Shown here: piece by piece, positions 1 to 64,000 of the stretch
Layout of the letters: the number at the start of each line of letters is the position of its first letter
Numbering within the stretch: the stretch's first letter is position 1
DNA from: Lachnospiraceae bacterium
GTDB lineage: Bacteria; Bacillota; Clostridia; Lachnospirales; Lachnospiraceae
Direction of reading: 5' to 3'
Assembly (NCBI GenBank): GCA_045590655.1
Contig: JAZNRI010000070.1
Coordinates: 101,100 to 165,099 of the forward strand
Length of the DNA stretch: 64,000 nt
Position numbers and translations under genes: made by a program
Notes under the pieces: generated by a model
Told to the model about the DNA's origin: nothing
The model's input: only the letters and a program-made list of their open reading frames with translations
Databases searched by the model: none

Positions 1-92
1 TGCCTGAAATTATTCATAAACTTGATGCAATGCCCATGAACGCAAACGGCAAGATTGACAGGGTATTGTTGAAGGAGAAGTATGGTAAGTAA
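1..92 (+). CDS. C-terminal fragment of an AMP-binding/adenylation enzyme (DltA/NRPS A-domain-like), 5' truncated by window edge
   Basis: My translation from nt 3 is PEIIHKLDAMPMNANGKIDRVLLKEKYGK*. NGKIDR matches the A10 core motif (NGKxDR) of ANL adenylating enzymes. Stop at 90-92 overlaps the next ATG at 82. Confidence 0.8.
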   Translation, partial: PEIIHKLDAMPMNANGKIDRVLLKEKYGK

Positions 93-951
93 GTATAGGT
101 ATTCTAAGGTATTTATCATTGGCTCGGGGCAATTGGCATACGATTGTGCTGAAATAGTAAAAAAATATCTATCTAATGTTAAAGTATTTGAATTAAAAGT
201 GACGGAAAGCACCGTTTTAGAAAAATTATGTGATAAGAACGCAATATCTTATCAAAGTGTAACGTCAAAGGGTTTGACGGAAACTTTGTTGGAGGAAGAT
301 GAAGATACTTTGATTATTAGCGCGGCCAGTATCTACCTTGTGCCAAAGCCAGTGATTGAAAAAAAGAATTATTTGATTATTAATTGGCATAACGCATTAT
401 TGCCTGCACATAAGGGACGGAATGCGGAAGTTTGGGCAATATATTGCGGCGACAAGGTGACAGGTGTAACCTGGCATGTGATCACGGAAGATATAGATGC
501 AGGGGAAATTATCTGTCAAAGAGAAATACAAATAAGTGATAAAACTACGGCAATGTCATTGTATCGGGAGCAGGTTTTGTTAGGAAAAGCATTGTTTACT
601 GAATTCTGCGAGGATTTGCTTAAGGGCCGATGCAAAACGGTAAAACAGAAAGAAAGTGTGGCATCGCAAATGCATTTTTCCAAAGATATACCGAATAACG
701 GTATGATAGACTGGGATTGGGATATATCGGGAATTTCACGATTTTTGCGGGCTATGGATTATGGCAGTCTCCTCTTGATGGGAAAGATGAGAGTGAAGTA
801 TGGTGATATACAATATGATTTTTACCGATACAGCATTAAACAAGCGGAAGAGTATGTTGAAGCAAGAGTTATTACCTTTGAAGAGGGAAAACTTATTATA
901 AAAGAGGAAAATAAAATAATAACATTAAAAGGATTACAGGAGATAGAGTAA
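82..951 (+). CDS. N-formyltransferase (Fmt/sugar-formyltransferase fold)
   Basis: INWHNALLPAHKG (N-x-H, HxxLLP), GVTWH..EDIDAG with the catalytic Asp, and C-terminal GMIDWDW..I.RFLRA. Confidence 0.85.
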   Translation: MVSKYRYSKVFIIGSGQLAYDCAEIVKKYLSNVKVFELKVTESTVLEKLCDKNAISYQSVTSKGLTETLLEEDEDTLIISAASIYLVPKPVIEKKNYLIINWHNALLPAHKGRNAEVWAIYCGDKVTGVTWHVITEDIDAGEIICQREIQISDKTTAMSLYREQVLLGKALFTEFCEDLLKGRCKTVKQKESVASQMHFSKDIPNNGMIDWDWDISGISRFLRAMDYGSLLLMGKMRVKYGDIQYDFYRYSIKQAEEYVEARVITFEEGKLIIKEENKIITLKGLQEIE

Positions 952-1169
952 TGGACATTTTAGCAATATTAAAAGATTTAAAAGATGATGTGGATTTTGA
1001 AAGTGCAAATGACTTTGTAGAAGAAGGGTTGCTTGATTCTTTTGACATCGTGAATTTGGTCGGAGCATTGGAAGATGAGCTTGACATTGAAATCAGCGGA
1101 AGAGATATTGTGCCTGATAATTTCGTTTCTGTTGAAGCAATTGAGAATATGTTAGAAAAGTATAGGTAA
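951..1169 (+). CDS. Acyl/aminoacyl carrier protein (DltC-like)
   Basis: 72 aa, acidic, GLLDSFDIV phosphopantetheine Ser motif, PDNFVSV C-terminus. TAATG stop/start overlap with the formyltransferase. Confidence 0.85.
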   Translation: MDILAILKDLKDDVDFESANDFVEEGLLDSFDIVNLVGALEDELDIEISGRDIVPDNFVSVEAIENMLEKYR

Positions 1170-1173
1170 AAAT

Positions 1174-1962
1174 ATGAAGCAATATATCTCTTATCAAAAC
1201 ATTCTTGATAATTTGGATGAAATACGTAACGGCGACATTGTATATGTGGTTTCGGACATACTGGCTTTGTCCGTGCAAGCCCGTGAAAATGGAGAGCGGA
1301 TGAATCTTGACCATTTTATTGACAGTATTATTGGTAAAGCCGGTCCGGAGGGTACGGTCTTAATCCCTGTATTCAATTGGGACTTTTGTAAAGGAGTAAC
1401 CTTTGATATTCGAAAGACAGTATCCAGAACGGGAGCGCTGGGGAATGCCGCATTAAAAAGAGCGGATTTTAAAAGAAGTAAACATCCGCTGTATTCTTTT
1501 ATGATATGGGGAAAGGACCGGGACATGCTAACGGAAATGGATCCTAAAGATGCTTTTGGCGCGGATTCCGTATTCGGTTATTTGCATCGTAATAAGGCCA
1601 AGGCCTTGGTGATTGGTTTGCCTACATTATCAGGCCTTACATTTATTCATTACGTGGAGCAAATGGTAGGTGTTCCTTACCGATATTCAAAGGATTTTAC
1701 AGCCGGATATATTGATGAGGAGGGAAACGAAAGTCAAAAGACTTATTCGATGTATGTAAGAGATCTGGATATGGATCCAAGACATATCGATGGTTTTCGG
1801 CCTTTAGGTGACATTTTGGAGGATAGGGGTGTTTCGGTTACGTATCGTATGAATGATGTAGAGTTTCATATTGTAGATCTGGCTGAAATGTATGCTGTTA
1901 CAAAAGAGGATATTGTAAACAACGATTCGAAGAATATGTATCATTATAACCATTTGAGCTAG
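1174..1962 (+). CDS. AAC(3)/YokD-family N-acyltransferase
   Basis: GTVLIPVF, RSKHPLYSF..WG, FGADSVF, TFIHYVE and VPYRY match aminoglycoside 3-N-acetyltransferase family blocks. Confidence 0.8.
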   Translation: MKQYISYQNILDNLDEIRNGDIVYVVSDILALSVQARENGERMNLDHFIDSIIGKAGPEGTVLIPVFNWDFCKGVTFDIRKTVSRTGALGNAALKRADFKRSKHPLYSFMIWGKDRDMLTEMDPKDAFGADSVFGYLHRNKAKALVIGLPTLSGLTFIHYVEQMVGVPYRYSKDFTAGYIDEEGNESQKTYSMYVRDLDMDPRHIDGFRPLGDILEDRGVSVTYRMNDVEFHIVDLAEMYAVTKEDIVNNDSKNMYHYNHLS

Positions 1963-2015
1963 GAAAATTGTGTTGATATTGCAAAGAATGGACATCGTCA
2001 ATCAGGGCAGAATGA

Positions 2016-2044
2016 TTGAATTGGAGAATTAAAAATGTTATAAT
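2016..2044 (+). promoter_or_regulatory. sigmaA promoter for the polysaccharide operon
   Basis: TTGAAT (2016-2021), 17 nt, TATAAT (2039-2044), with extended -10 TG at 2036-2037. Confidence 0.7.
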
Positions 2045-2122
2045 TATAAGAATAAGCTTTTGACTTGTATTGTTGTATATACAGTATTGATAAATTTGTT
2101 TGAGGAAAGGACTTGAACACAG

Positions 2123-3541
2123 ATGAAACGAATGGAATCTGTAAAGCGTTTGGTTGTACTTCAGCTTACTTCGATAAGTTTGATTGTGCAAATTATAGCA
2201 TATGCTTTTATTTGGTATAAATTTTATAAAATAAATGTTGTGTCTGAATTTTATATCAAAGGTGACTTGCTTGTAATTGCCTTGTATACAATTTTACTTC
2301 TGTTTTTTTATTCCACATACGGGGGAACCAAAATCGGTTACTTAAAGCCGTTTGATGTATATTTGTCACAAACATTTTCAACTTTGATGGCAAATGCAAT
2401 TGCATACGCTATTTTGTCATTGATGAATTCCGGTTTGGTTGAACCAAAAGCCATATTGGTTATGACGGCCGCTCAATTGATTTTTAATTTGATATGGGTA
2501 TTTGTTAGTGATGCTTTTTATAAAATGGTATTTCCTCCCAGAGAGTTGTTGCTTGTACACGGAGAACGTTCCATTGAGGATATTTTATTTAAATTCAGCA
2601 CCCGAAAAGATCGCTATGTGATTTCCAAATGCATGAATATCAGTGAAGGACATAAAGCAATCCAGGACGAAGTCTTGGAACGTTATGCCGGAATTGTTTT
2701 GTGGGATATTCCTACTGCAGACCGTAATGAGTTGATGAAGTTTTGTTATAAGCACTCTATTCGAGTGTATATGATGCCCAAAATCCCTGATGTTATTGTT
2801 ATGGGATGTGAAAAGATGCATTTGTTTGATACGCCTATTTTCTTAACAAGAGAGTATGCATTGCGTATTGAACAGAGGTTTATTAAGCGCACCATTGACT
2901 TGGTTTGTGCAATTATTCTTGTGATTATTACATCTCCGATTATGTTGATTACGGCATTGATTATTAAGTTATCGGATGGTGGTCCTGTCTTTTATAAGCA
3001 GGTGCGTTGCACATTGAACGATAAGGAATTTCATATTATTAAATTTAGGAGTATGCGTGTGGATGCTGAGAAGGATGGCGTGGCAAGATTGGCCGCTAAA
3101 GGAGATCCGCGAATTACTCCTTTTGGTCGTTTTATAAGAACTGTAAGAATTGATGAACTTCCGCAACTTTTTAATATTATTAAGGGCGATATGTCTTTTA
3201 TAGGACCGAGGCCGGAGCGCCCGGAAATCATTGCGCAGTATATGGAAGACATGCCGGAATTTGCCTTTAGAACTAAAGTAAAAGCAGGGCTTGCCGGATA
3301 TGCGCAGGTGTACGGAAAATATAATACGACCCCCTATGATAAGCTTAAATTGGATTTAACATACATTGAAAATTATTCAGTTTGGTTAGATATAAAGCTG
3401 ATGCTGTTGACGTTAAAAGTATTGATTACGCCGGATAGTACAGAGGGCGTAGACAAAGAACAAAAAACAGCATTAAAGAACAGTGCATCCGGTAATGAAG
3501 ATGTAAAACAAGATGTAAGTGATACGGAAGCAGTAGAATAG
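2123..3541 (+). CDS. Priming polyprenyl-phosphate hexose-1-phosphate transferase (WcaJ/CpsE family)
   Basis: N-terminal TM helices; KRTIDL, FYKQVR, KFRSM, RIDELPQLFNI.KGDMSFIGPRPERP. Confidence 0.92.
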   Translation: MKRMESVKRLVVLQLTSISLIVQIIAYAFIWYKFYKINVVSEFYIKGDLLVIALYTILLLFFYSTYGGTKIGYLKPFDVYLSQTFSTLMANAIAYAILSLMNSGLVEPKAILVMTAAQLIFNLIWVFVSDAFYKMVFPPRELLLVHGERSIEDILFKFSTRKDRYVISKCMNISEGHKAIQDEVLERYAGIVLWDIPTADRNELMKFCYKHSIRVYMMPKIPDVIVMGCEKMHLFDTPIFLTREYALRIEQRFIKRTIDLVCAIILVIITSPIMLITALIIKLSDGGPVFYKQVRCTLNDKEFHIIKFRSMRVDAEKDGVARLAAKGDPRITPFGRFIRTVRIDELPQLFNIIKGDMSFIGPRPERPEIIAQYMEDMPEFAFRTKVKAGLAGYAQVYGKYNTTPYDKLKLDLTYIENYSVWLDIKLMLLTLKVLITPDSTEGVDKEQKTALKNSASGNEDVKQDVSDTEAVE

Positions 3542-3562
3542 ACAGAAAGGAAGATGTAGCGA

Positions 3563-4828
3563 ATGAAAGAAAAAAAGTTTTTTTCCTGCAATTACGGCAA
3601 TGAACCGGCGGATTTGAAACTTTTATTAATATATTTTTTGAAACATATTCGTTTCGTGGCGTATTTTATAATTTTGGGAGCGCTGCTTTTTGCTTCTGCG
3701 TATTATTTAAAAACTTTTGTTTTTGTGGAAGAGCATCAATATGTGGCAACTTCCGAGTTGTACCTGGTATATGCGGACGATGTTCGTTTGGATAATGTGT
3801 ATATTAATGACCATACATGGCAGACTTTGGTGCATACGGATAAAGCAATTGATTTTGCCATGGAGTATATAGATGATGCGTCTGTGACAGAAGAATACCT
3901 AAAAGAGGCCGTGACTGCAGGCTTGGTATCAGATGTTCGTTTTGTAACTTTGAAAGTAACCACGGATAATCCGGAGTTATCAATTGAAATTGCGCAGGCA
4001 TATCAAATTGCAATCAAGAATCTTGGCGAAGAAATGGTGGATATTGAAACAATATCTGTTTTTACGGATGCAGATTCGGCAACGGAAATTGTTTCAGATA
4101 ATCGTACGATTCGTATGGCTGTGACAGGCGCGGTGATTGGCGCTTTGGTTGCAATACTGGGAATTATTTTACAGTACGTCTTTGATGATTCGATTTATGT
4201 TGCAAATCAGTTTGAACAAAGATATGGAATACCGGTAATTGGTGTGTGTCTTCGTACGAAAACAAACAATATTGCAAATGAAACTCTGATTGGACAAAAG
4301 TCCGCAGAGAACGGATACAGACTGTGGGGAAGACAGGCGATAAAGCTTAACTATAAAGCTTTTACTTCAGGATGCAATTATATTGTGGCGGTAGATACTG
4401 CGATCAAAACACAGAACGAATTACCCTTTGAATTGTTAAGAGATGCCAAAATGAAGTTGGAGCAGGATGAACTTTTAGCAATTGCAATGGGAGAAAAAAA
4501 GGATGAAGAAGCATTCTTTTCATCTTCTGACTATGTATTATCAAAAGTTTTATCTGTGAACGAGGATGCAGATGTTGCGGAAGAATGCGCAAAAGCTGAT
4601 GGTGTGATATTGCTCGTTCAAATGGGGGCCCACAACGGAAAACTTTTGGAGCGGGCGTTGGATTTTCTTGTTAAGCAGCAGTGTAACATTGTAGGTGCAT
4701 TATTGTATGATGGCGATCCTGTTTTACTGAAAATGTATTATTTAGAAGCCTTACCTTTTGGCAGCAAAAATGATAAACAGTATGCGGAAGAAGAAAACGA
4801 TACGTTTAAGAGTGATAGTCTCTTTTAA
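3563..4828 (+). CDS. Chain-length determinant (Wzz/CpsC) fused to a degenerate CpsD/tyrosine-kinase-like domain
   Basis: TM1-loop-TM2 with VTLKVTTDNPELSIEIA and FDDSI..FEQRYGIPVIG. The tail ADGVILLV..ALDFL..NIVGALL resembles the CpsD C-terminus. No Walker A seen. Confidence 0.7.
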   Translation: MKEKKFFSCNYGNEPADLKLLLIYFLKHIRFVAYFIILGALLFASAYYLKTFVFVEEHQYVATSELYLVYADDVRLDNVYINDHTWQTLVHTDKAIDFAMEYIDDASVTEEYLKEAVTAGLVSDVRFVTLKVTTDNPELSIEIAQAYQIAIKNLGEEMVDIETISVFTDADSATEIVSDNRTIRMAVTGAVIGALVAILGIILQYVFDDSIYVANQFEQRYGIPVIGVCLRTKTNNIANETLIGQKSAENGYRLWGRQAIKLNYKAFTSGCNYIVAVDTAIKTQNELPFELLRDAKMKLEQDELLAIAMGEKKDEEAFFSSSDYVLSKVLSVNEDADVAEECAKADGVILLVQMGAHNGKLLERALDFLVKQQCNIVGALLYDGDPVLLKMYYLEALPFGSKNDKQYAEEENDTFKSDSLF

Positions 4829-4840
4829 GGGGAATGCGGA

Positions 4841-5629
4841 ATGCAATTGGAAGTGTTGATTTCGGCAGTTAATCAGAAACCTGCCGAATTGATAAAAAAA
4901 ATGAATTTGGAATGTGACGGAGTTCTAGTTAATCAGTGCGATTACGATGGGGAAGAAACAATCGCAGCAGGAGAGAATACGGTTAGAATTTTCCACAGAA
5001 AAGAAAGAGGGGTAGGAAAAAGCAGAAATCTTGCCCTTAAACAATCGCAGCAGGATATTTTGTTGTTTTCTGATGAAGATATTGTATATTTTCCGGGATA
5101 TGCCGAACAAATCAAAAATGAATTTTCACAACATCCAGAAGCGGATATGATTATGTTTAATGTAGAGGTGTGTCCGGAACGCAAAACATATTGGAATGAT
5201 GGATTTTTCAAGGTTAAATGGTATAGTTGCGGACGATATCCTGCCTACAGTATTGCGGTAAAGAGAGCAGCTCTGTTAAAAAGCAAGGTAGTCTATTCTG
5301 AATTGTTTGGAGGCGGAGCCAAATACAGTAACGGTGAAGACAGTTTGTTTTTGAAGCAATGTGCGGATGCAGGAATCAGAATGTATGCTACACAGAGTGT
5401 TATCGGAAAAGAGGAACCCAGGGAATCTACATGGTTTAAAGGATTTACAGAAAAGTTCTTTTTTGATAGAGGTGTCCTTTTCTATTTTCTGTATGGGCAT
5501 ATGGCATGGATATGGGCATTGCGGTTTGTCTTAGTTAAAAAAGAGATGTTTCAGGGAGATATTAACAGAAAGCAAGCTTACCGATTAATAATGTCCGGAG
5601 TCAGACAAGGTAAGAAAGAAAAGATATAA
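4841..5629 (+). CDS. Glycosyltransferase family 2
   Basis: GVGKSRNLAL, DILLFSDED, GED. Confidence 0.85.
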   Translation: MQLEVLISAVNQKPAELIKKMNLECDGVLVNQCDYDGEETIAAGENTVRIFHRKERGVGKSRNLALKQSQQDILLFSDEDIVYFPGYAEQIKNEFSQHPEADMIMFNVEVCPERKTYWNDGFFKVKWYSCGRYPAYSIAVKRAALLKSKVVYSELFGGGAKYSNGEDSLFLKQCADAGIRMYATQSVIGKEEPRESTWFKGFTEKFFFDRGVLFYFLYGHMAWIWALRFVLVKKEMFQGDINRKQAYRLIMSGVRQGKKEKI

Positions 5630-5647
5630 AACGGAAAGGAGAACGAT

Positions 5648-6748
5648 ATGGCTGTTTATATTATTTTGGCAGTGGTTACATGCTTTTTGGCAATGACAGT
5701 TGAACAGAATAACCATATAGCTGTATCGGACAATCAGGTTCCGGTTCTAATGAATGCGTCGCGGCAACAAATAAAGAACAAGGCAATTCTGATTTTTATA
5801 TTTCTCGCATTGTTTGGTGTTTCGGCGTGCCGTATAGCAATAGGACACGATTACTGGGAGTATACGGAAATTTTTAGCCTTATACACCAGGGAAGACACG
5901 TTTCGACGGAATTTGGTTTTAATTGGTTGGTTAGAATTTGTCATTTTATTTTCGGACCGGAAAACTATTTTCCTATTTTCGCCATTGTTGCTTTTGCGAC
6001 TATATTTTTCTTTTTAAAGGCCTTGTGTGATCAGTCAGAATATTTTGGAATGTCATTCTTTTTGTTTATGGCATTTGGATATTATTTATCCAGTTTTAAT
6101 TCTATCCGATATTATCTGGTGCTGGCAGTAGCCCTTTATTCGGTTAAATTTATTATAAAAAAGCAGTATGCAAACTTTGTATTGTGTATATTGTTGGCAG
6201 CACCTTTTCATATGGCAGTTTTGTTTGTACTTTTGGCATATCCGCTGGCGTTGCTTAAATGGAATAAATGGAATGTACCGATTGTGGGGATTTTAGTTGC
6301 ATCCCTTTTGATATTTCCTCAGTTTTACAGGAAGTTGATTTTTATTTTTTATCCGTTTTATGAAAATTCAATTTATGATACCGGCGATACATCAATTGTA
6401 AATATAGCAAGATGTGTCGGGGTGTTGGTATTTTCACTGATATATTATAAATGTGCATTAAAAGATAATCGGCGAAATATGTTTTATTTTAATTTGAATG
6501 TAGAAGCTTTGATTGTATACTCTTGTTGCTCATTCATTCCTGTTGTTTCGCGTATTGGTTTCTTTTTAAATATTTTTCAGATTTTATTGATTCCGTCAGT
6601 GATTCGTTCCATACCGAAAAAGTGGCAGAGAATATTCTTTACCGTGGCGGTTTTGGTAGCAGGGATCGGATATTATATCTTCTTCTTGCATTCCTGCAAA
6701 GACGATGGTACGCGTATTGTGCCATATTTAAATTGGATTTTAAATTAA
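5648..6748 (+). CDS. EpsG-family (Wzy-like) polysaccharide polymerase
   Basis: Polytopic; R..IGHDYWEY, EFGF, SFNSIRYYL, FHMAV, SRIGFF. Confidence 0.8.
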   Translation: MAVYIILAVVTCFLAMTVEQNNHIAVSDNQVPVLMNASRQQIKNKAILIFIFLALFGVSACRIAIGHDYWEYTEIFSLIHQGRHVSTEFGFNWLVRICHFIFGPENYFPIFAIVAFATIFFFLKALCDQSEYFGMSFFLFMAFGYYLSSFNSIRYYLVLAVALYSVKFIIKKQYANFVLCILLAAPFHMAVLFVLLAYPLALLKWNKWNVPIVGILVASLLIFPQFYRKLIFIFYPFYENSIYDTGDTSIVNIARCVGVLVFSLIYYKCALKDNRRNMFYFNLNVEALIVYSCCSFIPVVSRIGFFLNIFQILLIPSVIRSIPKKWQRIFFTVAVLVAGIGYYIFFLHSCKDDGTRIVPYLNWILN

Positions 6749-6763
6749 GAAACAGAGGGTAAT

Positions 6764-7561
6764 ATGGTTCGTTTTTCAGTCATTACGGTAACATACAACG
6801 CCGGTGATAAATTAAAAGAAACCGTAACGGATGTGTTGCGGCAGACATATGATAATTACGAGATTATCATTAAAGACGGTATGTCGACGGACGGCTCTTT
6901 AGAGAACATTCCGGCATCAGATAAAATCAGACTGGAATCCTGTAAAGACCGGGGGATTTACGATGCGATGAATCAGGCAGTGGAACTTGCGCAGGGAGAT
7001 TATATCATCTTTATGAACTGCGGAGATTTCTTTTATGATGAGAATGTTCTTGAGGAATTGGCTGATTGTATTCAAAAGAATCCGGGGCGTGGTATTTATT
7101 ACGGAGATGCATTCTTTTGTCAGAGTAAAGAAATTATCCATATGCCGGGTGAGATTACGGATTTTGTTTGCTTTAGACATATTCCGTGCCATCAGGCATG
7201 CATTTTTGCAACGGAATTATTTAAAGAGCAGGCATTTGATTTACAATATAAAATAAGGGCGGATTATGAGTTCTTTTTGCGTCAGTATTATAAAAAGGGA
7301 ATTCGGCCGTACTATACAGGGCTGGTAATTGCAAATTATGAAGGCGGCGGTTTCTCAGAAACAAAGCAAAACCGTTCGAGAGACAAAAAAGAACATAGAA
7401 TGATTACCTCTATGTACATGCCGAAAGCGAAGCTGTTTGGTTTTCGTTTCATTATGGTTATAACTTTACAGCCGTTACGGCATTGGATTGCACAGAGAAG
7501 TTGTTTTGCAGGGGTTTATGATCGAATTAAAACGATGGTGTATAGAACAAATAAGAAGTAA
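6764..7561 (+). CDS. Glycosyltransferase family 2 (WcaE-like)
   Basis: SVITVTYN, DGMSTDG, GIYDAMNQA, FMNCGD, HQA, ADY. Confidence 0.9.
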   Translation: MVRFSVITVTYNAGDKLKETVTDVLRQTYDNYEIIIKDGMSTDGSLENIPASDKIRLESCKDRGIYDAMNQAVELAQGDYIIFMNCGDFFYDENVLEELADCIQKNPGRGIYYGDAFFCQSKEIIHMPGEITDFVCFRHIPCHQACIFATELFKEQAFDLQYKIRADYEFFLRQYYKKGIRPYYTGLVIANYEGGGFSETKQNRSRDKKEHRMITSMYMPKAKLFGFRFIMVITLQPLRHWIAQRSCFAGVYDRIKTMVYRTNKK

Positions 7562-7587
7562 TGCTTGTCGGAAGGGGTGTATCCTGA

Positions 7588-8907
7588 ATGAGAGTTTTAT
7601 GGGTATGTAACAGATGCCTGCCGGTTGTGGCGGCACATTTGAATATGGACGCGGGAAACAAAGAGGGATGGCTTGCAGGTCTGTCTGAACGTATTCTTGC
7701 GGAAAAAAATGAAGAACTGACATTGGGAGTGTGTTTTCCGACCGGAAAAGAGTTGGCGGATTGGAAGGGCGAATATGAAATAACTGCGTACGGTTTTTAT
7801 GAGGATACGACTCATCCTGAAAATTACGATGAAAAGCTTGAAAACCGTATGCGAGAGATTGTGGATGATTTCAAACCGGATATGGTACATATTTTCGGAA
7901 CGGAATTTCCGCATGCACTTGCAATGGTGAGAGCCTTTAATAAACCGGATAAAACTTTGGTTGGGATACAGGGACTGTGTTTTGTCTGTGCAGATGCATA
8001 TTTGGAAGGATTGCCGGAGAATGTAGTAAAACGATCTACATTGAGAGACTTTTTAAAGAAGGATAGTATCCTTGAGCAACAGAAGAAGTTTTATCGGAGA
8101 GGAGCTTACGAACAAAAGGCCCTTTCTCTTACGGGAAATGTAACGGGACGTACGGACTGGGATTACCATTATACACATCAATGCAACAAAGATGTGAAGT
8201 ATTTCTTTATGAACGAAACCTTAAGGTCGAATTTCTATGAGGGCAGCTGGGATTACAAGCAGTGCGAGAAATATTCCGTATTTGTAAGCCAGGGGGATTA
8301 TCCGATTAAAGGTCTGCATTTTCTTTTGAGAGCAATGAAAGATGTCTTGGAGGAATATCCGGAAACGAAACTTTACGTTGCCGGCAACTGTATTACGGGC
8401 GACGAAGGATTAAAAAATAAAATTAAGATTGCTTCCTATGGCAAATATTTGAACGAACTAATTCAAGAATATAATTTACAGGAACATATTACCTTTCTGG
8501 GGAATTTATCGGCAGAGGAGATGAAACAGAGATATTTAAACAGCAATGTTTTTGTACTTCCTTCCACTATGGAGAATTCACCCAATTCTGTGGGAGAGGC
8601 AATGATTCTTGGCCTGCCGGTTATTGCATCGAATGTCGGAGGTGTGGAAAGTCTGTTGCAGGACGGAAAAGAGGGCATTCTTTATGAATCCGGGAATGTA
8701 AAAGCTTTATCAAACGCGATTATCAAGGTGTTTGACGCTTATGAATACGAAGATGCATCCAGAATGCGTCCGATTCGTGTAAAAGAAGAAGAAATTGAAG
8801 AGATAAGAGCGTATTCGTCAAATGCAAAAAAAAGAGCATTGTCTACGCATAATCCGGATACGAATTATCACAGATTGCTTGAAATCTATGGAGAAATTTG
8901 CAAGTGA
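7588..8907 (+). CDS. Glycosyltransferase family 4
   Basis: KG.HFLLRA, FVLPSTMENSPNSVGEAMILGLPVIASNVGG (EX7E motif). Confidence 0.9.
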   Translation: MRVLWVCNRCLPVVAAHLNMDAGNKEGWLAGLSERILAEKNEELTLGVCFPTGKELADWKGEYEITAYGFYEDTTHPENYDEKLENRMREIVDDFKPDMVHIFGTEFPHALAMVRAFNKPDKTLVGIQGLCFVCADAYLEGLPENVVKRSTLRDFLKKDSILEQQKKFYRRGAYEQKALSLTGNVTGRTDWDYHYTHQCNKDVKYFFMNETLRSNFYEGSWDYKQCEKYSVFVSQGDYPIKGLHFLLRAMKDVLEEYPETKLYVAGNCITGDEGLKNKIKIASYGKYLNELIQEYNLQEHITFLGNLSAEEMKQRYLNSNVFVLPSTMENSPNSVGEAMILGLPVIASNVGGVESLLQDGKEGILYESGNVKALSNAIIKVFDAYEYEDASRMRPIRVKEEEIEEIRAYSSNAKKRALSTHNPDTNYHRLLEIYGEICK

Positions 8908-10082
8908 AAGTAACTTTTGTGTCAAATTACATTAATCATCATCAAATCCCGTTAGCCGAGGTTTTATATAAGAAATGGGGAGATGATTATCATTTTATCC
9001 AAACCGAACCAATGGAGGATGAGCGTGTTCGACAAGGTTGGAGTCTGGATGTGGAAAAAATTCCGTATGTACTGCAGTATCAAAAAGAACCGCAATTATG
9101 CCAAACATTGATTTTGGAAAGTGATATTGTTGTATTTGGCGGATGTGAAGATGAAACCTATATACAAGAGAGGCTGTCGCGGGGGAAAATTGTTTTTCGC
9201 TATATGGAGCGTTTGTACCGTGAAGGTCAGTGGAAGGCAATTTCACCAAGAGGTCTTAAAAAGAAGTATCATGACCATACAAGGTATGCAAATGCACCGG
9301 TGTATTTGTTGTGCGCCGGCGGGTATGTTCCCCATGATTTTGAAATTATCCGTGCCTATCGTGGAAAGCGTTTTCGATGGGGTTATTTTACTAAGTTTGA
9401 AGAAAGCAGTGCAGAAGAAAGAAAGCAGTGGAAATCGGGGGAAGAAATCCGTATTGTTTGGGCCGGTCGTTTTATTGATTGTAAGCAGGCTCAAGACGCG
9501 CTTGCTGCTGTAAAAATACTAAAAGATAAAGGATACAAGTTTTGCCTTACCATGATTGGCGGCGGCGAATTGGAGAATGAACTTCGGGAATATGTACAGG
9601 AATGCCGGCTGGATTCATATGTGGAGTTTGTGGGATTTTGCAAGCCTGAAGAAGTAAGGGAATATATGAAGAAATCCCATATATACCTTTTTACCAGTGA
9701 TTACAGGGAAGGCTGGGGCGCTGTAGTGAACGAAGCCATGAACAGTGGTTGTGCGGTGGTATGCAGTCATGCGGTAGGTGCGGCTCCGTTTTTAATCCGA
9801 CATAATAGTAACGGATTGATTTATAAGAGCAGAAATATAAAAGAATTAGCAGAACGGATTGAGTATCTGATGCAGAATAAAGAGATTCGGCAACAAATGG
9901 GAGAAGCTGCATACGAAACCATTAAAAAGGAATGGAATCCTCAAAATGCAGGAAATGCACTGATTGCTCTTTTTGAAGAAGCGCTGAACGGAAGAATTTC
10001 ATTCCGTAAGGAAGGGCCGTTAAGCGAAGCACCTATGATTAAACAGAGCAAAATGTACCGGTATTTGGTTGAGAATAAATAA
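8898..10082 (+). CDS. Glycosyltransferase family 4
   Basis: WAGRFIDCK, EGWGAVVNEAMNSG (EX7E). Start overlaps the previous gene. Confidence 0.9.
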   Translation: MQVKVTFVSNYINHHQIPLAEVLYKKWGDDYHFIQTEPMEDERVRQGWSLDVEKIPYVLQYQKEPQLCQTLILESDIVVFGGCEDETYIQERLSRGKIVFRYMERLYREGQWKAISPRGLKKKYHDHTRYANAPVYLLCAGGYVPHDFEIIRAYRGKRFRWGYFTKFEESSAEERKQWKSGEEIRIVWAGRFIDCKQAQDALAAVKILKDKGYKFCLTMIGGGELENELREYVQECRLDSYVEFVGFCKPEEVREYMKKSHIYLFTSDYREGWGAVVNEAMNSGCAVVCSHAVGAAPFLIRHNSNGLIYKSRNIKELAERIEYLMQNKEIRQQMGEAAYETIKKEWNPQNAGNALIALFEEALNGRISFRKEGPLSEAPMIKQSKMYRYLVENK

Positions 10083-10097
10083 AATAACAGGTGTAAA

Positions 10098-11036
10098 ATG
10101 AATAATCTTATTATGTGTGCGTTTGCATTTCCGGAAGGACACGGAAAATCTACGCAGATTGAAAATGTATCAGACGCAAAGAAAATAGATATTTATATGG
10201 AAAATGCATATGTGGCCTTGGCTTCTGCTAAGCTTCATAACCCACATGATACCGTAGTCTTTGTAACGGACAGAGCTTTAGAGGCACATATTAAAAAAAG
10301 GTTTCAAGATGCAGGCATTGAAAATGTTGTTGTTCCCTTTGATTGCTTTTTGATGCCGGATGATTTTATGTGGTCGAGAGCATTTTATAAGTTATGTGCG
10401 TTGTATCATATTGCAAAGGAAAAAGAGTTCAATAATTTACTTTTGCTGGATACGGATACGTATTCCGTGCAGAATTATGAGGAACTATGGCTGGAATGCG
10501 GACAAGGTGTGCTTCTTTACGAAGTGGGACATACCTTTTATCACCGTGACAGGGAAGTGATTTATAAGGATTATAAATGGTTGTACGGCCCAAATCATAA
10601 ACCGATCCATTATGGCGGAGAGTTTGTGGCAGGGAATCGTGACGCCCTGTGTACTTTTATGGAAGAGTGTATACGCGTTTATACAGATATGAAGGAAGCG
10701 CAATTTCAGGGAGAAAAAAATGCAGGAGATGAAACGATTTTATCAATTGCTGCATGCAAAACATCAAATGTGATTCCAGCCAATCCCTATTTATTCCGCT
10801 TTTGGACAGGAGATTTTTATCTGGTATCTACTTTACATGAAGCCAATCCGGTATGTATTTGGCATTTGCCGGCTGAGAAAGATATGGGAATGCGATATAT
10901 GTATCGCTATCATCAAAGAAAGAAATGTTTTCCGGAGAAGAAAAAAGCAGCTAAGATTATGGGATTACCGGAAGCAAGGCGTAAAAGAAGCTTTTTGCAT
11001 TTTTGGATGCGCATCAGAAAGAAGTTTTGGGCTTAA
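10098..11036 (+). CDS. Hypothetical protein, probable divergent GT-A (GT8-like) glycosyltransferase
   Basis: LLLDTDTY (DxD), GGEFVAG, GDETILS and late WHLPAEK occur in the order of GT8 motifs. Confidence 0.45.
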   Translation: MNNLIMCAFAFPEGHGKSTQIENVSDAKKIDIYMENAYVALASAKLHNPHDTVVFVTDRALEAHIKKRFQDAGIENVVVPFDCFLMPDDFMWSRAFYKLCALYHIAKEKEFNNLLLLDTDTYSVQNYEELWLECGQGVLLYEVGHTFYHRDREVIYKDYKWLYGPNHKPIHYGGEFVAGNRDALCTFMEECIRVYTDMKEAQFQGEKNAGDETILSIAACKTSNVIPANPYLFRFWTGDFYLVSTLHEANPVCIWHLPAEKDMGMRYMYRYHQRKKCFPEKKKAAKIMGLPEARRKRSFLHFWMRIRKKFWA

Positions 11037-11059
11037 TACGGTGAAAAGGATTTTAGTTT

Positions 11060-12052
11060 ATGAGCGAGTTGATATCGGTAGTAGTGCCTATTTATAATGT
11101 TGAAAAATATTTGACACGATGTTTGGAAGCCTTATTAAAACAAACATATACAAATTTAGAGATTATTCTTGTAGATGACGGTTCTAATGACGGTAGTTCT
11201 GCAATTTGCGATGAGTATGCCGAAAAAGACTCACGTATAAAAGTAATCCATAAAGAGAATGGTGGGTCCAGTTCTGCCAGAAATGCGGGAATTGAAGCAG
11301 CAACGGGTAAATATATTGGATTTTGCGACAGCGATGATTATCCGGAGCCGGATTTATACGAAAATCTTTATAAAATATTTTTAACTTATGAAGATGTTTA
11401 TATGGCACAATCCATGTCAAGTGATTATCTTGAAGACGGAACTATGGTAAAAGGCCCATACAAGGACAGCGGAGAGGTTAATTTTATTTCGCGGGAAGAG
11501 ATGTTTCGTATGTTGATGTTGCACGTGGGAGACAGCTCTTTTTGCACAAAACTCATTCGTGCTGATTATATGAAGCAATTTCGTTTCCCGGTCGGCCGTC
11601 TGAATGAAGATTTGGAATTGCTTTTGCGTATGAATAACGGTATTCCGGGTGTGTATTCCTGGGAACGAAACGGATACAATATCGAATTGCGGGACGGAAG
11701 TAATTCAAGAAATGTTTTTAGACAGTCTTTTTATGATGCAGTATTGGTAAACAGCAACAAAGCCTTTGAAATTATGGAGGAGCAATATCCGCAATATAGG
11801 GAGGAAACAGAACGTTTCTGTTACTTCCAACGTTTGGATTTTCTTTTACACATTCCCGTAGCGGAAATGAACAAAGAAAATGAAACTTATCAGAGGACAA
11901 TAACGGAGATTAAAAAGTCACGTAAGAAGATTAAAAAGAATCAATACCTTACAAAGAAGGAAAAGCGTAATTTGTTGATTCTGAGTTATGTTCCGAAACT
12001 TAGTAAACGATGCCATGGAATTATTATGAAATTAAAAAAGGGCAGAAGTTAA
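11060..12052 (+). CDS. Glycosyltransferase family 2
   Basis: SVVVPIYNVEKYL, LVDDGSND, NGGSSSARNAG, FCDSDD, NED. Confidence 0.92.
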   Translation: MSELISVVVPIYNVEKYLTRCLEALLKQTYTNLEIILVDDGSNDGSSAICDEYAEKDSRIKVIHKENGGSSSARNAGIEAATGKYIGFCDSDDYPEPDLYENLYKIFLTYEDVYMAQSMSSDYLEDGTMVKGPYKDSGEVNFISREEMFRMLMLHVGDSSFCTKLIRADYMKQFRFPVGRLNEDLELLLRMNNGIPGVYSWERNGYNIELRDGSNSRNVFRQSFYDAVLVNSNKAFEIMEEQYPQYREETERFCYFQRLDFLLHIPVAEMNKENETYQRTITEIKKSRKKIKKNQYLTKKEKRNLLILSYVPKLSKRCHGIIMKLKKGRS

Positions 12053-12084
12053 AATTTTACTTAAAAAGGAATGCTGATATCGAA

Positions 12085-13155
12085 ATGAAAGAACGTATTT
12101 ATATATGCCATACCTATTATCATGTATATATAACCATATTGAAAGAATTGGCAATGTCCAAAGCAGATTATGGTAAGGCAACTTTGATTTTGAGTAAAAT
12201 GTCCAATGATTTCGGTGAATTAAAGTCCAGAGCTGAAGCGGTAGGATTGTTTGAAGAAATTTTGGAGTTAGATGAGAAGAAAGATACTTTTTTTCCGGAG
12301 TTGGAAAAGTATAAAAAAGATAAGGGAAATATCTTGTTTAATATGATTTCCCGTATTCAGTATACCAAGAAGTTCGCAAAACTTCAGGAAAAGTATATTC
12401 ATATTCCGTTCAAAGAATATAAGCAGATTTATGTATATTGTGATGCCGATCCCATTGGATTGTATTTGAATCAAAAACGAATTCGTTATCATGCATTGGA
12501 AGACGGTTTGAATTCTTTGGTGTATATTGATCATGCGCGTTTTGCGAATCAGGGGGCATTCGGCTTGAAGGCTTTTATGTCAAAACAATTGAATTTGATT
12601 TTTGTCCAAAACGGATACGGAAAATATTGTATTGATATGGAAGTAAATGATATTGAATCCATTAAGTACCCATGTAAGTATTATATTGAACAAAGCCGAC
12701 AGGAACTGACAGAACGTTTAACATATGAAGATAAAGAATTACTGTTAAAGGTTTTTGTAAAGGATATAGATGAATTACAAAGTAAGATTGAGGAGTGTAA
12801 AGCGGGAAAGGGCTCTGTGTTGATTTTAACTGATCCCTTGTGTTCTTTGGATGTGAGAGAGCAGATTTTTAGGGATATCATAGATATGTATGAAGCAGAT
12901 TATCGTGTCTTTATCAAACCGCATCCGAGAGATGAACTGGATTATGCATCAGTATTTGCGGAATATGCGCAGTTTGACCCGGCTATGCCTATGGAGATTT
13001 TGAATTTGTTTGAAGATTTTCAATTTGATAAGGCGGTGGGAGTGCTTACGGAAATGAAAGCGGTAAAATTCGCAAAGGAAGCAATTCGGTTGGGACCTGA
13101 TTTTATGGATAAATATGAAGAGCCTGAAATCCACAGGCAGAATGAAAGGATATAA
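12085..13155 (+). CDS. Sialyltransferase-like GT-B enzyme (probable nonulosonate transferase)
   Basis: HALEDG (D/E-D/E-G) and IKPHPRD (HP) motifs of bacterial CMP-nonulosonate transferases. ATG 12085 preferred over the ORF-track start 12010. Confidence 0.65.
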   Translation: MKERIYICHTYYHVYITILKELAMSKADYGKATLILSKMSNDFGELKSRAEAVGLFEEILELDEKKDTFFPELEKYKKDKGNILFNMISRIQYTKKFAKLQEKYIHIPFKEYKQIYVYCDADPIGLYLNQKRIRYHALEDGLNSLVYIDHARFANQGAFGLKAFMSKQLNLIFVQNGYGKYCIDMEVNDIESIKYPCKYYIEQSRQELTERLTYEDKELLLKVFVKDIDELQSKIEECKAGKGSVLILTDPLCSLDVREQIFRDIIDMYEADYRVFIKPHPRDELDYASVFAEYAQFDPAMPMEILNLFEDFQFDKAVGVLTEMKAVKFAKEAIRLGPDFMDKYEEPEIHRQNERI

Positions 13156-13157
13156 CC

Positions 13158-14903
13158 ATGCTTAAAATATGGAAAAAAATGATGGTTTTATTGGATGGAA
13201 AGCAGAAAGCATATATGGTGCTTCTGGTATTTATGATGTTAATCGGTGCCATTTTGGAGGCTGTCAGTGTGGCAATAATCGTTCCGGTTATTACTGTAGT
13301 TGTTACACCTGACCAAATTCATAAAAATGCGATGGTGTCGGCATTGTATAATATTTTACCCGTCGAAGATGATAAGTCATTCGGAATCGCGGTAATGATT
13401 CTGCTAATCCTGGCATTTGTATTAAAAAATATATATATCTATGTTATGCAAAAAGTATTGTACCATTTTGTATATACCAACCAGTTCAGTACATCTGAGC
13501 GTATGATGAGAAATTACATGCTGCGAGGGTATGAGTTCTTTTTGAATGCCGATACTGCAGTAATTCAAAGAAGTATTACATCAGATGTAAATAATATGTA
13601 CGGTTTGATTCTTGCAATGTTACAGCTGATTTCGGAATGTATTGTTTTTGTAGTGCTTGCGGCAGTGCTTGTTATTACGGAACCCTGGATGACAATCATA
13701 ACGGCATCCCTGCTTGGAATTACGCTGTTAGCAATCAAAGCGGTATTAAAGCCGATTATGCGTAAAGCCGGTGAGGACAATCAGGATTATTACAGTAATT
13801 TATTTAAGTGGATTAACCAGACAATTACCGGTATTAAAGAAGTAAAAATCGGTTGCAGAGAAAAGTATTTTATTACAACATATTCTGAGTTTGGAAGAGG
13901 ATATGTAAATGCGGTTCAACGTTATACGCTTTATAACAATATGCCCAGACTCATTATAGAAACCGTGTGTGTTGCGGGCATGGTATCGTATTTCCTCTAT
14001 TTATTTGTAAGCGGACAGGAAATGGATAACTTTTTATCAACGCTTGCAGCATTCGGTGTGGCGCTGGCAAGATTAATGCCCTCAGCAAACCGAATTAATA
14101 ATTATTTGAATAATATTTCGTTTTTTGAACCGTTTTTTATGGGAGTTTCCGATAATTTACAGGAAGAAATCGATGGAAAAAATACGGATATTACCTCCTT
14201 GGAACCGGCAAGTGAGAAGTTGCCGTTTGCAAAGGAAATACAACTTTGTAATGTATCTTATAAGTATCCAAATACGGACAAATGGATATTAAAAGACTTG
14301 AATATGAGCATTCCGGCCGGAAGCGCAATCGGTATTGTTGGTGAAACCGGTTCCGGTAAGTCTACTTTGGTAGATGTTATGCTGGGCTTGCTTGCAATGC
14401 ATGAGGGGCAAATAAAGGTAGACGGTAAAGATATTTTCGAGGCTGACCACTATAAAAAATGGCTCAAGAATATTGGTTATATTCCGCAGACTGTTTTTAT
14501 GATAGATGACAGTATCCGCAAGAATGTGGCTTTTGGTATCCCGGAGGATGAGATTGATGACGAACGCGTGTGGGAGGCACTTAGGGAAGCGCAGTTAGAG
14601 CGGTTTGTGAAAGAACTTCCGGAAGGATTGGATACGGGAATCGGAGAACGCGGAATTCGTTTGTCAGGCGGACAACGACAGCGTATCAGTATTGCGAGAG
14701 CCTTATATGAGGATCCTTCGGTGTTGGTGCTGGATGAGGCAACGGCAGCATTGGATAATGGTACGGAAAAAGCAATTATGGATTCCATCAATCATTTGCA
14801 TGGTAAAAAAACATTGATTATTATTGCACATCGTTTACAGACAATCGAGAAATGTGATGCGGTTTACCGGATTGAAGGAACAAAGGCAGTACGCGAGAGG
14901 TAA
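13158..14903 (+). CDS. ABC exporter half-transporter, PglK/MsbA-like lipid-linked oligosaccharide flippase
   Basis: TM domain plus GETGSGKS, LSGGQRQR, LVLDE, IAHRL; lies amid glycosyltransferases. Confidence 0.85.
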   Translation: MLKIWKKMMVLLDGKQKAYMVLLVFMMLIGAILEAVSVAIIVPVITVVVTPDQIHKNAMVSALYNILPVEDDKSFGIAVMILLILAFVLKNIYIYVMQKVLYHFVYTNQFSTSERMMRNYMLRGYEFFLNADTAVIQRSITSDVNNMYGLILAMLQLISECIVFVVLAAVLVITEPWMTIITASLLGITLLAIKAVLKPIMRKAGEDNQDYYSNLFKWINQTITGIKEVKIGCREKYFITTYSEFGRGYVNAVQRYTLYNNMPRLIIETVCVAGMVSYFLYLFVSGQEMDNFLSTLAAFGVALARLMPSANRINNYLNNISFFEPFFMGVSDNLQEEIDGKNTDITSLEPASEKLPFAKEIQLCNVSYKYPNTDKWILKDLNMSIPAGSAIGIVGETGSGKSTLVDVMLGLLAMHEGQIKVDGKDIFEADHYKKWLKNIGYIPQTVFMIDDSIRKNVAFGIPEDEIDDERVWEALREAQLERFVKELPEGLDTGIGERGIRLSGGQRQRISIARALYEDPSVLVLDEATAALDNGTEKAIMDSINHLHGKKTLIIIAHRLQTIEKCDAVYRIEGTKAVRER

Positions 14904-14906
14904 AAT

Positions 14907-15944
14907 ATGAAATTAAGTGTCATAGTGCCGGTATATAATATGGTGGCGGACGGAAAGCTTGCATTTTGTATGGATTCATTGGTTGCACAAACAATTGATG
15001 ACTACGAAATTATTGCAGTTGATGATAAGTCGACAGACGATTCGTTAGAACTTTTATATCAATATAAAAAACAGTACCCTGAATTGATTAAAGTAATTGC
15101 TTCACCTAACAACAGAAAACAGGGGGGAGCGAAGAATTTGGGGCTTCGTGAAGCAACCGGAGAATGGTTGGGATTTGTAGACAGTGATGACTGGATTGCG
15201 CCTGATTATTATGAGAAGCTGCTGGCTGAAGCGGATAGAACCGGTGCAGATATTGTAGGGTGCAATTACTCTATTAAATATGAACATGATTATGTTGTGG
15301 GGAAGGAAGCCCACAGCAATTTCCCGGAGCAGGCAGGCGTTATGAATGAGGAAAAATATGCGGAAGCAATTTTGACGCCGGGCAGTATGGTTACCAAGAT
15401 CTATAAGCGTTCTATTTTTCATGATAACGGTCTTTGGTTTCCGGAGTATATGTTTTATGAGGATAATTGTACCGGAGTCTTAACAATGCTGTATTGTAAG
15501 GAATTTGCATATGTAAATGAGCCGCTGTATTATTATTATCAGCACAGTACATCTACAGTGCATCATGTCAGCATTGAAAAATGCAACAATCGGTTGCAGA
15601 CGATGGAAATTCTAATGGAAGAGTGTTATAAAAGAGGATTTTTGGAAGAATATCCGGAAGAACTGGAGTATCGTTTTACGGAATTGTTTTATGTAAATAC
15701 TTTATTTACGTATATGATTCTGATGCCGTTTTGGAAAAAAAGAATTTCATACCTGCGTTTGTTACGCGAAGGTATTATGGCATATTTCCCGGAGTATGCA
15801 ACAAATCCGTATTTTGAGGAAAAACAAGATGCCGAGGTAAAGAAACTTACGGCAATGCATTGTAAATCACCTTTTAAGTTTTTTTGGTATTATACTGCAT
15901 TAACCACGTATCGCAAAGTGCGTAAAAAATTAAGAGGATACTAA
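14907..15944 (+). CDS. Glycosyltransferase family 2
   Basis: SVIVPVYN, VDDKSTD, GGAKNLG, FVDSDD, YED. Confidence 0.9.
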   Translation: MKLSVIVPVYNMVADGKLAFCMDSLVAQTIDDYEIIAVDDKSTDDSLELLYQYKKQYPELIKVIASPNNRKQGGAKNLGLREATGEWLGFVDSDDWIAPDYYEKLLAEADRTGADIVGCNYSIKYEHDYVVGKEAHSNFPEQAGVMNEEKYAEAILTPGSMVTKIYKRSIFHDNGLWFPEYMFYEDNCTGVLTMLYCKEFAYVNEPLYYYYQHSTSTVHHVSIEKCNNRLQTMEILMEECYKRGFLEEYPEELEYRFTELFYVNTLFTYMILMPFWKKRISYLRLLREGIMAYFPEYATNPYFEEKQDAEVKKLTAMHCKSPFKFFWYYTALTTYRKVRKKLRGY

Positions 15945-15976
15945 ATTTAGAAATAAAAAGAAAGGAAACGGACGAA

Positions 15977-16903
15977 ATGGAAAAATGTTCGCTTGTAATT
16001 CCTTGTTACAATGAAGAAGAGGCTTTGCCGATTTTTTATGAGGAAACAGAAAAGATAATAGCTACGATGGATTATCTTGAGTTTGAATATGTTTTTGTAA
16101 ATGATGGAAGTTCAGATCGTACTGCACAAGTATTAAAAAACCTGGCAGATAAAGACGCAAAAGTCCATTATGTAATGTTTTCCAGAAACTTTGGAAAAGA
16201 GGCAGCAATGTACGCCGGCATGAAAGAAGCTACCGGTGATTATGTGGTAATTATGGATGCTGATTTGCAGGATCCTCCTGAATTATTGCCGGATATGTAT
16301 AAAGCAGTGACGGAAGAGGAATTTGACTGTGCAGCCACAAGACGGGTAGACCGTAAGGGAGAGCCCGTAATACGTTCATTTTTTGCAAGAATGTTTTATC
16401 GTATTATGAATAAAATGGCTAAAATCGATATGGTGGACGGCGCAAGAGATTATCGTTTTATGAAGCGTGTTATGGTAGATGCAATTCTGTCTATGGAAGA
16501 GTATAACCGTTTTTCAAAAGGTATTTTTGGATGGGTTGGATTTGATACAAAGTGGATTCCTTTTGAGAACCGTCAGCGTGTGGCCGGTAAAACAAAGTGG
16601 AATTTCTTTTCACTGTTTAAGTATTCACTGGAAGGTATGGTGGCCTTTTCTACGGCTCCTTTGGTATGGGCATCTGTCATCGGATTGTTATTCTGCTTCA
16701 TTGCTTTTGTGGCAGTTTGTGTATTGATTATCCGTGCTGTTATTTTTGGAGATCCCGTAGCAGGTTGGCCTTCGCTGGCATGTATGATTACGTTTTTTGC
16801 CGGATTGCAGTTGTTCTGTAGCGGAATTATCGGTATGTATATGGCCAAATCATATCTCGAGATTAAAGGAAGACCAATTTACATTGTAAAAGAGAAGAAG
16901 TAG
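15977..16903 (+). CDS. GtrB/CsbB-like polyprenyl-phosphate glycosyltransferase (GT2 + 2 C-terminal TMs)
   Basis: PCYNEE, NDGSSD, FSRNFGKEAA, MDADLQDPP, C-terminal hydrophobic pair, RPIYIV. Confidence 0.9.
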   Translation: MEKCSLVIPCYNEEEALPIFYEETEKIIATMDYLEFEYVFVNDGSSDRTAQVLKNLADKDAKVHYVMFSRNFGKEAAMYAGMKEATGDYVVIMDADLQDPPELLPDMYKAVTEEEFDCAATRRVDRKGEPVIRSFFARMFYRIMNKMAKIDMVDGARDYRFMKRVMVDAILSMEEYNRFSKGIFGWVGFDTKWIPFENRQRVAGKTKWNFFSLFKYSLEGMVAFSTAPLVWASVIGLLFCFIAFVAVCVLIIRAVIFGDPVAGWPSLACMITFFAGLQLFCSGIIGMYMAKSYLEIKGRPIYIVKEKK

Positions 16904-16938
16904 ATGTAGGGGAATCGAATCCCTAATAGGAGAAAATA

Positions 16939-17631
16939 ATGAATGCTGTAGCTATTATTACCGCCAGAGGCGGAAGTAAAAGAATACCCCGTAAAAATGT
17001 TAAGGAATTTCTTGGTAAACCGATTCTTTTATATTCTATCGAGGCAGCATTAAACAGTGGTATGTTTGAAGAAGTTATGGTGTCTACCGAGGATGAAGAA
17101 ATTGCAGAATTGGCCAGAAAGGCAGGGGCTGTGGTTCCGTTTATGCGAGGCAGTGAAAATGCCAATGACTTTGCCACTACCACGGATGTTTTGCTGGAGG
17201 TAGTAGAAGAATATGAGAAGCGGGGAAAGCACTTTGAGTATGGTTGTTGTATTTATCCTACGGCGCCGTTTGTAACGGCGGAAAAGTTAAGGGAAGGTAT
17301 GGAAAGGTTAGCGGCTTCCGATGCGGATACATTAATGCCTGTAGTGCCGTTTTCTTTTCCGCCGCAACGAGGAATGGTGATTAGGGAAGAAAAATTGCAA
17401 TTTATACAGCCTGAGCATGCTCTGACCCGTTCTCAGGATTTGGAGCACTGGTATCATGATGTGGGACAGTTTTACTGTTTTCGTACGGAGAATTTTAAAA
17501 GAAATAAAATCCTGACAGTAGGAAATGTATTGCCTTTGGTGGTGTCGGAACTGGAAGTGCAGGATATTGATACAATTTCGGATTGGAAAATTGCTGAAAT
17601 GAAGTATGAGGCAATGGTGGAGAAGAAGTAA
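16939..17631 (+). CDS. pseF: Pseudaminic acid cytidylyltransferase (CMP-Pse synthetase)
   Basis: TARGGSKRIPRKN, VSTEDEEIA, RSQDL..YHDVGQFY, QDIDT; pseC, pseI and pseG are also in the window. Confidence 0.8.
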   Translation: MNAVAIITARGGSKRIPRKNVKEFLGKPILLYSIEAALNSGMFEEVMVSTEDEEIAELARKAGAVVPFMRGSENANDFATTTDVLLEVVEEYEKRGKHFEYGCCIYPTAPFVTAEKLREGMERLAASDADTLMPVVPFSFPPQRGMVIREEKLQFIQPEHALTRSQDLEHWYHDVGQFYCFRTENFKRNKILTVGNVLPLVVSELEVQDIDTISDWKIAEMKYEAMVEKK

Positions 17632-19221
17632 ATGGATGCTTTATTTGGCGGCTTGTGGAATCGTATAAAGAAAAAAGAATATATGTATCCTTTTCTTGCA
17701 ACTGCGCTTGTGGGCTTATTTACGCATATGTTTTTGTTTGTAAATAAACTTCCCAATGCGGATGCAATGACCAGCTTTTATTTCGACCAGAATATGGTAA
17801 CATCGGGAAGATGGTTTTTAACGGTTGTGTGCGGCATTTCATCCTACTATGACCTTAACTGGGTGATAGGCGTGTTGTCTATTTTATATTTGGCGATTGC
17901 AGCTGTGCTTATTTCTGAATTTTTTGAAGTGAAAAATCTCTCCGTGAGGGTCGGAATCGGAGCGTTGCTTGCGACGTTTCCTGCGTTGACGGCGACTTTT
18001 GCATATTTGTATACTGCTGACGGATATATGTTAGCATTTTTATTGGCAGTACTGGCTGCGTATCTGACCAAAAAATTTCGTTGGGGTTTTTTGCCCGGAG
18101 CAGTTTGCTTGGCTTGCAGCATTGGGTCGTATCAGGCATATTTGGCCGTAACGGTGTTATTGTGTATGTTTGCGATAATAAATCAATGCTTGAATAATAA
18201 ATCCTTTAAGGAGTTGTGGTCTAAGGCTTGGCGATTTCTTACCATGGGAATCGGCGGCGGTCTGCTTTATTATATTGCGCTTAAAGTGTGCCTTTGGGTT
18301 CAGGGAAAAGAATTGGATACCTATCAGGGTATTGATCAGATGGGGAAAATTTCTTTGCAAACTCTGCCTGGTATGATTTATGATGCAATCTATGATTTTG
18401 CCGTATTTGCATTAAAAGGGAATATCTTTGTAAACAATGGATTTTCTTTGATATGTGTGTTATTATTAACAGTGGTGGCTTGTGCGACTATATTATTATG
18501 CTATATCAAATCAAAAGCTTACAAGAGGTGGTATCAGACACTTCTTCTTTTGGTGTTTGCAGCCCTTTTGCCTTTGGGCACCAATATAATATTCTTTATG
18601 TCATCAGATGTCACATTTCATTTGCTGATGCGTATGCAATGGGTACTGTTTCCTGTTTATGCATTAGTGCTTAGTGAAAAATGGACAGAAGAGTATGTGG
18701 CAAAGGAAAAGACCAATGATAAGCATTTTTATCAAAGAGTAAAAAAATATATGCCAACGGCAGTTTCCTGTGTGGGGCTGCTTGCGGCATTGGGAATTTC
18801 TTATCAGTTTATGCTGATGGACAATATTGCTTATTTTAATATGAATGAGCGATATGAGAAGACTTATGCTTACTGTCTTAGATTGGCAGACCGCATTGAA
18901 CAGACACCGGGATACGAACAGGGAATGCCCATTGCAATGATTGGTGTAGTAGATGAATCCAAGTATCCGGTGACGGATATTACAGGAGATGTCACCTCGC
19001 GTATATCGGGAAGTACGGGAGATATATTGATATATAAAGGAGAGCAGTATGCTGCTTTTATGAAGCACTATTTAAATGTGACAATTAATCCTATTGTGGG
19101 TGACCGGATTATAGAGATATACAATTCGCCGGAATATCGGGAAATGGATAGTTTTCCGGCGGAGGATTCCATTCGTATTGTTGATGGGGTAATGTACATT
19201 AAAACAGAGCCCAAGGAGTAA
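17632..19221 (+). CDS. GtrII-family (GT-C) membrane glycosyltransferase
   Basis: Polytopic; loop-1 PNAD, SGRW, GSYQAY, LLMR; soluble extracellular C-terminal domain. Confidence 0.7.
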   Translation: MDALFGGLWNRIKKKEYMYPFLATALVGLFTHMFLFVNKLPNADAMTSFYFDQNMVTSGRWFLTVVCGISSYYDLNWVIGVLSILYLAIAAVLISEFFEVKNLSVRVGIGALLATFPALTATFAYLYTADGYMLAFLLAVLAAYLTKKFRWGFLPGAVCLACSIGSYQAYLAVTVLLCMFAIINQCLNNKSFKELWSKAWRFLTMGIGGGLLYYIALKVCLWVQGKELDTYQGIDQMGKISLQTLPGMIYDAIYDFAVFALKGNIFVNNGFSLICVLLLTVVACATILLCYIKSKAYKRWYQTLLLLVFAALLPLGTNIIFFMSSDVTFHLLMRMQWVLFPVYALVLSEKWTEEYVAKEKTNDKHFYQRVKKYMPTAVSCVGLLAALGISYQFMLMDNIAYFNMNERYEKTYAYCLRLADRIEQTPGYEQGMPIAMIGVVDESKYPVTDITGDVTSRISGSTGDILIYKGEQYAAFMKHYLNVTINPIVGDRIIEIYNSPEYREMDSFPAEDSIRIVDGVMYIKTEPKE

Positions 19222-19235
19222 ATAAGGAGATTTGA

Positions 19236-20159
19236 ATGAGCTTATTATCCGTTATTATTCCTTCTTATAATGAGGAGGCAAATATCGAAAGAACTGCGCA
19301 AACGATTGGGCAGGTGCTTTCGGATGCACAAATTGAATACGAGTTATTGTTTGTAAGCGATGGTTCTAAAGACAAGACTTATGAGCTAGTATGTGAATTA
19401 TCCCGAAAAGACAGCAGAATTAAGGGACTTCAGTTTAGCAGAAATTTTGGAAAAGAAGCTACAATTTTTGCCGGAATGTCGTTGATTAAGGGTGATTGCT
19501 GTGCGGTAATTGATTGTGATTTGCAACATCCGCCTGAGACTTTGGTTGAAATGTATCGCCTGTGGGAAGAAGGATACGATGTGATTGAAGGTATTAAATC
19601 CAATCGCGGCAAAGAAGGCATTATGCATAAAATGTTTGTCGGAATATTTTATGGTATTATGAGCAGTTTAATGAAGCTTGATATGAATGCTACATCAGAT
19701 TTTAAGTTGATGGATAAAAAAGTGGTTGATGTATTGCTTTCGCTTCCTGAGAAAAATACCTTTTTCCGTGCACTGACTTTTTGGACGGGCTTTAAGTCTA
19801 CTACGGTAACGTTTGACGTGCAGGAACGTGTAGCAGGAAAAAGTAAATGGTCATTTCGGAGTCTTGTGAAATATGCCATTTCCAATACTACCTCATTCAC
19901 AACGGCTCCGTTACAGTTTGTAACGGTTATGGGTGTGTTAATGATTGTGTTTTCACTTGTTTTGGCAGTGCAGACATTGGTACGTTTCTTTATGGGAACG
20001 GCGGTGGAAGGTTTTACTACGGTTATTCTGCTACTGCTTGTTATCGGTGGATGCATTATGTTGAGTCTTGGTATTATAGGACATTATCTGGCTCGCATTT
20101 ATGAGGAAGTAAAAGGAAGGCCGAAATATATTATACGCGATAAGACGGATAATCTTTAA
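19236..20159 (+). CDS. GtrB-like polyprenyl-phosphate glycosyltransferase
   Basis: PSYNEE, DGSKD, FSRNFGKEA, IDCDLQHPP, two C-terminal TMs, RPKYII. Confidence 0.9.
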   Translation: MSLLSVIIPSYNEEANIERTAQTIGQVLSDAQIEYELLFVSDGSKDKTYELVCELSRKDSRIKGLQFSRNFGKEATIFAGMSLIKGDCCAVIDCDLQHPPETLVEMYRLWEEGYDVIEGIKSNRGKEGIMHKMFVGIFYGIMSSLMKLDMNATSDFKLMDKKVVDVLLSLPEKNTFFRALTFWTGFKSTTVTFDVQERVAGKSKWSFRSLVKYAISNTTSFTTAPLQFVTVMGVLMIVFSLVLAVQTLVRFFMGTAVEGFTTVILLLLVIGGCIMLSLGIIGHYLARIYEEVKGRPKYIIRDKTDNL

Positions 20160-20174
20160 GAAGGAGAAATTACG

Positions 20175-21290
20175 GTGCAAAAGAACGTAAAATCCAGACA
20201 ATCGAATATGGAGCTTTTACGTGTGGTTGCCATGCTTATGATTATCACGCTACATTATCTCGACAAAGGTAATGTGTTGCCGGAATTTGCGCAGATGAAT
20301 ACCGTAAACCACTATCTTGCATGGATATTGGAAGCATTTTGCTTTGTTGCGGTGAATTTGTATGTTTTGATTAGCGGTTATTTTCTGTGCACATCCAAGT
20401 TCACGTTTAAGAAATTATGTACATTGTGGGCTCAGATTCTCTTTTATTCATGGATTATCGGAGCGATTATGATATTGATGGGCAGTGCGGAAGTAAACGG
20501 ATTATACGAGTTGATTTTTATAGCATTTCCGGTTACTTCGGGTCACTATTGGTTTGCAACGGTTTATGTGCTTTTGTTTGCGCTTTCGCCGTTTTTAAAT
20601 GCGGCAATTGAAAAAATGAGCAAAAAGCAACACAGGGTATGTATTATTGTATTGTTGGTTATTTTTTCATTGTGGAATACGGTGCTGCCTATGACAATGC
20701 CTATGACTGATCGTGAAGGTATGGATATTGCGTGGTTTGTGTGCCTCTATATAATTGCAGCTTATTTGAGAAAATATCCTGAAGATATGAAGAAGAAAGC
20801 ATATATTTATAGTTTGGGATATGTCGGTTGCAGTTTCTTGGTATTTGGTTCCGGTCTGGCATTGATTTATGTGGAGCGGATTATCGGAAAACTGGGAGGC
20901 TATGCAACAAACTGGTATGCCTATAACAGTTTGCCTGTGCTGATGGGAAGTGTATGCCTCTTCGTAGCTTTTGCGAAGTGTGAGATAAAAGGTGTGCATA
21001 TCAGTAAAATTATTAATACGCTGGCAGGTGCAACATTTGGTGTATATTTGATTCATGAGCATCAGTTTCTCCGCTATTTGTGGCAACAATGGTTATGCGT
21101 AGAGCAAAATGCTTCTAAGCCTTGGATGCCTGTACATCTGCTTGGCAGTATAGCACTTGTTTTCTTGTTGTGTTTCGTAGCAGAATGGGTGCGAAAAGGG
21201 GTGTTTGCGTTGATTACGGAGCGCAAATGGTTCCGAAAGGCTTTCGAGCGCTTTGAAAAAATAGAAAGCAAGATGAACGGAGAAGCATAA
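20175..21290 (+). CDS. Acyltransferase-3 (OafA/WecH-like) membrane O-acyltransferase
   Basis: RQSNMELLRVVAML..H, AVNLYVLISGYF, HYWF, TFGVYLIH; GTG start. Confidence 0.85.
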   Translation: MQKNVKSRQSNMELLRVVAMLMIITLHYLDKGNVLPEFAQMNTVNHYLAWILEAFCFVAVNLYVLISGYFLCTSKFTFKKLCTLWAQILFYSWIIGAIMILMGSAEVNGLYELIFIAFPVTSGHYWFATVYVLLFALSPFLNAAIEKMSKKQHRVCIIVLLVIFSLWNTVLPMTMPMTDREGMDIAWFVCLYIIAAYLRKYPEDMKKKAYIYSLGYVGCSFLVFGSGLALIYVERIIGKLGGYATNWYAYNSLPVLMGSVCLFVAFAKCEIKGVHISKIINTLAGATFGVYLIHEHQFLRYLWQQWLCVEQNASKPWMPVHLLGSIALVFLLCFVAEWVRKGVFALITERKWFRKAFERFEKIESKMNGEA

Positions 21291-23044
21291 TGAATGCAGT
21301 AGCAAAAGCGGAAGGTTTTATACAATCTCATAAAAAGATGTTAACGTGGATATGCTTTATCATTCTTTTGGCATTACCGTTTTTGCATGTAAACAGCGGT
21401 GTTGAATTTACGGATACCGGATACAGTCTGGGGAATTATGAAAATTTTGCGAATGCTGAGGGTACATGGGCATTGGCAACCTTTCTGGCCAATATCACCG
21501 GCTGGCTTTTTACAAAACTTCCTTTTGGACATACCATGTTGGGAATGCAAATATATTGCAATGCCGTTTTGAGTTTTTTACTTGCATTTTCGTTTGTGAT
21601 GTTAAAGAAATTTTTTCCGGCGCGTTATGTGTTTGTAGGAGAAATTCTGGCATGGTCCCTGTGCTGGTGCCCGAGAGTTATTTTATATAACTATTTAACA
21701 TATTTGTTTTTGACGTTGGGGTGCTTATGTCTTTTAAAGGCTGTTAAAACGCAAAAAAATAAATTTTTTATTCTTGCCGGAGTGCTGTTGGGAATTAATT
21801 TATTTGTCCGTTTTTCGAATCTTACCCAGGTTTCGTTGATTGTGGTAGTTATATATGATGCTTTTTTGCGAAAAAAGAAGTTTAAAAGTGCTATGAAAAC
21901 GATAGGACTTTGCATAGCAGGATATATATTAACGGTATTTGTTTTGCTGGGAGGAATCGCAGTCTTTTATGGAGGAACCGAATATTTTGAAATGATTCGC
22001 AGTTTGTTTGCCATGAAAGATACCGAGAGTACCTATTCCTTGATGAGTATGGTGACAGAACCGTTAAAAGCATATGCAGAGCAGTTAAAGTGGCTTTGGA
22101 TTTTTCCGGTGGTTATAGGTATTGCAACATTTATTTATAAATTCTGTAAAAATGCAATTTCAAAATATATGCTTAGCGGTGTTTTGCTGGCGGGGATTTT
22201 GACAATTGTATTGTACTACTATAAAATTGTGGTTTTTTGGCGGAATTACAATGATTATCACAGTTTTCGACTTTGGGCTGTGGGATTTGTTGTGTTCGCA
22301 ATTGGGTTGGCATTTTATATTCTGTTTGCCAAAACAGCGAAGCAGATAGAGAAGATAATTGCATGTATGGTTCTTGTTGTGATAGCAATTACTCCGCTTG
22401 GAAGCAACAATGCATTATATCCGGTTTATAATAATTTGTTTATTGTGGCACCTTTTGTTTTTGCAGAAGGGATGAAGTATATCGGGAAGAGTTGCAATAA
22501 ATTATTGTGGCCTACTAAAATTGGTCTCTCGGTTTTGGCGATTGTTTTAATGTTTCAGAGTGTAATGTTTGGTTGGACATTTACCTTTCGTGATGCCGGT
22601 TTTACAACCGGAATTGACACGACAATTACCGGAAACCGTGTTTTATACGGTATGCGCACTACGTCGGAACGCGCAAGACAAATTGAAGAACTAAGTAAGT
22701 ATGTGTACGAGAATGATTTGTGCGGGCGTAAGGTTTTATTGTATGGTGAGATACCGTTTGCGGTATACGCGTTGGAAATGCCCAGTGCATTGAGCAGCAG
22801 TTGGGCCGATTTGGATACGGTACTTAATTGTAAGGGAATGCAGGAAGAAATTGAGGCAATGGAGGATACTCCTGTTGTTATAATTGCGGCAGATCGTTAC
22901 AATGATTTGTTAAATAATCCGGATACGGACAATGAGAAAGCGATATTGGTAGCGGAATATCTTCGGGTAAATAATTATGAAGAAACATTCCGTAATGATA
23001 AATTTGTAGTGTATCTTCCGTGTGCGGAAGAAAGTGAAGAGTAA
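21290..23044 (+). CDS. Polytopic membrane protein, GT-C (ArnT/PMT)-like
   Basis: Many TM segments; acidic loop-1 EFTDTGY; NLFVRFSN; soluble C-terminal domain. Confidence 0.5.
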   Translation: MNAVAKAEGFIQSHKKMLTWICFIILLALPFLHVNSGVEFTDTGYSLGNYENFANAEGTWALATFLANITGWLFTKLPFGHTMLGMQIYCNAVLSFLLAFSFVMLKKFFPARYVFVGEILAWSLCWCPRVILYNYLTYLFLTLGCLCLLKAVKTQKNKFFILAGVLLGINLFVRFSNLTQVSLIVVVIYDAFLRKKKFKSAMKTIGLCIAGYILTVFVLLGGIAVFYGGTEYFEMIRSLFAMKDTESTYSLMSMVTEPLKAYAEQLKWLWIFPVVIGIATFIYKFCKNAISKYMLSGVLLAGILTIVLYYYKIVVFWRNYNDYHSFRLWAVGFVVFAIGLAFYILFAKTAKQIEKIIACMVLVVIAITPLGSNNALYPVYNNLFIVAPFVFAEGMKYIGKSCNKLLWPTKIGLSVLAIVLMFQSVMFGWTFTFRDAGFTTGIDTTITGNRVLYGMRTTSERARQIEELSKYVYENDLCGRKVLLYGEIPFAVYALEMPSALSSSWADLDTVLNCKGMQEEIEAMEDTPVVIIAADRYNDLLNNPDTDNEKAILVAEYLRVNNYEETFRNDKFVVYLPCAEESEE

Positions 23045-23056
23045 AAGGAGCAAAAA

Positions 23057-24184
23057 ATGATTCGTTTTAATGTACCGCCTTATACAGGTAAAGAACTGGA
23101 TTATATTCGAGTTGCAGTAGAAAATCAAAAGATATGCGGTGACGGAGAGTTTACCAAAAAATGTAATGAGTGGATTGAGCAGCAGACAGGAACCACTAAG
23201 GCGTTGTTGACCACTTCATGTACGCATGCAACCGAGCTTGCTGCTATTCTTGCAGATATCAAACCCGGAGATGAAGTGATTATGCCGGCATATACGTTCG
23301 TGTCTACTGCTGATGCTTTTGTGTTACGGGGAGCAACGGCTGTATTTGTTGATATCAGACCGGACACAATGAATATGGACGAAAATTTAATCGAAGCCGC
23401 AATTACGGAGAGAACCAAAGCAATTGTTCCTGTTCATTATGCGGGGGTTTCCTGTAATATGAATAAAATTATGGAAATTGCTGCTAAGTATAATCTTGCG
23501 GTAATTGAAGATGCGGCGCAGGGTATCATGTCAACATACAAAGGAAAAGCTTTGGGTACGATTGGTGACTTCGGATGTTTCAGTTTTCATGAAACCAAAA
23601 ATTTCTCTATGGGTGAAGGCGGCGCGCTTTTGATTCGTGATGAAAAAGATGTTGAAAAAGCAGAAATTATTCGAGAAAAGGGAACAAACCGTGCTAAGTT
23701 TTTCAGGGGTCAAATTGATAAATATACATGGGTAGAGAAGGGTTCCTCCTATCTTCCCAGTGAGATGAACGCGGCATACTTGTATGCCCAATTGGAACTT
23801 GCGCAGGAGATTACGGCAAATCGTATGGCAACATGGGAGCGATACAACAATGCTTTTATGGAATTGCAGGAAGCCGGCAAGGTTGAATTACCTTATATCC
23901 CTGATGATTGTACACACAATGCTCATATGTTTTATTTAAAATGTAAAGATTTGGAAGAAAGAAGTGCCCTTATTGCATTTTTGAAGGAAAACGATATTCT
24001 TGCCGTATTTCATTATGTACCATTGCATACGGCGCCGGCGGGATTAAAATATGGCCGCTTCCACGGAGAAGACAAGTATACCACTAAGGAAAGTGAAAGA
24101 TTGGTAAGACTGCCGTTGTATTATGGTTTGGAGCCTGAAAAAACGGATTATATTATTGAGAAAGTAAAAGAATTCTACAAGTAA
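23057..24184 (+). CDS. wecE: dTDP-4-amino-4,6-dideoxygalactose transaminase
   Basis: ICGDGEFT, LTTSCTHA, FSFHETKN..MGEGG, GTNRAKFFRGQIDKYTW, AVFHYVPLH. Confidence 0.88.
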   Translation: MIRFNVPPYTGKELDYIRVAVENQKICGDGEFTKKCNEWIEQQTGTTKALLTTSCTHATELAAILADIKPGDEVIMPAYTFVSTADAFVLRGATAVFVDIRPDTMNMDENLIEAAITERTKAIVPVHYAGVSCNMNKIMEIAAKYNLAVIEDAAQGIMSTYKGKALGTIGDFGCFSFHETKNFSMGEGGALLIRDEKDVEKAEIIREKGTNRAKFFRGQIDKYTWVEKGSSYLPSEMNAAYLYAQLELAQEITANRMATWERYNNAFMELQEAGKVELPYIPDDCTHNAHMFYLKCKDLEERSALIAFLKENDILAVFHYVPLHTAPAGLKYGRFHGEDKYTTKESERLVRLPLYYGLEPEKTDYIIEKVKEFYK

Positions 24185-24208
24185 AAGAGAAGGGAGAGGA
24201 GCTGCTCA

Positions 24209-25954
24209 ATGAAAAAGTATATGCAAAAGCATTGGTTTGAATATGTATATTCAGCATTGTTAACATGCATTGCCGCAGTAGGCATCTCCCTAATGTTTGG
24301 CTATATTCTGGAGACAAACGATGACGCGTTTTTGCGCAGTATTGTAAGCGGTAACTATACGGGTGAACCGGAAGCTCATCTGATTTATATTATGTATCCG
24401 CTGGGTTTTATTTTAAAAAGCTTATATTCGATACTTCCAAAAGTATACTGGTATGATTTTTATATGATCGGGATGCACTATATATGTATCTTTATGTTAT
24501 TGGTAAGAGTCGGAGAACAGTTTCAGATCAGAAGCAATAAGTTTCTTGGAATTACAGCATCTTTTATTGGTTTGATGTTACTGGATTTGCCCTATATTGT
24601 CATGCATCAATACACTGTATTGGCGGGGGTAATGATGTCTGTGGCAGTTTTTTGGATGGCAACCGCTAAAGAGACCGGCAACGGGAAATATTGGTACGAC
24701 AGAGTTGTTATAATTGTATTTTCGATACTTTGTTTGTGGACGCGAAAGCAGGTGTTTTTGCTTGCAGTCCCTCTGTTAGCACTCATTACTATTGTAAGGA
24801 TAATTAAAATCAGAAAAGATAAAAAAGCTATCAAAAATAAATTGCTATTTGGAGCGATCTTTTCAATTGTTGTATTAGGTTCTTTTGTGACAGATAAGGT
24901 TGCATATAGTGATTCTGAATGGAAGGATTTTCTTGTGTATAATGAAGCAAGAACGGATCTCTATGACTTCTATGGTGTGCCGTCTTTTGACTATTATCAG
25001 GATAGGTATGAGAAACTGGGACTGGATTATGGCGATTGGATTGTAATGCAAAATTATAATACAAAGCTGGCGTCGGATTTGTCGTTAGATAATGTTGTGG
25101 AATTGGCAGATTTGTCAGAGCAAAAGTGGGTAGAAGGATTTCAATACACCAATATGCTCCATAAAATGATCTACATTGTTGTAAACAATATGTATACAAA
25201 TCCGGTACAACCCATCGGTTTGTTATTAACGGTTTTGTATGTGCTTGCCTTGATTAATTGCTATAAAAAAGACAAGAGAATCAGCTTTTTATCAGTTTGC
25301 GCAATGTTGCTTTTTGAAGCGGCAGTTGTGGGATATTTTGTATGGCAAGGAAGATTTTTAGAGAGAATATCATATGGTTTTTATTTAATGCAAACAGTTT
25401 ATCTGTTTGGGATTCTTCTATATGATATTAAAGAAGTAAAAATTTTCACAAAGAAAAATGTCTTCTGGTGTGTTGTTGGTAGTGCATTAGTTGTACTGTT
25501 TTGTGGTACTGTGGGATTGCAACGTGTGCGTACAACATTAGATAATCAGGCATATATCGAGCAGAACTGTTCGGCATGGGAAACGTTAAATCAGTATTTC
25601 AGAGAATACAATGAAGTGAGCTATTGCATTGATACTACTTCGTTTGCATATTTTACGGATTGGATGTTTTGTGATGAGATGACTGAGACGAATAATGTGA
25701 TTCGCTTGGGTACATGGACAATGTATAGTCCTTTGGATAAGAAACACGATGGGGAGAATGATTTGCTTTCGTTGCTTGAAAGCGGACAGTGTTATTACGT
25801 GCAGGATACACGTAAAGGACAGGACTGGATACATAGCTTTTGGGAAAGTAAGGGCTATGATATTGAAATAGAAGTGGTTGATACAATTACAATACACAAT
25901 GGTTGTGTATTTGAAATTATTGATATGTCAAATATAAAAAAGGTGAAAAAGTGA
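24209..25954 (+). CDS. Polytopic membrane protein, GT-C-like
   Basis: TM1 followed by ETNDD acidic motif; two TM clusters around an extracellular loop. Confidence 0.45.
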   Translation: MKKYMQKHWFEYVYSALLTCIAAVGISLMFGYILETNDDAFLRSIVSGNYTGEPEAHLIYIMYPLGFILKSLYSILPKVYWYDFYMIGMHYICIFMLLVRVGEQFQIRSNKFLGITASFIGLMLLDLPYIVMHQYTVLAGVMMSVAVFWMATAKETGNGKYWYDRVVIIVFSILCLWTRKQVFLLAVPLLALITIVRIIKIRKDKKAIKNKLLFGAIFSIVVLGSFVTDKVAYSDSEWKDFLVYNEARTDLYDFYGVPSFDYYQDRYEKLGLDYGDWIVMQNYNTKLASDLSLDNVVELADLSEQKWVEGFQYTNMLHKMIYIVVNNMYTNPVQPIGLLLTVLYVLALINCYKKDKRISFLSVCAMLLFEAAVVGYFVWQGRFLERISYGFYLMQTVYLFGILLYDIKEVKIFTKKNVFWCVVGSALVVLFCGTVGLQRVRTTLDNQAYIEQNCSAWETLNQYFREYNEVSYCIDTTSFAYFTDWMFCDEMTETNNVIRLGTWTMYSPLDKKHDGENDLLSLLESGQCYYVQDTRKGQDWIHSFWESKGYDIEIEVVDTITIHNGCVFEIIDMSNIKKVKK

Positions 25955-26490
25955 AAAAGGTTATTGAAAACGACAAACTGTATCTTCGGAAGATGGAGTA
26001 TTCAGACACGGATTATATTGTAAAGTGGAGAAATTCGGATTTTGTCAGAACGCATTTTATCTATCAGGAATTGTTTACAAAAGAGTCTCATGAAAACTGG
26101 ATTCGCACTATGATAGAAACCGGTAAAGCAGATCAGTTGATTATCTGCATTAAAGGCGAAAACGGACAAATTGATATTCCGGTTGGAAGCGTCTATATCA
26201 GAGATATTGACAATACGCATAATAAGGCCGAGTACGGGATATTTATCGGAGAAGAGAGCGCACGAGGAAAAGGTATCGGAAGCCAGACAGCAGCGCTTAT
26301 GATAAAATACTGTTTTGAACAGTTGAAATTACATCGCTTGTTTTTACGTGTTTTTGCAGACAACAAACAGGCAATTCGAAGTTATGAAAAAGCCGGCTTT
26401 GTACAGGAAGCATATTTAAAAGATGATGTCAGGATTCAAGGACAGTATAAGGATATTGTTTTAATGGGAATATTAAACCCGGAGGATTAA
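25951..26490 (+). CDS. GNAT (RimL/PseH-like) N-acetyltransferase
   Basis: VKWRNS..VR, AEYGIFIGE..RGKGIG, N.QAIRSYEKAGF.QE; GTG start. Confidence 0.85.
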   Translation: MKKVIENDKLYLRKMEYSDTDYIVKWRNSDFVRTHFIYQELFTKESHENWIRTMIETGKADQLIICIKGENGQIDIPVGSVYIRDIDNTHNKAEYGIFIGEESARGKGIGSQTAALMIKYCFEQLKLHRLFLRVFADNKQAIRSYEKAGFVQEAYLKDDVRIQGQYKDIVLMGILNPED

Positions 26491-26492
26491 AA

Positions 26493-27431
26493 ATGAATTT
26501 AGTAAGTTTTGTCATTCCTTGTTATCGTTCGGAAAAAACACTTCCGGCAGTGATTGAGGAAATTAACAATAAGATGAATAGTATGGCATCATATTGCTAT
26601 GAAATCATCCTGGTGAATGATTCATCACCGGATAATACAATTGATACCATTCGTAATTTATGCAGAAAGTATGATAATATTACCGGCATTGATTTGGCTA
26701 AGAATTTTGGGCAGCATGCAGCTTTGATGGCCGGAATGCGTCAGGCAAAAGGTGATATTGTGGTTTGCCTGGATGACGATGGACAAACCCCTGCGGATGA
26801 AGTTGATAAACTGCTTAATAAGCTGAATGAAGGATTTGATGTGGTTTATGCAAGTTACGGAAAGAAGAAGCATAGTTTGTTCCGCAATTTCGGAAGTAAA
26901 GTAAATGAATTAATGACAAGAGTGATGCTGGGAAAACCGAAAGAGCTATATATTTCCAGCTATTTTGCAGCAAAACGTTTTGTTGTGGATGATATGCTTC
27001 GATATGAGCATTCGTATGCTTATGTAATTGGGTTGGTTTTGCGCGCAACAAAAAATATAACCAATGTGGAAGTAAAACACCGTTCCAGAACAGAAGGAGC
27101 TTCTGGATATACCCTTAAGAAATTATTGGGCCTTTGGTTTAATGGATTTACGGCATTTTCAATTAAGCCTTTGCGTATTGCAACAATTATTGGTGTATTG
27201 TGTGCAGGTGGCGGTTTTTCATACGGAATCTATACCATTGTTAAAAGATTGTTATTACCGGATATTCAGGCAGGTTTTTCGGCTTTGATGTCTATGCTGG
27301 TTTTTATGGGCGGAATGATTATGTTGATGCTTGGTATGATTGGAGAGTATATCGGAAGAATTTATATCAGCATGAACAACTCGCCGCAGTATGTCATTCG
27401 TGAAATTATTAAAGAAGAAACGGATAAATAG
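26493..27431 (+). CDS. ArnC/GtrB-like polyprenyl-phosphate glycosyltransferase
   Basis: PCYRSE, NDSSPD, KNFGQHAALMAG, LDDDGQTP, C-terminal TMs, GEYIGRIY. Confidence 0.88.
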   Translation: MNLVSFVIPCYRSEKTLPAVIEEINNKMNSMASYCYEIILVNDSSPDNTIDTIRNLCRKYDNITGIDLAKNFGQHAALMAGMRQAKGDIVVCLDDDGQTPADEVDKLLNKLNEGFDVVYASYGKKKHSLFRNFGSKVNELMTRVMLGKPKELYISSYFAAKRFVVDDMLRYEHSYAYVIGLVLRATKNITNVEVKHRSRTEGASGYTLKKLLGLWFNGFTAFSIKPLRIATIIGVLCAGGGFSYGIYTIVKRLLLPDIQAGFSALMSMLVFMGGMIMLMLGMIGEYIGRIYISMNNSPQYVIREIIKEETDK

Positions 27432-27434
27432 TAA

Positions 27435-28661
27435 ATGAGTAGTGATAAAAGTGCAAGAAAATCGAATAAAGCAGATTGCGTAGCTTTGATTGTTTGGGGG
27501 CTGTTACTGACGATATATGGAATGGCTTGTATCTATTTGTATTATAATCAGACGCAGTTTGTTGAAGGCGGGAAATTTGAGTCAGACCTTGCGGCGCACA
27601 TTCGTATGGCATTAGACGGGTGGGGCTATAGCCTGACAGCGGTGGTTTATCGTTTTTTCTTTTTGCTGCCGGCTTCTGAGTGGTTGGTTGCCGTATTTTT
27701 ATCGTTGTTTACGATTGGAGCAATTGTGTTAACGGCATACGCATTACGTCCGTATCTTGAGTCCAAAATTCTTCGGATATCAGTAGCTACACTGACCGGT
27801 TTGGCAATGCCTTTTTATATTTCGGCAATTCAGGCTTCCAGATATATCGGCTATCAATCGCCGTCTATTTGGCATAATTCAACCTATATTGTAATGAAGG
27901 TATTTGCAACGGCAGCATTATTTCTTTGTTTTTATATTGCAAAGCGTTATGATGAGAAACTGAACTGGAGATATTGTGTGTTGTTTGCTGTCTTATTAGC
28001 ATTAACAACTGCAACCAAGACCAGTTTTGTTGCTGTATTTGCTCCGGCTGCGCTTCTTATGCTGATTGCGGACGGTTTAACCGGCGTATCGGTGAAAAAG
28101 CTTCTTTTAGTGGCGACAACCATTATACCTACTGTTTTTGTTGTTTTGTTCCAGGAAGCAGTATTGTTTGGAGAAGATACGGGAAACAAGATAGTGATAG
28201 AGTTTGGATATACGGTTTTTTTTCGTGCGGAAAAGCCTCAGTATACAATGATTTTATCGGCTCTTTTTCCGGTACTTATTTTCTTGGTTAATTTTATTGG
28301 TGTGTTTAAGGATACATGGCAGGATTTTAAACAAAAAAGAAAGGGATTGACGCACCGGGAGTTTTTGGTATCCTGGGGAATGTGGTTTTTTGGAGCGTTG
28401 GAGCTGCTTTTCCTGAAAGAAACCGGGACGCGCCTGAAAGATGCAAATTTTGCATGGGGATATAATTATTGCTTATTTATTTTGTTTGTGGTCAGTTGTG
28501 TATATTTGCTTCGCAATCTAAAAAGTGAAACATTTTTGTGCGGCAATAAAGTGGCAAAAACAATTTATGCTGTCGTAATGTGCGGTATTTTGGGATATCA
28601 TGTATATTGCGGTATATATTTCTTTTTATGTTTGTTGGAAGGGACGACCTATTTTATGTAG
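27435..28661 (+). CDS. Polytopic membrane protein, GT-C-like
   Basis: About 10 hydrophobic segments; loop-1 FESDL..H; WHNSTY. Confidence 0.4.
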   Translation: MSSDKSARKSNKADCVALIVWGLLLTIYGMACIYLYYNQTQFVEGGKFESDLAAHIRMALDGWGYSLTAVVYRFFFLLPASEWLVAVFLSLFTIGAIVLTAYALRPYLESKILRISVATLTGLAMPFYISAIQASRYIGYQSPSIWHNSTYIVMKVFATAALFLCFYIAKRYDEKLNWRYCVLFAVLLALTTATKTSFVAVFAPAALLMLIADGLTGVSVKKLLLVATTIIPTVFVVLFQEAVLFGEDTGNKIVIEFGYTVFFRAEKPQYTMILSALFPVLIFLVNFIGVFKDTWQDFKQKRKGLTHREFLVSWGMWFFGALELLFLKETGTRLKDANFAWGYNYCLFILFVVSCVYLLRNLKSETFLCGNKVAKTIYAVVMCGILGYHVYCGIYFFLCLLEGTTYFM

Positions 28662-28675
28662 TCCGGGAGCGGTAA

Positions 28676-29572
28676 ATGGAAAATAAAAAAGTTAGAAATA
28701 AGTTTAAAGTTGAATATTTAATATTTGGAATGATTGCGCTTGTATCGGCAGGGCTTATTTTTGCAACATCTGAAATCGGTAAGAAGAAGTATTATCCGGA
28801 CAATGATGAAAGAGTTCAGGTGGTTTTCTTAGGTGATAGCAATATTGCCTATGATTTTGAAGATAAAAGTATTCCGCAACGGTTTGCAGAACGCACCGGC
28901 TACAATGTCTATAACTGTGCTATCGGCGGTACTGCAGCTGCAAAAACGAATACAGCAAACTATTTTGAGGAAAGCTTTGATTTATTATGTCTATATAATT
29001 TGACTAAGATTATGGAAGCAGAAGACCATCAACCTTTATTGGATTTTTTTAATGAAGCCACACTGAATGAACAACAGGCAACCGGTAAAATTCATATGCT
29101 GACCAATATTGATTATGAAGAGATAGACTATATTGTTATTTCTTATGGACTAAATGATTATACAACCGGTAGAAAAGTATACGGAAAAGATGATTATGAT
29201 GTGACATCTTATGCAGGAGCATTGCGTGATTCTATTGAGAGATTGCAAAAGCTGTGTCCGAACGCCTGCATCATTGTATCGTCTATTACATACTGCGTTT
29301 TTTATGAGAACGGCGAGGTTGTAGAAGACGGTTACGATCGAAGTTGGGGCGGTGGGTATATCAATGAATATAGGGATGCGGCCGAAATGGTAGCTTCTGA
29401 GTATGACAATGTATTGTTTATGGATAATTTGGAATTACTTGGCATCGACAGAAGCAATTATGAAGAATACATTCGTGATGACTTGCATTTGAATGTGGCC
29501 GGACAGGAAAAATTCGTTGATTGTTTGATTGAAGTAATGGAAGAATATGAGAATGGCAAAGATGAACAATAA
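28676..29572 (+). CDS. Membrane-anchored SGNH/GDSL esterase or O-acetyltransferase
   Basis: N-terminal TM; FLGDSN (block I), AIGG (II), YGLND (III), DDLH (V). Confidence 0.85.
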   Translation: MENKKVRNKFKVEYLIFGMIALVSAGLIFATSEIGKKKYYPDNDERVQVVFLGDSNIAYDFEDKSIPQRFAERTGYNVYNCAIGGTAAAKTNTANYFEESFDLLCLYNLTKIMEAEDHQPLLDFFNEATLNEQQATGKIHMLTNIDYEEIDYIVISYGLNDYTTGRKVYGKDDYDVTSYAGALRDSIERLQKLCPNACIIVSSITYCVFYENGEVVEDGYDRSWGGGYINEYRDAAEMVASEYDNVLFMDNLELLGIDRSNYEEYIRDDLHLNVAGQEKFVDCLIEVMEEYENGKDEQ

Positions 29573-30998
29573 AGTAAAGAAGTGGTTTCGTTTAAGCATT
29601 ATGGCCATTTGTACCGGTATTGGAATGGTACAGTTGATTTATGCTATAATTTGGGCTTTTCAAAACGGAAATAATGTACAGGATTTTTTCGACAGTTCAA
29701 TATATTTAAGCGGAGCATTAAAAATGAAAAGTGACGGATGGCGCTTGTTGGGATATTCGTGCTTTTTGTTTCCCTTTAGAATGTTAGAGGGTGTTTTAAA
29801 AGAAAACTATGTAATACCGGTATATTGCGTGCAGGCAGTGATTAGTTTGTTATGTTATGCTAAGGGATGTAAAACCATTGCAGAAGTGTTACTGAAAAAA
29901 AGTGTATCTTTTAAGTGTATGCTGATTCCGGCAGGGTATATTTTAACACTTCCCATTGTTTGGCAGATGCAGTTTGCTGTTTTGCCGGATGCACTATGTG
30001 TAGCGTTGGTTGTTCTTTTGTTTTCACTGATTACGGAGTGGGTATTTAAGAATGATGGTTTGAATTGGAAAAAGGCAGTGTCAGTGGTGGCAGTTTTGCT
30101 GGTATTGGGACTGGTGGAGCGACATTACTTTTATGCAGCGTTGTGTATGAGTTTCTTCGGTATGCTATTATGTGCAATTCGCTTTTTTATAAAAAAATAT
30201 CGTACAAAAAAGATGATTCCGATAATAGTGTTGTTATTGGTGTGTCTCATTGTTACACCTATTGTGACAACGGCAATTAATTCGGCTGTACCTAAGCGTG
30301 GAACATACGTATCCTATTCTCTTGCAACCGATTTGTGGAAGCGTTTTGTATACCCTAATCTTGAAGAAAATTATCCTCATTATACGGAGAGAATAGTATC
30401 GATTATTCCTTTTTATGTGGCGGAAACCTGTGATGGGCATTATGAGTACTATATGAATAGTATAGGGCCTATGCTTGAAAATTTTAATCCGGAAGAAGCA
30501 GAATCCATTTCGTTTGAGTTGGCCAGAATCGGTTATGCTTTACACAAAAAGGATATGTATCGAAGTGCTGTAAAAGAAGGAATTATGTATATATTTATGC
30601 CGTTTTCCATGGAAAAATATATGTATAGTAACGGAGATTCGCTGTACGGACATAATATTGTCAAAATGTATGAAAAAAGTCCGAAGCTTACGAATGATTA
30701 TATGCATGTGGCAATGAACGGATTTGCGGTTGTATCTGCGTTGGGAATTATAATGTATATTGCAGAAGCACTTTGTAGAAAAACATTTACCAAAAGATAT
30801 ATCGGAACGCTGTTTTACTGTTTGATGCATATTGGGTGTGTAACGGCTCCTGTTATGTTATTTGCAATCAGTAAGTTTGATTACAGAATTGGATTGTTTT
30901 CTGTATTTATGTGGGGAGCGGTTTCATTAATTAGCATCGTGATCGATGACAAAAACAAAGTAGAAGAGTTAACAGAAGGCGGTAACTGTGAAAAGTAA
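29547..30998 (+). CDS. Polytopic membrane protein, GT-C-like
   Basis: TM1 then QDFFDSSIY; LPDAL; FDYR. True start may be a downstream ATG. Confidence 0.4.
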   Translation: MRMAKMNNKVKKWFRLSIMAICTGIGMVQLIYAIIWAFQNGNNVQDFFDSSIYLSGALKMKSDGWRLLGYSCFLFPFRMLEGVLKENYVIPVYCVQAVISLLCYAKGCKTIAEVLLKKSVSFKCMLIPAGYILTLPIVWQMQFAVLPDALCVALVVLLFSLITEWVFKNDGLNWKKAVSVVAVLLVLGLVERHYFYAALCMSFFGMLLCAIRFFIKKYRTKKMIPIIVLLLVCLIVTPIVTTAINSAVPKRGTYVSYSLATDLWKRFVYPNLEENYPHYTERIVSIIPFYVAETCDGHYEYYMNSIGPMLENFNPEEAESISFELARIGYALHKKDMYRSAVKEGIMYIFMPFSMEKYMYSNGDSLYGHNIVKMYEKSPKLTNDYMHVAMNGFAVVSALGIIMYIAEALCRKTFTKRYIGTLFYCLMHIGCVTAPVMLFAISKFDYRIGLFSVFMWGAVSLISIVIDDKNKVEELTEGGNCEK

Positions 30999-32859
30999 AA
31001 GAACAATTTCGGGAAAAAAGTGGACTAGAATAGGTGCTATTTTTGTGTTGGATATTGTTTCCATTATTGTAGTGTCTTTTCTGTCAATTATTATTCGTTT
31101 TGATTTTTATATAAATGATGTACCGAGCAAGTATTATAATAATATCGGCAAGGTGTTACTTTTTAATATTATTGTAACCCTGCTGATTTATTGGCTGTGG
31201 AGATTATATAAAAGTGTATGGCGTTATGCAAGCGCAACGGAACTGATCAATATAGGTGGTGCAGTTTTTACAACTTTTGTGGTGCAAGTAGTTGGGTATA
31301 ATGTTTTTTCGGTGGATTTACCGAGATCTTATCCACTTTTCTATGCTTTCTTTCTTTTTGTTTCTTTGGTAGGAATTCGATTCAGCTATCGTATTCTTCG
31401 AATTGTCAAAGAGAAACAAAGAGGAATCGGTGCCGATGGTGAACGAAAACGTTGTATGATTATAGGTGCCGGTGCGGCAGGAAATGCTATGATTAAGGAG
31501 ATTGAGTCAACGGCGTATTTGAGTATGAAGGTATGCTGTGTAATTGATGATAATCCGGGATGCTGGGAAAAGAGACTCAGAGGTGTGCCCATTGTGGGCG
31601 GAAGAGAAAGCATTCTAAAGGCCGTAGAGAAATACAATATTGACGAGATTATCATTGCGATTCCGTCTGCAAAACCTTCGCAATTAAAGGGAATTATTGA
31701 AATTTGCAAGGAGACTGGTTGTAAAATACGTACATTGCCGGCAATTTATCAGTTGATTAACGGAGAAGTCAATGTTTCGAAGTTAAGAGAAATTGAAATT
31801 GAAGATTTGTTGGGAAGAGAACCCGTAAATGTTAATTTAGATGAAATTATGGATTACGTCAGCGGAAAAAGAATTATGGTTACCGGAGGCGGCGGTTCCA
31901 TTGGGAGCGAGTTGGCAAGGCAGATTGCTTCTCATAATCCGGAATGTCTTATTATTGTAGATATATATGAAAATAATGCTTATGATATTCAACAGGAGTT
32001 AAAGGAGAAATATCCAAATCTTAATTTGCAGGTGTTGATTGCATCTGTGCGCAATACAGCCCGCATGAATTCAATTTTCGAAAAATATCGTCCTCAATTG
32101 GTTTATCATGCAGCGGCGCATAAGCATGTTCCTTTGATGGAAGACAGCCCGAATGAAGCAATTAAGAATAATGTTTTCGGCACATATAAAATTGCTGTGG
32201 CAGCGGACAAGTACGGTGTTGAAAAATTTGTTATGATATCAACGGATAAGGCAGTAAATCCGACAAATATTATGGGAGCATCCAAACGTATTTGTGAAAT
32301 GATTGTTCAGTCGATGAACCGGAAGTCAAAGACCGAGTTTGTGGCTGTAAGATTCGGAAATGTTTTGGGAAGTAACGGAAGTGTTATTCCGTTATTCAAG
32401 AAACAAATTGCCAATGGCGGACCGGTAACCGTTACCCATCCTGATATTATCCGCTATTTTATGACAATACCGGAAGCGGTTTCTCTTGTTTTGCAAGCCG
32501 GTGCATATGCAAAAGGCGGAGAGATTTTTGTGCTTGATATGGGTGAGCCGGTTAAAATTTTGGACTTGGCCAAAAACTTAATTCAATTGTCAGGTTACAA
32601 AGTAGGAGAAGATATTGAGATTGTGTTTACCGGATTAAGACCGGGAGAAAAGATGTATGAAGAACTCCTTATGAATGAGGAGGGGCTACAGGAAACTGAG
32701 AATAAGATGATTCATATCGGAAAACCTATTGTTTTTGATGAAGCAGAATTTGAACAAACATTGATTCGTTTAAAAAAAGCAGCAGAAGCAGAAGCGGAAG
32801 ATATCAGGGATATTGTAATGGAACTGGTATCTACATACCATCCGAATGATGAAAGATAA
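30988..32859 (+). CDS. Membrane-bound UDP-GlcNAc 4,6-dehydratase (CapD/PglF/EpsC family)
   Basis: Four N-terminal TMs; IGAGAAG; VTGGGGSIGSE; HAAAHKHVP; STDKAV.P.NIMGASK; RFGNVLGS. Confidence 0.93.
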   Translation: MKSKRTISGKKWTRIGAIFVLDIVSIIVVSFLSIIIRFDFYINDVPSKYYNNIGKVLLFNIIVTLLIYWLWRLYKSVWRYASATELINIGGAVFTTFVVQVVGYNVFSVDLPRSYPLFYAFFLFVSLVGIRFSYRILRIVKEKQRGIGADGERKRCMIIGAGAAGNAMIKEIESTAYLSMKVCCVIDDNPGCWEKRLRGVPIVGGRESILKAVEKYNIDEIIIAIPSAKPSQLKGIIEICKETGCKIRTLPAIYQLINGEVNVSKLREIEIEDLLGREPVNVNLDEIMDYVSGKRIMVTGGGGSIGSELARQIASHNPECLIIVDIYENNAYDIQQELKEKYPNLNLQVLIASVRNTARMNSIFEKYRPQLVYHAAAHKHVPLMEDSPNEAIKNNVFGTYKIAVAADKYGVEKFVMISTDKAVNPTNIMGASKRICEMIVQSMNRKSKTEFVAVRFGNVLGSNGSVIPLFKKQIANGGPVTVTHPDIIRYFMTIPEAVSLVLQAGAYAKGGEIFVLDMGEPVKILDLAKNLIQLSGYKVGEDIEIVFTGLRPGEKMYEELLMNEEGLQETENKMIHIGKPIVFDEAEFEQTLIRLKKAAEAEAEDIRDIVMELVSTYHPNDER

Positions 32860-32873
32860 AGGAAGTATCAGAT

Positions 32874-34004
32874 ATGACAAAGCAGAGAATTTATTTATCA
32901 TCCCCCACTATGCATACGGAAGAATTAAAATATATACAAGAGGCTTTTGATACTAATTGGGTGGCACCGTTGGGAAAGAACGTCGACGAATTTGAAGCAG
33001 AAATGGCATCTTATACAAAGTGCGGATTTGCAGCTGCGCTGTCGGCGGGAACAGCAGCAATACATTTGGCGTTAAAGCTGGCCGGTGTTAAGCAGGGAGA
33101 TTATGTATTTTGTTCGGATTTGACGTTTGCTGCTACCTGTAATCCGATTTGTTACGAAAAAGCAGTTCCTGTATTTATTGATGCGGAGCCGGATACATGG
33201 AATATGTCACCCCAGGCATTGGAGCGGGCATTTGCAAAATATCCGGAAACCAAAGTAGTGTTGGTGGCTAATTTGTATGGTACACCTGCGAAGTTGGATG
33301 AGATTCGTAGAATATGTGAGAAAAATGGCGCAATATTGATTGAAGATGCCGCCGAATCTTTGGGAGCAACTTACAAGGGGAAACAAACCGGAACATTTGG
33401 TGAGTTCGGTATTTATTCTTTTAACGGAAATAAAATAATAACAACCTCCGGCGGCGGAATGCTTGTATCTCAGGATGAAGAAATGATAAAAAAAGCAAGA
33501 TTTTATGCAACGCAAGCCAGAGAACCGAAACGCCATTATGAGCATAAAGAAGTTGGATACAATTATCGTATGTCAAATGTTGTTGCAGGTATAGGCCGTG
33601 GCCAGCTGTTACATTTGGATGAGCATATCGCACTAAAAAAACATATTTATGAGACTTATAAAGAGGCGTTTGCAAACATCAATTGTGTTCGTATGAATCC
33701 GATAGGGGATTGTGAGTCGCAACCAAATTATTGGTTATCATGTTTGTACATTGAAGAGGGAAAGCGTTGTAATCCTTTGGATATTATGTTGGCACTGGAG
33801 AAAGAAAATATAGAATCCAGACCGATATGGAAGCCGATGCATATGCAGCCGGTTTTTAAAGAATGTGATTTCTTTGCACATGAAGAAGGCTGTATATCGG
33901 TTGGAGAAGACGTGTTTAAAAAAGGTGTTTGTCTGCCTAGCGATATTAAAATGACCGCGGAAGAACAAAATCGTGTTATAGAAATTATAAAAAGCGTACT
34001 GTAG
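32874..34004 (+). CDS. DegT-family sugar aminotransferase (EpsN/PglE-like)
   Basis: NWVAPLG, SFNGNKIITTSGGG (PLP Lys), GYNYRMSN, ESRPIWKPMH. Confidence 0.9.
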   Translation: MTKQRIYLSSPTMHTEELKYIQEAFDTNWVAPLGKNVDEFEAEMASYTKCGFAAALSAGTAAIHLALKLAGVKQGDYVFCSDLTFAATCNPICYEKAVPVFIDAEPDTWNMSPQALERAFAKYPETKVVLVANLYGTPAKLDEIRRICEKNGAILIEDAAESLGATYKGKQTGTFGEFGIYSFNGNKIITTSGGGMLVSQDEEMIKKARFYATQAREPKRHYEHKEVGYNYRMSNVVAGIGRGQLLHLDEHIALKKHIYETYKEAFANINCVRMNPIGDCESQPNYWLSCLYIEEGKRCNPLDIMLALEKENIESRPIWKPMHMQPVFKECDFFAHEEGCISVGEDVFKKGVCLPSDIKMTAEEQNRVIEIIKSVL

Positions 34005-34015
34005 GAATCTTTTTA

Positions 34016-35656
34016 ATGAAACAAATTACAGCAAAAACATATTCATACAAAAGAATAGTACAAGTTATGTTGTTTGCATTGTTGCCAATTATTGATGTGG
34101 TAAGAAATGCGGGGAATGGCTGGCAGATGATGGTAGCATCACAAACAACCGGTTTGGTTTTGGCCGGTGTTATTGTGTTGCACTACGGAGTGAAGAAATT
34201 TTTAAAATGGTATAATTTACTTTGGCTTGCTGTAGCAGGTATTGCAATATGGTCGATGCAGTATTGGTTTTATGAAGAGGCAATTAAGTACTATTATGTA
34301 TACGAGATGCGGATGGCATTTGTTCATTTTGCTTTCTTTGGAATGATTGTTACGCATTTAATTATGGATTACAAGTCAAGAGGGGTACGCCAAAAGGAAC
34401 TTCGGCCAAAGAATATATGGCTTATAGGTTTGTGGTTTTTATATATTCTGATGGCTACTATTATGAAAGATAATACCTATCGTCCGGAGTTTGATTTATT
34501 GTATTTTGGTATTCTTTATCTGGTTCCATTTGAAAAAGAAGAATTGCAGCAGATATTGAGAGATCTTATTAATGGTATTCTTATCGGTTTTAGTGCTGTG
34601 CAAGGGGTTGCATTTTTCTTTCGTCATTATGTAGATAAACTAAATCGATATAGCGGAATGTATTATAATTGCAATATGTTTGATTTAATGTGTCTGGTAG
34701 TTATGGTTGCCGTTTTGATAAAAATTACGGAAGCAAGAAAAAACAAAACGGCAAAACATTGGACTTATTGGTTTTGGGTAATGTATTATGGAGTTGTTTT
34801 TTCGTTGTTGATTTTATCTGTCGGACGAATCAGCATCATTTTGGCGATAGGCGGAACTTTTGTATATTTAGTATTGGATAAATGGAAGGAAGAGAAGAAA
34901 ATTCTTCGGTTTATGGCAAGCAGTGGAACATTGTTTTTAGCTACATGTATTGCATTACCTTTGACGTTTGCAGGTGTTTCGTACTTGCCACGAATTATAA
35001 ACAGACCTATTATTTATCATGATGAGTATTTGAAGATTGGTGATGTGACGGATAAGGAAAACTATATTTCCTTTGGAGAACTTATGGAAGGTACTCTTGG
35101 TCGTTTCCGAAAAATATGGTCGGATTCTCCGCAAATTCAAGACGCGAAGGGCACTGAAGGTGAGTTGGCAGAAATTAAAGATAAGGAAGAAAAAGTACCT
35201 TTGGATCCGGAATGGGAAACCAGGACATATTATTTGGATGAGAATGGATATAATGCTATTGAACTCCGATTGGCGATTGGCAGAACTTATATTGATCGAT
35301 TAAATTTATGGGGACATACTATAGATGAATGGCTTATGTGGGTAACTCCATATACGCAATTTGCACATGCGCACAATATTATTATTATGCAGATGTATGT
35401 ATACGGAATTATAACCGGAATACTATTTTTAGTATGGATAGTGGGATATGCTATCGCAGCTTTTAGGTATTGGCGGCAGAATGTTAGGACGGATTATGCA
35501 CTCTTTCCGTTGATGATTGTGACTTTAGTTTTGACATTTGGTATGGTTGAAATATGCTGGATGTCAGGCCAGATTACGTGGATTTTATTGATGTTATTGC
35601 AGAAGTGTCTGCAGATGCGTGCAGATGATAAAGAAGAAAAGCAATGTTTGGAGTAA
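34016..35656 (+). CDS. O-antigen ligase (WaaL/Wzy_C)-like membrane protein
   Basis: Polytopic; GRIS; large loop with ELR..IG..WG and HAHN..YG..G. Confidence 0.65.
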   Translation: MKQITAKTYSYKRIVQVMLFALLPIIDVVRNAGNGWQMMVASQTTGLVLAGVIVLHYGVKKFLKWYNLLWLAVAGIAIWSMQYWFYEEAIKYYYVYEMRMAFVHFAFFGMIVTHLIMDYKSRGVRQKELRPKNIWLIGLWFLYILMATIMKDNTYRPEFDLLYFGILYLVPFEKEELQQILRDLINGILIGFSAVQGVAFFFRHYVDKLNRYSGMYYNCNMFDLMCLVVMVAVLIKITEARKNKTAKHWTYWFWVMYYGVVFSLLILSVGRISIILAIGGTFVYLVLDKWKEEKKILRFMASSGTLFLATCIALPLTFAGVSYLPRIINRPIIYHDEYLKIGDVTDKENYISFGELMEGTLGRFRKIWSDSPQIQDAKGTEGELAEIKDKEEKVPLDPEWETRTYYLDENGYNAIELRLAIGRTYIDRLNLWGHTIDEWLMWVTPYTQFAHAHNIIIMQMYVYGIITGILFLVWIVGYAIAAFRYWRQNVRTDYALFPLMIVTLVLTFGMVEICWMSGQITWILLMLLQKCLQMRADDKEEKQCLE

Positions 35657-35660
35657 GCGT

Positions 35661-36959
35661 GTGAAAAATATAGGCAAAAGTATTTTAAAAATAACGGGTA
35701 CTTTTTTAGCCGGAGTTCTTTTAGGAACTGCGCTTATTGTGTTGTCTTTTTGCTTGCCGGAAGAACCCATGGCAAATCATTTGAGAGAGTCGATACCGAC
35801 GTTGACATCTTATATCGGAAGTTCGGAAATGATTGTGGGATATCAGTCTTCTTTTGACGGAACATTTACCGATTGTTTAATGCTTCAGAATGCTGTTTAT
35901 GACCGAGAACATCCCTTGTTAGAAAAAGCAATGGGAATCTACAGGAACGGCTGGGAGAATGATCAGTGGTATCCAAGGGAAACATTGGTGGAGTATTTAA
36001 AGGGAGAGGTAACGGAAGAGTATAGTTATGCAAGATACTGGCATGGGTATTTGGTATTTCTTAAACCGCTGTTGCTACTTTTTAATTTGGAAGAAATTTA
36101 TTTTCTGAATCAGATTTTTCAGTCATTATTATTGATAGCAGTGATAGTAGGAATGGTAAAACGGCATAAGGAAAAGTATGCTATTTGTTATGGACTGGCA
36201 TTTGTATTTTTGGTGCCTGTTGTTATGCCTATGTCATTATCATTATCATTGTGCTTTTATATGTATCTCATCACTAATTTAGTTCAATTAAGGTATCATG
36301 ACAGGTGGAAAGAGAAGAAGCAGTATGTTTATGTTTTTTTGATTGTTGGTATGATAACGTCGTATATTGATTTTTTGACTTATCCTATTGTTACGTTAGG
36401 GATGCCGCTTGTAATGTACTTTGTGTTAGAAGAAGAAACCTGGAAACAAAGTATTAAAAAAACTGCTGGATATTCGATTGCGTGGGGAGTAGGATATATC
36501 GGCATGTGGATGTCTAAGTGGATATTAGCAAGTATTATTTTAAAAGAAAATATTTTATTGGATGCCGGAAATACGCTTGCACAGCGAACAGACGCAATCA
36601 CATATGATTCGCGCATATTGTCTTTTTTAAGCGTATTATGGTATAATATGAAAATGTATAAGGCTATGCCCTATATTTTGATTGTTGTCGCATTGGTAGT
36701 GACAGTAGCGGTTTTGATAATAAAATATCCGACGGGGTTAAAGTTTAAGGAAATACTTATCAAGTGTATTCCTTTTATGATTATTGCATGTATGCCTTTT
36801 GCGTGGTATGGGGTAGCGTTAAATCATTCGGGAGAACATTATATGTTTACTTTTCGAGCTCTTATTGTTACCGTGTTTGCCGGAAGTTGTATGCTGATGC
36901 AACTGTTTAACTGTAAAAAGGGAGAGGATGAGGGAACTCGCCTTTCGGAGAAAGGATAA
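35661..36959 (+). CDS. Polytopic membrane protein, GT-C-like
   Basis: GTG 35661 with GGAG RBS; acidic DGTFTD; YARYWHGY; DFLTYP; many TMs. Confidence 0.5.
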   Translation: MKNIGKSILKITGTFLAGVLLGTALIVLSFCLPEEPMANHLRESIPTLTSYIGSSEMIVGYQSSFDGTFTDCLMLQNAVYDREHPLLEKAMGIYRNGWENDQWYPRETLVEYLKGEVTEEYSYARYWHGYLVFLKPLLLLFNLEEIYFLNQIFQSLLLIAVIVGMVKRHKEKYAICYGLAFVFLVPVVMPMSLSLSLCFYMYLITNLVQLRYHDRWKEKKQYVYVFLIVGMITSYIDFLTYPIVTLGMPLVMYFVLEEETWKQSIKKTAGYSIAWGVGYIGMWMSKWILASIILKENILLDAGNTLAQRTDAITYDSRILSFLSVLWYNMKMYKAMPYILIVVALVVTVAVLIIKYPTGLKFKEILIKCIPFMIIACMPFAWYGVALNHSGEHYMFTFRALIVTVFAGSCMLMQLFNCKKGEDEGTRLSEKG

Positions 36960-36963
36960 TTAT

Positions 36964-37902
36964 ATGGATAAAATTGCGGTATTAATTCCGTGTTATAATG
37001 AAGCTAAAACAATTGAAAAAGTAGTGAAAGATGCCAGAAATGCTTTGCCTGAAGCTGTGATTTATGTATATGATAATAACTCTACAGATAAAACTGCAGA
37101 GATTGCAGCAAATGCAGGAGCGGTTGTAAGGCATGAATATCAACAGGGAAAAGGTAATGTAATCAGAACAATGTTTCGTGAAATTGATGCACGTTGCTAC
37201 ATTATGATTGATGGAGATGATACGTATCCCCTGGAGTTTGCAAGACAAATGGCTGATGCTGTGTTAGAGCGTAATGTTGACATGGTAATTGGAGACAGAT
37301 TGTCGTCTACTTATTTTCAGGAAAATAAGCGCCCGTTCCATAACGTAGGGAATGCAATGGTTAGAGCGGGAATTAATAATTTGTTCGGATGTAAAATTAA
37401 AGATATTATGACCGGATACAGAGCCTTTGGATATGGGTTTGTTAAAACTTTCCCGGTATTGTCTAAGGGGTTTGAAATTGAAACAGAAATGACAATTCAT
37501 GCTGTTTCAAACAATATGGCTATTGAAAATGTGGTTGTAGAGTATAGAGATCGTCCGGAAGGCAGTGAGTCTAAATTAAACACATACTCTGATGGAATCA
37601 AGGTATTGTTTACTATGGTTAAGTTGTATAAAAATTACAAACCTTTTCGTTTTTTTACCTTATTGGCAGTGATTTTAACACTTATAGCAATTGGATTTAT
37701 GGTTCCGGTTGTTATTGATTATCTGAATACAGGTCTGGTTGAACGATTTCCGACCTTAATTGTATGTTGTTTTGTTCAGTTGGCTGCAATACAGTCGTTC
37801 TTTTCCGGAATGATTCTTTCGGATATGACAATTAAGAACAGGCGAGATTTTGAATTTAGAAGAAATTTAATTCAGAAAGATTTAAATAGAGATATCAAAT
37901 AA
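36964..37902 (+). CDS. DPM-synthase/GtrB-like GT2
   Basis: PCYNE, YDNNSTD, QGKGNV, DGDDTYP, GFEIETE, two C-terminal TMs. Confidence 0.88.
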   Translation: MDKIAVLIPCYNEAKTIEKVVKDARNALPEAVIYVYDNNSTDKTAEIAANAGAVVRHEYQQGKGNVIRTMFREIDARCYIMIDGDDTYPLEFARQMADAVLERNVDMVIGDRLSSTYFQENKRPFHNVGNAMVRAGINNLFGCKIKDIMTGYRAFGYGFVKTFPVLSKGFEIETEMTIHAVSNNMAIENVVVEYRDRPEGSESKLNTYSDGIKVLFTMVKLYKNYKPFRFFTLLAVILTLIAIGFMVPVVIDYLNTGLVERFPTLIVCCFVQLAAIQSFFSGMILSDMTIKNRRDFEFRRNLIQKDLNRDIK

Positions 37903-37928
37903 AAAAAGCGAGTTAAACTCGCTTTTTT
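37902..37928. terminator. Bidirectional intrinsic terminator
   Basis: AAAAAAGCGAGT-TAA-ACTCGCTTTTTT between convergent genes. Confidence 0.85.
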
Positions 37929-37929
37929 A

Positions 37930-38928
37930 TTAATTGCCCAATCGAACATTTATGAATTCGGAAATACGATTTGCAATCATTTCACGACCTGTATTATTGG
38001 GAGTAATTCCGTCTTCGAGTAAATATTGATCTGCGGTTTGCTCATTAATATTTATGCCATAGAAATTGTCTAAATAAGATACACTGTAATTTTGAGTCTG
38101 TACCTGAAGTGGTGTTAAACAGGTGGGTAAATTTCCAAATCCCATGTCTGCAATATCACAGCCCTGTCTTGTACCATCTTCTTTTGTAGCATAACAGAAG
38201 GTGGGGGTTATAAACATATGTTGCATATAGGGATAGTTAATAGGATATCGTTCGTAAGAGCCGGTAAAACTACCTTCCATAGAACTTATATCAAACATGT
38301 TAAAAGGATTGTGTCCGGGATGATGTGCTAAATAATCATGCCCATCATAATAAATCAATAACAAATCGATTTGATCATAGTCTATGGATTTGAGAAGCTC
38401 CAGGACTTCAGCATAATGTTCGCGGTCGCAATCCTCCGGTAATGTTTCCAGAGCTTTTTCCTGTAAATCCCATTTGCCGGTTTGTATACTGTCTGAAATC
38501 CAGAAAAAGCAAAACGCATCCCTGGGACTGTCTTTGACCTCTTCTAAAGAACCGGTTTCGGAGGCCATAAAAGAACCTTCTAATGCACAGTTATAAACGG
38601 TGGCTCCTGTTTGTTCTTCGATCATTTCTGCAATGTTGGTTCCACCTTTGTCGTAGGCAACCGTATCGTTTCCTAAAATCAGTATATCAAACTGACCATC
38701 ATATTCATTACCCTCCAACATGGAAGGATGCATAAAAAAGACGAAATCTTCGGTCTCGGTATCAACATTTACATTTTCATCTATAATAAATTCCCGGCCG
38801 CGATTCCAGCGCATAAGTTGGATAAAACCAATGAGAATAATAATTATAATCACAATGGGTAGTCCTATGTGAAAGATGCGGGAATAGTTCAGTTTCCTTT
38901 TGGGGGCTGTTTTTTTATTGTCATCCAT
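37930..38928 (-). CDS. Membrane-anchored SGNH-fold protein lacking catalytic residues
   Basis: Aligns with 28676..29572, but block I is LGNDT, block III is DGHD and block V is DGIT. ATG 38928 has an AGAGGT RBS. Confidence 0.7.
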   Translation of the reverse strand: MDDNKKTAPKRKLNYSRIFHIGLPIVIIIIILIGFIQLMRWNRGREFIIDENVNVDTETEDFVFFMHPSMLEGNEYDGQFDILILGNDTVAYDKGGTNIAEMIEEQTGATVYNCALEGSFMASETGSLEEVKDSPRDAFCFFWISDSIQTGKWDLQEKALETLPEDCDREHYAEVLELLKSIDYDQIDLLLIYYDGHDYLAHHPGHNPFNMFDISSMEGSFTGSYERYPINYPYMQHMFITPTFCYATKEDGTRQGCDIADMGFGNLPTCLTPLQVQTQNYSVSYLDNFYGININEQTADQYLLEDGITPNNTGREMIANRISEFINVRLGN

Positions 38929-38991
38929 ATTCATACCTCTTTTTCTTAAATTATGAATCATATGTAGAAATAATACTCTGACACAGAGATT

Positions 38992-39020
38992 ATTCTACTA
39001 TTGTTTCAAATAAATGTCCA
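38992..39020 (-). promoter_or_regulatory. Putative sigmaA promoter of the SGNH-like gene
   Basis: TGGACA, 17 nt, TAGAAT on the minus strand. Confidence 0.45.
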
Positions 39021-39046
39021 GTCATTCGTTTTGTATGACTGTATTA

Positions 39047-39250
39047 TTAAGTTCTGCGTTCGGAATGTGCTATAGAAGATTTGATACAGGCCTGTAATAT
39101 TTTTTCACGTTCGCGCAAGTTTAATTGTATGAAATAATTATACGGGATATCAAGCTCTTTAATAGTGTGGTCACATGCCGGGCATATCACCCTATGACCG
39201 CTTAATATATGCAGTCTTTGGCAATTAGAACAAAAATGAAGATACAACAT
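39047..39250 (-). CDS. Small hypothetical protein with CxxC-x12-CxxC (zinc-ribbon-like)
   Basis: MLYLHFCSNC...ICPACD, 67 aa; AAGGAG RBS 9 nt upstream of ATG 39250; own promoter. Confidence 0.6.
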   Translation of the reverse strand: MLYLHFCSNCQRLHILSGHRVICPACDHTIKELDIPYNYFIQLNLREREKILQACIKSSIAHSERRT

Positions 39251-39339
39251 AAGATTAAACTCCTTTTCGGATATATTTTCTCTCATTGGTATCTTCAATC
39301 ATTGTATACGTATTATTCTTTTGTTTTTTGATTAAGGAT

Positions 39340-39368
39340 ATTATGACATTTTTTTGATTTTTCGTCAA
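39340..39368 (-). promoter_or_regulatory. sigmaA promoter of the small zinc-ribbon gene
   Basis: TTGACG, 17 nt, CATAAT, with TGn extension. Confidence 0.6.
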
Positions 39369-39380
39369 TTAAAAATTATC

Positions 39381-40250
39381 TTATGTTGAGCCACTCCAAC
39401 TTCTTCGAAAGTCGGATGGAGAAATGCCCTCTACTTTTTTAAATAACCGTGCAAAGTAATTTGCATCATCAGTTCCGCATTCGTATGCAATTTCTTCTAT
39501 CGAAAGTGCTGAAAAGCGAAGGAGGTGCTTAGCGTGTGTGATACGTACTTGCTGTAAATAGGAAATGACCGTGGAACCGTAACATTGTTTAAATCGTCGG
39601 GAAAGATAGTATTTATCAATATAAAAAAGTTTGGATAGCTCGTCTAAACTTATTTTTTTTTGGAAATTTTCATCCAAATATGACTTGATATTTTTAATTG
39701 TATTAGTTTTTTCGGCCGGAACATCAATGGTAGAATGATTACAGTCCATTACAATTTGCGCTAACAAACCTGTGATTTTTTCGCAGATTAACATATCTCT
39801 GACAGCTTCTTTGTTTAAAGTAATATTCTGTATTTCGGTTAAAAGATTTTCGTAAGGCTGTATATGTGATACCCGGAAAACGGGTGAGTTATTTTCGCTA
39901 AAAAACCGGTCATAGATTTTATTCATATTCGGACCGTCAAAATGTATCCATTGTAAGCACCATAAGTGCTCAGAAGTAGTGTGGGAATATGCTTTATTAC
40001 AGTCAAGAAAAACGCAATCGCCGGCAGAAAGGGAATAACTTACGTTATCATAAGTTAACATACCTGCACCGGATTTAACACAAAAAAACAAATATGAGGC
40101 CAGTTGACTGCGCTTGCTTGTGTGAAGAGCCAATGCTTGCAGGGTGCCGATTTCCTGCGCATAAAACAGGTTGTTTTTTGCAAAGGTGGAGGGGGTATAT
40201 AAAACACGATTTGATTGTACCATTTTGTCCTGTATAACAGATGTATTCAT
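39381..40250 (-). CDS. AraC-family transcriptional regulator
   Basis: N-terminal cupin-like domain; SLDELS..YLSRRFK; RITHAKHLL; IEEIAYECG..NYFARLFKK.EG.SP..FR. ATG 40250 has a GAAAGGA RBS. Confidence 0.92.
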   Translation of the reverse strand: MNTSVIQDKMVQSNRVLYTPSTFAKNNLFYAQEIGTLQALALHTSKRSQLASYLFFCVKSGAGMLTYDNVSYSLSAGDCVFLDCNKAYSHTTSEHLWCLQWIHFDGPNMNKIYDRFFSENNSPVFRVSHIQPYENLLTEIQNITLNKEAVRDMLICEKITGLLAQIVMDCNHSTIDVPAEKTNTIKNIKSYLDENFQKKISLDELSKLFYIDKYYLSRRFKQCYGSTVISYLQQVRITHAKHLLRFSALSIEEIAYECGTDDANYFARLFKKVEGISPSDFRRSWSGST

Positions 40251-40293
40251 AGAAATTCCTTTCAAAATATTAATGTTTTAGCGGGTTATATAA

Positions 40294-40322
40294 ATTATAA
40301 CACAAAAGTCAATATTGTGCTA
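40294..40322 (-). promoter_or_regulatory. Putative extended -10 promoter of araC
   Basis: TGTTATAAT on the minus strand (40294-40302); weak -35 TAGCAC. Confidence 0.45.
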
Positions 40323-40373
40323 ATAAAACACAAAAAAAACACTGCATAAGGATAAAAAAGAAGTGTAGAATAT

Positions 40374-40402
40374 CCACAGTATTCAAAATAAGGTAGTATA
40401 AT
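40374..40402 (+). promoter_or_regulatory. Putative gmd operon promoter
   Basis: Perfect TATAAT at 40397-40402; poor -35 (CCACAG). Confidence 0.35.
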
Positions 40403-40427
40403 TGTTATTGTAAGGAGAGAAATATTT

Positions 40428-41477
40428 ATGAAAAAAGCTTTGATTACCGGCATTACCGGACAGGATGGATCTTATCTTGCAGAGTTTCTTTTGGAAAAAG
40501 GATATGAAGTGCATGGAATTGTAAGAAGAGCATCCATATCCAATACAGGACGTATTGACCATTTGATTTCTTCGGGAAGCGTAAAACTTCACGATGGTGA
40601 TTTGACGGATTCATCATCTATTATTCGAATTATTCGTATGGTTGAGCCGGATGAAATATATAATTTGGCTGCACAGTCCCATGTGCAGGTTTCTTTTGAT
40701 GTTCCGGAATATTCGGGAGATGTTGATGCATTAGGTGTTTTGCGTATTTTGGAAGCTGTCAGAATTCTTGATATGACCCAAAAGACCAGAATCTACCAGG
40801 CATCTACTTCTGAATTATACGGTAAGGTGGAAGAGGTCCCTCAAAAGGAAACAACGCCGTTTCATCCTTATAGTCCTTATGCGGTGGCGAAGCAATACGG
40901 GTATTGGATTACAAAAGAATACAGAGAAGCTTATGGCATGTTTGCCGTGAACGGAATTTTGTTTAATCATGAATCTGAGAGACGCGGAGAAAACTTTGTA
41001 ACTCGTAAAATTACGTTGGCAGCAGGTCGAATAGCTGAAGGAATTCAGGATCATTTAGAACTTGGAAATATGGATTCGCTTCGCGATTGGGGATATGCAA
41101 AAGATTACGTAGAATGTATGTGGATGATGTTACAACATGATAAGCCGGAAGATTTTGTAATTGCCACGGGCGTTCAGCATACGGTTAGGGATTTTACGGA
41201 AAAGGCTTTTGCGGCTAACGGAATTCAAATTCGCTGGGAAGGCGAAGGACTGGATGAGAAAGGATATGATGCCGATACCGGTAAAATGCTGGTATGCGTG
41301 AATCCTGCATGGTTCCGTCCGACGGATGTAGATAATTTATGGGGGGATCCGACAAAAGCGAAAACCGTTCTGGGTTGGAATCCGCAGAAGACGAGCTATG
41401 AAGAATTAATTCGTATTATGGCAGAACATGACAGAGCGTTGGCAAAAAGAGAAGCAGCGTTGAAGAAGAGTATATAG
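40428..41477 (+). CDS. gmd: GDP-mannose 4,6-dehydratase
   Basis: [46 protein letters not shown]. Confidence 0.97.
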
Positions 41478-41497
41478 AAACAGATGTTGTTTCGGAG

Positions 41498-42457
41498 TTG
41501 GAGAATATAGAAATGATGGATAGAAGTGCGAAGATTTATGTGGCGGGACACCGAGGAATGGTAGGATCCGCCATTGTCAGAGAGTTAATCAGACAAGGAT
41601 ACACCAATATTGTCACAAGAACTCATGCAGAATTGGATTTGTGCCGTCAGGAACAGGTGGAAGCCTTTTTTGAGGCAGAAAAGCCGGAGTATGTTTTTCT
41701 GGCAGCTGCCAAAGTCGGGGGGATTGTTGCAAATCAAAGCGCCCTGGCAGATTTTATGTATGAGAATATGATACTGGAAATGAACGTTATTCATTCTGCG
41801 TGGAAAAATAACTGTAAAAAATTGGAATTTCTCGGTTCATCCTGTATATATCCCAGAATGGCGCCTCAGCCAATGAAGGAAGAATGCCTTCTGACATCGG
41901 AGCTGGAAAAAACAAACGAAGCTTATGCATTGGCAAAAATTTCAGGCTTGAAGTATTGTGAATTTCTGAACAAACAATACGGAACGGATTATATTTCTGT
42001 TATGCCTACAAATTTATATGGACCTAATGATAATTATCATCCGACCCACAGTCATGTATTGCCTGCGTTGATTCGTCGTTTTCATGAAGCGAAAGAGGCG
42101 GGATTGCCTTTTGTGACATGCTGGGGCGACGGAAGTCCGTTAAGAGAATTTTTATATGTGGATGATTTGGCCAACTTATGTGTGTTTTTGATGAATCATT
42201 ACAGCGGGGATGAGACTGTTAATGCCGGAACCGGAAAGGAATTATCGATTAAAGAATTGACGGAACTTGTGGCAAAAACAGTAGGATATGAAGGTGAAAT
42301 ACGTTGGGATACCGATAAACCAAACGGAACACCAAGAAAGCTTTTGGATGTGTCTAAGGCAAAGGAATTAGGGTGGACCTATAAAACTGAGTTGGAAGAA
42401 GGTATAAAACTGGCTTATGAGGATTTTCTTAATAATCCGATGCGAGCAGAACGTTAA
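41498..42457 (+). CDS. fcl: GDP-L-fucose synthase
   Basis: VAGHRGMVGSA, AAAKVGGI, GSSCIYP, YALAK, PTNLYGP.DN, REFLYVDD. Confidence 0.97.
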   Translation: MENIEMMDRSAKIYVAGHRGMVGSAIVRELIRQGYTNIVTRTHAELDLCRQEQVEAFFEAEKPEYVFLAAAKVGGIVANQSALADFMYENMILEMNVIHSAWKNNCKKLEFLGSSCIYPRMAPQPMKEECLLTSELEKTNEAYALAKISGLKYCEFLNKQYGTDYISVMPTNLYGPNDNYHPTHSHVLPALIRRFHEAKEAGLPFVTCWGDGSPLREFLYVDDLANLCVFLMNHYSGDETVNAGTGKELSIKELTELVAKTVGYEGEIRWDTDKPNGTPRKLLDVSKAKELGWTYKTELEEGIKLAYEDFLNNPMRAER

Positions 42458-42471
42458 AAACGGAGGATTTT

Positions 42472-43785
42472 ATGAATATTGTGTTATTGTCCGGCGGTTC
42501 CGGAAAAAGACTTTGGCCTTTATCAAATGATATCCGTTCAAAGCAGTTTATTAAAATATTTAAAGGGGCGGACGGTGAATATGAGTCTATGTTACAACGT
42601 GTTTACCGGCAGATTAAGAAATGTGACTCGGATGCTACGATAACAATTGCCACATCTAAAAACCAGGTTTCTGCAATTCATAATCAATTGGGGGATGGGG
42701 TAGGAATTTCATTAGAACCTTGTCGCAGAGACACTTTTCCTGCCATTGCATTGGCAACTGCCTACCTGCATGATGTAAAGCATATACCTGAAGATGAAGC
42801 AATTGTGGTTTGCCCGGTGGATCCTTATGTGGACCAAACATATTTTGAAGCAATTAAAGAACTTGGGAAATTGGCGGAACAGAATGCAGCCAATCTTGTT
42901 TTGATGGGGATTGAACCGACATATCCCAGTGAAAAATACGGATATATTATTCCGGAAAGCAAGGAAAAAGTAAGCAGTGTAAAGACTTTTAAGGAGAAAC
43001 CGGATATTCAGGCGGCTCGTGACTATATTGCCAAAGGGGCATTATGGAATGGCGGAGTGTTTGCATATAAAATAAAATATGTATTAGACAGAGCGCATGA
43101 ATTAATTGATTTTACGGATTATTATGATTTGTTTGATAAATATGAATCATTAACCAAAATCAGTTTTGACTATGCTGTGGTAGAAAAAGAGCAAAGTATT
43201 GCTGTGATGCGTTATGCCGGAGAGTGGAAGGATTTGGGTACATGGAATACCTTAACGGAAGCTATGGAGGAAACGGTAATCGGCAAGGGTGTTTTGAATG
43301 ATTCTTGCGAAAATGTACACATCATTAATGAATTGGATGTGCCGCTTTTGTGTATGGGGTTAAAAGACATTGTGGTATCAGCGAGCCCTGACGGAATTCT
43401 GGTTTCGGACAAGGCGCAGTCAAGTTATATTAAACCCTATGTGGATAACATTGAAAGCAGAATTATGTACGCAGAAAAGTCCTGGGGAAGTTATCGCGTT
43501 GTGGATGTGGAAGAAAACAGTATGACGATTAAGGTAACATTAAAAGCGGGTCACCAAATGAATTATCACAGTCACGAATATCGTGATGAAATGTGGACAA
43601 TTATTTCGGGAGAAGGTGTGACTGTTGTAGACGGAATGGAGCAGAAAGTCAGTGCCGGGGATGTGATCACTATGCAGGCGGGCTGTAAACATACAATAAA
43701 AGCAATTACAGAGCTTAAGGTGATTGAAGTGCAATTGGGCAGGGAGATTTCTGTAAATGATAAAAAGAAACATAGCCTGGAATAG
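42472..43785 (+). CDS. manC: Mannose-1-phosphate guanylyltransferase with C-terminal cupin
   Basis: LSGGSGKRLWPLS, YGYI, FKEKP, WNGG, SFDYAVVE, W.DLGTW, EKSWG. Confidence 0.92.
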   Translation: MNIVLLSGGSGKRLWPLSNDIRSKQFIKIFKGADGEYESMLQRVYRQIKKCDSDATITIATSKNQVSAIHNQLGDGVGISLEPCRRDTFPAIALATAYLHDVKHIPEDEAIVVCPVDPYVDQTYFEAIKELGKLAEQNAANLVLMGIEPTYPSEKYGYIIPESKEKVSSVKTFKEKPDIQAARDYIAKGALWNGGVFAYKIKYVLDRAHELIDFTDYYDLFDKYESLTKISFDYAVVEKEQSIAVMRYAGEWKDLGTWNTLTEAMEETVIGKGVLNDSCENVHIINELDVPLLCMGLKDIVVSASPDGILVSDKAQSSYIKPYVDNIESRIMYAEKSWGSYRVVDVEENSMTIKVTLKAGHQMNYHSHEYRDEMWTIISGEGVTVVDGMEQKVSAGDVITMQAGCKHTIKAITELKVIEVQLGREISVNDKKKHSLE

Positions 43786-44804
43786 TGATAAGAGTGATTA
43801 TGAAAGAAGAAATGAAATATAATATGCAACCTTTTTTGCTTAAGCCGGCTTGTAAAGACTACTTGTGGGGTGGTGACCGTCTGGAAAAGGAGTACGGAAA
43901 AGACTATGGAATAAAACCGTTGGCGGAAACATGGGAATGTTCCGTACACCCGGATGGTATTAGCTTGATTGACAGCGGTAGTTTAAAAGGAATGCCGTTG
44001 AGTGAAGTAATAAAAAGATATCCGGAGATGCTCGGTACACACCCGGTCCGTATCGGAAAGCCTGGGGAATTGCCTGTTTTGATAAAACTGATTGATGCAG
44101 GACAAAAGGCATCTGTGCAAGTTCATCCTGATGATGATTATGCACAAATGTACGAGAATGGTGAAAATGGCAAGGCAGAAATGTGGTATGTCCTGGATTC
44201 GGACCATGATGCGAAACTTGTATATGGCTTTTATGAAGATATGGATGAAGAAATGGTGAAAAAAGCTCTTGAAGAGCAAACTATCGAGAAGTATCTTCGA
44301 AAAGTTAATGTTTACAAAGATGATGTTTTTTATATTGAACCGGGAACCGTGCATGCAATCGGCGCAGGAGTATTATTGGCAGAAATACAGCAGAATTCAA
44401 ATTTGACATATAGGTTGTATGATTATAATCGTACAGACCAATATGGAAAAAAACGTGATCTTCATGTAGATAAGGCTTTGAAAGTGGCAAATTTAAAGAA
44501 GAGTTCAGAACCGCGACAACCAATGAGAGTTTTAAAGTATCAGCCGGGATGCGCGACGGAATTATTGTGCAGATGCAAATATTTTCAAGTTGAGAGAATT
44601 CTGGTACGAAGCGAGGAAGATAAGGCAGCTGTTTTCCATGTAGGTGAGGAATCATTTTGCGTCCTTCTGTGTCTGGACGGATGCGGAAAAATAGAAGGCG
44701 CAGAGAAAATTGAATTGAAAAAAGGAAGAACGGCATGGATACCGGCAAACTATGGTGAGGTGAAATTGGTTGGAGAAATGCAACTTCTAAAAATAAGATG
44801 TTAA
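43785..44804 (+). CDS. manA: Mannose-6-phosphate isomerase (class I)
   Basis: YLWGG, AETWE, LIKLIDA..SVQVHP, K.EMWY, GTVHAIG, EIQQNS..TYR. True start may be ATG 43800 or later. Confidence 0.92.
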   Translation: MIRVIMKEEMKYNMQPFLLKPACKDYLWGGDRLEKEYGKDYGIKPLAETWECSVHPDGISLIDSGSLKGMPLSEVIKRYPEMLGTHPVRIGKPGELPVLIKLIDAGQKASVQVHPDDDYAQMYENGENGKAEMWYVLDSDHDAKLVYGFYEDMDEEMVKKALEEQTIEKYLRKVNVYKDDVFYIEPGTVHAIGAGVLLAEIQQNSNLTYRLYDYNRTDQYGKKRDLHVDKALKVANLKKSSEPRQPMRVLKYQPGCATELLCRCKYFQVERILVRSEEDKAAVFHVGEESFCVLLCLDGCGKIEGAEKIELKKGRTAWIPANYGEVKLVGEMQLLKIRC

Positions 44805-44809
44805 TAAAG

Positions 44810-44845
44810 AGCTTGCGGCGCGTGTTTTTACCGCAGGCTTTTTTT
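44810..44845 (+). terminator. Intrinsic terminator of the gmd-manA operon
   Basis: AGCTTGCGG...CCGCAGGCT stem followed by a T run. Confidence 0.75.
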
Positions 44846-44884
44846 ATAGAGAATAATTACCAGATAATTAAAAAAGAAAACATA

Positions 44885-44913
44885 TTGAAAGCTTTGAAGT
44901 GTCATGTTATAAT
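44885..44913 (+). promoter_or_regulatory. sigmaA promoter of the GH25 gene
   Basis: TTGAAA, 17 nt, TATAAT, with TGn extension. Confidence 0.8.
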
Positions 44914-44929
44914 GTTACGCAAATGTTAC
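44913..44929 (+). promoter_or_regulatory. WalR/OmpR-family direct-repeat box
   Basis: TGTTAC-GCAAA-TGTTAC matches TGTWAH-N5-TGTWAH. Confidence 0.5.
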
Positions 44930-44972
44930 AATGTTGATAAAGTGGCTAAATTATAAAGATTGAGGATAAGAG

Positions 44973-47900
44973 ATGATTAAAAAAGATTTAAATTTGGAAG
45001 AATTGGAATGGTCTGATGAAGAAGAATTTCAGGTAGACGAAGAATCTGTATATCGTTCTACAATTGAAACTTTGCAGGCAGAAGATGTAGATGCGGTCGA
45101 TGTAGCTGCAACAAAAGTTATTCCGGTTGCAGATATTAACTCGCAGGTTAAAGAGGAAGCAGGCAACGATGCAGTGCAGGAGCTGTTGGATTTTATCGAC
45201 GGACAGGATGAGAAAGCTTCGGATGTGACTGAGAATATTGAGGGTGTTGAAGAAGAGCCGGATTTGGGAGCGACAAAAGTAATCCCTGTTGTTGTACCAA
45301 TGGTTGCTGATGTGGAAGATGTTACCTTGTCAGGAGAGCTTGCTGATGAATTGGGCGACTTGACTTATCATGATGAGGATGTGCCGAAAGTGCAGAAAAC
45401 CAAAACTGCGCCGAAGAAACATCCCAGTCAGGCCAGAGAGCATGCTTCAGTTAAGAAAGCAAGCGGTAAGCCAAATGTCAAAACCGGAAACGGTAAAAAG
45501 ATTAAGGTGCAGCATAAGAAAAAGAATGCTTTTGAAAAGTTCATTTTAAAGTTATCATGGATGGATGCGGTTATTGGTATTACCGGTGTTTTGGCAGCTG
45601 TAATTCTTGTCTTTGTGCTTGGTTTCTGGATGAACAATAACAGTAAAGTGAAGGATTTGGGCGAATTTACTACGATTGGTATGCAGTTAAGTGAAATGGA
45701 TACAATCGGAAGAAACGGTATTAACCGAATTGTTTCTACCAGTGGCGGTGATGTCATTGGTGAGGCTTTTATTCCTTCCGAAGAGGGAGAAGAAGAGGCT
45801 GTCATGGTTTCGGTAAACTTCACTTCTATTGAAAAGGATTTAAAAATTAAGTTTAGCGATAAAACCAATGATAAGTTATTGACCGGTGTGGCTTTTGAAT
45901 TAGAGGTTGTAACACCTTCTAACGAAACCTTAACCTGGATTGATGAAGATAAGGATGGTTTGATTTATCAGGAAGGCTTAAAGGGCGGAGCCTATATGAT
46001 TACCATTAAGTCGGTTGGTGATTTTTCGTTCCCTACAGACCCTACTAAGGTAATGGTTAAAGATAAGATTTCTTATCAGGTAATTAATGTGCTTGATGAA
46101 ATTAAAACGGAAGATGAAATTAATGTAGCTGTAGAAGATACACAAGATAAGGATAATATTGAAGAAGAAACACTCCTTGCGGATACTGTTAAATGGGTGC
46201 CTTCAGAGAAAAAAGTAACAGGCGGCGCCGACGGATATGCGCAGGTAGATAAAACAACGATTACAGATCCGATGACTTTGACAAGTGCATCCTTGGGCGG
46301 ATACAGAAAAGTAGATAATATTTCTGAACCCGGGATTACTATTGAAACAGGACAATCAAAGACGGTTACATTAACCGGAAGCGAGGAACCTGATAAATAT
46401 TCAAAGTATGAATATTCGTGGTCTGCTTCGGAAGGGCTTACAGTGTCAGGAAGCGGAAGAAATGCTACAATTACCGCAGGTAATACCGCGGGAAACGGAA
46501 CCGTAACCTGTACAGTTATTAAAACAAAAGTAACAACAGAAAATCCCGGTGAGTCTTCTTCTGAAGAAACAACAGAGAATGCACCGGCGCCTGCAGCTGA
46601 AACCGTGACAGATACACATACCTTTGCTGTTGAAATTAAAGCTCCTGTGGCAACCGGATACGTAAAAGGTGTGTCATTAGATTCAACTTCACTGGAAGTG
46701 AAGCTGGGTGCTACAGCAACTTTGAAGGCAACTGTTGCCGGAGAAGGAACCGGGTATGACACCGCGGTAACGTGGAGCAGTAGCGATGAAAAAATTGCAA
46801 CTGTAAAAGATGGTGTTATTACTCCTGTAGCAGCAGGTGAAGCTACAATTACAGTTACTACTGCAGGTAAAGATAAAGATGGTAAAACAGGCACATTTAC
46901 AGCTACCTGTAAGGTTGTGGTAAAGGCGGCCGGCGATTTAACTCTTAAGTTAAATGCGGAGAAGGCTGAGGTTCTTGTCGGTGAGACTTATACAATTGTT
47001 CCTACTGTAGAGAACTATCAGAAGGAAAAAACCGTTAAATACACTGTAGATAAAAAAGATATTGCTACAGTTGACGACAAGGGTGTTGTAACAGGTGTAG
47101 CCAAAGGTACAGCGGTAGTTACTGTTACCACTACTGAAAATGGTAAGGATGGCAAACCGTTAACTGCTAAGGTGACAATAACGGTAAAATCCAATCCAAA
47201 GAAAGATACTAAGACGCTTTTGAAAGATGCTTCCGGTAAGCAGGTATATATCAAAGATGCTAATGGTAAGTATGTACAGGCAAAATGGGCAGATTACTAT
47301 ACTGCGACCGCGTTCTATATTGAGGCAGAGCCTACTTACACTTACTACGGATGGCAGACTTTAAACGGTAAGACCTATTTCTTTGATGAGAATGGTAAAA
47401 AGGTAACCGGTGAGCAGGTTATCTCCGGTGTAAAATATAATTTTGCCAGCGATGGTTCATTATCAATGAACGGCGGCGTATTGGGTATTGACGTCAGCAA
47501 GTGGCAGGGAACCATTGATTGGAATGCGGTTAAGAGCTCCGGAATTTCATTTGTAGTTATCCGTTGCGGTTACCGTGGATCTTCTACCGGTGTATTGGTA
47601 AAAGACCCTATGTTTGAAGCAAATATTAAGGGTGCGACCAAAGCGGGATTAAAAGTCGGACTTTACTTCTTCTCGCAGGCTGTAAATGAGAAAGAAGCCG
47701 TAGAAGAAGCTTCGATGGCAATTGCATTAGCAAAAGACTATAAGATTTCATACCCTATTTTCATTGATACGGAATGGACCAGCGGCGGTAGAGCAAATGG
47801 CATCAGCAAAGATACCAGAACAGCGGTATGTAAGGCATTCTGTGAAACTATTAAGAGTGCCGGATATACGCCGGGCGTATATGCTTGTAAGAGCTGGTAT

Positions 47901-48071
47901 CAGGATTCTTTAAATGTAAGTACGTTGAACGGATATAAGATTTGGCTTGCACAGTATGCATCACAGCCTACTTATTCCGGAAGGTATGATATGTGGCAGT
48001 ATACCGATAAGGGTAAAGTAAACGGTATCAGTACAAGTGTTGATATGAATATCAGCTATTTAGGATATTAA
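44973..48071 (+). CDS. Type II membrane-anchored GH25 lysozyme with Ig-like (Big_2) domains and cell-wall-binding repeats
   Basis: Acidic N-terminus; one TM (~aa 197-220); VTWSSSDEKIATV and IATVDDKGVVTGV Ig repeats; GKTYFFDENG repeat; GIDVSKWQG, IRCGYRG, PIFIDTE. Confidence 0.9.
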   Translation: MIKKDLNLEELEWSDEEEFQVDEESVYRSTIETLQAEDVDAVDVAATKVIPVADINSQVKEEAGNDAVQELLDFIDGQDEKASDVTENIEGVEEEPDLGATKVIPVVVPMVADVEDVTLSGELADELGDLTYHDEDVPKVQKTKTAPKKHPSQAREHASVKKASGKPNVKTGNGKKIKVQHKKKNAFEKFILKLSWMDAVIGITGVLAAVILVFVLGFWMNNNSKVKDLGEFTTIGMQLSEMDTIGRNGINRIVSTSGGDVIGEAFIPSEEGEEEAVMVSVNFTSIEKDLKIKFSDKTNDKLLTGVAFELEVVTPSNETLTWIDEDKDGLIYQEGLKGGAYMITIKSVGDFSFPTDPTKVMVKDKISYQVINVLDEIKTEDEINVAVEDTQDKDNIEEETLLADTVKWVPSEKKVTGGADGYAQVDKTTITDPMTLTSASLGGYRKVDNISEPGITIETGQSKTVTLTGSEEPDKYSKYEYSWSASEGLTVSGSGRNATITAGNTAGNGTVTCTVIKTKVTTENPGESSSEETTENAPAPAAETVTDTHTFAVEIKAPVATGYVKGVSLDSTSLEVKLGATATLKATVAGEGTGYDTAVTWSSSDEKIATVKDGVITPVAAGEATITVTTAGKDKDGKTGTFTATCKVVVKAAGDLTLKLNAEKAEVLVGETYTIVPTVENYQKEKTVKYTVDKKDIATVDDKGVVTGVAKGTAVVTVTTTENGKDGKPLTAKVTITVKSNPKKDTKTLLKDASGKQVYIKDANGKYVQAKWADYYTATAFYIEAEPTYTYYGWQTLNGKTYFFDENGKKVTGEQVISGVKYNFASDGSLSMNGGVLGIDVSKWQGTIDWNAVKSSGISFVVIRCGYRGSSTGVLVKDPMFEANIKGATKAGLKVGLYFFSQAVNEKEAVEEASMAIALAKDYKISYPIFIDTEWTSGGRANGISKDTRTAVCKAFCETIKSAGYTPGVYACKSWYQDSLNVSTLNGYKIWLAQYASQPTYSGRYDMWQYTDKGKVNGISTSVDMNISYLGY

Positions 48072-48073
48072 AG

Positions 48074-48104
48074 AAAAGGGCAGAGAGTAATCTCTGCCCT
48101 TTTT
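48074..48104 (+). terminator. Intrinsic terminator of the GH25 gene
   Basis: AAAAGGGCAGAGA-GTAA-TCTCTGCCCTTTTT. Confidence 0.9.
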
Positions 48105-48114
48105 GTATGCATAT

Positions 48115-48152
48115 AAAAATGCATCATCGGAAAGTAAGGATGATGCATTTTT
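48115..48152 (-). terminator. Intrinsic terminator of pseC (second hairpin of a tandem pair)
   Basis: AAAAATGCATCATC-N10-GATGATGCATTTTT. Confidence 0.8.
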
Positions 48153-48162
48153 TGTCATATTT

Positions 48163-49356
48163 TTATTTTTTATAATAAGCAATTAATTTCTTTACTGCGG
48201 TAATTACGGATTCTACGTCTTCATCTGTCATGGAATAGAAGAGGGGAATGCTTAAAATACGTTCGTAAAGAGCCTCTGCCTTAGGACATAAACCTTTATG
48301 ATAACCTAGTTTTTCGTAATGAGAGTGATAGTAAACCGGGATATAGTGGACCTGGGGACAAACATTTTCGGCAACAAGCGCATTGAAAAATTCGCGTCTG
48401 GTACAGTTGAGTTTCGCCAAATCCAATTGTAAAATATATAAGTGTCTCGTTGTGTCTGATTCGGAAATTTCTTTCTGGATGATGATTTCCGGTGTGTCAG
48501 CAAACGCTTCATTATAGCGAGCTACAATTTCTTTGCGTCGTTTGGAAAAGGCCGGTAACTTGTCTAACTGGCTTGCAACTAAGGCACATTGGAAATCAGT
48601 CATACGATAATTGTATCCTAATTCCACCTGCTCATAATACCAGGGATCATCGCAGGGATTGTTCATTTCGTCCATATTACGTGTGATGCCGTGAGCGCGG
48701 AGACGTAATAACTTGCGGTATAAGTTTTCGTCATTGGTAGTGACTGCACCACCTTCACCGGAGGTGATGGTTTTAACCGGATGAAAACTGAAAGTAGTCA
48801 TATCTGCTATACTTCCTACTCCTTGTCCGTTGTACTTGGTGCCGATTGAATGAGCAGCATCTTCGATTAGGGTTAAGTTGTATTCTTTGCAGATAACGCG
48901 GATTTCATCCAATTCTACTGCTTGTCCCGTAAAATCTACAGCGACTACTGCTTTGGTTGCCGGAGTAATGCATGTCCGGATGGAAGCAGGAGAAATATTA
49001 TAGGTTTCGGGATTGATGTCGGCAAAAACAGGTTTTGCACCGCAATACAATGCGCAATTTGCTGATGCAGCAAATGTAATAGGTGTTGTAATGATTTCGT
49101 CACCGGGACCCAAATCAATGGCCATACAAGCGATGTGAAGCGCGGCGGTTCCGTTACTGACGGCAACAGCATATTTGGCGCCGGTTGTTTCACATAATTT
49201 GGCTTCGAATTCACTTACTTTTGGCCCACAAGTTACGTAACCGCTTCTTAATACTTCGGCAACGGCCTGAATATCGGTTTCATCAATGTATTGTCTGCCG
49301 TAAGATATTTTGGTGTCTCTGACGGGGGTTCCGCCAAGAATTGCCGGTTTGTTCAT
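48163..49356 (-). CDS. pseC: UDP-4-amino-4,6-dideoxy-N-acetyl-beta-L-altrosamine transaminase
   Basis: YGRQYI...DI.AV..VL, SFHPVKTITSGEGG, LGYNYRMTD, QVHYIP. ATG 49356 has a GGAG RBS. Confidence 0.85.
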   Translation of the reverse strand: MNKPAILGGTPVRDTKISYGRQYIDETDIQAVAEVLRSGYVTCGPKVSEFEAKLCETTGAKYAVAVSNGTAALHIACMAIDLGPGDEIITTPITFAASANCALYCGAKPVFADINPETYNISPASIRTCITPATKAVVAVDFTGQAVELDEIRVICKEYNLTLIEDAAHSIGTKYNGQGVGSIADMTTFSFHPVKTITSGEGGAVTTNDENLYRKLLRLRAHGITRNMDEMNNPCDDPWYYEQVELGYNYRMTDFQCALVASQLDKLPAFSKRRKEIVARYNEAFADTPEIIIQKEISESDTTRHLYILQLDLAKLNCTRREFFNALVAENVCPQVHYIPVYYHSHYEKLGYHKGLCPKAEALYERILSIPLFYSMTDEDVESVITAVKKLIAYYKK

Positions 49357-49460
49357 AAAACTCCGTTCTGAAGCGAATTTAATTTGTTGAATGATTTGGT
49401 TGAATGTTTGGATGCGATAATCTGTGTCGCTTCTGCACAAGAGTATCTTTCAACTTCTTA

Positions 49461-49489
49461 AGTATAAGTCAACTTAAGGCTTGTTTCAA
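49461..49489 (-). promoter_or_regulatory. sigmaA promoter of pseC
   Basis: TTGAAA, 17 nt, TATACT on the minus strand. Confidence 0.6.
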
Positions 49490-49498
49490 TCATTTTCA

Positions 49499-49536
49499 TT
49501 GTTTTTTTGACAGTTACTATGTATAATAACTATAGT
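49499..49536 (+). promoter_or_regulatory. sigmaA promoter(s) for the membrane protein-pseI-pseG operon
   Basis: TTGTTT-17-TATAAT (49499-49527) overlapping TTGACA-18-TATAGT (49507-49536). Confidence 0.55.
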
Positions 49537-49552
49537 GAAAGAGGTGTAGATT

Positions 49553-50590
49553 ATGCTTCAGATTCTTATGGCGACATTTTGGTTGTTGCTTGTTCCTTTT
49601 GGAAGCGGACTTTGGATTACATCCAAACTGCCCAAGGAGCATCAAAGTATAGGGATGATTATTTTGAACGGCTATCTGGTAACGATAGCCTTCTTTCAGT
49701 GCTTTTACTTAGGATTTCTTGTGGCAGAGAGTACATCTTTTGAGAATTTGACGTTGGTGTTTGCCATTTTTATTCTTTTATTTACAGGTGTTTCTGCGTG
49801 GTTTGGGCGTAAGATTGTAAAAGAATGTTTTGCCGGGATGAAATGCAGAGAAGCACTTGCTTTAAAGATTGTTTTTGTATTGTTTTTGGTAATACAAGTA
49901 GTGATGCGTCTTACGCAACAGGTTTTTGACGGAGATGATGCTTTTTATATTGCGACTGCAGCAAACTCTTATACCAGCGGAACTATGAATTATGTGCAAC
50001 CGTACACGGGAATGGTATCTAACAATATTGATATGCGCCATGCATTTGCAGCGGCACCGACATGGCTTGCTTTTTTATCCAAGGTTACAATGATTCATCC
50101 TGCAATTATGGGGCACACTGTTCTTGCGCCTGTTTTAATTGTATTGCATTACTTGGTAATTCTTCAAATCGGAGAATTGCTTTTTAAGAATAAGAAGAAT
50201 GAAAAGTATCTGTTTGCTTCTCTTGTTTCGTTGTTTAATATGTATGGGTATGTCAGTATTTATACTGCCCAGACTTTCTTTTTGACAAGAACATGGCAGG
50301 GGAAAAGTATTTTTGCTAATTTGTTCCTTCCTGTGTTACTTTTGTGCCTTTTGTGGCTGGGGGATAAAACCAAAGAGGTGAAAATAGAGAATGTATTGTA
50401 TGTGGTGGCCGGTATTATTATGTTTGCCGGAAGTTCCATGACAACAATGGCAGTGGCGTTATTGCCTATGGTTTTTATGTTGGGAATTACTTTTCTGACT
50501 ATTTATCGCAGGGAACCGTTGATGCTGTTAAAAGGAGTTTTGACCTGCATTCCTGTTGGTTTGGTAGGGATATTATATATGTTGTCGTAA
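49553..50590 (+). CDS. Polytopic membrane protein (DUF6077-like, GT-C N-terminal half-like)
   Basis: TMs; DGDDAFY acidic motif; RTWQGKS. Family name recalled, not searched. Confidence 0.5.
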   Translation: MLQILMATFWLLLVPFGSGLWITSKLPKEHQSIGMIILNGYLVTIAFFQCFYLGFLVAESTSFENLTLVFAIFILLFTGVSAWFGRKIVKECFAGMKCREALALKIVFVLFLVIQVVMRLTQQVFDGDDAFYIATAANSYTSGTMNYVQPYTGMVSNNIDMRHAFAAAPTWLAFLSKVTMIHPAIMGHTVLAPVLIVLHYLVILQIGELLFKNKKNEKYLFASLVSLFNMYGYVSIYTAQTFFLTRTWQGKSIFANLFLPVLLLCLLWLGDKTKEVKIENVLYVVAGIIMFAGSSMTTMAVALLPMVFMLGITFLTIYRREPLMLLKGVLTCIPVGLVGILYMLS

Positions 50591-50624
50591 AAACAGTAGT
50601 GGATAAGTGTTGTGGAGGCTTTGG

Positions 50625-52262
50625 ATGAAAACTTTTAAAATAAACAATCGAGTTATAGGTGAAGGATATCCTGCGTATATCATTGCGGAAATGTCGGCAA
50701 ATCATGCCGGCAGTATTGAGCGTGCCAAGGAAATCATTCGTGTGGCAAAAGAATCAGGCGCAGATTGTGTGAAGATTCAAACCTATACACCGGACACTTT
50801 GACGATTGATTGTGATAACGAATATTTTGCCATTACTGACGGGACGTGGAAGGGCGAAAACCTTTACGGTTTATACGGCAAAGCCTATACACCGTTGGAG
50901 TGGCAGGCAGAATTGTATGCAGAAGCAAAAAGAATCGGGATTGATTTTTTCTCGACGCCTTTTGATAATGCCACTGCAGATTTCTTGGAAAATATGGGGA
51001 TGGAATTTTATAAAATTGCATCTTTTGAGATGATTGATTTGGATTTTCTGCGTCATGTTGCGGCTAAGCAGAAGCCGATGATTGTATCGACGGGTATGTC
51101 TACCCTAGAGGAGATGAAAGAGGCTGTTAATGCTATTTATGAGACCGGAAATCATCAGCTGGCCCTTTTAAAATGTTCCAGCGCTTATCCGGCGGTGTCG
51201 GATGAAATGAATTTAAAAACCATTCAGCATATGAAGGAAGTGTTTGATATTCCCATTGGTCTTTCGGACCATTCTATGGGGTCTCTTGGTGCTGTAACGG
51301 CGGTTGCCTTGGGTGCCTGCATCATTGAGAAACATTTTTGCCTGAGCAGGGAAATTGAGAATCCGGACGCATCGTTTTCGATGACGCCGGAAGAGTTTAA
51401 ACAAATGGTGGAAGATGTTAGGGCTGTGGAACGGGCTATGGGTAAGCCTACTTACGGAATGGCCCCTTCGGAAAAAAATAATATGGTATTTCGACGATCT
51501 TTGTTTGCGGTAGCAGATATTAAAGAAGGTGAAGTTTTTACACGGGATAATATTCGCAGTATTCGTCCCGGATATGGGGTAAAACCGAAGTATCAGCAGG
51601 ATTTTCTTACTATGTGCGCAGGGAGAGATATTAAGCGCGGTGAACCTCTTCAGTTTGAACAGGTTCAAAAAGGTGCGGTATTGTTCCTTACAAATAACTC
51701 TAATACGGAAGAATTTTATAAGAAATTATGCGGCTGTGAACAACGGGTATATCGCTTTACCAATAAGTTGACTTTGGATATTATAAAAGAATTAGACCCC
51801 TCTTTTGTGGTGAGTTTCAATTATAAATATATTGTACCGGCAGATGTATTGGACTACATGAAAGGACGTATCATCAATCTGCATACTTCCTATTTGCCTT
51901 ATAATAAGGGGGCTGCGCCCAATTTCTTCTCGTTTTATGAAAATACGCCCAAAGGTGTATCTATTCATGAGATGGTTGCAGGATTGGATGAAGGAGCAAT
52001 TCTTTTGCAGAAAGAAGTTCCGATGAACGCGGAGAGTGAAACGTTTGCAACTTCTTACGATAAGCTGATGGCTGCGATAATGGAGTTGTTTTTTGATAAT
52101 TGGACTGCGTTAAAAGCCAGGAAAATAAATGCTTCCAAGCAAGTCGGGGAAGGTACGTATCATACCTCCAAAGAGTTGACTGCAATTCGAAATAAAACGG
52201 ATTTTGCATGGAATGAAAACATAGCACAAGTTTTGGACAGGATACAAAATGACGGGAATTAG
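50625..52262 (+). CDS. pseI: Pseudaminic acid synthase-SAF fused to a C-terminal N-formyltransferase
   Basis: AEMSANH, KIASFE, STGM, LKCSSAYP, SDHS, IEKHF, RRSL (SAF); then INLHTSYLP.NKG..GVSIH..GLDEG. ATG 50625 has a GGAGG RBS. Confidence 0.88.
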   Translation: MKTFKINNRVIGEGYPAYIIAEMSANHAGSIERAKEIIRVAKESGADCVKIQTYTPDTLTIDCDNEYFAITDGTWKGENLYGLYGKAYTPLEWQAELYAEAKRIGIDFFSTPFDNATADFLENMGMEFYKIASFEMIDLDFLRHVAAKQKPMIVSTGMSTLEEMKEAVNAIYETGNHQLALLKCSSAYPAVSDEMNLKTIQHMKEVFDIPIGLSDHSMGSLGAVTAVALGACIIEKHFCLSREIENPDASFSMTPEEFKQMVEDVRAVERAMGKPTYGMAPSEKNNMVFRRSLFAVADIKEGEVFTRDNIRSIRPGYGVKPKYQQDFLTMCAGRDIKRGEPLQFEQVQKGAVLFLTNNSNTEEFYKKLCGCEQRVYRFTNKLTLDIIKELDPSFVVSFNYKYIVPADVLDYMKGRIINLHTSYLPYNKGAAPNFFSFYENTPKGVSIHEMVAGLDEGAILLQKEVPMNAESETFATSYDKLMAAIMELFFDNWTALKARKINASKQVGEGTYHTSKELTAIRNKTDFAWNENIAQVLDRIQNDGN

Positions 52263-53307
52263 AGCGGACGGAAACAATCAAATAGGGATTGGGCATGTTA
52301 TGCGGTGCCTGACAATAGCTGACGCGTTGAAAAAAATCGGGGAGGATGTAATGTTCTTTACGGCGGACCATGGGTGTGAAGAAATGATTTCCGACCGGGG
52401 CTTTCGATGTCATGTGCTTGAAACTGCGTTTGATGATATGGAATCGGAGTTAGCATTGCTACAGACTGCGATGACTGAGTGGGGAGTTGACCGGTTACTG
52501 ATAGATTCATATTATGTAACGGAAGACTATTTGAAGGATTTGCGGGAGCAGGCTGTCACGGTCTATCTGGATGATGTGGACAGCTTTCCGTATCCGGTGG
52601 ATTTGCTGGTGAATTACAATGTATTTGCCGAGGCTTTAGATTATCCATACGGTATTGAATATGAAGAAAACGGAAAGAACGGTAGTATTGTAAAAGAAGA
52701 TATCACACTTGTGCTTGCAGGGCCGAAGTATGCACCGGTGCGTAAAGAATTTGCTGCTTGCCGGACCAAAATAAACGATGCTGTTTCGGAGATACTGATT
52801 ACATTGGGCGGAAGTGATGCATATAATCTGTCATATAAGATAAGTAAGGCACTTTTAAAAGCTACGGATGCCCGTTTAAACGTTGTGTGCGGACCTTTTA
52901 ACCTGCATAAGCAGGCTTTGCATGAGTTGGCCGCAAATGAGCCGAGAGTGATGGTTTATGAAAATGTGAAAGATATGTGGAATCTAATGCGGAAATGTGA
53001 TTTGGCAGTCTCTGCTGCCGGCTCTACTATGTGTGAACTGGCTGTGGCAGGTGTGCCTGCGATAACATTTTCCTTTGTGGAGAATCAAAAAAGGATTGCA
53101 GAGGCTTTCGGTAAGGAAAAGGCAGCGGTTACAATCGGACATTATGAGCCGAAAACAGAAGAACTTTTTTTGCGAGTGATAGCGGATGAATCGGAGATGC
53201 TTATATCTGATAAGGAAAAACGTGAGGCTCTTGTACAAAGAGCTTGCGAAATGGTGGATGGTCAAGGCGCCATACGTATTGCACGGGCGATTGTGGGATA
53301 TAAATAA
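52249..53307 (+). CDS. pseG: UDP-2,4-diacetamido-2,4,6-trideoxy-beta-L-altropyranose hydrolase
   Basis: IRADG..IGIGHVMRC, IDSY, YLDD, GPKYA.VR.EF, TLGGSD, SAAGST..E, ENQ, VDGQGA.RI. Confidence 0.88.
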   Translation: MTGIRADGNNQIGIGHVMRCLTIADALKKIGEDVMFFTADHGCEEMISDRGFRCHVLETAFDDMESELALLQTAMTEWGVDRLLIDSYYVTEDYLKDLREQAVTVYLDDVDSFPYPVDLLVNYNVFAEALDYPYGIEYEENGKNGSIVKEDITLVLAGPKYAPVRKEFAACRTKINDAVSEILITLGGSDAYNLSYKISKALLKATDARLNVVCGPFNLHKQALHELAANEPRVMVYENVKDMWNLMRKCDLAVSAAGSTMCELAVAGVPAITFSFVENQKRIAEAFGKEKAAVTIGHYEPKTEELFLRVIADESEMLISDKEKREALVQRACEMVDGQGAIRIARAIVGYK

Positions 53308-53386
53308 GGTGATTTAGATTAATATATTGGTAAAGCATGAAAAGATAAGCCGGTTATAATCAAATTAAAAAGAAAGGAGTGACGAT

Positions 53387-54166
53387 ATGGTAGGTGCAGA
53401 CGGTTCTGCGTTGATGATGTTAAAAATGTATGGCGGTAATTGCAGTCTTATTTTGCTTTTTGTTGCTTCTTTGATTTATTTGTGGATTGTGGAGAAAAAC
53501 AAAGGGCGTAAAGCAATTCTTGTATATGTGTCAGTGGCGATCCTGGCGTTATTTCTGTTCCCGGTTTTGTCTTATTTTGTGGTAAGTGTACTAAATGAGG
53601 AAGAGATTTATTACAGAATTTTATGGGCATTGCCCATGGGAATAGTTATATCTTATGCGGCTGTAAAGTTTTTGTCGGCATTAAAAAAGAAGTGGTTACA
53701 GGCAGGGTTATTACTTTTGCTGGCGGCTTATATTATGATTGGTGGGCATTTGGTATATAAAAGTCCGCAGTTCAGTAAGGCAGAGAATATGTATCAGGTG
53801 CCAGATGCTGTTGTTAATATTTGTGATTATATTGTAATTCCGGGACGTGAAATTAAGGCTGCATTTCCGCCGGAACTGATACAGTATGTCCGACAGTATT
53901 CACCGTTTGTTGTTATGCCTTATGGATATGATTCGCTGGTGGAACGCTGGCGGCTGGGCAATGAGTTAGAAGAAGAGATGTCTAAAGAAATCTCGGATGC
54001 GGATTGTGTAACTAAATTGGCAAGGGAATATGGTTGCCATTATGTGATTATAAATCAGAATCATGTGATGAATGGCGATATGGCGGATGGAAATTTCTCC
54101 CTTGTATTTCAAACGTCGGGATATGATATTTATGTAGATGATTACGCGGATTTGTGGGTGCCTTAG
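53387..54166 (+). CDS. Membrane protein resembling the C-terminal half of a GT-C-type protein
   Basis: Four TMs with YYRILWALP, then soluble AEN.YQVP..YVRQY domain; AGAAAGGAG RBS. Confidence 0.5.
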   Translation: MVGADGSALMMLKMYGGNCSLILLFVASLIYLWIVEKNKGRKAILVYVSVAILALFLFPVLSYFVVSVLNEEEIYYRILWALPMGIVISYAAVKFLSALKKKWLQAGLLLLLAAYIMIGGHLVYKSPQFSKAENMYQVPDAVVNICDYIVIPGREIKAAFPPELIQYVRQYSPFVVMPYGYDSLVERWRLGNELEEEMSKEISDADCVTKLAREYGCHYVIINQNHVMNGDMADGNFSLVFQTSGYDIYVDDYADLWVP

Positions 54167-54192
54167 AGGATTGGCATAATATATGAAAAGTG

Positions 54193-54221
54193 TAGATTTC
54201 TTGTGTGTTTTATGTTATAAT
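54193..54221 (+). promoter_or_regulatory. Extended -10 promoter of the rml-wzm-wzt operon
   Basis: TGTTATAAT at 54213-54221; weak -35 TAGATT at 17 nt. Confidence 0.55.
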
Positions 54222-54276
54222 AATTGCTAATATGTTTTGGGAAAATGAGTAGAAAGAACCTAAAAGGAGATAAAAG

Positions 54277-55356
54277 ATGAGAACTTATCTTGTGACAGGC
54301 GGTGCCGGATTTATCGGTTCCAACTATATTCACTATATGTTTGAAAAATACGGCGATGATATCCGCATTATTAATGTGGATGCTTTGACATATGCAGGTA
54401 ACCTTGAAAATTTGAAAGCAGTAGAGAATCGTTCTAATTATACATTTGTAAAAGCAGATATTACAGACAAAGATGCAATCGGTAAGATTTTTGCGGAGAA
54501 TGATATCGACAGAGTGGTGCATTTTGCGGCAGAAAGTCACGTAGACAGAAGCATCCGTAATCCGGAAGTCTTCGTGAAGACTAATGTGATTGGTACAGCG
54601 GTTATGCTTAACTGTGCGAAGGCAGCTTGGGAATTGCCTGACGGTGGATTTAAGGAAGGCAAGAAATTCCTTCATGTGTCTACGGATGAGGTATATGGTT
54701 CATTGCCTGATGATGAGAATGCATTCTTTTATGAGACATCACCTTACGATCCTCACTCGCCGTATTCGGCAAGTAAAGCAGGTTCGGACATGCTTGTGAA
54801 GTCTTATATGGATACCTATAAGTTCCCGGCAAACATTACAAATTGTTCAAATAATTACGGACCGTTCCAGTTTCCTGAGAAGTTGATTCCGTTGATTATC
54901 AACAATGCGCTTCAGGGCAAGAAGTTACCGGTATACGGTGATGGCAAGAACGTGCGTGACTGGTTATATGTAAGAGACCATGCGAAAGCCATTGATATGG
55001 TTCAGGAAAAGGGTAAACTTTTTGAAACATATAACGTAGGCGGTCATAACGAAAAACAGAATATCCAGATTATTGAAATTATTCTGGAAACTTTACAGGA
55101 AATGCTTCCTGATAATGATCCCCGTAAGGCGCATGTAAGCAAGGAATTAATTACTTACGTGGAAGACCGTAAGGGCCATGACAGACGTTATGCCATTGCA
55201 CCGGACAAGATTCGTGCAGACCTCGGCTGGGAGCCTGAAACAATGTTTAAGGACGGCATTAGGCTGACCATACAGTGGTATTTTGAGAACGAAGACTGGA
55301 TGAAGCGTGTAACCAGCGGTGACTACCAGAAATACTACGAAGAAATGTATCAATAA
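54277..55356 (+). CDS. rmlB: dTDP-glucose 4,6-dehydratase
   Basis: TGGAGFIGSN, D.LTYAGN, AAESHVDRSI, VSTDEVYG, SPYSASK, NNYGP.QFPEK, DR.GHDRRYA. Confidence 0.97.
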   Translation: MRTYLVTGGAGFIGSNYIHYMFEKYGDDIRIINVDALTYAGNLENLKAVENRSNYTFVKADITDKDAIGKIFAENDIDRVVHFAAESHVDRSIRNPEVFVKTNVIGTAVMLNCAKAAWELPDGGFKEGKKFLHVSTDEVYGSLPDDENAFFYETSPYDPHSPYSASKAGSDMLVKSYMDTYKFPANITNCSNNYGPFQFPEKLIPLIINNALQGKKLPVYGDGKNVRDWLYVRDHAKAIDMVQEKGKLFETYNVGGHNEKQNIQIIEIILETLQEMLPDNDPRKAHVSKELITYVEDRKGHDRRYAIAPDKIRADLGWEPETMFKDGIRLTIQWYFENEDWMKRVTSGDYQKYYEEMYQ

Positions 55357-55415
55357 AATTATAAATGGGGACGGTGAACGCCGTTCCCATTCAGTGCGTA
55401 TAAAAGGAGACAAAA

Positions 55416-56285
55416 ATGAAGGGAATTATTCTTGCAGGAGGGTCCGGAACCAGACTTTATCCCCTGACCAAAGCGATTTCAAAACAGATTATGCCGGTAT
55501 ATGACAAGCCGATGATTTACTATCCTTTGTCTATCTTAATGTTGGCAGGAATTCAGGACATTTTAATTATTTCCACTCCGAGGGATTTGCCTGTTTTTAA
55601 GGATTTGTTCGGAGACGGTTCGCAGCTTGGACTTCGTATGGAATACGCTGTGCAGGAGTATCCGAGAGGTTTGGCGGATGCTTTTATCATCGGTGCTGAT
55701 TTTATCGGTGATGACAGCGTGGCACTGATTCTTGGAGATAATATTTTTTACGGACAGAGCTTCTCGAGAGTATTGCGTGAAGTGGTAGCGCAGGAGAAGG
55801 GCGCAACGATTTTCGGATACTATGTGCGTGATCCCAGAGAGTATGGTGTGGTTGAATTTGATGAAAACGGAAAGGCATTATCTATCGAAGAGAAACCGGA
55901 ACATCCGAAGAGTAATTATGCGGTGCCGGGCTTGTATTTCTACGATAATGACGTAGTGGAAATTGCCAAGAATGTAAAACCTTCTGCGCGCGGTGAAATC
56001 GAAATCACCAGCATCAACAATGAATATTTAAGACGTGGTGAGTTGAATGTAAGAACCTTGGGACGCGGTTTTGCATGGTTGGATACGGGAAATCATGATG
56101 CGCTTTTGGATGCTTCTGATTTTGTGGCTGCTTTTCAGAAACGCCAGGGATTATACATTTCCTGTATTGAAGAAATTGCGTTTAAACGTGGTTTTATTAC
56201 CAGAGAACAGTTGCTGGCTTTGGCAGAGCCTTTGATGAAAACTGCTTACGGCCAGTATTTAGTTGAGGTCGCAAACGGATTATAA
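55416..56285 (+). CDS. rmlA: Glucose-1-phosphate thymidylyltransferase
   Basis: [47 protein letters not shown]. Confidence 0.97.
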
Positions 56286-56310
56286 AAGTTGTGAAGGCAG
56301 AGGTGCAACG

Positions 56311-57528
56311 ATGGATAAAAAAATAAGGAATGCAGCAATTGCATCCGTGATTGTGGCTGCGCTTCTGATTGTGTCGACGGTTTTGCTTGTAAACATTTTA
56401 CAGAATCCGAGCAAAGACTCGCAGCAGGTATCAGAAACGATTAGTGAAGATGTGAGTGAGGAAAACGATCAAAAAGGCTTTTTAAACGATCCAACCTTTT
56501 TGGATGAGTATCAGCCCTTTGCAGGAGAAGTCCGTGAGGATGGAAAAGTAAAACTGAATCTTCTTGTGAGTTCTGTAGAGCGCGATTTGCGAGTTATGGT
56601 GATTGATGAGCAGGGCTCGGCCGTGGAAGGTGAGAAATTTTTTGTTACGGTAGATGGTATCGGCGAGTACAAGGATTTGGACGCGGACGGTTTTATTTAT
56701 ATCGGCGGTATTAAGCCGGGCAGTTACTATGTTTCGCTGAGAGAAATCGGTGATTATGAAGTGCCTGACAAAGTGAAGGTCAACGTCAAAGATAAAATAG
56801 AATTTGTGAAACTGGATGATATTTCATACCTGATTAAGACAGAAGATGAAATTGATGCCGAAGCGGAAGATACTGCAAATCATCAGGTGGATGCGGATGA
56901 AAGCGAGCATACGGGCGCCTGGGACAGTGAACAGAATGCTGTATTGGGAATTGACGTATCTAAGTGGAACCAGAATATTGATTGGAATAAAGTGAAAGAA
57001 GCGGGAGTCCGGTTTGTAATTATCCGATGCGGATACCGTGGTTCCAAGACGGGTGTATTAGTAGAGGATCCTTATTTCAGACAGAATATTAAAGGGGCGA
57101 AAGAAGCCGGACTGAAGGTAGGTGTATACTTCTTTACACAGGCAATCAATCAGGCTGAAGCTGTGGAAGAAGCCAGTATGGTACTTAGCCTTACGGAAGG
57201 ATATGAACTGGATTATCCGATTTTTATTGATACGGAAGGTTCCGGCGGTCGCGCTGATACTTTGGATGCAATAACAAGAACCGCCGTATGTGAGGCATTC
57301 TGCGAAACGGTCGAACAGGCCGGGCAGGAAGCGGGCGTTTATGCCAGCCGTAACTGGTATTATAATAACGTGGATGATGATTTGTTATCCCGTTATACAA
57401 TTTGGGTTGCGGAGTATCGTAAGGAGCCGTTATACACGGGCAGATATGACATTTGGCAATATACATCTTCCGGTCAGATTGACGGTATTAACGGAAGAGT
57501 AGATTTAAACTTATCATACATTCATTAA
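56311..57528 (+). CDS. Membrane-anchored GH25 lysozyme
   Basis: Short basic N-terminus plus TM; GIDVSKWN, IRCGYRG, PIFIDTE, WQYTS.G. ATG 56311 has a GAGGT RBS. Confidence 0.9.
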   Translation: MDKKIRNAAIASVIVAALLIVSTVLLVNILQNPSKDSQQVSETISEDVSEENDQKGFLNDPTFLDEYQPFAGEVREDGKVKLNLLVSSVERDLRVMVIDEQGSAVEGEKFFVTVDGIGEYKDLDADGFIYIGGIKPGSYYVSLREIGDYEVPDKVKVNVKDKIEFVKLDDISYLIKTEDEIDAEAEDTANHQVDADESEHTGAWDSEQNAVLGIDVSKWNQNIDWNKVKEAGVRFVIIRCGYRGSKTGVLVEDPYFRQNIKGAKEAGLKVGVYFFTQAINQAEAVEEASMVLSLTEGYELDYPIFIDTEGSGGRADTLDAITRTAVCEAFCETVEQAGQEAGVYASRNWYYNNVDDDLLSRYTIWVAEYRKEPLYTGRYDIWQYTSSGQIDGINGRVDLNLSYIH

Positions 57529-57645
57529 GCAAAAGTCATAATTGTAAGAAGTGTATGTTAAGGTGTATGTATGGATACTGCTGATTATCTAAGAACGAAT
57601 TAGCAGATTATAAAAGATTGAAATGACAGAAAAGAGGAAGTAATA

Positions 57646-58197
57646 ATGGGTAAATTTCAAGTGGAAAACTGTGAAATAGAAGGATTAAAAGTAATTACAC
57701 CTACGGTGTTCGGTGACGAACGCGGATATTTTATGGAGACTTATCAGTACGAGGATTTTAAGGCGGCAGGCATTGATGTTACCTTTGTACAGGACAACCA
57801 GTCTGCATCCAAGAAGGGCGTACTTCGTGGATTGCACTTCCAGATCAACTTCCCGCAGGATAAGCTGGTACGTGTAATCAGTGGTGAAGTGTTTGATGTG
57901 GCAGTGGATTTAAGAGAAGGTTCGCCGACTTACGGACAGTGGCACGGCGAGCTGTTATCGGCAGAGAATAAAAAACAATTCTTTATTCCGAAGGGATTTG
58001 CGCATGGTTTCGTAGTCCTTTCTGATTATGCGGAATTCTTTTATAAATGTACGGATTACTACCATGCGAATGATGAGGGTGGCTTGCTTTGGAACGATCC
58101 CGAAATTGGCGTAAAATGGCCGATACCGGAAGGCATGGAGCTTACTATTTCTGACAAAGATAAAAAATGGGGTTCTATCAAGGACTTAAAGAAATAA
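57646..58197 (+). CDS. rmlC: dTDP-4-dehydrorhamnose 3,5-epimerase
   Basis: DERGYF, QDNQS.S.KGVLRGLHFQ, DLREGSPT, GFAHGF. Confidence 0.97.
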   Translation: MGKFQVENCEIEGLKVITPTVFGDERGYFMETYQYEDFKAAGIDVTFVQDNQSASKKGVLRGLHFQINFPQDKLVRVISGEVFDVAVDLREGSPTYGQWHGELLSAENKKQFFIPKGFAHGFVVLSDYAEFFYKCTDYYHANDEGGLLWNDPEIGVKWPIPEGMELTISDKDKKWGSIKDLKK

Positions 58198-58231
58198 GAC
58201 AAGAGAGATCTTTGAGAGAAAGGAAACGGAT

Positions 58232-59245
58232 ATGGCAGAGAGTGGTGTGGCCGTAAAGAAAGGTTTTCCGAAGTGGTTGGGAATTACATTAACCATTGTG
58301 ATTGCGGTAATTATGGCGACAATTATATTGTTGCATCATAATCCGCTGGCAGACCCGCAGGAAGAAAACGTAAAGAAAGCACTTGCGTGCGGTATTATTG
58401 CGGTGGCGGTAATCGGAATTACGGTTTTATATGATAAAATTATGATTTTGCCTCAGGAATTGTGGCAGAATCGAAAGTTAATATGGAAACTTGCAAAGAA
58501 TGATTTTAAGACCCGATATGCAGGCTCAACCATGGGGCGTGTATGGGCGTTTGTACAGCCTGTAGTAACCGTGTTAATGTATTATTTCGTGTTTGGTGTA
58601 ATTTTTCCGGCAAGAGCACAGTTGGTAGCGAGCGGAATTGAGGCTCCTTATGTAGTTTGGCTGACGGCAGGACTTGTTCCCTGGTTTTATTTTTCGGAGG
58701 CCTTGGGCAACGGTACTTCCGCGCTGATGGAATACAACTATTTGGTAAAACAGGTTGTATTTAAAATCAGTATATTACCGATTATTAAAGTAATTGCAGC
58801 GACTTTTATTCATATTGCATTTGCGGGAATCCTGTTAGTTTTATATTTCTGCTACGGATTTGCACCGAGCTTGTATTTGTTGCAGTTAGTGTATTTTAGT
58901 TTTTGTATGTTTATTCTGGTGCTCGCAATCAGCTATACGACCTGCGCGGTTGTAGTATTTTTTAAGGATTTGACACAGATTATTCAGATTGTATTGCAGG
59001 TGGGAATGTGGGCGACTCCGATCCTTTGGGATTTAACCTACTTGCCGGAGAAGTACAGAATTTTCTTCAAGCTGAATCCGGTATACTATATTGTGAACGG
59101 ATATCGCAGTGCATTGTTTGAACAGCAGTGGTTTTGGTCAGATTTTTATTCCACGATGTTTTTCTGGATTACAACGGTTGTCATTTTTGCAATCGGTACC
59201 TTGGTGTTTAAGCGATTGAAGGTGCATTTTGCAGATGTTTTATAG
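58232..59245 (+). CDS. wzm: Polysaccharide ABC transporter permease with N-terminal extension
   Basis: FKTRYAGS..G..WA..QP, GLVPW.YF, YLVKQV.F, TPILW, LNP.YYIV.GYR. Confidence 0.9.
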   Translation: MAESGVAVKKGFPKWLGITLTIVIAVIMATIILLHHNPLADPQEENVKKALACGIIAVAVIGITVLYDKIMILPQELWQNRKLIWKLAKNDFKTRYAGSTMGRVWAFVQPVVTVLMYYFVFGVIFPARAQLVASGIEAPYVVWLTAGLVPWFYFSEALGNGTSALMEYNYLVKQVVFKISILPIIKVIAATFIHIAFAGILLVLYFCYGFAPSLYLLQLVYFSFCMFILVLAISYTTCAVVVFFKDLTQIIQIVLQVGMWATPILWDLTYLPEKYRIFFKLNPVYYIVNGYRSALFEQQWFWSDFYSTMFFWITTVVIFAIGTLVFKRLKVHFADVL

Positions 59246-59263
59246 AAAGGTTTAGAAACTGGT

Positions 59264-60604
59264 ATGGATATAAAGAAAACGGATGTAAAAGAAAAAGTGA
59301 ATACAGAAGAACGTCCGATTGCCATTTCGGTGGATAATGTCAGCAAGGTCTATAAGCTTTTTACAAAGCCTGCGGACCGTGTGATTGATGCGTTACATTT
59401 GGCACCCTGGAAAAAAGTGCCGGAGCATCATGCTTTAAACGATGTGAGTTTTGAGGTAAAACAGGGCGAGATGGTGGGTATTATCGGTACTAACGGTTCC
59501 GGCAAATCAACCATTCTGAAAATCATTACCGGCGTTCTTCATCCTACAAAGGGTGATGTGAAAGTAAACGGCCGTATTTCTGCACTTTTAGAATTGGGTG
59601 CCGGTTTTAACAGAGAATATACCGGTATTGAAAATATATACTTAAACGGTACGATGATTGGGTTCTCGAAAGAGGAAATTGATGCGAAGTTAAAGGATAT
59701 TCTGGATTTCGCAGATATTGGTGACTTCGTATATCAGCCGGTTAAGACATACTCGTCCGGTATGTTTGTGCGTCTGGCATTTGCGGTAGCAATCAATATC
59801 GAACCGGAAATTTTGATTGTAGACGAGGCTTTGGCGGTAGGTGACGTATTCTTCCAGGCGAAGTGTTATCGTAAGTTTGATGAATTTAAGAAAAAAGGCA
59901 AAACCATTCTTTTTGTAAGCCACGATTTGAGTAGTATCGTAAAATATTGTGACCGCGTAGTCTTGCTTAATAAAGGTACGAAACTTGGCGAAGGCAAGGC
60001 CAAAGAAATGATTGATGTTTATAAGCAGGTGCTTGTAGGACAATATGATGAAAACGATACGAAAGAGGCGACGGAAACCACGGCAAACATTGATGGCGGC
60101 GCCAATGAAGAATTGCTGGAGTATGGTTCCAGAAAAGCGGAGATTACGGAGTGTTATATTACCGATAATAAGGGAAAACGTACCAATGCCCTGATTAAGG
60201 GCGAGCCTTTTACCATTCATATGAAGGCTTCTTTTGCGGAACGTGTGCAGGCGCCGATTTTTGCGTTTACCATTAAAAATGCAAGAGGTACGGAGATTAC
60301 GGGTACTAACACTATGTTCGAAAAAGCCTTTATGGAGGCAGTGGACAAGGGTGTAACCAAGGAAGTAACATTTACCCAGAAGATGGATTTACAGGGTGGT
60401 GATTACCTGCTGTCGTTAGGTCTTACAGGCTATGAGGGAAGCGATTTTACGGTATATCATCGCTTGTATGATGCGGTAAGCATCAGCGTTATTTCAGACA
60501 AGGATACTGTGGGATTCTATGATATGAATTCCAAAGTGGAAGTAAAAGACGTCGGAAAAAACGGCGAGAACGATAAAATTATAAGAATGCCTCAGGCGAG
60601 ATAG
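59264..60604 (+). CDS. wzt: Polysaccharide ABC transporter ATPase with C-terminal carbohydrate-binding (Wzt_C) domain
   Basis: GTNGSGKST, ALLELGAGF, YSSGM, DEALAVGD, FVSH; ~150 aa C-terminal domain. Confidence 0.92.
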   Translation: MDIKKTDVKEKVNTEERPIAISVDNVSKVYKLFTKPADRVIDALHLAPWKKVPEHHALNDVSFEVKQGEMVGIIGTNGSGKSTILKIITGVLHPTKGDVKVNGRISALLELGAGFNREYTGIENIYLNGTMIGFSKEEIDAKLKDILDFADIGDFVYQPVKTYSSGMFVRLAFAVAINIEPEILIVDEALAVGDVFFQAKCYRKFDEFKKKGKTILFVSHDLSSIVKYCDRVVLLNKGTKLGEGKAKEMIDVYKQVLVGQYDENDTKEATETTANIDGGANEELLEYGSRKAEITECYITDNKGKRTNALIKGEPFTIHMKASFAERVQAPIFAFTIKNARGTEITGTNTMFEKAFMEAVDKGVTKEVTFTQKMDLQGGDYLLSLGLTGYEGSDFTVYHRLYDAVSISVISDKDTVGFYDMNSKVEVKDVGKNGENDKIIRMPQAR

Positions 60605-60627
60605 AAGCTTACGAGGACGGAGGAAAG

Positions 60628-62703
60628 ATGCAGGAACAAATCGGAAAGATTATTCTTGATAAAAAGTATTATCCCGGTGTGGATTTGTATTGCGACGGCG
60701 TAATTGAGGACGAGATTCTTGATATTGTGCAAACAACCAAGCCGGAAGATTACCGCAAGGTGATTGAAGAGCGTGCCAGCTGGCCGATTTTTTATCATCT
60801 TTCTTCTTTGCGCGAAAATATTGTGGAATGGCTTCCGATTGAGAAGAATGACAAGGTTTTGGAAGTCGGTTCCGGTTGCGGTGCCATTACAGGTGCCCTG
60901 GCGCGCAAGGCAGGAAGCGTAACTTGTATCGATTTATCCAGAAAGCGCAGTCAAATCAATGCGTATAGGCATCAGGATTTGGATAATATCTATATTCACG
61001 TTGGTAATTTTAAGGACGTGGAAAAGGATTTGGACTGCGATTACGATTATGTAATGCTTATAGGCGTGTTTGAATACGGACAGGGTTATATGGGGGCCGA
61101 AACGCCCTATGAAGATTTTATGAATATTTTAAAAAAACACTTAAAACCCGGTGGGCGTATGGTGATTGCCATTGAAAATAAGCTGGGACTTAAGTACTTG
61201 GCGGGATGTAAAGAAGATCATACCGGCAAATATTTCGACGGCATTGAAGATTATCCTTCGGGCGAAGGCAGTGCGAGAACTTTCACAAGAGAAGGTCTTG
61301 AAAAAATTATGAAAAATTGCGGTGTGGAGGAATATTCCTTCTATTATCCGTATCCGGACTATAAGTTCCCTACCACTGTTTTCTCGGACCGGAAACTTCC
61401 GAAGGTGGGTGAATTGTACCAGAATATCCGCAATTTTGACAGAGACAGAGTGCTTTTGTTCGATGAGCAGAAAGCGTTTGATATGATTATACGAGAAGGC
61501 GCTTTTGAACGGTATTCCAACTCTTATATGGTAGTTATCGGACCGGAGTTTGAAACGGAATATGTAAAATATTCCAACGATCGTGCACCGGAATTTGCAA
61601 TCCGTACGGATATTGTCAAAGAACAGGGGAAGCGTATTGTACGTAAATATGCCAATACAAGTTCGGCAAAGGCGCATATTTCCAATATGGAAAATATGTA
61701 TGCAAGGTTGAAAGAGGCTTATGAAGGAACGGGGCTTGAAATAAATATCTGTCAAAAAGATGATTGCGCGGAATTTGAATTCTTAGAGGGTGTTACCTTG
61801 GAAGAAATTCTGGACGAACTTTTGATGAAGGATAAAAAAGAAGAATTCCTTGCATTAATAGATAAGTACCGAACAATTATTAAAAAAGGTTGCGAGGCTG
61901 AAATTGCGGATTACGATTTGATTTTCCAGAATATTATGGTTAGCGGTGAGCGATGGACCGTAATTGATTACGAGTGGACATTCGAACGTAAAATTTCTGC
62001 GGAACTTTTATTCAGAAGAGCGTTGTATTGCTATTTTGCAGACCGTAAGAACAGGGAAAAAGCAAAAGAGTGGATTGTGGCATTTTACAATGACACTACT
62101 TTGTTTGAAGGCGAACTCTGGGAGACTGTTTTAAAAGCAGAGAAAGAATTTCAACGTTTTGTGCAGGGAGACTATATGGCGGTATCTGAACTTCGTCATG
62201 CCATCGGTAATCCCGTGTATTCCCTGGATTACCTTTTGAATGCGGTAGGCGCAAGAAACAACGGAATCCAGATATACGAAGATTATGGAAAGGGCTTTTC
62301 GGAAGAGCAGTCCTATCGTATCCATCAAATTGCCCGCGTCGGCGATATATATGAGTTTGATATAAAATTAAATCGAGATTTAACAAATATTAGAATAGAT
62401 CCTTGCGACAGACCTTGCATTGTAAATGTCGAGTCTGTATTGTTTGAGGGTGAAGAAAAGGTATCTGCGCTTGCAGGCAAGGGAAAGAACGGAATGCGTT
62501 CCCATAATGGTGTGAGATTGACGGATACGTCCTTCTTCTTTGCGGATTGTGATCCGCATTTTCAGTGGAAGGTATCGGAATATGCCAAGAAGACGGATGC
62601 GGTATTGCACGTAAAGTTGAAGATGGAATACCTTTCGCCGGAAATTGCGCAGAAGTTGTATGCGGGTTTTGGCATCAAAGGAAAACTTGGGAGTGGTAGA
62701 TAA
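60628..62703 (+). CDS. Class I SAM methyltransferase fused to a kinase-like domain (WbdD-like glycan terminator)
   Basis: VLEVGSGCG; then VRKY, EFLEG.TLEE, DLIFQNI, VIDYE; beta-rich C-terminal domain. Confidence 0.7.
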   Translation: MQEQIGKIILDKKYYPGVDLYCDGVIEDEILDIVQTTKPEDYRKVIEERASWPIFYHLSSLRENIVEWLPIEKNDKVLEVGSGCGAITGALARKAGSVTCIDLSRKRSQINAYRHQDLDNIYIHVGNFKDVEKDLDCDYDYVMLIGVFEYGQGYMGAETPYEDFMNILKKHLKPGGRMVIAIENKLGLKYLAGCKEDHTGKYFDGIEDYPSGEGSARTFTREGLEKIMKNCGVEEYSFYYPYPDYKFPTTVFSDRKLPKVGELYQNIRNFDRDRVLLFDEQKAFDMIIREGAFERYSNSYMVVIGPEFETEYVKYSNDRAPEFAIRTDIVKEQGKRIVRKYANTSSAKAHISNMENMYARLKEAYEGTGLEINICQKDDCAEFEFLEGVTLEEILDELLMKDKKEEFLALIDKYRTIIKKGCEAEIADYDLIFQNIMVSGERWTVIDYEWTFERKISAELLFRRALYCYFADRKNREKAKEWIVAFYNDTTLFEGELWETVLKAEKEFQRFVQGDYMAVSELRHAIGNPVYSLDYLLNAVGARNNGIQIYEDYGKGFSEEQSYRIHQIARVGDIYEFDIKLNRDLTNIRIDPCDRPCIVNVESVLFEGEEKVSALAGKGKNGMRSHNGVRLTDTSFFFADCDPHFQWKVSEYAKKTDAVLHVKLKMEYLSPEIAQKLYAGFGIKGKLGSGR

Positions 62704-62705
62704 GA

Positions 62706-64000
62706 ATGCTAAACGGTCTGAAACGAAAAATTCAGAATTGCATGATTGTGCGTTGCGTCAAAGAGTATGAGGCGGACTTAAAAGCACAGCAGAATGCCTA
62801 TGATGCTTTTATGTTAAAACAGGAAGAAAACCTGCGTCGTACCTACGAGAACAAGGCTTGTAATCTTACTGCCAAGGTTGTGACAAAAGAAGAATTCGTG
62901 GATTTTTGCGGAAACTTCGAACCGATTCGAGAAGATATACTGATTGTGGTAAATTCCTGCGGTATCCTGAATCCCGTGGCTGAAAAGGCAATTTTATGCT
63001 GTTTTGAAGAGAATCCCCAAGGCAAGCTTTTATATGCTGATGAAGACGTGTGTATCGGCAGGGAAGGGGACTTGGAAACCTTCCGCCAGAGAGGCGTAAA
63101 ACTTTCGGAACGCTGTTATCCGAACTTAAAGCCTATGCCGTCGCCGGAGACATTTTTATCTTATCAGTATTTGGGCAATGTTTGGGCGGTTCGCACTGAA
63201 TTGTGCAAAGAAATTGCGTGGCCGGCAGATTGCGATAAGAAGCAGGCTGAGTATGCGTTTCTGTTAAATGTGTGGGAAAAGGCCGGGATTTCAGGGATTT
63301 TGCACTTGCCTGAGATTCTTTATCACAAGTTTGAATTACGAAGAAAGCACGAGAACGGAAGCTTTTATTCCAGGGAAGAAATGGAACGCGTTTTGCGGGA
63401 TGAAGACTTCTATGAGGGAAATGAGCCCGGTTATAATACTATAAAAGAGGCGTATTGCCACAGACAGGGCATTGAATGCAAGATGAACGCGGAAGACGGA
63501 TATTCCTATCCGGTTTATCCTGTGCCTGCTGAAACTTTGGTCAGCATATTAATTCCTTCAAAGGATAATCCGGAAGTGTTGCGTAAGTGCATTTCTTCTA
63601 TATATGAGAAGAGTACTTATAAGAAGTTTGAAATCGTTGTAGTGGATAACGGAAGCAACGAAGAGAATAAGGCGATGATAGAGGCGATAAAAGAGGAATA
63701 TCCTTTTACCTATCTCTATCGGCCTATGGATTTTAATTATTCCAAAATGAACAATATAGCGTCAAAAGAAGCGAAAGGCGATGTGTTGTTGCTTCTGAAT
63801 GATGATATGGAAGTGGTAACGCCGGATTGGCTGGAGCGTATGGCGGGACAACTTCTGCAGCCGGGAATCGGTGCCGTAGGTGCGAAACTTTTGTACCCGG
63901 ATTCTGCCTTGATTCAGCATGTAGGTATCACCAATGCAGTAGACGGACCGGTGCATAAACTTTTAAGAAAAGATGATACTGCCTCCTATAATCACGGAAG
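62706..64000 (+). CDS. Multi-domain GT2 glycosyltransferase, 3' truncated by window edge (absent from ORF track)
   Basis: I translated 62706-63570 without a stop: LYADED, LHLPEILYH, then SILIPSKD. Downstream in the same frame: VVDNGS, FNYSKMNN, LLNDD, GAKLLYP..QHVG. Confidence 0.88.
   Translation, partial: MLNGLKRKIQNCMIVRCVKEYEADLKAQQNAYDAFMLKQEENLRRTYENKACNLTAKVVTKEEFVDFCGNFEPIREDILIVVNSCGILNPVAEKAILCCFEENPQGKLLYADEDVCIGREGDLETFRQRGVKLSERCYPNLKPMPSPETFLSYQYLGNVWAVRTELCKEIAWPADCDKKQAEYAFLLNVWEKAGISGILHLPEILYHKFELRRKHENGSFYSREEMERVLRDEDFYEGNEPGYNTIKEAYCHRQGIECKMNAEDGYSYPVYPVPAETLVSILIPSKDNPEVLRKCISSIYEKSTYKKFEIVVVDNGSNEENKAMIEAIKEEYPFTYLYRPMDFNYSKMNNIASKEAKGDVLLLLNDDMEVVTPDWLERMAGQLLQPGIGAVGAKLLYPDSALIQHVGITNAVDGPVHKLLRKDDTASYNHG

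Follow-up and report, generated by a model that had tools for sequence, protein, structure and literature searches.

On balance, and with modest confidence, we think that four genes at the start of the analysed DNA from a gut Lachnospiraceae bacterium (the window, 64,000 nucleotides long) form a carrier-dependent N-acylation cassette for a cell-surface sugar, one that would place a formyl-aminoacyl group on a nitrogen of pseudaminic acid (Pse). Replacement of an N-acetyl group on pseudaminic acid by an N-formyl-aminoacyl group is the most likely reading of these sequences. Such a cassette would extend carrier-dependent glycan acylation in a new way, and a literature search found no biochemical characterisation of such a route.

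The route would comprise four steps, of which the first is well supported: a 504-aa adenylating enzyme (A) would adenylate an alpha-amino acid and load it onto a 72-aa carrier (PP). Genomic context suggests the next two. A formyltransferase (F) would formylate the alpha-amine of the aminoacyl thioester on the carrier, acting in trans where linear gramicidin synthetase has an F domain in cis. An Antibiotic_NAT-fold protein (AAC3-like) would then take the acyl group from the phosphopantetheine arm, not from acetyl-CoA, and make an amide with a sugar amine, with Cys72 possibly acting together with His159 and Glu162. The acceptor is the least certain element. It may be the nitrogen of pseudaminic acid or of its nucleotide precursor, freed by a DUF4910 protein whose gene directly precedes A. 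Overall, N-formyl-aminoacyl would take the place of N-acetyl, and a GT52-like and other downstream transferases would finally build the modified CMP-sugar into a polysaccharide.

Serotypes, phage receptors and immune recognition depend on the N-acyl groups that pseudaminic acid, legionaminic acid and other amino sugars carry. For acyl groups beyond acetyl and formyl, few of the installing enzymes are known to us. If the proposal is true, it would provide a function for a large Antibiotic_NAT subfamily whose members are routinely labelled as aminoglycoside resistance genes, and that resistome surveys would therefore be over-calling. It would also offer a testable role for DUF4910/Cj1295, a question since 2010-2014, and a trans-acting counterpart, common in gut bacteria, of the very rare F domain of non-ribosomal peptide synthetases (NRPSs). 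Swaps of the capping gene would then explain variation in surface epitopes (formyl-aminoacyl, acetyl-aminoacyl or free aminoacyl) between close strains.

Gene organisation

The window opens on the 3′ end of a stand-alone, NRPS-type A gene (positions 3..92), of which the last 29 codons plus the stop are present. This frame translates as PEIIHKLDAMPMNANGKIDRVLLKEKYGK* and contains an A10-type NGKIDR motif. It overlaps by 11 nt the gene for F, a two-domain, stand-alone formyltransferase of 289 aa (82..951; Formyl_trans_N, 4e-20), which itself overlaps by 1 nt, via TAATG, the gene for the acidic 72-aa carrier, of aminoacyl-carrier / DltC-like type (951..1169; PP-binding, 1.7e-5). After a 4-nt gap comes the gene for the AAC3-like protein of 262 aa (1174..1962; Antibiotic_NAT, 2.3e-27). 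All four genes lie on the forward strand. Our reading of the sequence bears out the tight coupling described in the original prediction, as well as the residues that it had picked out: an intact N-x-H/D set in F (N101, H103 and D139), and both YVVSD and TFIHYVE in the AAC3-like protein. A promoter and terminator scan returned matches no more numerous than in shuffled controls. Sequencing runs carrying the locus were gut and faecal DNA metagenomes only, with no RNA run among them.

Predicted amino acid activation and the carrier

We took the full-length A from a related contig (L003), whose AAC3-like protein (P0002) is 98% identical to that of the window and whose A has a C-terminus identical to the 29 residues at the window's edge. 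Two checks proposed in the original prediction, on the upstream genes and on the A specificity code, could be made on this relative. It supplied the complete enzyme (504 aa in near-identical relatives) with a DUF4910 gene upstream, and a pocket code of DAPYMCYYAK, with D235 and K517 kept. The core motifs (including FDAS and YGPSE), an A10 motif with the catalytic Lys, and Asp235 identify the protein as an NRPS-type adenylation enzyme of the ANL superfamily. Among proteins of solved structure, it matches LgrA best (1e-127 for the entire chain; the module-2 A domain scores highest, with 232.8 bits), followed by PheA (5e-67) and DltA (1e-58). The code suggests a small residue, with Ala or Gly as guesses. 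We know of no specificity code that matches it. It agrees at 5 of 10 positions with a provisional, hand-derived DltA code, and A has a DltA-like MFCGEV segment. Since Asp235, which binds the free alpha-amine, is kept, formylation would come after activation.

The carrier has the features of a phosphopantetheine carrier protein: a length within the ~70-90 aa usual for these helical proteins, and a serine in a (D/E)S(L/F) context, here LLDSF within EEGLLDSF. It scores 25.4 bits against PP-binding (cut-off 20.8), has a pI of 4.05, and finds its best solved relatives in the aminoacyl carrier protein 4h2s and in DltC. Against the DltC model NF003464 it reaches 30.8 bits, below the cut-off of 68. 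A Pfam scan of 56 window proteins revealed no MBOAT, and the annotated window genes include no DltD gene. A Dlt system was rejected for the window on the DltC score and the lack of an MBOAT among the scanned proteins.

Proposed formylation on the carrier

F scores 72.7 bits against Formyl_trans_N (PF00551; cut-off 26.1), with a weak match to Formyl_trans_C. N101-W-H103 and D139 are invariant across 24 family members, and the AF2 model (pLDDT 94.2) has the folate-binding fold, resembling Fmt and sugar N-formyltransferases equally. Sequence and predicted fold do not separate sugar amine from aminoacyl as the substrate class. The sugar N-formyltransferase WbkC (1.5e-16), the LgrA F domain (4e-14), the PseJ structure 6ci2 (5e-11), Fmt and ArnA differ from one another by no more than a few orders of E-value (TM 0.72-0.78), and the predicted fold is also like those of FdtF, QdtF and WlaRD. 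The 95 homologs of F form a discrete family, all of them stand-alone. F is itself a separate 289-aa protein, unlike the LgrA-type F domain of NRPSs, which is a covalent part of an F-A-PCP module.

Among metagenome loci anchored on F, the next gene upstream is A in 42 of 62 and the next gene downstream is PP in 51 of 76. The downstream partners vary, with MBOAT in 18 loci, KASIII in 15 and AAC3 in 7. Members of the F family occur in Dlt-like operons of the order A-F-PP-MBOAT, and in some A-F-PP operons, such as one beside relA, the MBOAT is the sole off-loading enzyme and no sugar-amine genes are near. The A-F-PP trio is a portable unit, used outside glycan loci too. A Dlt or MBOAT context had been named in the original prediction as a ground for refutation; such contexts do exist for A-F-PP elsewhere, and the window's own cassette lies in a polysaccharide locus. 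Because MBOAT systems export the acyl group, folate-dependent formylation would have to precede export, that is, take place on the carrier. It is the presence of the F family in these operons that leads us to propose F as an N-alpha-formylase whose most likely substrate is the aminoacyl group on the carrier.

The capping step seems to be exchangeable. We examined 63 genome loci with enough flank, anchored on AAC3, of which 37 have an A gene. The slot between A and the carrier gene holds F in 13 of these and a RimJ/RimL-like GNAT in five; the remaining 19 have neither, and one of them (L038) encodes a methyltransferase fused to the carrier. Formyltransferases, GNATs and methyltransferases are all enzyme kinds known to modify alpha-amines. 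The A specificity code is constant across F, GNAT and cap-less loci, which are interspersed on the AAC3 tree, and the A proteins of L003 (F type) and L001 (GNAT type) share 94% identity. The order A-[cap]-PP-AAC3 is conserved in relatives; such synteny with glycan loci was among the checks suggested in the original prediction.

Capping could instead follow transfer, with the AAC3-like protein first handing a free aminoacyl group from the carrier to the sugar amine, after which F, or in sister loci the GNAT, would cap the alpha-amine on the nucleotide sugar in the manner of an ordinary sugar N-formyltransferase. Such late tailoring would suit the cap-less loci (19 of the 37), the position of the F gene after AAC3 in L134 and L136, and the sequence and fold of F, which resemble sugar N-formyltransferases just as much as they do Fmt or the F domain of LgrA. 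We nevertheless regard it as unlikely, since F sits between A and PP even where an MBOAT alone off-loads, and since tailoring is tied to the carrier stage by two fusions, the PP-methyltransferase protein above and the one A-F fusion ORF seen (L155).

Proposed off-loading by the AAC3-like protein

The AAC3-like protein is the candidate off-loading N-acyltransferase of the proposed route. It belongs to the Antibiotic_NAT fold family by its Pfam score (PF02522, 96.5 bits; cut-off 25), its catalytic His and its fold: the AF2 model (pLDDT 97.4) matches only Antibiotic_NAT structures (TM 0.75-0.79), and the best 50 Foldseek matches are all members. At E<=1e-30, the subfamily comprises 604 clusters. 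All of 80 AAC3-like homologs retain His159 and Glu162. Cys72 in FNW[DG]FC is a further invariant residue, specific to the subfamily.

Pfam membership and the retained His and Glu would also fit an aminoglycoside resistance gene that stands beside unrelated genes by chance. This is highly improbable, and we rejected it for the window. The protein scores 36.9 bits against the NCBIfam AAC_3 equivalog, which has a cut-off of 270, and 23-27 bits against AAC(3) subtype models (cut-offs 420-560). With solved AAC(3) enzymes it shares 16-21% identity, and homologs are fused to DUF4910 (P0226, P0239) or to a WbmS-like deacetylase (P0300). The gene keeps carrier, A and DUF4910 genes as its neighbours across phyla, and the 4-nt gap to the carrier gene likewise speaks against a chance neighbour.

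A second possibility is that the protein is a plain acetyl-CoA N-acetyltransferase, substituting for PseH, and that A-F-PP feeds another enzyme. All characterised Antibiotic_NAT members use acetyl-CoA, to our knowledge, and a GT.L.PT strand segment, which we take to line the pantetheine channel, aligns with FrbF and BA2930. In Schinkia (L048), the AAC3-like gene lies in a Pse cluster with no GNAT among the annotated ORFs. Moreover, both an NRPS-type A gene and an adjacent carrier gene are missing from 26 of the 63 loci, and in some A-less loci no carrier gene was found at all; the subfamily therefore need not always use a carrier. The other enzyme fed by A-F-PP might be DUF4910, for which a transacylase role has been speculated (PMC4000134). 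This explanation is improbable on several counts. The carrier gene abuts AAC3, not DUF4910, in 31 of the 37 loci with A and in none of the 26 without it, and AAC3 and MBOAT alternate as partners of A-F-PP. Paenibacillus loci have AAC3-A-F-PP with neither DUF4910 nor sugar genes, and in Brevibacillus (L057) a separate GNAT (Acetyltransf_3/4) immediately precedes AAC3. The window itself already encodes a borderline PseH-like GNAT (25951..26490, forward; TIGR03585, 91.6 bits, cut-off 93.1) and a PseJ-like domain, and the altered LVHSS block and new invariant Cys also count against it. A full-text literature search found nothing joining AAC(3)/Antibiotic_NAT proteins with a carrier protein, adenylation or polysaccharide.

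Pseudaminic acid as the probable acceptor

Off-loading from the carrier, the reading that we prefer, calls for a free sugar nitrogen, and the near-constant partner of AAC3-like proteins is DUF4910 (the Cj1295 family) or another deacetylase. DUF4910 lies within 9 kb of AAC3 in 52 of the 63 loci, and near-identical and related loci have the order DUF4910-A-F-PP-AAC3-priming transferase. In L003 the DUF4910 gene (9.6e-103) is two genes upstream of F. The corresponding gene for the window's cassette lies upstream, outside the window, which is why the original prediction missed this partner. DUF4910 may be a deacetylase, although it lacks the usual M28 catalytic Asp and Glu and has a mono-zinc site only (PMC4000134).

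A similar pairing, a DUF4910/DUF2172/HTH_47 protein beside an Antibiotic_NAT-like one in a Pse context, is annotated in Campylobacter jejuni. There, Pse with a 5-N-dimethylglyceroyl group depends on Cj1295 (DUF4910/DUF2172 family), for which removal of the N5 acetyl has been proposed (PMC3068675). The adjacent gene, Cj1296/7, carries the annotation aminoglycoside N3'-acetyltransferase (792 bp, about 264 codons; PMC3025981, PMC4965091), and the two lie beside pseB and pseC; Cj1296/7 is likened to our AAC3-like protein by this published annotation and gene length only. The acyl group in C. jejuni derives from glyceric acid, where the cassette would supply an aminoacyl group, and no A-F-PP module takes part. 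Across genomes, the AAC3/DUF4910 pair tracks Pse-type genes: PseB/C/G/I/F-type or GT52 genes lie beside AAC3 in >40 related loci, many with a GT52 homolog directly after AAC3.

The window's own genes are in line with this. On the forward strand, the cassette is followed by a priming polyprenyl-phosphate sugar transferase (2123..3541; Bac_transf, 1.4e-64), which opens the assembly genes and also follows the cassette in L001, L002 and L005-L007. A GT52 / polysialyltransferase-like glycosyltransferase, a candidate nonulosonic-acid transferase (12010..13155; Glyco_transf_52, 3.3e-12), and PseF, the CMP-pseudaminic acid synthetase (16939..17631; TIGR03584, 295.5 bits, cut-off 205.7), lie downstream of it, the order found in this lineage. 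Further along, PseC, the transaminase that makes the UDP-4-amino-4,6-dideoxy-L-AltNAc precursor, is encoded on the reverse strand (48163..49440; TIGR03588, 480 bits, cut-off 423.5). It is followed on the forward strand by PseI, the pseudaminic acid synthase, fused to a PseJ-like formyltransferase domain (50607..52262; TIGR03586, 460.5 bits, cut-off 340; Formyl_trans_N at residues 390-488, with N-L-H and D kept) and by the UDP-sugar hydrolase PseG (52249..53307; TIGR03590, 195.6 bits, cut-off 153.6). PseC, PseG, PseI and PseF thus all score above their cut-offs. No short PseB was found in the window, only a PglF-like 623-aa dehydratase that scores 187 against a PseB cut-off of 407.75.

The target may be something other than a nonulosonic acid, namely a 4-amino-6-deoxyhexose produced by the window's WecE- or LegC-like transaminases, or a non-glycan small molecule. 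The original prediction had counted three amino-sugar transaminases in the window as acceptor suppliers, and three DegT-family genes are indeed present (23057-24184, 32874-34004 and, on the reverse strand, 48163-49440). The last is PseC; the other two are alternative suppliers, both on the forward strand. One is a high-scoring WecE-type dTDP-4-amino-4,6-dideoxyhexose transaminase (23057..24184; NF008687, 646.5 bits, cut-off 375). The other is a LegC-like transaminase (372 bits against a LegC family cut-off of 420) encoded with a PglF/CapD-like 4,6-dehydratase (30988..34004; DegT, 1.9e-94; Polysacc_synt_2, 6e-125). The window also has rml genes. A dTDP-4-amino-hexose or a bacillosamine-type sugar is a possible acceptor, and a distance of 46 kb separates the Pse genes from the cassette. 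Amino sugars bearing N-(N-acetyl-alanyl) or N-(N-acetyl-glycyl) groups are chemically documented, including on Qui3N and Qui4N (PMC3210612), and the literature on alanyl groups and legionaminic acid yielded general reviews only. A-F-PP with AAC3 in a Paenibacillus locus without sugar genes also fits a different target, and KASIII-linked loci hint at a small molecule. We consider this a little less probable again than late capping or plain acetylation, since the AAC3/DUF4910 pair tracks neither WecE nor rml genes, since GT52-like and PseF genes follow the cassette in this lineage, and since C. jejuni genetics tie the DUF4910 family to Pse N5 acylation. Loading, formylation and off-loading onto a sugar amine, as first predicted, have thus gained comparative support (synteny, cap swaps, fusions and Dlt-like F members), whereas the generic dTDP- or UDP-4-amino acceptor gives way to a pseudaminic acid nitrogen as the best-supported one.

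Relation to known systems

LgrA is the best solved relative of the cassette's A. As in its F-A-PCP module, an NRPS-type A is predicted to load a carrier and a folate-dependent N-x-H/D formyltransferase to formylate the tethered aminoacyl group. In the cassette, however, each of the three activities has a protein of its own (order A, F, T), a condensation domain is absent, and the product is proposed to reach a glycan through an Antibiotic_NAT-fold enzyme and not a peptide. F domains in cis have been reported in three NRPSs only (PMC8949500), a rarity that contrasts with the widespread stand-alone family.

The Dlt system (DltA/DltC/DltB/DltD) resembles the cassette in its stand-alone A (504 aa here) and small acidic carrier (here with EEGLLDSF), and sister loci of the F family are truly Dlt-like (A-F-PP-MBOAT). 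The cassette differs in its inserted formyltransferase, in lacking MBOAT and DltD among the annotated window genes, and in its proposed off-loading to an amine by a cytoplasmic enzyme. AAC(3), FrbF and YokD share the fold of the AAC3-like protein and the catalytic His in T-x-x-H-x-x-E. They differ from it in having LVHSS where it has YVVSD, in lacking its Cys72, and in the proposed donor (acyl-S-carrier, not acetyl-CoA) and acceptor (a sugar nucleotide). PseH and PseJ also N-acylate the amine of a Pse precursor, and the window encodes candidate counterparts of both. They transfer acetyl or formyl straight onto the sugar from acetyl-CoA or formyl-THF, whereas the cassette would transfer an aminoacyl group from a carrier and place the formyl on the amino acid. 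In butirosin biosynthesis (BtrI/BtrJ/BtrH/BtrG), an amino-acyl group is assembled and receives its N-protection while bound to a carrier protein, and is then moved to the amine of a sugar-derived acceptor. That route uses other enzyme families, the protecting group is later removed, and the acceptor is an aminoglycoside antibiotic.

A possible wider acyl swap

We tentatively speculate that the cassette is one case of a general, modular acyl swap for bacterial nonulosonic acids, with A-F-PP as its portable N-formyl-aminoacyl donor, an idea that we hold with rather less than even confidence. A deacetylase (DUF4910, WbmS-like or CE4) would free the sugar nitrogen, and the Cys-bearing Antibiotic_NAT-fold enzyme would install whatever acyl group the neighbouring carrier presents. 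It could be an aminoacyl group from A+PP, with or without formylation, acetylation or methylation on the carrier, a glyceryl group from FkbH+ACP, or a hydroxyacyl group. In Dlt-like MBOAT systems, A-F-PP would instead decorate the teichoic-acid-type polymers of gut Firmicutes with N-formyl-aminoacyl esters, which are charge-neutral. In Bacillales loci, AAC3-DUF4910 occurs together with different carrier-loading modules, either FkbH+ACP or AMP-ligase+SDR+LuxE/C+ACP.

A four-gene cassette upstream of a glycan locus

We propose, from synteny, natural gene fusions and homology, that the first four genes of the window constitute a cassette for carrier-protein-dependent acylation of cell-surface glycans. 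Reading of the DNA together with Pfam searches confirmed the predicted gene anatomy and its tight overlaps, all on the forward strand. The 3′ end of a stand-alone NRPS-type adenylating enzyme (A; 3..92) closes with PEIIHKLDAMPMNANGKIDRVLLKEKYGK and a stop codon, and contains an A10-type motif. A formyltransferase of 289 aa (F; Formyl_trans_N, 4e-20) begins at an ATG at 82, overlapping A by 11 nt, and extends to 951. The ATG of a 72-aa carrier (PP; 951..1169; PP-binding, 1.7e-5) has one base in common with the F stop, and four bases after PP begins a 262-aa protein of the Antibiotic_NAT family (here AAC3-like; 1174..1962; 2.3e-27). The carrier scores under the NCBIfam cut-off for DltC, and the AAC3-like protein falls far under all NCBIfam AAC(3) models (36.9 bits against a cut-off of 270).

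The original prediction recommended retrieving the genes further upstream, and these were taken from related contigs: L003, whose AAC3-like protein is 98% identical, and L001, L002 and L004 (84-71%). Their gene order starts with GtrII-like, a 427-aa DUF4910/DUF2172/HTH_47 protein (here DUF4910) and a 504-aa AMP-binding enzyme, the complete A. Next come F, PP and AAC3-like, followed by the priming transferase that is also found in the window. The 29 C-terminal residues preserved in the window are identical to those of the L003 enzyme, which, judged by its matches to solved structures (LgrA, 1e-127 over the whole chain; PheA, 5e-67; DltA, 1e-58), is a genuine amino-acid adenylation domain. At least six other ten-residue A codes occur in other lineages, and Asp235 and Lys517 are kept in all of them, indicating alpha-amino acids. 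Our guess for the substrate would be a small residue, as the pocket lining consists of Pro, Tyr, Met, Cys, Tyr and Tyr.

An exchangeable capping gene

Conserved A-F-PP-AAC3-like synteny was sought in relatives and found, but F proved exchangeable. Scanning one genome per species recovered 268 relatives of the AAC3-like protein, of which 80 loci were kept and their neighbours classified; A, cap and PP were counted, using mechanical ORF calls, in the 63 kept loci whose upstream flank reached 4 kb or more. An NRPS-type A gene is present in 37 of the 63, and in 31 of these 37 a PP gene directly adjoins AAC3-like, on either side. The position between A and PP, the capping slot, holds F in 13 of the 37, a GNAT in five and neither in 19.

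The slot in L001 and L002 is occupied by a 195-aa GNAT. Among solved structures it is related to YdaF, RimJ and RimL, acetyltransferases of N-terminal alpha-amines, and no PseH structure is among its structural-database matches. A fourth kind of occupant is found in L038, one of the 19, where a single ORF (9053-9976) combining a PP-binding carrier (residues 4-55) with a SAM methyltransferase (116-229) stands between A and AAC3-like; this is a single observation on a metagenome contig. The A enzymes of F-type L003 and GNAT-type L001 are 94% identical, and one code, DAP[Y/F]MCYYAK, is common to F, GNAT and cap-less loci (27 loci). Loci of differing cap also intermingle on the AAC3-like tree. The same amino acid would thus be presented formylated, acetylated, methylated or free.

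Probable formylation on the carrier

Neither sequence nor predicted fold discriminates between F as a sugar N-formyltransferase, an Fmt or a counterpart of the LgrA F domain. Unlike these, genomic context does discriminate. The 95 homologs of F form a discrete family, and each is a stand-alone protein of about 285-290 aa. Among 87 F-anchored loci, counted where flanks suffice (62 for A, 76 for the carrier), A lies directly 5′ of F in 42/62 and anywhere in the locus in 51/62, while a carrier gene lies directly 3′ in 51/76 and anywhere in 63/76. One 793-aa ORF (L155, 5477-7855; a single observation on a metagenome contig) joins A to F by a short linker (…RGKIDRVFLKKKYAGRDAGDEGYLYRE…); this could be either a real fusion or the product of an assembly indel.

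The downstream partners of A-F-PP in these loci vary and include MBOAT with DltD-sized proteins (18 loci), FabH-like KASIII (15) and AAC3-like (7). Some MBOAT-type loci are plain Dlt-like operons that adjoin relA, hisS and aspS and contain no sugar-amine genes. In MBOAT systems the acyl group exits the cytoplasm, so a formyl-THF-dependent step must come earlier, on the carrier; A keeps the Asp that binds the free alpha-amine, placing formylation after activation. From this context we conclude that F is most likely a trans-acting equivalent of the LgrA F domain and takes the aminoacyl-S-carrier as its substrate. Formylation domains in cis have been reported in only three NRPSs (PMC8949500).

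The Dlt-like operons (L087-L090 and about 18 metagenome loci, e.g., L106, L115, L142, L148 and L170) have the order (small ORF)-A-F-PP-MBOAT-DltD-sized proteins, and their A code, DVKIMSLCNK, is distinct. They would esterify a teichoic-acid-type polymer with a charge-neutral aminoacyl group bearing an N-formyl; we know of no description of such formylated-aminoacyl operons. In Paenibacillus thiaminolyticus (L085/L086), and also in L108, the order ACP-KASIII-SDR-SDR-KASIII-SDR-Antibiotic_NAT-A-F-PP-KASIII-MBL, with sugar genes and DUF4910 absent and A code DIFFWALLDK, looks like a small natural-product pathway using the A-F-PP module.

The AAC3-like protein as candidate off-loading transferase

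The predicted model of the AAC3-like protein (pLDDT 97.4) has an unambiguous Antibiotic_NAT fold, with TM 0.75-0.79 to YokD, BA2930, AAC-VIa and FrbF at only 16-21% identity. As first noticed, the usual LVHSS block is altered to YVVSD and TFIHYVE is retained, with His159 and Glu162 of the latter invariant. Cys72, in the motif FNW[DG]FC, is invariant among 80 homologs and peculiar to this Antibiotic_NAT subfamily; the aligned position is Ile in YokD and BA2930, and the FrbF alignment has no Cys there. It is kept in a 28%-identical Paenibacillus homolog whose gene directly precedes A-F-PP in a locus without sugar genes, and is possibly an acyl-enzyme nucleophile.

The adjacency of the carrier gene, the alternation with MBOAT as partner of A-F-PP, and the occurrence with A-F-PP where DUF4910 is missing single out the AAC3-like protein as the leading candidate for the off-loading enzyme, as originally proposed. 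In Bacillales loci without an NRPS-type A, AAC3-like and DUF4910 are still accompanied by other sets of carrier-loading genes (ACP, SDR, AMP-ligase, LuxE and LuxC in Brevibacillus; ACP, AMP-ligase, FkbH-like and ACP in Metabacillus). This suggests that the subfamily generally takes acyl groups from carriers; in some AAC3-like loci no carrier gene was detected. One homolog, P0217, is a tandem Antibiotic_NAT protein. In L091, a locus of legionaminic-acid/Maf flagellin glycosylation type, a 339-aa protein without Pfam match (9217-10236) stands in for AAC3-like, with A-F-PP on one side and a CE4 deacetylase on the other, and is a candidate non-homologous off-loading transferase.

The cassette would work like the F-A-PCP initiation module of LgrA and like DltA/DltC, but belongs to neither: F is unfused, there is no C domain, the window proteins scanned with Pfam include no MBOAT, and PP is under the DltC cut-off. 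Its putative transferase shares the fold of AAC(3) resistance enzymes but fails their models. We take the AAC3-like/DUF4910 pair to match the Cj1295/Cj1296-7 pair of Campylobacter jejuni, which genetics implicate there. Our literature searches found no paper on a stand-alone F acting with stand-alone A and T, on an Antibiotic_NAT enzyme with a carrier-bound donor, or on capping-gene swaps. Gut and faecal metagenomes contain the sequence, and its relatives are Lachnospiraceae MAGs.

DUF4910 and the acceptor sugar

In 52/63 loci, DUF4910 is encoded no more than 9 kb from AAC3-like. An exhaustive profile search gave 604 AAC3-like cluster representatives at E<=1e-30, and among the best matches are natural fusions to DUF4910/DUF2172/HTH_47 (P0226, 682 aa; P0239, 698 aa) and, in P0300, to a WbmS-like polysaccharide deacetylase. 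Judged by length, P0244 and P0277 would be AAC3-like/DUF4910 fusions too. A CE4 deacetylase also adjoins A-F-PP in L091 and L136. Such replacement by non-homologous deacetylases points to a two-step exchange, in which an acetyl group would be removed and a different acyl group put on.

The crystal-structure paper on CA_C2195 describes a mono-zinc His/Asp/His site lacking the M28 catalytic residues and neighbourhoods including NeuB, ACP and an 'aminosugar N-acetyltransferase', and suggests that the protein transacylates or deacylates an amino sugar (PMC4000134). Cj1295 of C. jejuni, of the same family as DUF4910, is needed for pseudaminic acid (Pse) bearing 5-N-(2,3-di-O-methylglyceroyl), and removal of the N5 acetyl has been proposed (PMC3068675). 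Adjoining it is the phase-variable Cj1296/7 (792 bp), annotated as an aminoglycoside N3′-acetyltransferase (PMC3025981, PMC4965091). PseB/PseC/PseG/NeuB/CMP-synthetase or GT52-like genes adjoin the AAC3-like/DUF4910 pair in more than 40 related loci, as in the Schinkia order Maf-PseB-PseC-...-PseF-PseG-PseI-AAC3-DUF4910.

The deacetylase-like partner, the Pse genes beside the pair and in the window, and the C. jejuni literature make a Pse nitrogen our preferred acceptor, perhaps N5 following de-N-acetylation; this is the least certain step of the scheme. Window genes are also predicted to make a dTDP-4-amino-6-deoxyhexose and a bacillosamine-type amine, and both Qui3N and Qui4N are known to carry N-(N-acetyl-alanyl) and N-(N-acetyl-glycyl) groups (PMC3210612).

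Glycan genes in the window

A very large glycan locus lies 3′ of the cassette, encoding a priming Bac_transf, a Wzz-like protein, an EpsG polymerase, many GT2/GT4 and a GT52-like transferase, an ABC exporter, a cytidylyltransferase, an acyltransferase-3, a GDSL protein and a PglF-like protein. The three transaminases counted in the original prediction are here, all of DegT type. PseC (480 bits, cut-off 423.5), PseF (295.5, cut-off 205.7) and PseG (195.6, cut-off 153.6) are present, and a PseH-like GNAT scores borderline. PseI (50607-52262; 460.5, cut-off 340) carries a C-terminal formyltransferase domain with N-L-H and D intact, suggesting that a PseI-PseJ fusion makes 7-formamido Pse. Similar fusions of about 550 aa recur beside AAC3-like/DUF4910 (L010, L011, L018, L041-L045, L050-L052). 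Between PseC and the fusion lies a DUF6077 protein (49553-50590; 5.7e-89), also seen near AAC3-like in L034 and L039.

Six large polytopic membrane proteins (21290-23044, 24209-25954, 27435-28661, 29547-30998, 34016-35656 and 35619-36959), with 7-10 hydrophobic segments each, no Pfam match and no mutual similarity, are probably flippases, polymerases or ligase-like; their genes alternate with transaminase and GNAT genes. Two additional sugar pathways, along with another export system (40428-44804 and 54277-62703), indicate that the window encodes more than one surface polymer. One pathway comprises GDP-mannose 4,6-dehydratase, an epimerase/reductase, ManC and ManA; in the other set, RmlB, RmlA and RmlC are joined by Wzm/Wzt, of which the Wzt C-terminal domain is present as well, and by a methyltransferase protein of 691 aa. 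The glycan genes also surround those of two proteins with a GH25 muramidase domain (44973-48071 and 56263-57528), the first having 1032 aa with Big_2 and choline-binding-type repeats.

What the first reader, a model, noticed from the sequence alone, without database searches (positions are those of the whole stretch)
50625..52262. PseI fused to an N-formyltransferase: predicted 7-formamido pseudaminic acid
Seen: a complete PseI-SAF reads without a stop, at ~51670, into a ~195-aa formyltransferase with INLHTSYLP and GLDEG intact; pseG overlaps the stop. A weak AAGGT plus in-frame TTG at 51681 could allow an internal start. Known: stand-alone PseJ-type formyltransferases replace PseH to give Pse5Ac7Fo. 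The formylation step precedes PseG and the synthase step follows it, so the fusion joins non-consecutive steps. Inferred: this organism makes CMP-Pse5Ac7Fo, perhaps with PseG in a complex. I do not recall this fusion being characterised.
Basis: partly seen in the sequence, partly recalled or inferred. Interest (0 to 1): 0.75.

Follow-up and report, generated by a model that had tools for sequence, protein, structure and literature searches.

The report
Fused pseudaminic acid synthase–formyltransferase gene
A gut Lachnospiraceae bacterium encodes one 61.5 kDa protein that joins the enzyme making the nine-carbon sugar pseudaminic acid to a PseJ-type formyltransferase, so it probably makes the 7-N-formyl form of that sugar; the fusion is real and common in this family but untested.

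Summary
ORF 50625..52262 (+) encodes 545 aa (61.5 kDa). It is a complete PseI (NeuB TIM barrel plus SAF domain; TIGR03586 460 bits against a cutoff of 340) joined, with about 6 residues between domains, to a complete PseJ-type N-formyltransferase. The formyltransferase part matches PDB 6ci2 PseJ at E 8.5e-34, and the N418/H420/D455 triad is invariant. pseG overlaps the stop codon by 14 nt.

The junction is not an assembly artefact. Contigs from independent public runs cross it without indels. More than 120 protein clusters share the architecture, and so do 51 of the best 80 species-representative genome loci, almost all Lachnospiraceae.

Related genomes keep separate, adjacent or overlapping pseI→pseJ→pseG genes. 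The fusion is therefore stop-codon loss between neighbouring genes. A few genomes extend it to a PseI-PseJ-PseG triple fusion.

Three relatives have compact pseB-pseC-pseF-pseI::J-pseG operons with no GNAT. This supports PseJ replacing PseH, and hence Pse5Ac7Fo as the product.

The proposed internal TTG start is not conserved (12 of 54 loci).

Three caveats apply:
- No PseB lies in the window.
- A borderline PseH-like GNAT lies 25 kb away.
- There is no biochemistry.

This is a new domain architecture built from known enzymes, and of moderate interest.

The parts
50625..52262 (+). pseI::pseJ fusion ORF, 545 aa, 61.5 kDa (GGAGG at 50612-50616 upstream of the ATG)
50625..51665 (+). PseI domain (aa 1-347): NeuB TIM barrel at aa 37-275 and SAF domain at aa 290-346
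   Evidence: TIGR03586 460.6 bits against cutoff 340.25. C. jejuni PseI 8h2c scores 323.7 bits, aligned 17-343 to 18-344 of 349. Model TM 0.92.
51651..51668 (+). Junction (aa 343-348, QFEQVQ): about 6 residues between the end of the PseI match and the first strand of the formyltransferase; no variable linker
51669..52259 (+). PseJ-type N-formyltransferase domain (aa 349-545, 22.4 kDa)
   Evidence: PDB 6ci2 PseJ at E 8.5e-34. TM 0.87 to 6ci4/6edk. Stand-alone homologs begin 1-3 residues before the ILFLTNN strand.
51873..51899 (+). INLHTSYLP motif with catalytic Asn418 (51876-51878) and His420 (51882-51884)
   Evidence: Invariant in A1 and A2
51981..51995 (+). GLDEG motif with catalytic Asp455 (51987-51989)
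   Evidence: Invariant in A1 and A2
51681..51683 (+). In-frame TTG (Leu353), proposed as an internal start; not conserved
   Evidence: TTG in 12 of 54 fused loci, otherwise CTN/TTA
52249..53307 (+). pseG (UDP-sugar hydrolase); its start overlaps the fusion's stop by 14 nt
   Evidence: TIGR03590 195.6 bits against cutoff 153.55. pseG lies directly downstream in 43 of 51 fused loci.
48163..49356 (-). pseC aminotransferase (397 aa), transcribed divergently
   Evidence: TIGR03588 480.4 bits against cutoff 423.5; start checked
49553..50590 (+). DUF6077 membrane protein immediately upstream; syntenic in close relatives
16939..17631 (+). pseF (CMP-pseudaminic acid synthetase), 33 kb upstream
   Evidence: TIGR03584 295.5 bits against cutoff 205.7
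12010..13155 (+). GT52/polysialyltransferase-like glycosyltransferase, candidate pseudaminyltransferase
   Evidence: Pfam PF07922 and PF07388. Contiguous with pseF-pseI::J-pseG in L003, L007, L013 and others.
13158..14903 (+). PglK-like ABC flippase next to the GT52-like gene
   Evidence: synteny
25951..26490 (+). GNAT acetyltransferase, borderline PseH-like. It is a possible competitor for the same amine, but more likely serves another amino sugar.
   Evidence: TIGR03585 91.6 bits against cutoff 93.1. Best PDB matches are SpeG and AAC(6'); PseH 4xpk matches only at 4e-5. It is followed by an ArnC-like GT2 here and in L045.

Best explanation
The ORF encodes a bifunctional enzyme of the pseudaminic acid (Pse) pathway.

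Proposed pathway:
1. PseB, not in the window, and PseC (48163-49356, minus strand) make UDP-4-amino-4,6-dideoxy-beta-L-AltNAc.
2. The C-terminal PseJ-type domain transfers a formyl group from N10-formyl-tetrahydrofolate to the 4-amino group. This takes the place of PseH acetylation.
3. PseG, translated from the overlapping downstream gene, removes UDP.
4. The N-terminal PseI domain condenses the free sugar with PEP to give Pse5Ac7Fo.
5. PseF (16939-17631) activates it to CMP-Pse5Ac7Fo.
6. A GT52-like transferase and a PglK-like flippase then probably put it into a cell-wall polysaccharide.

Origin of the fusion: it arose in a Lachnospiraceae lineage by loss of the stop codon between adjacent, overlapping pseI and pseJ genes. 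In a few lineages it was extended to PseI-PseJ-PseG.

What is shown: domain identities, intact catalytic residues, a real junction, the evolutionary origin and the operon context.

What is inferred: substrate, product, a physical complex with PseG, and the glycan destination.
For: Domain identity:
- PseI scores above the equivalog cutoff, matches C. jejuni PseI 8h2c at 323.7 bits and superposes at TM 0.92.
- The formyltransferase domain is closest to PseJ 6ci2/6ci4 (E 8.5e-34; TM 0.87). 6ci4 is PseJ soaked with UDP-4-amino-4,6-dideoxy-L-AltNAc.
- VioF, ArnA and Rv3404c are far weaker (E about 1e-10 to 1e-13; TM about 0.65).
- N418, H420 and D455 are invariant across fused and stand-alone homologs down to 34% identity.

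Real junction: independent contigs and an RNA contig cross it.

Distribution and origin:
- 51 of 80 GTDB loci carry the fusion.
- In unfused relatives, pseI and pseJ are separated by -10 to +33 nt, in the same order pseF-pseI-pseJ-pseG.
- Operons pseB (531-545 bits)-pseC-pseF-pseI::J-pseG with no GNAT occur in L014, L015 and L058.
- Triple fusions exist, as do PseG-PseJ fusions.

Literature: PseJ is credited with the Pse5Ac7Fo route, and PseF accepts Pse5Ac7Fo (PMC11040635).
Against: - There is no biochemical or glycan-structure evidence for any member of this clade.
- PseB is absent from the 64-kb window, and the rest of the contig could not be read.
- A GNAT scoring 91.6 against the PseH cutoff of 93.1 is in the window. 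Homologs of it lie within 10 kb of the fusion in 7 of 51 loci, so Pse5Ac7Ac or a mixture is possible.
- Elsewhere, PseJ-like domains are fused to GNAT or bona fide PseH domains. The 'FT replaces PseH' rule is therefore not universal.
- The model's pTM is only 0.69, so the relative orientation of the two domains is not defined and channelling is speculative.
Confidence: 0.7

Rival explanations
1. Neutral fusion without functional coupling. The two domains work as independent enzymes exactly as the separate proteins do. The fusion is a by-product of overlapping genes losing a stop codon and gives no channelling or complex with PseG.
For: - Unfused relatives have pseI and pseJ overlapping or up to 33 nt apart, so one small mutation fuses them.
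- The steps joined are non-consecutive.
- pTM of 0.69 gives no confident interdomain interface.
- The PseJ domain is fused to many different partners, which suggests opportunistic fusion.
Against: - The fusion is retained across a clade that has diverged to about 62% identity, with a gapless junction.
- It was extended to include PseG in some lineages.
- PseG-PseJ fusions arose independently, pointing to selection for co-localising late steps.
- This rival concerns coupling only and is compatible with the same product.
Confidence: 0.3
2. The formyltransferase domain acts on a different amine. This could be the dTDP- or GDP-4-amino-6-deoxyhexose made by the WecE-like or LegC/PglE-like aminotransferases in the window, or N5 or a later Pse intermediate. 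In this reading the GNAT at 25951 is the true PseH, so the organism makes Pse5Ac7Ac.
For: - The window holds three 4-aminotransferases and three N-acyl transferases.
- The GNAT is within 1.5 bits of the PseH cutoff.
- The best NCBIfam formyltransferase hit for the domain is a dTDP-4-amino-4,6-dideoxyglucose formyltransferase, though only 68.7 bits against a cutoff of 238.
- WecE-like genes lie within 10 kb of the fusion in 24 of 51 loci.
Against: - PseJ is by far the closest characterised relative by sequence and fold.
- The domain keeps the pseI-pseJ-pseG slot even in loci without WecE or GNAT.
- GNAT-free complete Pse operons exist.
- The GNAT is consistently paired with ArnC/AglJ-like polyprenyl-phosphate GT2 genes.
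- A separate WbkC/Fmt-like formyltransferase (82-951) is available for the other amino sugars.
Confidence: 0.12
3. Two proteins come from one ORF. An internal start at TTG 51681, with AAGGTG upstream, yields a free PseJ alongside the fusion or a processed PseI.
For: An SD-like AAGGTG lies 5 nt upstream of an in-frame TTG. Stand-alone PseJ proteins start at the equivalent position.
Against: - Leu353 is TTG in only 12 of 54 fused loci, and no other start codon is conserved at codons 346-355.
- The AAR-GGN sequence is explained by the conserved Lys-Gly residues.
- The fused clade must therefore function as a fusion in most members.
Confidence: 0.07
4. The junction is an assembly or sequencing artefact, or the formyltransferase domain is a decayed, inactive remnant.
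For: None found. The source is a metagenome-type contig.
Against: - Five independent runs and an RNA contig cross the junction with no indels.
- The same architecture occurs in more than 120 clusters and 51 species genomes.
- 27 residues of the formyltransferase domain, including the catalytic triad, are invariant in 54 sequences.
- The domain is modelled at pLDDT 92-97.
Confidence: 0.01

Closest known systems
PseJ, stand-alone sugar N-formyltransferase of Anoxybacillus kamchatkensis (PDB 6ci2, 6ci4, 6ci5, 6edk)
   Same: - It is a short single-domain Formyl_trans_N fold of about 190-200 aa with the N/H/D triad.
- The aligned 172 residues match at E 8.5e-34, and the model superposes at TM 0.87.
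- It sits in a Pse gene cluster in the slot of PseH.
- It shares the C-terminal Q...G-x-G-T/S-x-H motif.
   Different: Here it has no start codon of its own. It is joined directly to the C-terminus of the PseI SAF domain. Its activity and substrate are untested.
PseI (pseudaminic acid synthase), C. jejuni 8h2c; NeuB family
   Same: It has the full-length TIM barrel plus SAF domain. It scores 323.7 bits at 47% identity and TM 0.92, and is above the TIGR03586 equivalog cutoff.
   Different: It carries an extra 197-aa C-terminal catalytic domain. Its presumed substrate is the 4-formamido rather than the 4-acetamido sugar.
ArnA (bifunctional UDP-Ara4N formyltransferase / UDP-GlcA decarboxylase)
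   Same: It is a precedent for a sugar N-formyltransferase fused to another enzyme of the same pathway that catalyses a non-adjacent step (established knowledge; NCBIfam hit NF005998).
   Different: The partner domain, the pathway, the Fmt-type two-subdomain formyltransferase and the domain order all differ. Sequence similarity is only distant (E about 1e-10).
LgrA formylation (F) domain of linear gramicidin synthetase
   Same: It is the second-closest solved relative (E about 1e-23; TM about 0.3 normalised to the query over about 193 aligned residues). It is another case of a PseJ-like domain recruited into a fusion.
   Different: It is N-terminal to an NRPS A domain and formylates a carrier-bound amino acid, not a nucleotide sugar.
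PseG-PseJ fusions (e.g. Selenomonas infelix ATCC 43532 WP_006693103.1) and GNAT-PseJ / PseJ-PseH didomain proteins
   Same: They carry the same PseJ-type domain (38-49% identity) fused to another Pse-pathway enzyme.
   Different: The partner differs. PseG-PseJ joins consecutive steps. As far as the searched literature shows, these fusions are also uncharacterised, and database names give only one of the domains.

Membership tests
PseI (pseudaminic acid synthase, NeuB family) | Score above the curated equivalog cutoff of TIGR03586 over the full model | tested here: met
   460.6 bits against 340.25, covering model positions 2-327 of 327. The NeuB_NnaB model is below its own cutoff at 312 against 400.
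PseI (pseudaminic acid synthase, NeuB family) | NeuB TIM barrel followed by a SAF (antifreeze-like) domain, with a fold like solved PseI | tested here: met
   Pfam NeuB and SAF. AF2 model against 8h2c gives TM 0.92 at 47% identity.
PseI (pseudaminic acid synthase, NeuB family) | Genomic association with pseB, pseC, pseG and pseF | tested here: inconclusive
   pseC, pseG and pseF are in the window, but pseB is not. Relatives have all of them in one operon.
PseI (pseudaminic acid synthase, NeuB family) | Condenses 2,4-diacylamido-2,4,6-trideoxy-L-altrose with PEP | not testable with these tools
   An enzyme assay is needed.
PseJ-type sugar N-formyltransferase | Formyl_trans_N core with catalytic Asn-His-Asp | tested here: met
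   PF00551 at 56.5 bits against 26.1. N418, H420 and D455 are invariant.
PseJ-type sugar N-formyltransferase | Closest characterised relative is PseJ; short form of about 190-200 aa without the Fmt C-terminal domain | tested here: met
   6ci2 at E 8.5e-34 against VioF/ArnA at about 1e-10. TM 0.87. The domain is 197 aa and co-linear with stand-alone homologs from their first residues.
PseJ-type sugar N-formyltransferase | Occupies the PseH position in a Pse cluster that has no PseH | tested here: inconclusive
   This holds in L014, L015 and L058. In the window, a GNAT just under the PseH cutoff lies 25 kb away.
PseJ-type sugar N-formyltransferase | Formylates UDP-4-amino-4,6-dideoxy-beta-L-AltNAc with N10-formyl-THF | not testable with these tools
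   An enzyme assay is needed.
PseG (UDP-sugar hydrolase), downstream gene | Score above the TIGR03590 cutoff | tested here: met
   195.6 bits against 153.55.
PseH (GNAT N-acetyltransferase), candidate 25951-26490 | Score above the TIGR03585 cutoff | tested here: not met
   91.6 bits against 93.1. The best PDB relatives are SpeG and AAC(6'); PseH 4xpk matches only at 4e-5.

The most novel reading that the evidence does not exclude
The PseI::PseJ fusion, with PseG bound or (in some lineages) covalently fused, forms a dedicated late-stage Pse metabolon. Because NeuB-family enzymes are domain-swapped dimers, the formyltransferase hangs directly off the SAF domain that caps the partner subunit's active site. 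The formamido intermediates could then be passed on without release. This might impose formyl-specific synthesis even where a PseH-like acetyltransferase coexists. As a result, abundant gut Lachnospiraceae would display Pse5Ac7Fo, a sugar otherwise known from pathogens such as Pseudomonas aeruginosa (PMC11040635), on their cell-wall polysaccharide.
Probability: 0.15. Interest if true: 0.6.

Novelty: new variant of a known kind. Interest (0 to 1): 0.42.

Why it matters
Pseudaminic acids are surface sugars studied mostly in pathogens, where the N-acyl groups shape antigenicity and phage or immune recognition. This locus predicts that a whole clade of gut commensal Lachnospiraceae makes the 7-N-formyl variant and builds it into a cell-wall polysaccharide. 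The clade includes Acetatifactor and Waltera, and some members are cultured.

The series separate genes → PseI-PseJ → PseI-PseJ-PseG is a clean natural example of stepwise pathway fusion, and it gives Rosetta-stone evidence that the late Pse enzymes associate.

There are two practical points. Public annotation names these proteins only 'pseudaminic acid synthase', or only 'PseG' for the Selenomonas-type fusion, so the formyltransferase activity goes unrecorded. A single-polypeptide PseJ+PseI, or PseJ+PseG+PseI, could also simplify chemoenzymatic synthesis of Pse5Ac7Fo, which so far has been made chemically (PMC11040635).

Tried and rejected
- Assembly artefact: rejected on reads and contigs and on homolog architecture.
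- Truncated formyltransferase: the Pfam match starts only at profile position 72, which suggested truncation. Stand-alone PseJ proteins are co-linear from their first residues, so this was rejected.
- Conserved internal start: rejected.
- Fusion found outside Lachnospiraceae: the proteins of about 530-547 aa in the representative search looked like more PseI-PseJ fusions, but BLAST against the window references showed seven of them are PseG-PseJ.
- Locating PseB of this genome: walking the contig with the look-up of encoding contigs from the window's edge genes failed, because those proteins are not on record.
- PglF-like 623-aa dehydratase (30988-32859) as a PseB substitute: it scores only 187 bits against a cutoff of 407.75 for PseB, so it is not accepted.
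- Primary PseJ paper (ACS Chem Biol 2018): not in the library. PseJ function is therefore cited from PDB titles and PMC11040635.
- Literature on the fusion: searches found nothing.
- Solved relative of the GT52-like protein: none found.
- FT289 neighbour count of 27: discarded as unreliable, because the fusion ORF itself can cross-hit that reference. Only the five separately labelled ORFs are used.
Full report
**1. Observation**

It runs from 50607 (GTG) or 50625 (ATG) to 52262 on the + strand. The ATG at 50625 follows a GGAGG 8 nt upstream and gives 545 aa, 61.5 kDa. That is the modal length of its homologs.

Pfam finds NeuB (aa 37-275), SAF (290-346) and Formyl_trans_N (384-482). NCBIfam places the N-terminal part in the PseI equivalog TIGR03586, at 460.6 bits against a cutoff of 340.25.

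The motifs IINLHTSYLP (aa 416-425) and GLDEG (aa 453-457) are present. So are the AAGGT at 51670-51674, the in-frame TTG at 51681, and the pseG start at 52249, which overlaps the stop by 14 nt.

**2. The junction is real**

Assembled contigs of independent public runs cross position ~51670 with substitutions only and no indels. These are X1 51456-52397, X2 51621-52397, X3 51572-52360, X5 51516-52063 and X6 49400-52723. A metatranscriptome contig from X17 (51600-51823) also crosses it.

The best 120 protein clusters found with the full-length query all carry NeuB+SAF+Formyl_trans_N, mostly at 540-557 aa. Their alignment is gapless through the junction.

**3. What the two halves are**

- The N-terminal 347 aa align end to end with C. 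jejuni PseI (8h2c; 323.7 bits; residues 17-343 against 18-344 of 349).
- The C-terminal 197 aa are closest to the solved formyltransferase PseJ of Anoxybacillus kamchatkensis (6ci2/6ci4, E 8.5e-34). Next come the LgrA formylation domains (about 1e-23). Other sugar formyltransferases such as Rv3404c, VioF and ArnA are much more distant (1e-13 to 1e-10).
- An AlphaFold2 model built on 54 homologs has mean pLDDT 89.1 and pTM 0.69, with 92-97 in the formyltransferase domain.
- Foldseek matches its two halves to PseI 8h2c (TM 0.92) and to PseJ 6ci4/6edk/6ci2 (TM 0.87). Entry 6ci4 is PseJ soaked with UDP-4-amino-4,6-dideoxy-L-AltNAc.
- Stand-alone PseJ-like proteins start 1-3 residues before the ILFLTNN strand, which is fusion residue ~350. 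The formyltransferase domain is therefore complete, and only about 6 residues separate it from the end of PseI.
- N418, H420 and D455, the Asn-His-Asp triad of this superfamily, are invariant across fused and stand-alone sequences down to 34% identity.

**4. Where the fusion came from**

The best 80 are almost all Lachnospiraceae. They include Acetatifactor spp. and A. muris MAGs, and the cultured Waltera hominis CLA-AA-H183, Clostridium sp. CAG:411, Roseburia sp. 1XD42-69 and Dorea sp. 5-2.

I called ORFs in all loci and compared them by BLAST with the window's proteins. The results were:
- 51 loci have the fusion.
- 43 of the 51 have pseG directly downstream, and 29 of the 51 have pseF directly upstream.
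- More distant relatives keep separate pseI (~345 aa) and pseJ (~200 aa) genes in the same order pseF-pseI-pseJ-pseG. The distance between them is -10 to +33 nt.

The fusion is therefore a stop-codon loss between adjacent, often overlapping genes.

In a neighbour-joining tree of PseJ domains, all but one of the fused sequences, together with the window, fall in one clade. L058 lies outside it, which may reflect a second event or tree noise. The one 'stand-alone' sequence inside the clade, L060, is cut by a contig end.

Within the clade, L001, L002 and L015 carry an ORF of about 874-897 aa. Its last ~350 aa align with the window's PseG (37% identity, E 5e-65), making a PseI-PseJ-PseG triple fusion.

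**5. Pathway context**

In the window:
- pseC (48163-49356, minus strand), a DUF6077 membrane protein, pseI::J and pseG sit together.
- They are followed by rmlB, rmlA, rmlC and a Wzm/Wzt transporter.
- pseF lies 33 kb upstream (16939-17631), near a GT52/polysialyltransferase-like gene and a PglK-like ABC flippase.
- In relatives, GT52, the flippase, a GT2, pseF, pseI::J and pseG are contiguous. This ties the GT52-like enzyme and the flippase to Pse use.

No bona fide pseB is in the window. The 623-aa PglF-like dehydratase scores only 187 bits against a PseB cutoff of 407.75. I could not read the rest of the contig.

Relatives do show complete, compact operons: pseB (531-545 bits)-pseC-pseF-pseI::J-pseG, with no acetyltransferase gene, in L014, L015 and L058. 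This is the strongest contextual support for the PseJ domain standing in for PseH.

According to PMC11040635, PseJ accounts for the Pse5Ac7Fo route, and C-terminal activation by PseF tolerates Pse5Ac7Fo.

**6. Complications**

- A GNAT at 25951-26490 scores 91.6 on the PseH model, whose cutoff is 93.1.
  - Its best solved relatives are SpeG and AAC(6'), and PseH matches only at 4e-5.
  - Here and in L045 it is flanked by ArnC/AglJ-like polyprenyl-phosphate glycosyltransferases.
  - Homologs lie within 10 kb of the fusion in 7 of 51 loci.
- The window encodes three sugar 4-aminotransferases: PseC, a WecE-like one and a LegC/PglE-like one. It also encodes three N-acyl transferases: the PseJ domain, this GNAT, and a 289-aa WbkC/Fmt-like formyltransferase at 82-951.
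  - One-to-one pairing is the simplest reading.
  - On that reading the GNAT serves another amino sugar. This is inference.
- PseJ-like domains elsewhere are fused to GNATs, including one bona fide PseH domain (P0228, 154 bits).

A mixture of Pse5Ac7Ac and Pse5Ac7Fo therefore cannot be excluded.

**7. Internal start**

Among 54 fused loci, Leu353 is TTG in 12 and CTN/TTA in the rest. No other in-frame start codon is conserved at codons 346-355. The AAR-GGN sequence is explained by the conserved Lys-Gly. The fusion protein itself must be the functional form in most members.

**8. Wider picture**

An exhaustive search with the formyltransferase domain found 125 clusters (50% identity) at E ≤ 1e-30. 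The best 150 representatives divide as follows:

| Architecture | Count |
|---|---|
| Stand-alone | 98 |
| GNAT-FT | about 31 |
| PseG-FT (e.g. Selenomonas infelix ATCC 43532 WP_006693103.1, named only as PseG) | 8 |
| PseI-FT | 3 |
| FT-GNAT/PseH | 3 |

There are also single cases with a cytidylyltransferase, a methyltransferase or a TIM-barrel domain.

The PseJ module is thus fused often and to different partners within Pse clusters. PseI-PseJ is one Lachnospiraceae-specific outcome.

**9. Comparison and novelty**

Both domains are clear members of known families, PseI and PseJ-type formyltransferases. The architecture PseI-PseJ, and PseI-PseJ-PseG, is not mentioned in any paper I could search. 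Public records name the protein only 'pseudaminic acid synthase'. ArnA is the nearest conceptual precedent: a sugar formyltransferase fused to a non-adjacent pathway step.

I rate this a new variant of a known kind. It is real, widespread in one family, mechanistically predictable and experimentally untested.

Interest is 0.42. It is useful for annotation, for commensal glycobiology and for enzymatic Pse5Ac7Fo synthesis, but it is not surprising in kind.

Noticed in passing
window 82-951 (+): A second, 289-aa Fmt/WbkC-like formyltransferase. Its best solved relative is GDP-perosamine N-formyltransferase 5vys, at 1.5e-16. Homologs sit inside the Pse module in relatives: between pseF and pseI::J in L026 and L047, and near GT52 in L032, L049 and L057. 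Its substrate is unknown.
   Followed up: partly
window 25951-26490 (+), followed by 26493-27431: A GNAT 1.5 bits under the PseH equivalog cutoff, always next to an ArnC-like polyprenyl-phosphate GT2 (also in L045). It may acetylate the product of the WecE-like (23057-24184) or PglE/LegC-like (32874-34004) aminotransferase rather than the PseC product.
   Followed up: partly
L069, L071, L073, L076, L087 (Dorea sp. 5-2); proteins P0123-P0155, P0228: GNAT-PseJ didomain proteins (about 350-390 aa) occupy the pseJ slot between pseI and pseG. P0228 combines a PseJ-like domain with a bona fide PseH domain. It is unexplained why two N-acyl transferases for what should be one amine are fused.
   Followed up: partly
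P0144 cluster (181 members; Selenomonas infelix ATCC 43532 WP_006693103.1), P0175, P0177, P0181, P0235, P0247, P0257: PseG-PseJ fusions (about 527-547 aa) in other taxa. Sources name them only as PseG hydrolase, so the formyltransferase half goes unannotated.
   Followed up: partly
L001 1593-4286, L002 1760-4453, L015 9170-11794: A PseI-PseJ-PseG triple fusion: three consecutive pathway activities in permuted order in one polypeptide.
   Followed up: yes
window 12010-14903 and 16939-19221: A GT52/polysialyltransferase-like gene, a PglK-like ABC flippase, pseF and a GtrII-like membrane glycosyltransferase. This module is contiguous with pseI::J-pseG in L003, L007 and L013, but lies 33 kb away from them in the window, which indicates a rearrangement of the polysaccharide locus.
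   Followed up: partly
window 15977-16903, 19236-20159, 26493-27431, 36928-37902: Four GtrB/PgfS/ArnC/AglJ-like polyprenyl-phosphate glycosyltransferases, next to large membrane proteins with no family hit. This suggests several extracytoplasmic side-chain decoration systems on a rhamnose-type cell-wall polysaccharide (rmlA/B/C and Wzm/Wzt at 54277-60604).
   Followed up: no
window 44973-48071 and 56263-57528: Two surface proteins whose homologs carry GH25 muramidase domains, plus Big_2 repeats in the larger one (Pfam on L005 and L006). They are embedded in the polysaccharide locus and syntenic in close relatives.
   Followed up: no
window 30988-34004: A membrane-anchored PglF/CapD-like UDP-GlcNAc 4,6-dehydratase (623 aa) followed by a LegC/PglE-like aminotransferase. 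This looks like a bacillosamine-type pathway running in parallel with the Pse pathway. A 626-aa homolog lies about 5.6 kb upstream of pseF-pseI-pseJ-pseG in L080.
   Followed up: no
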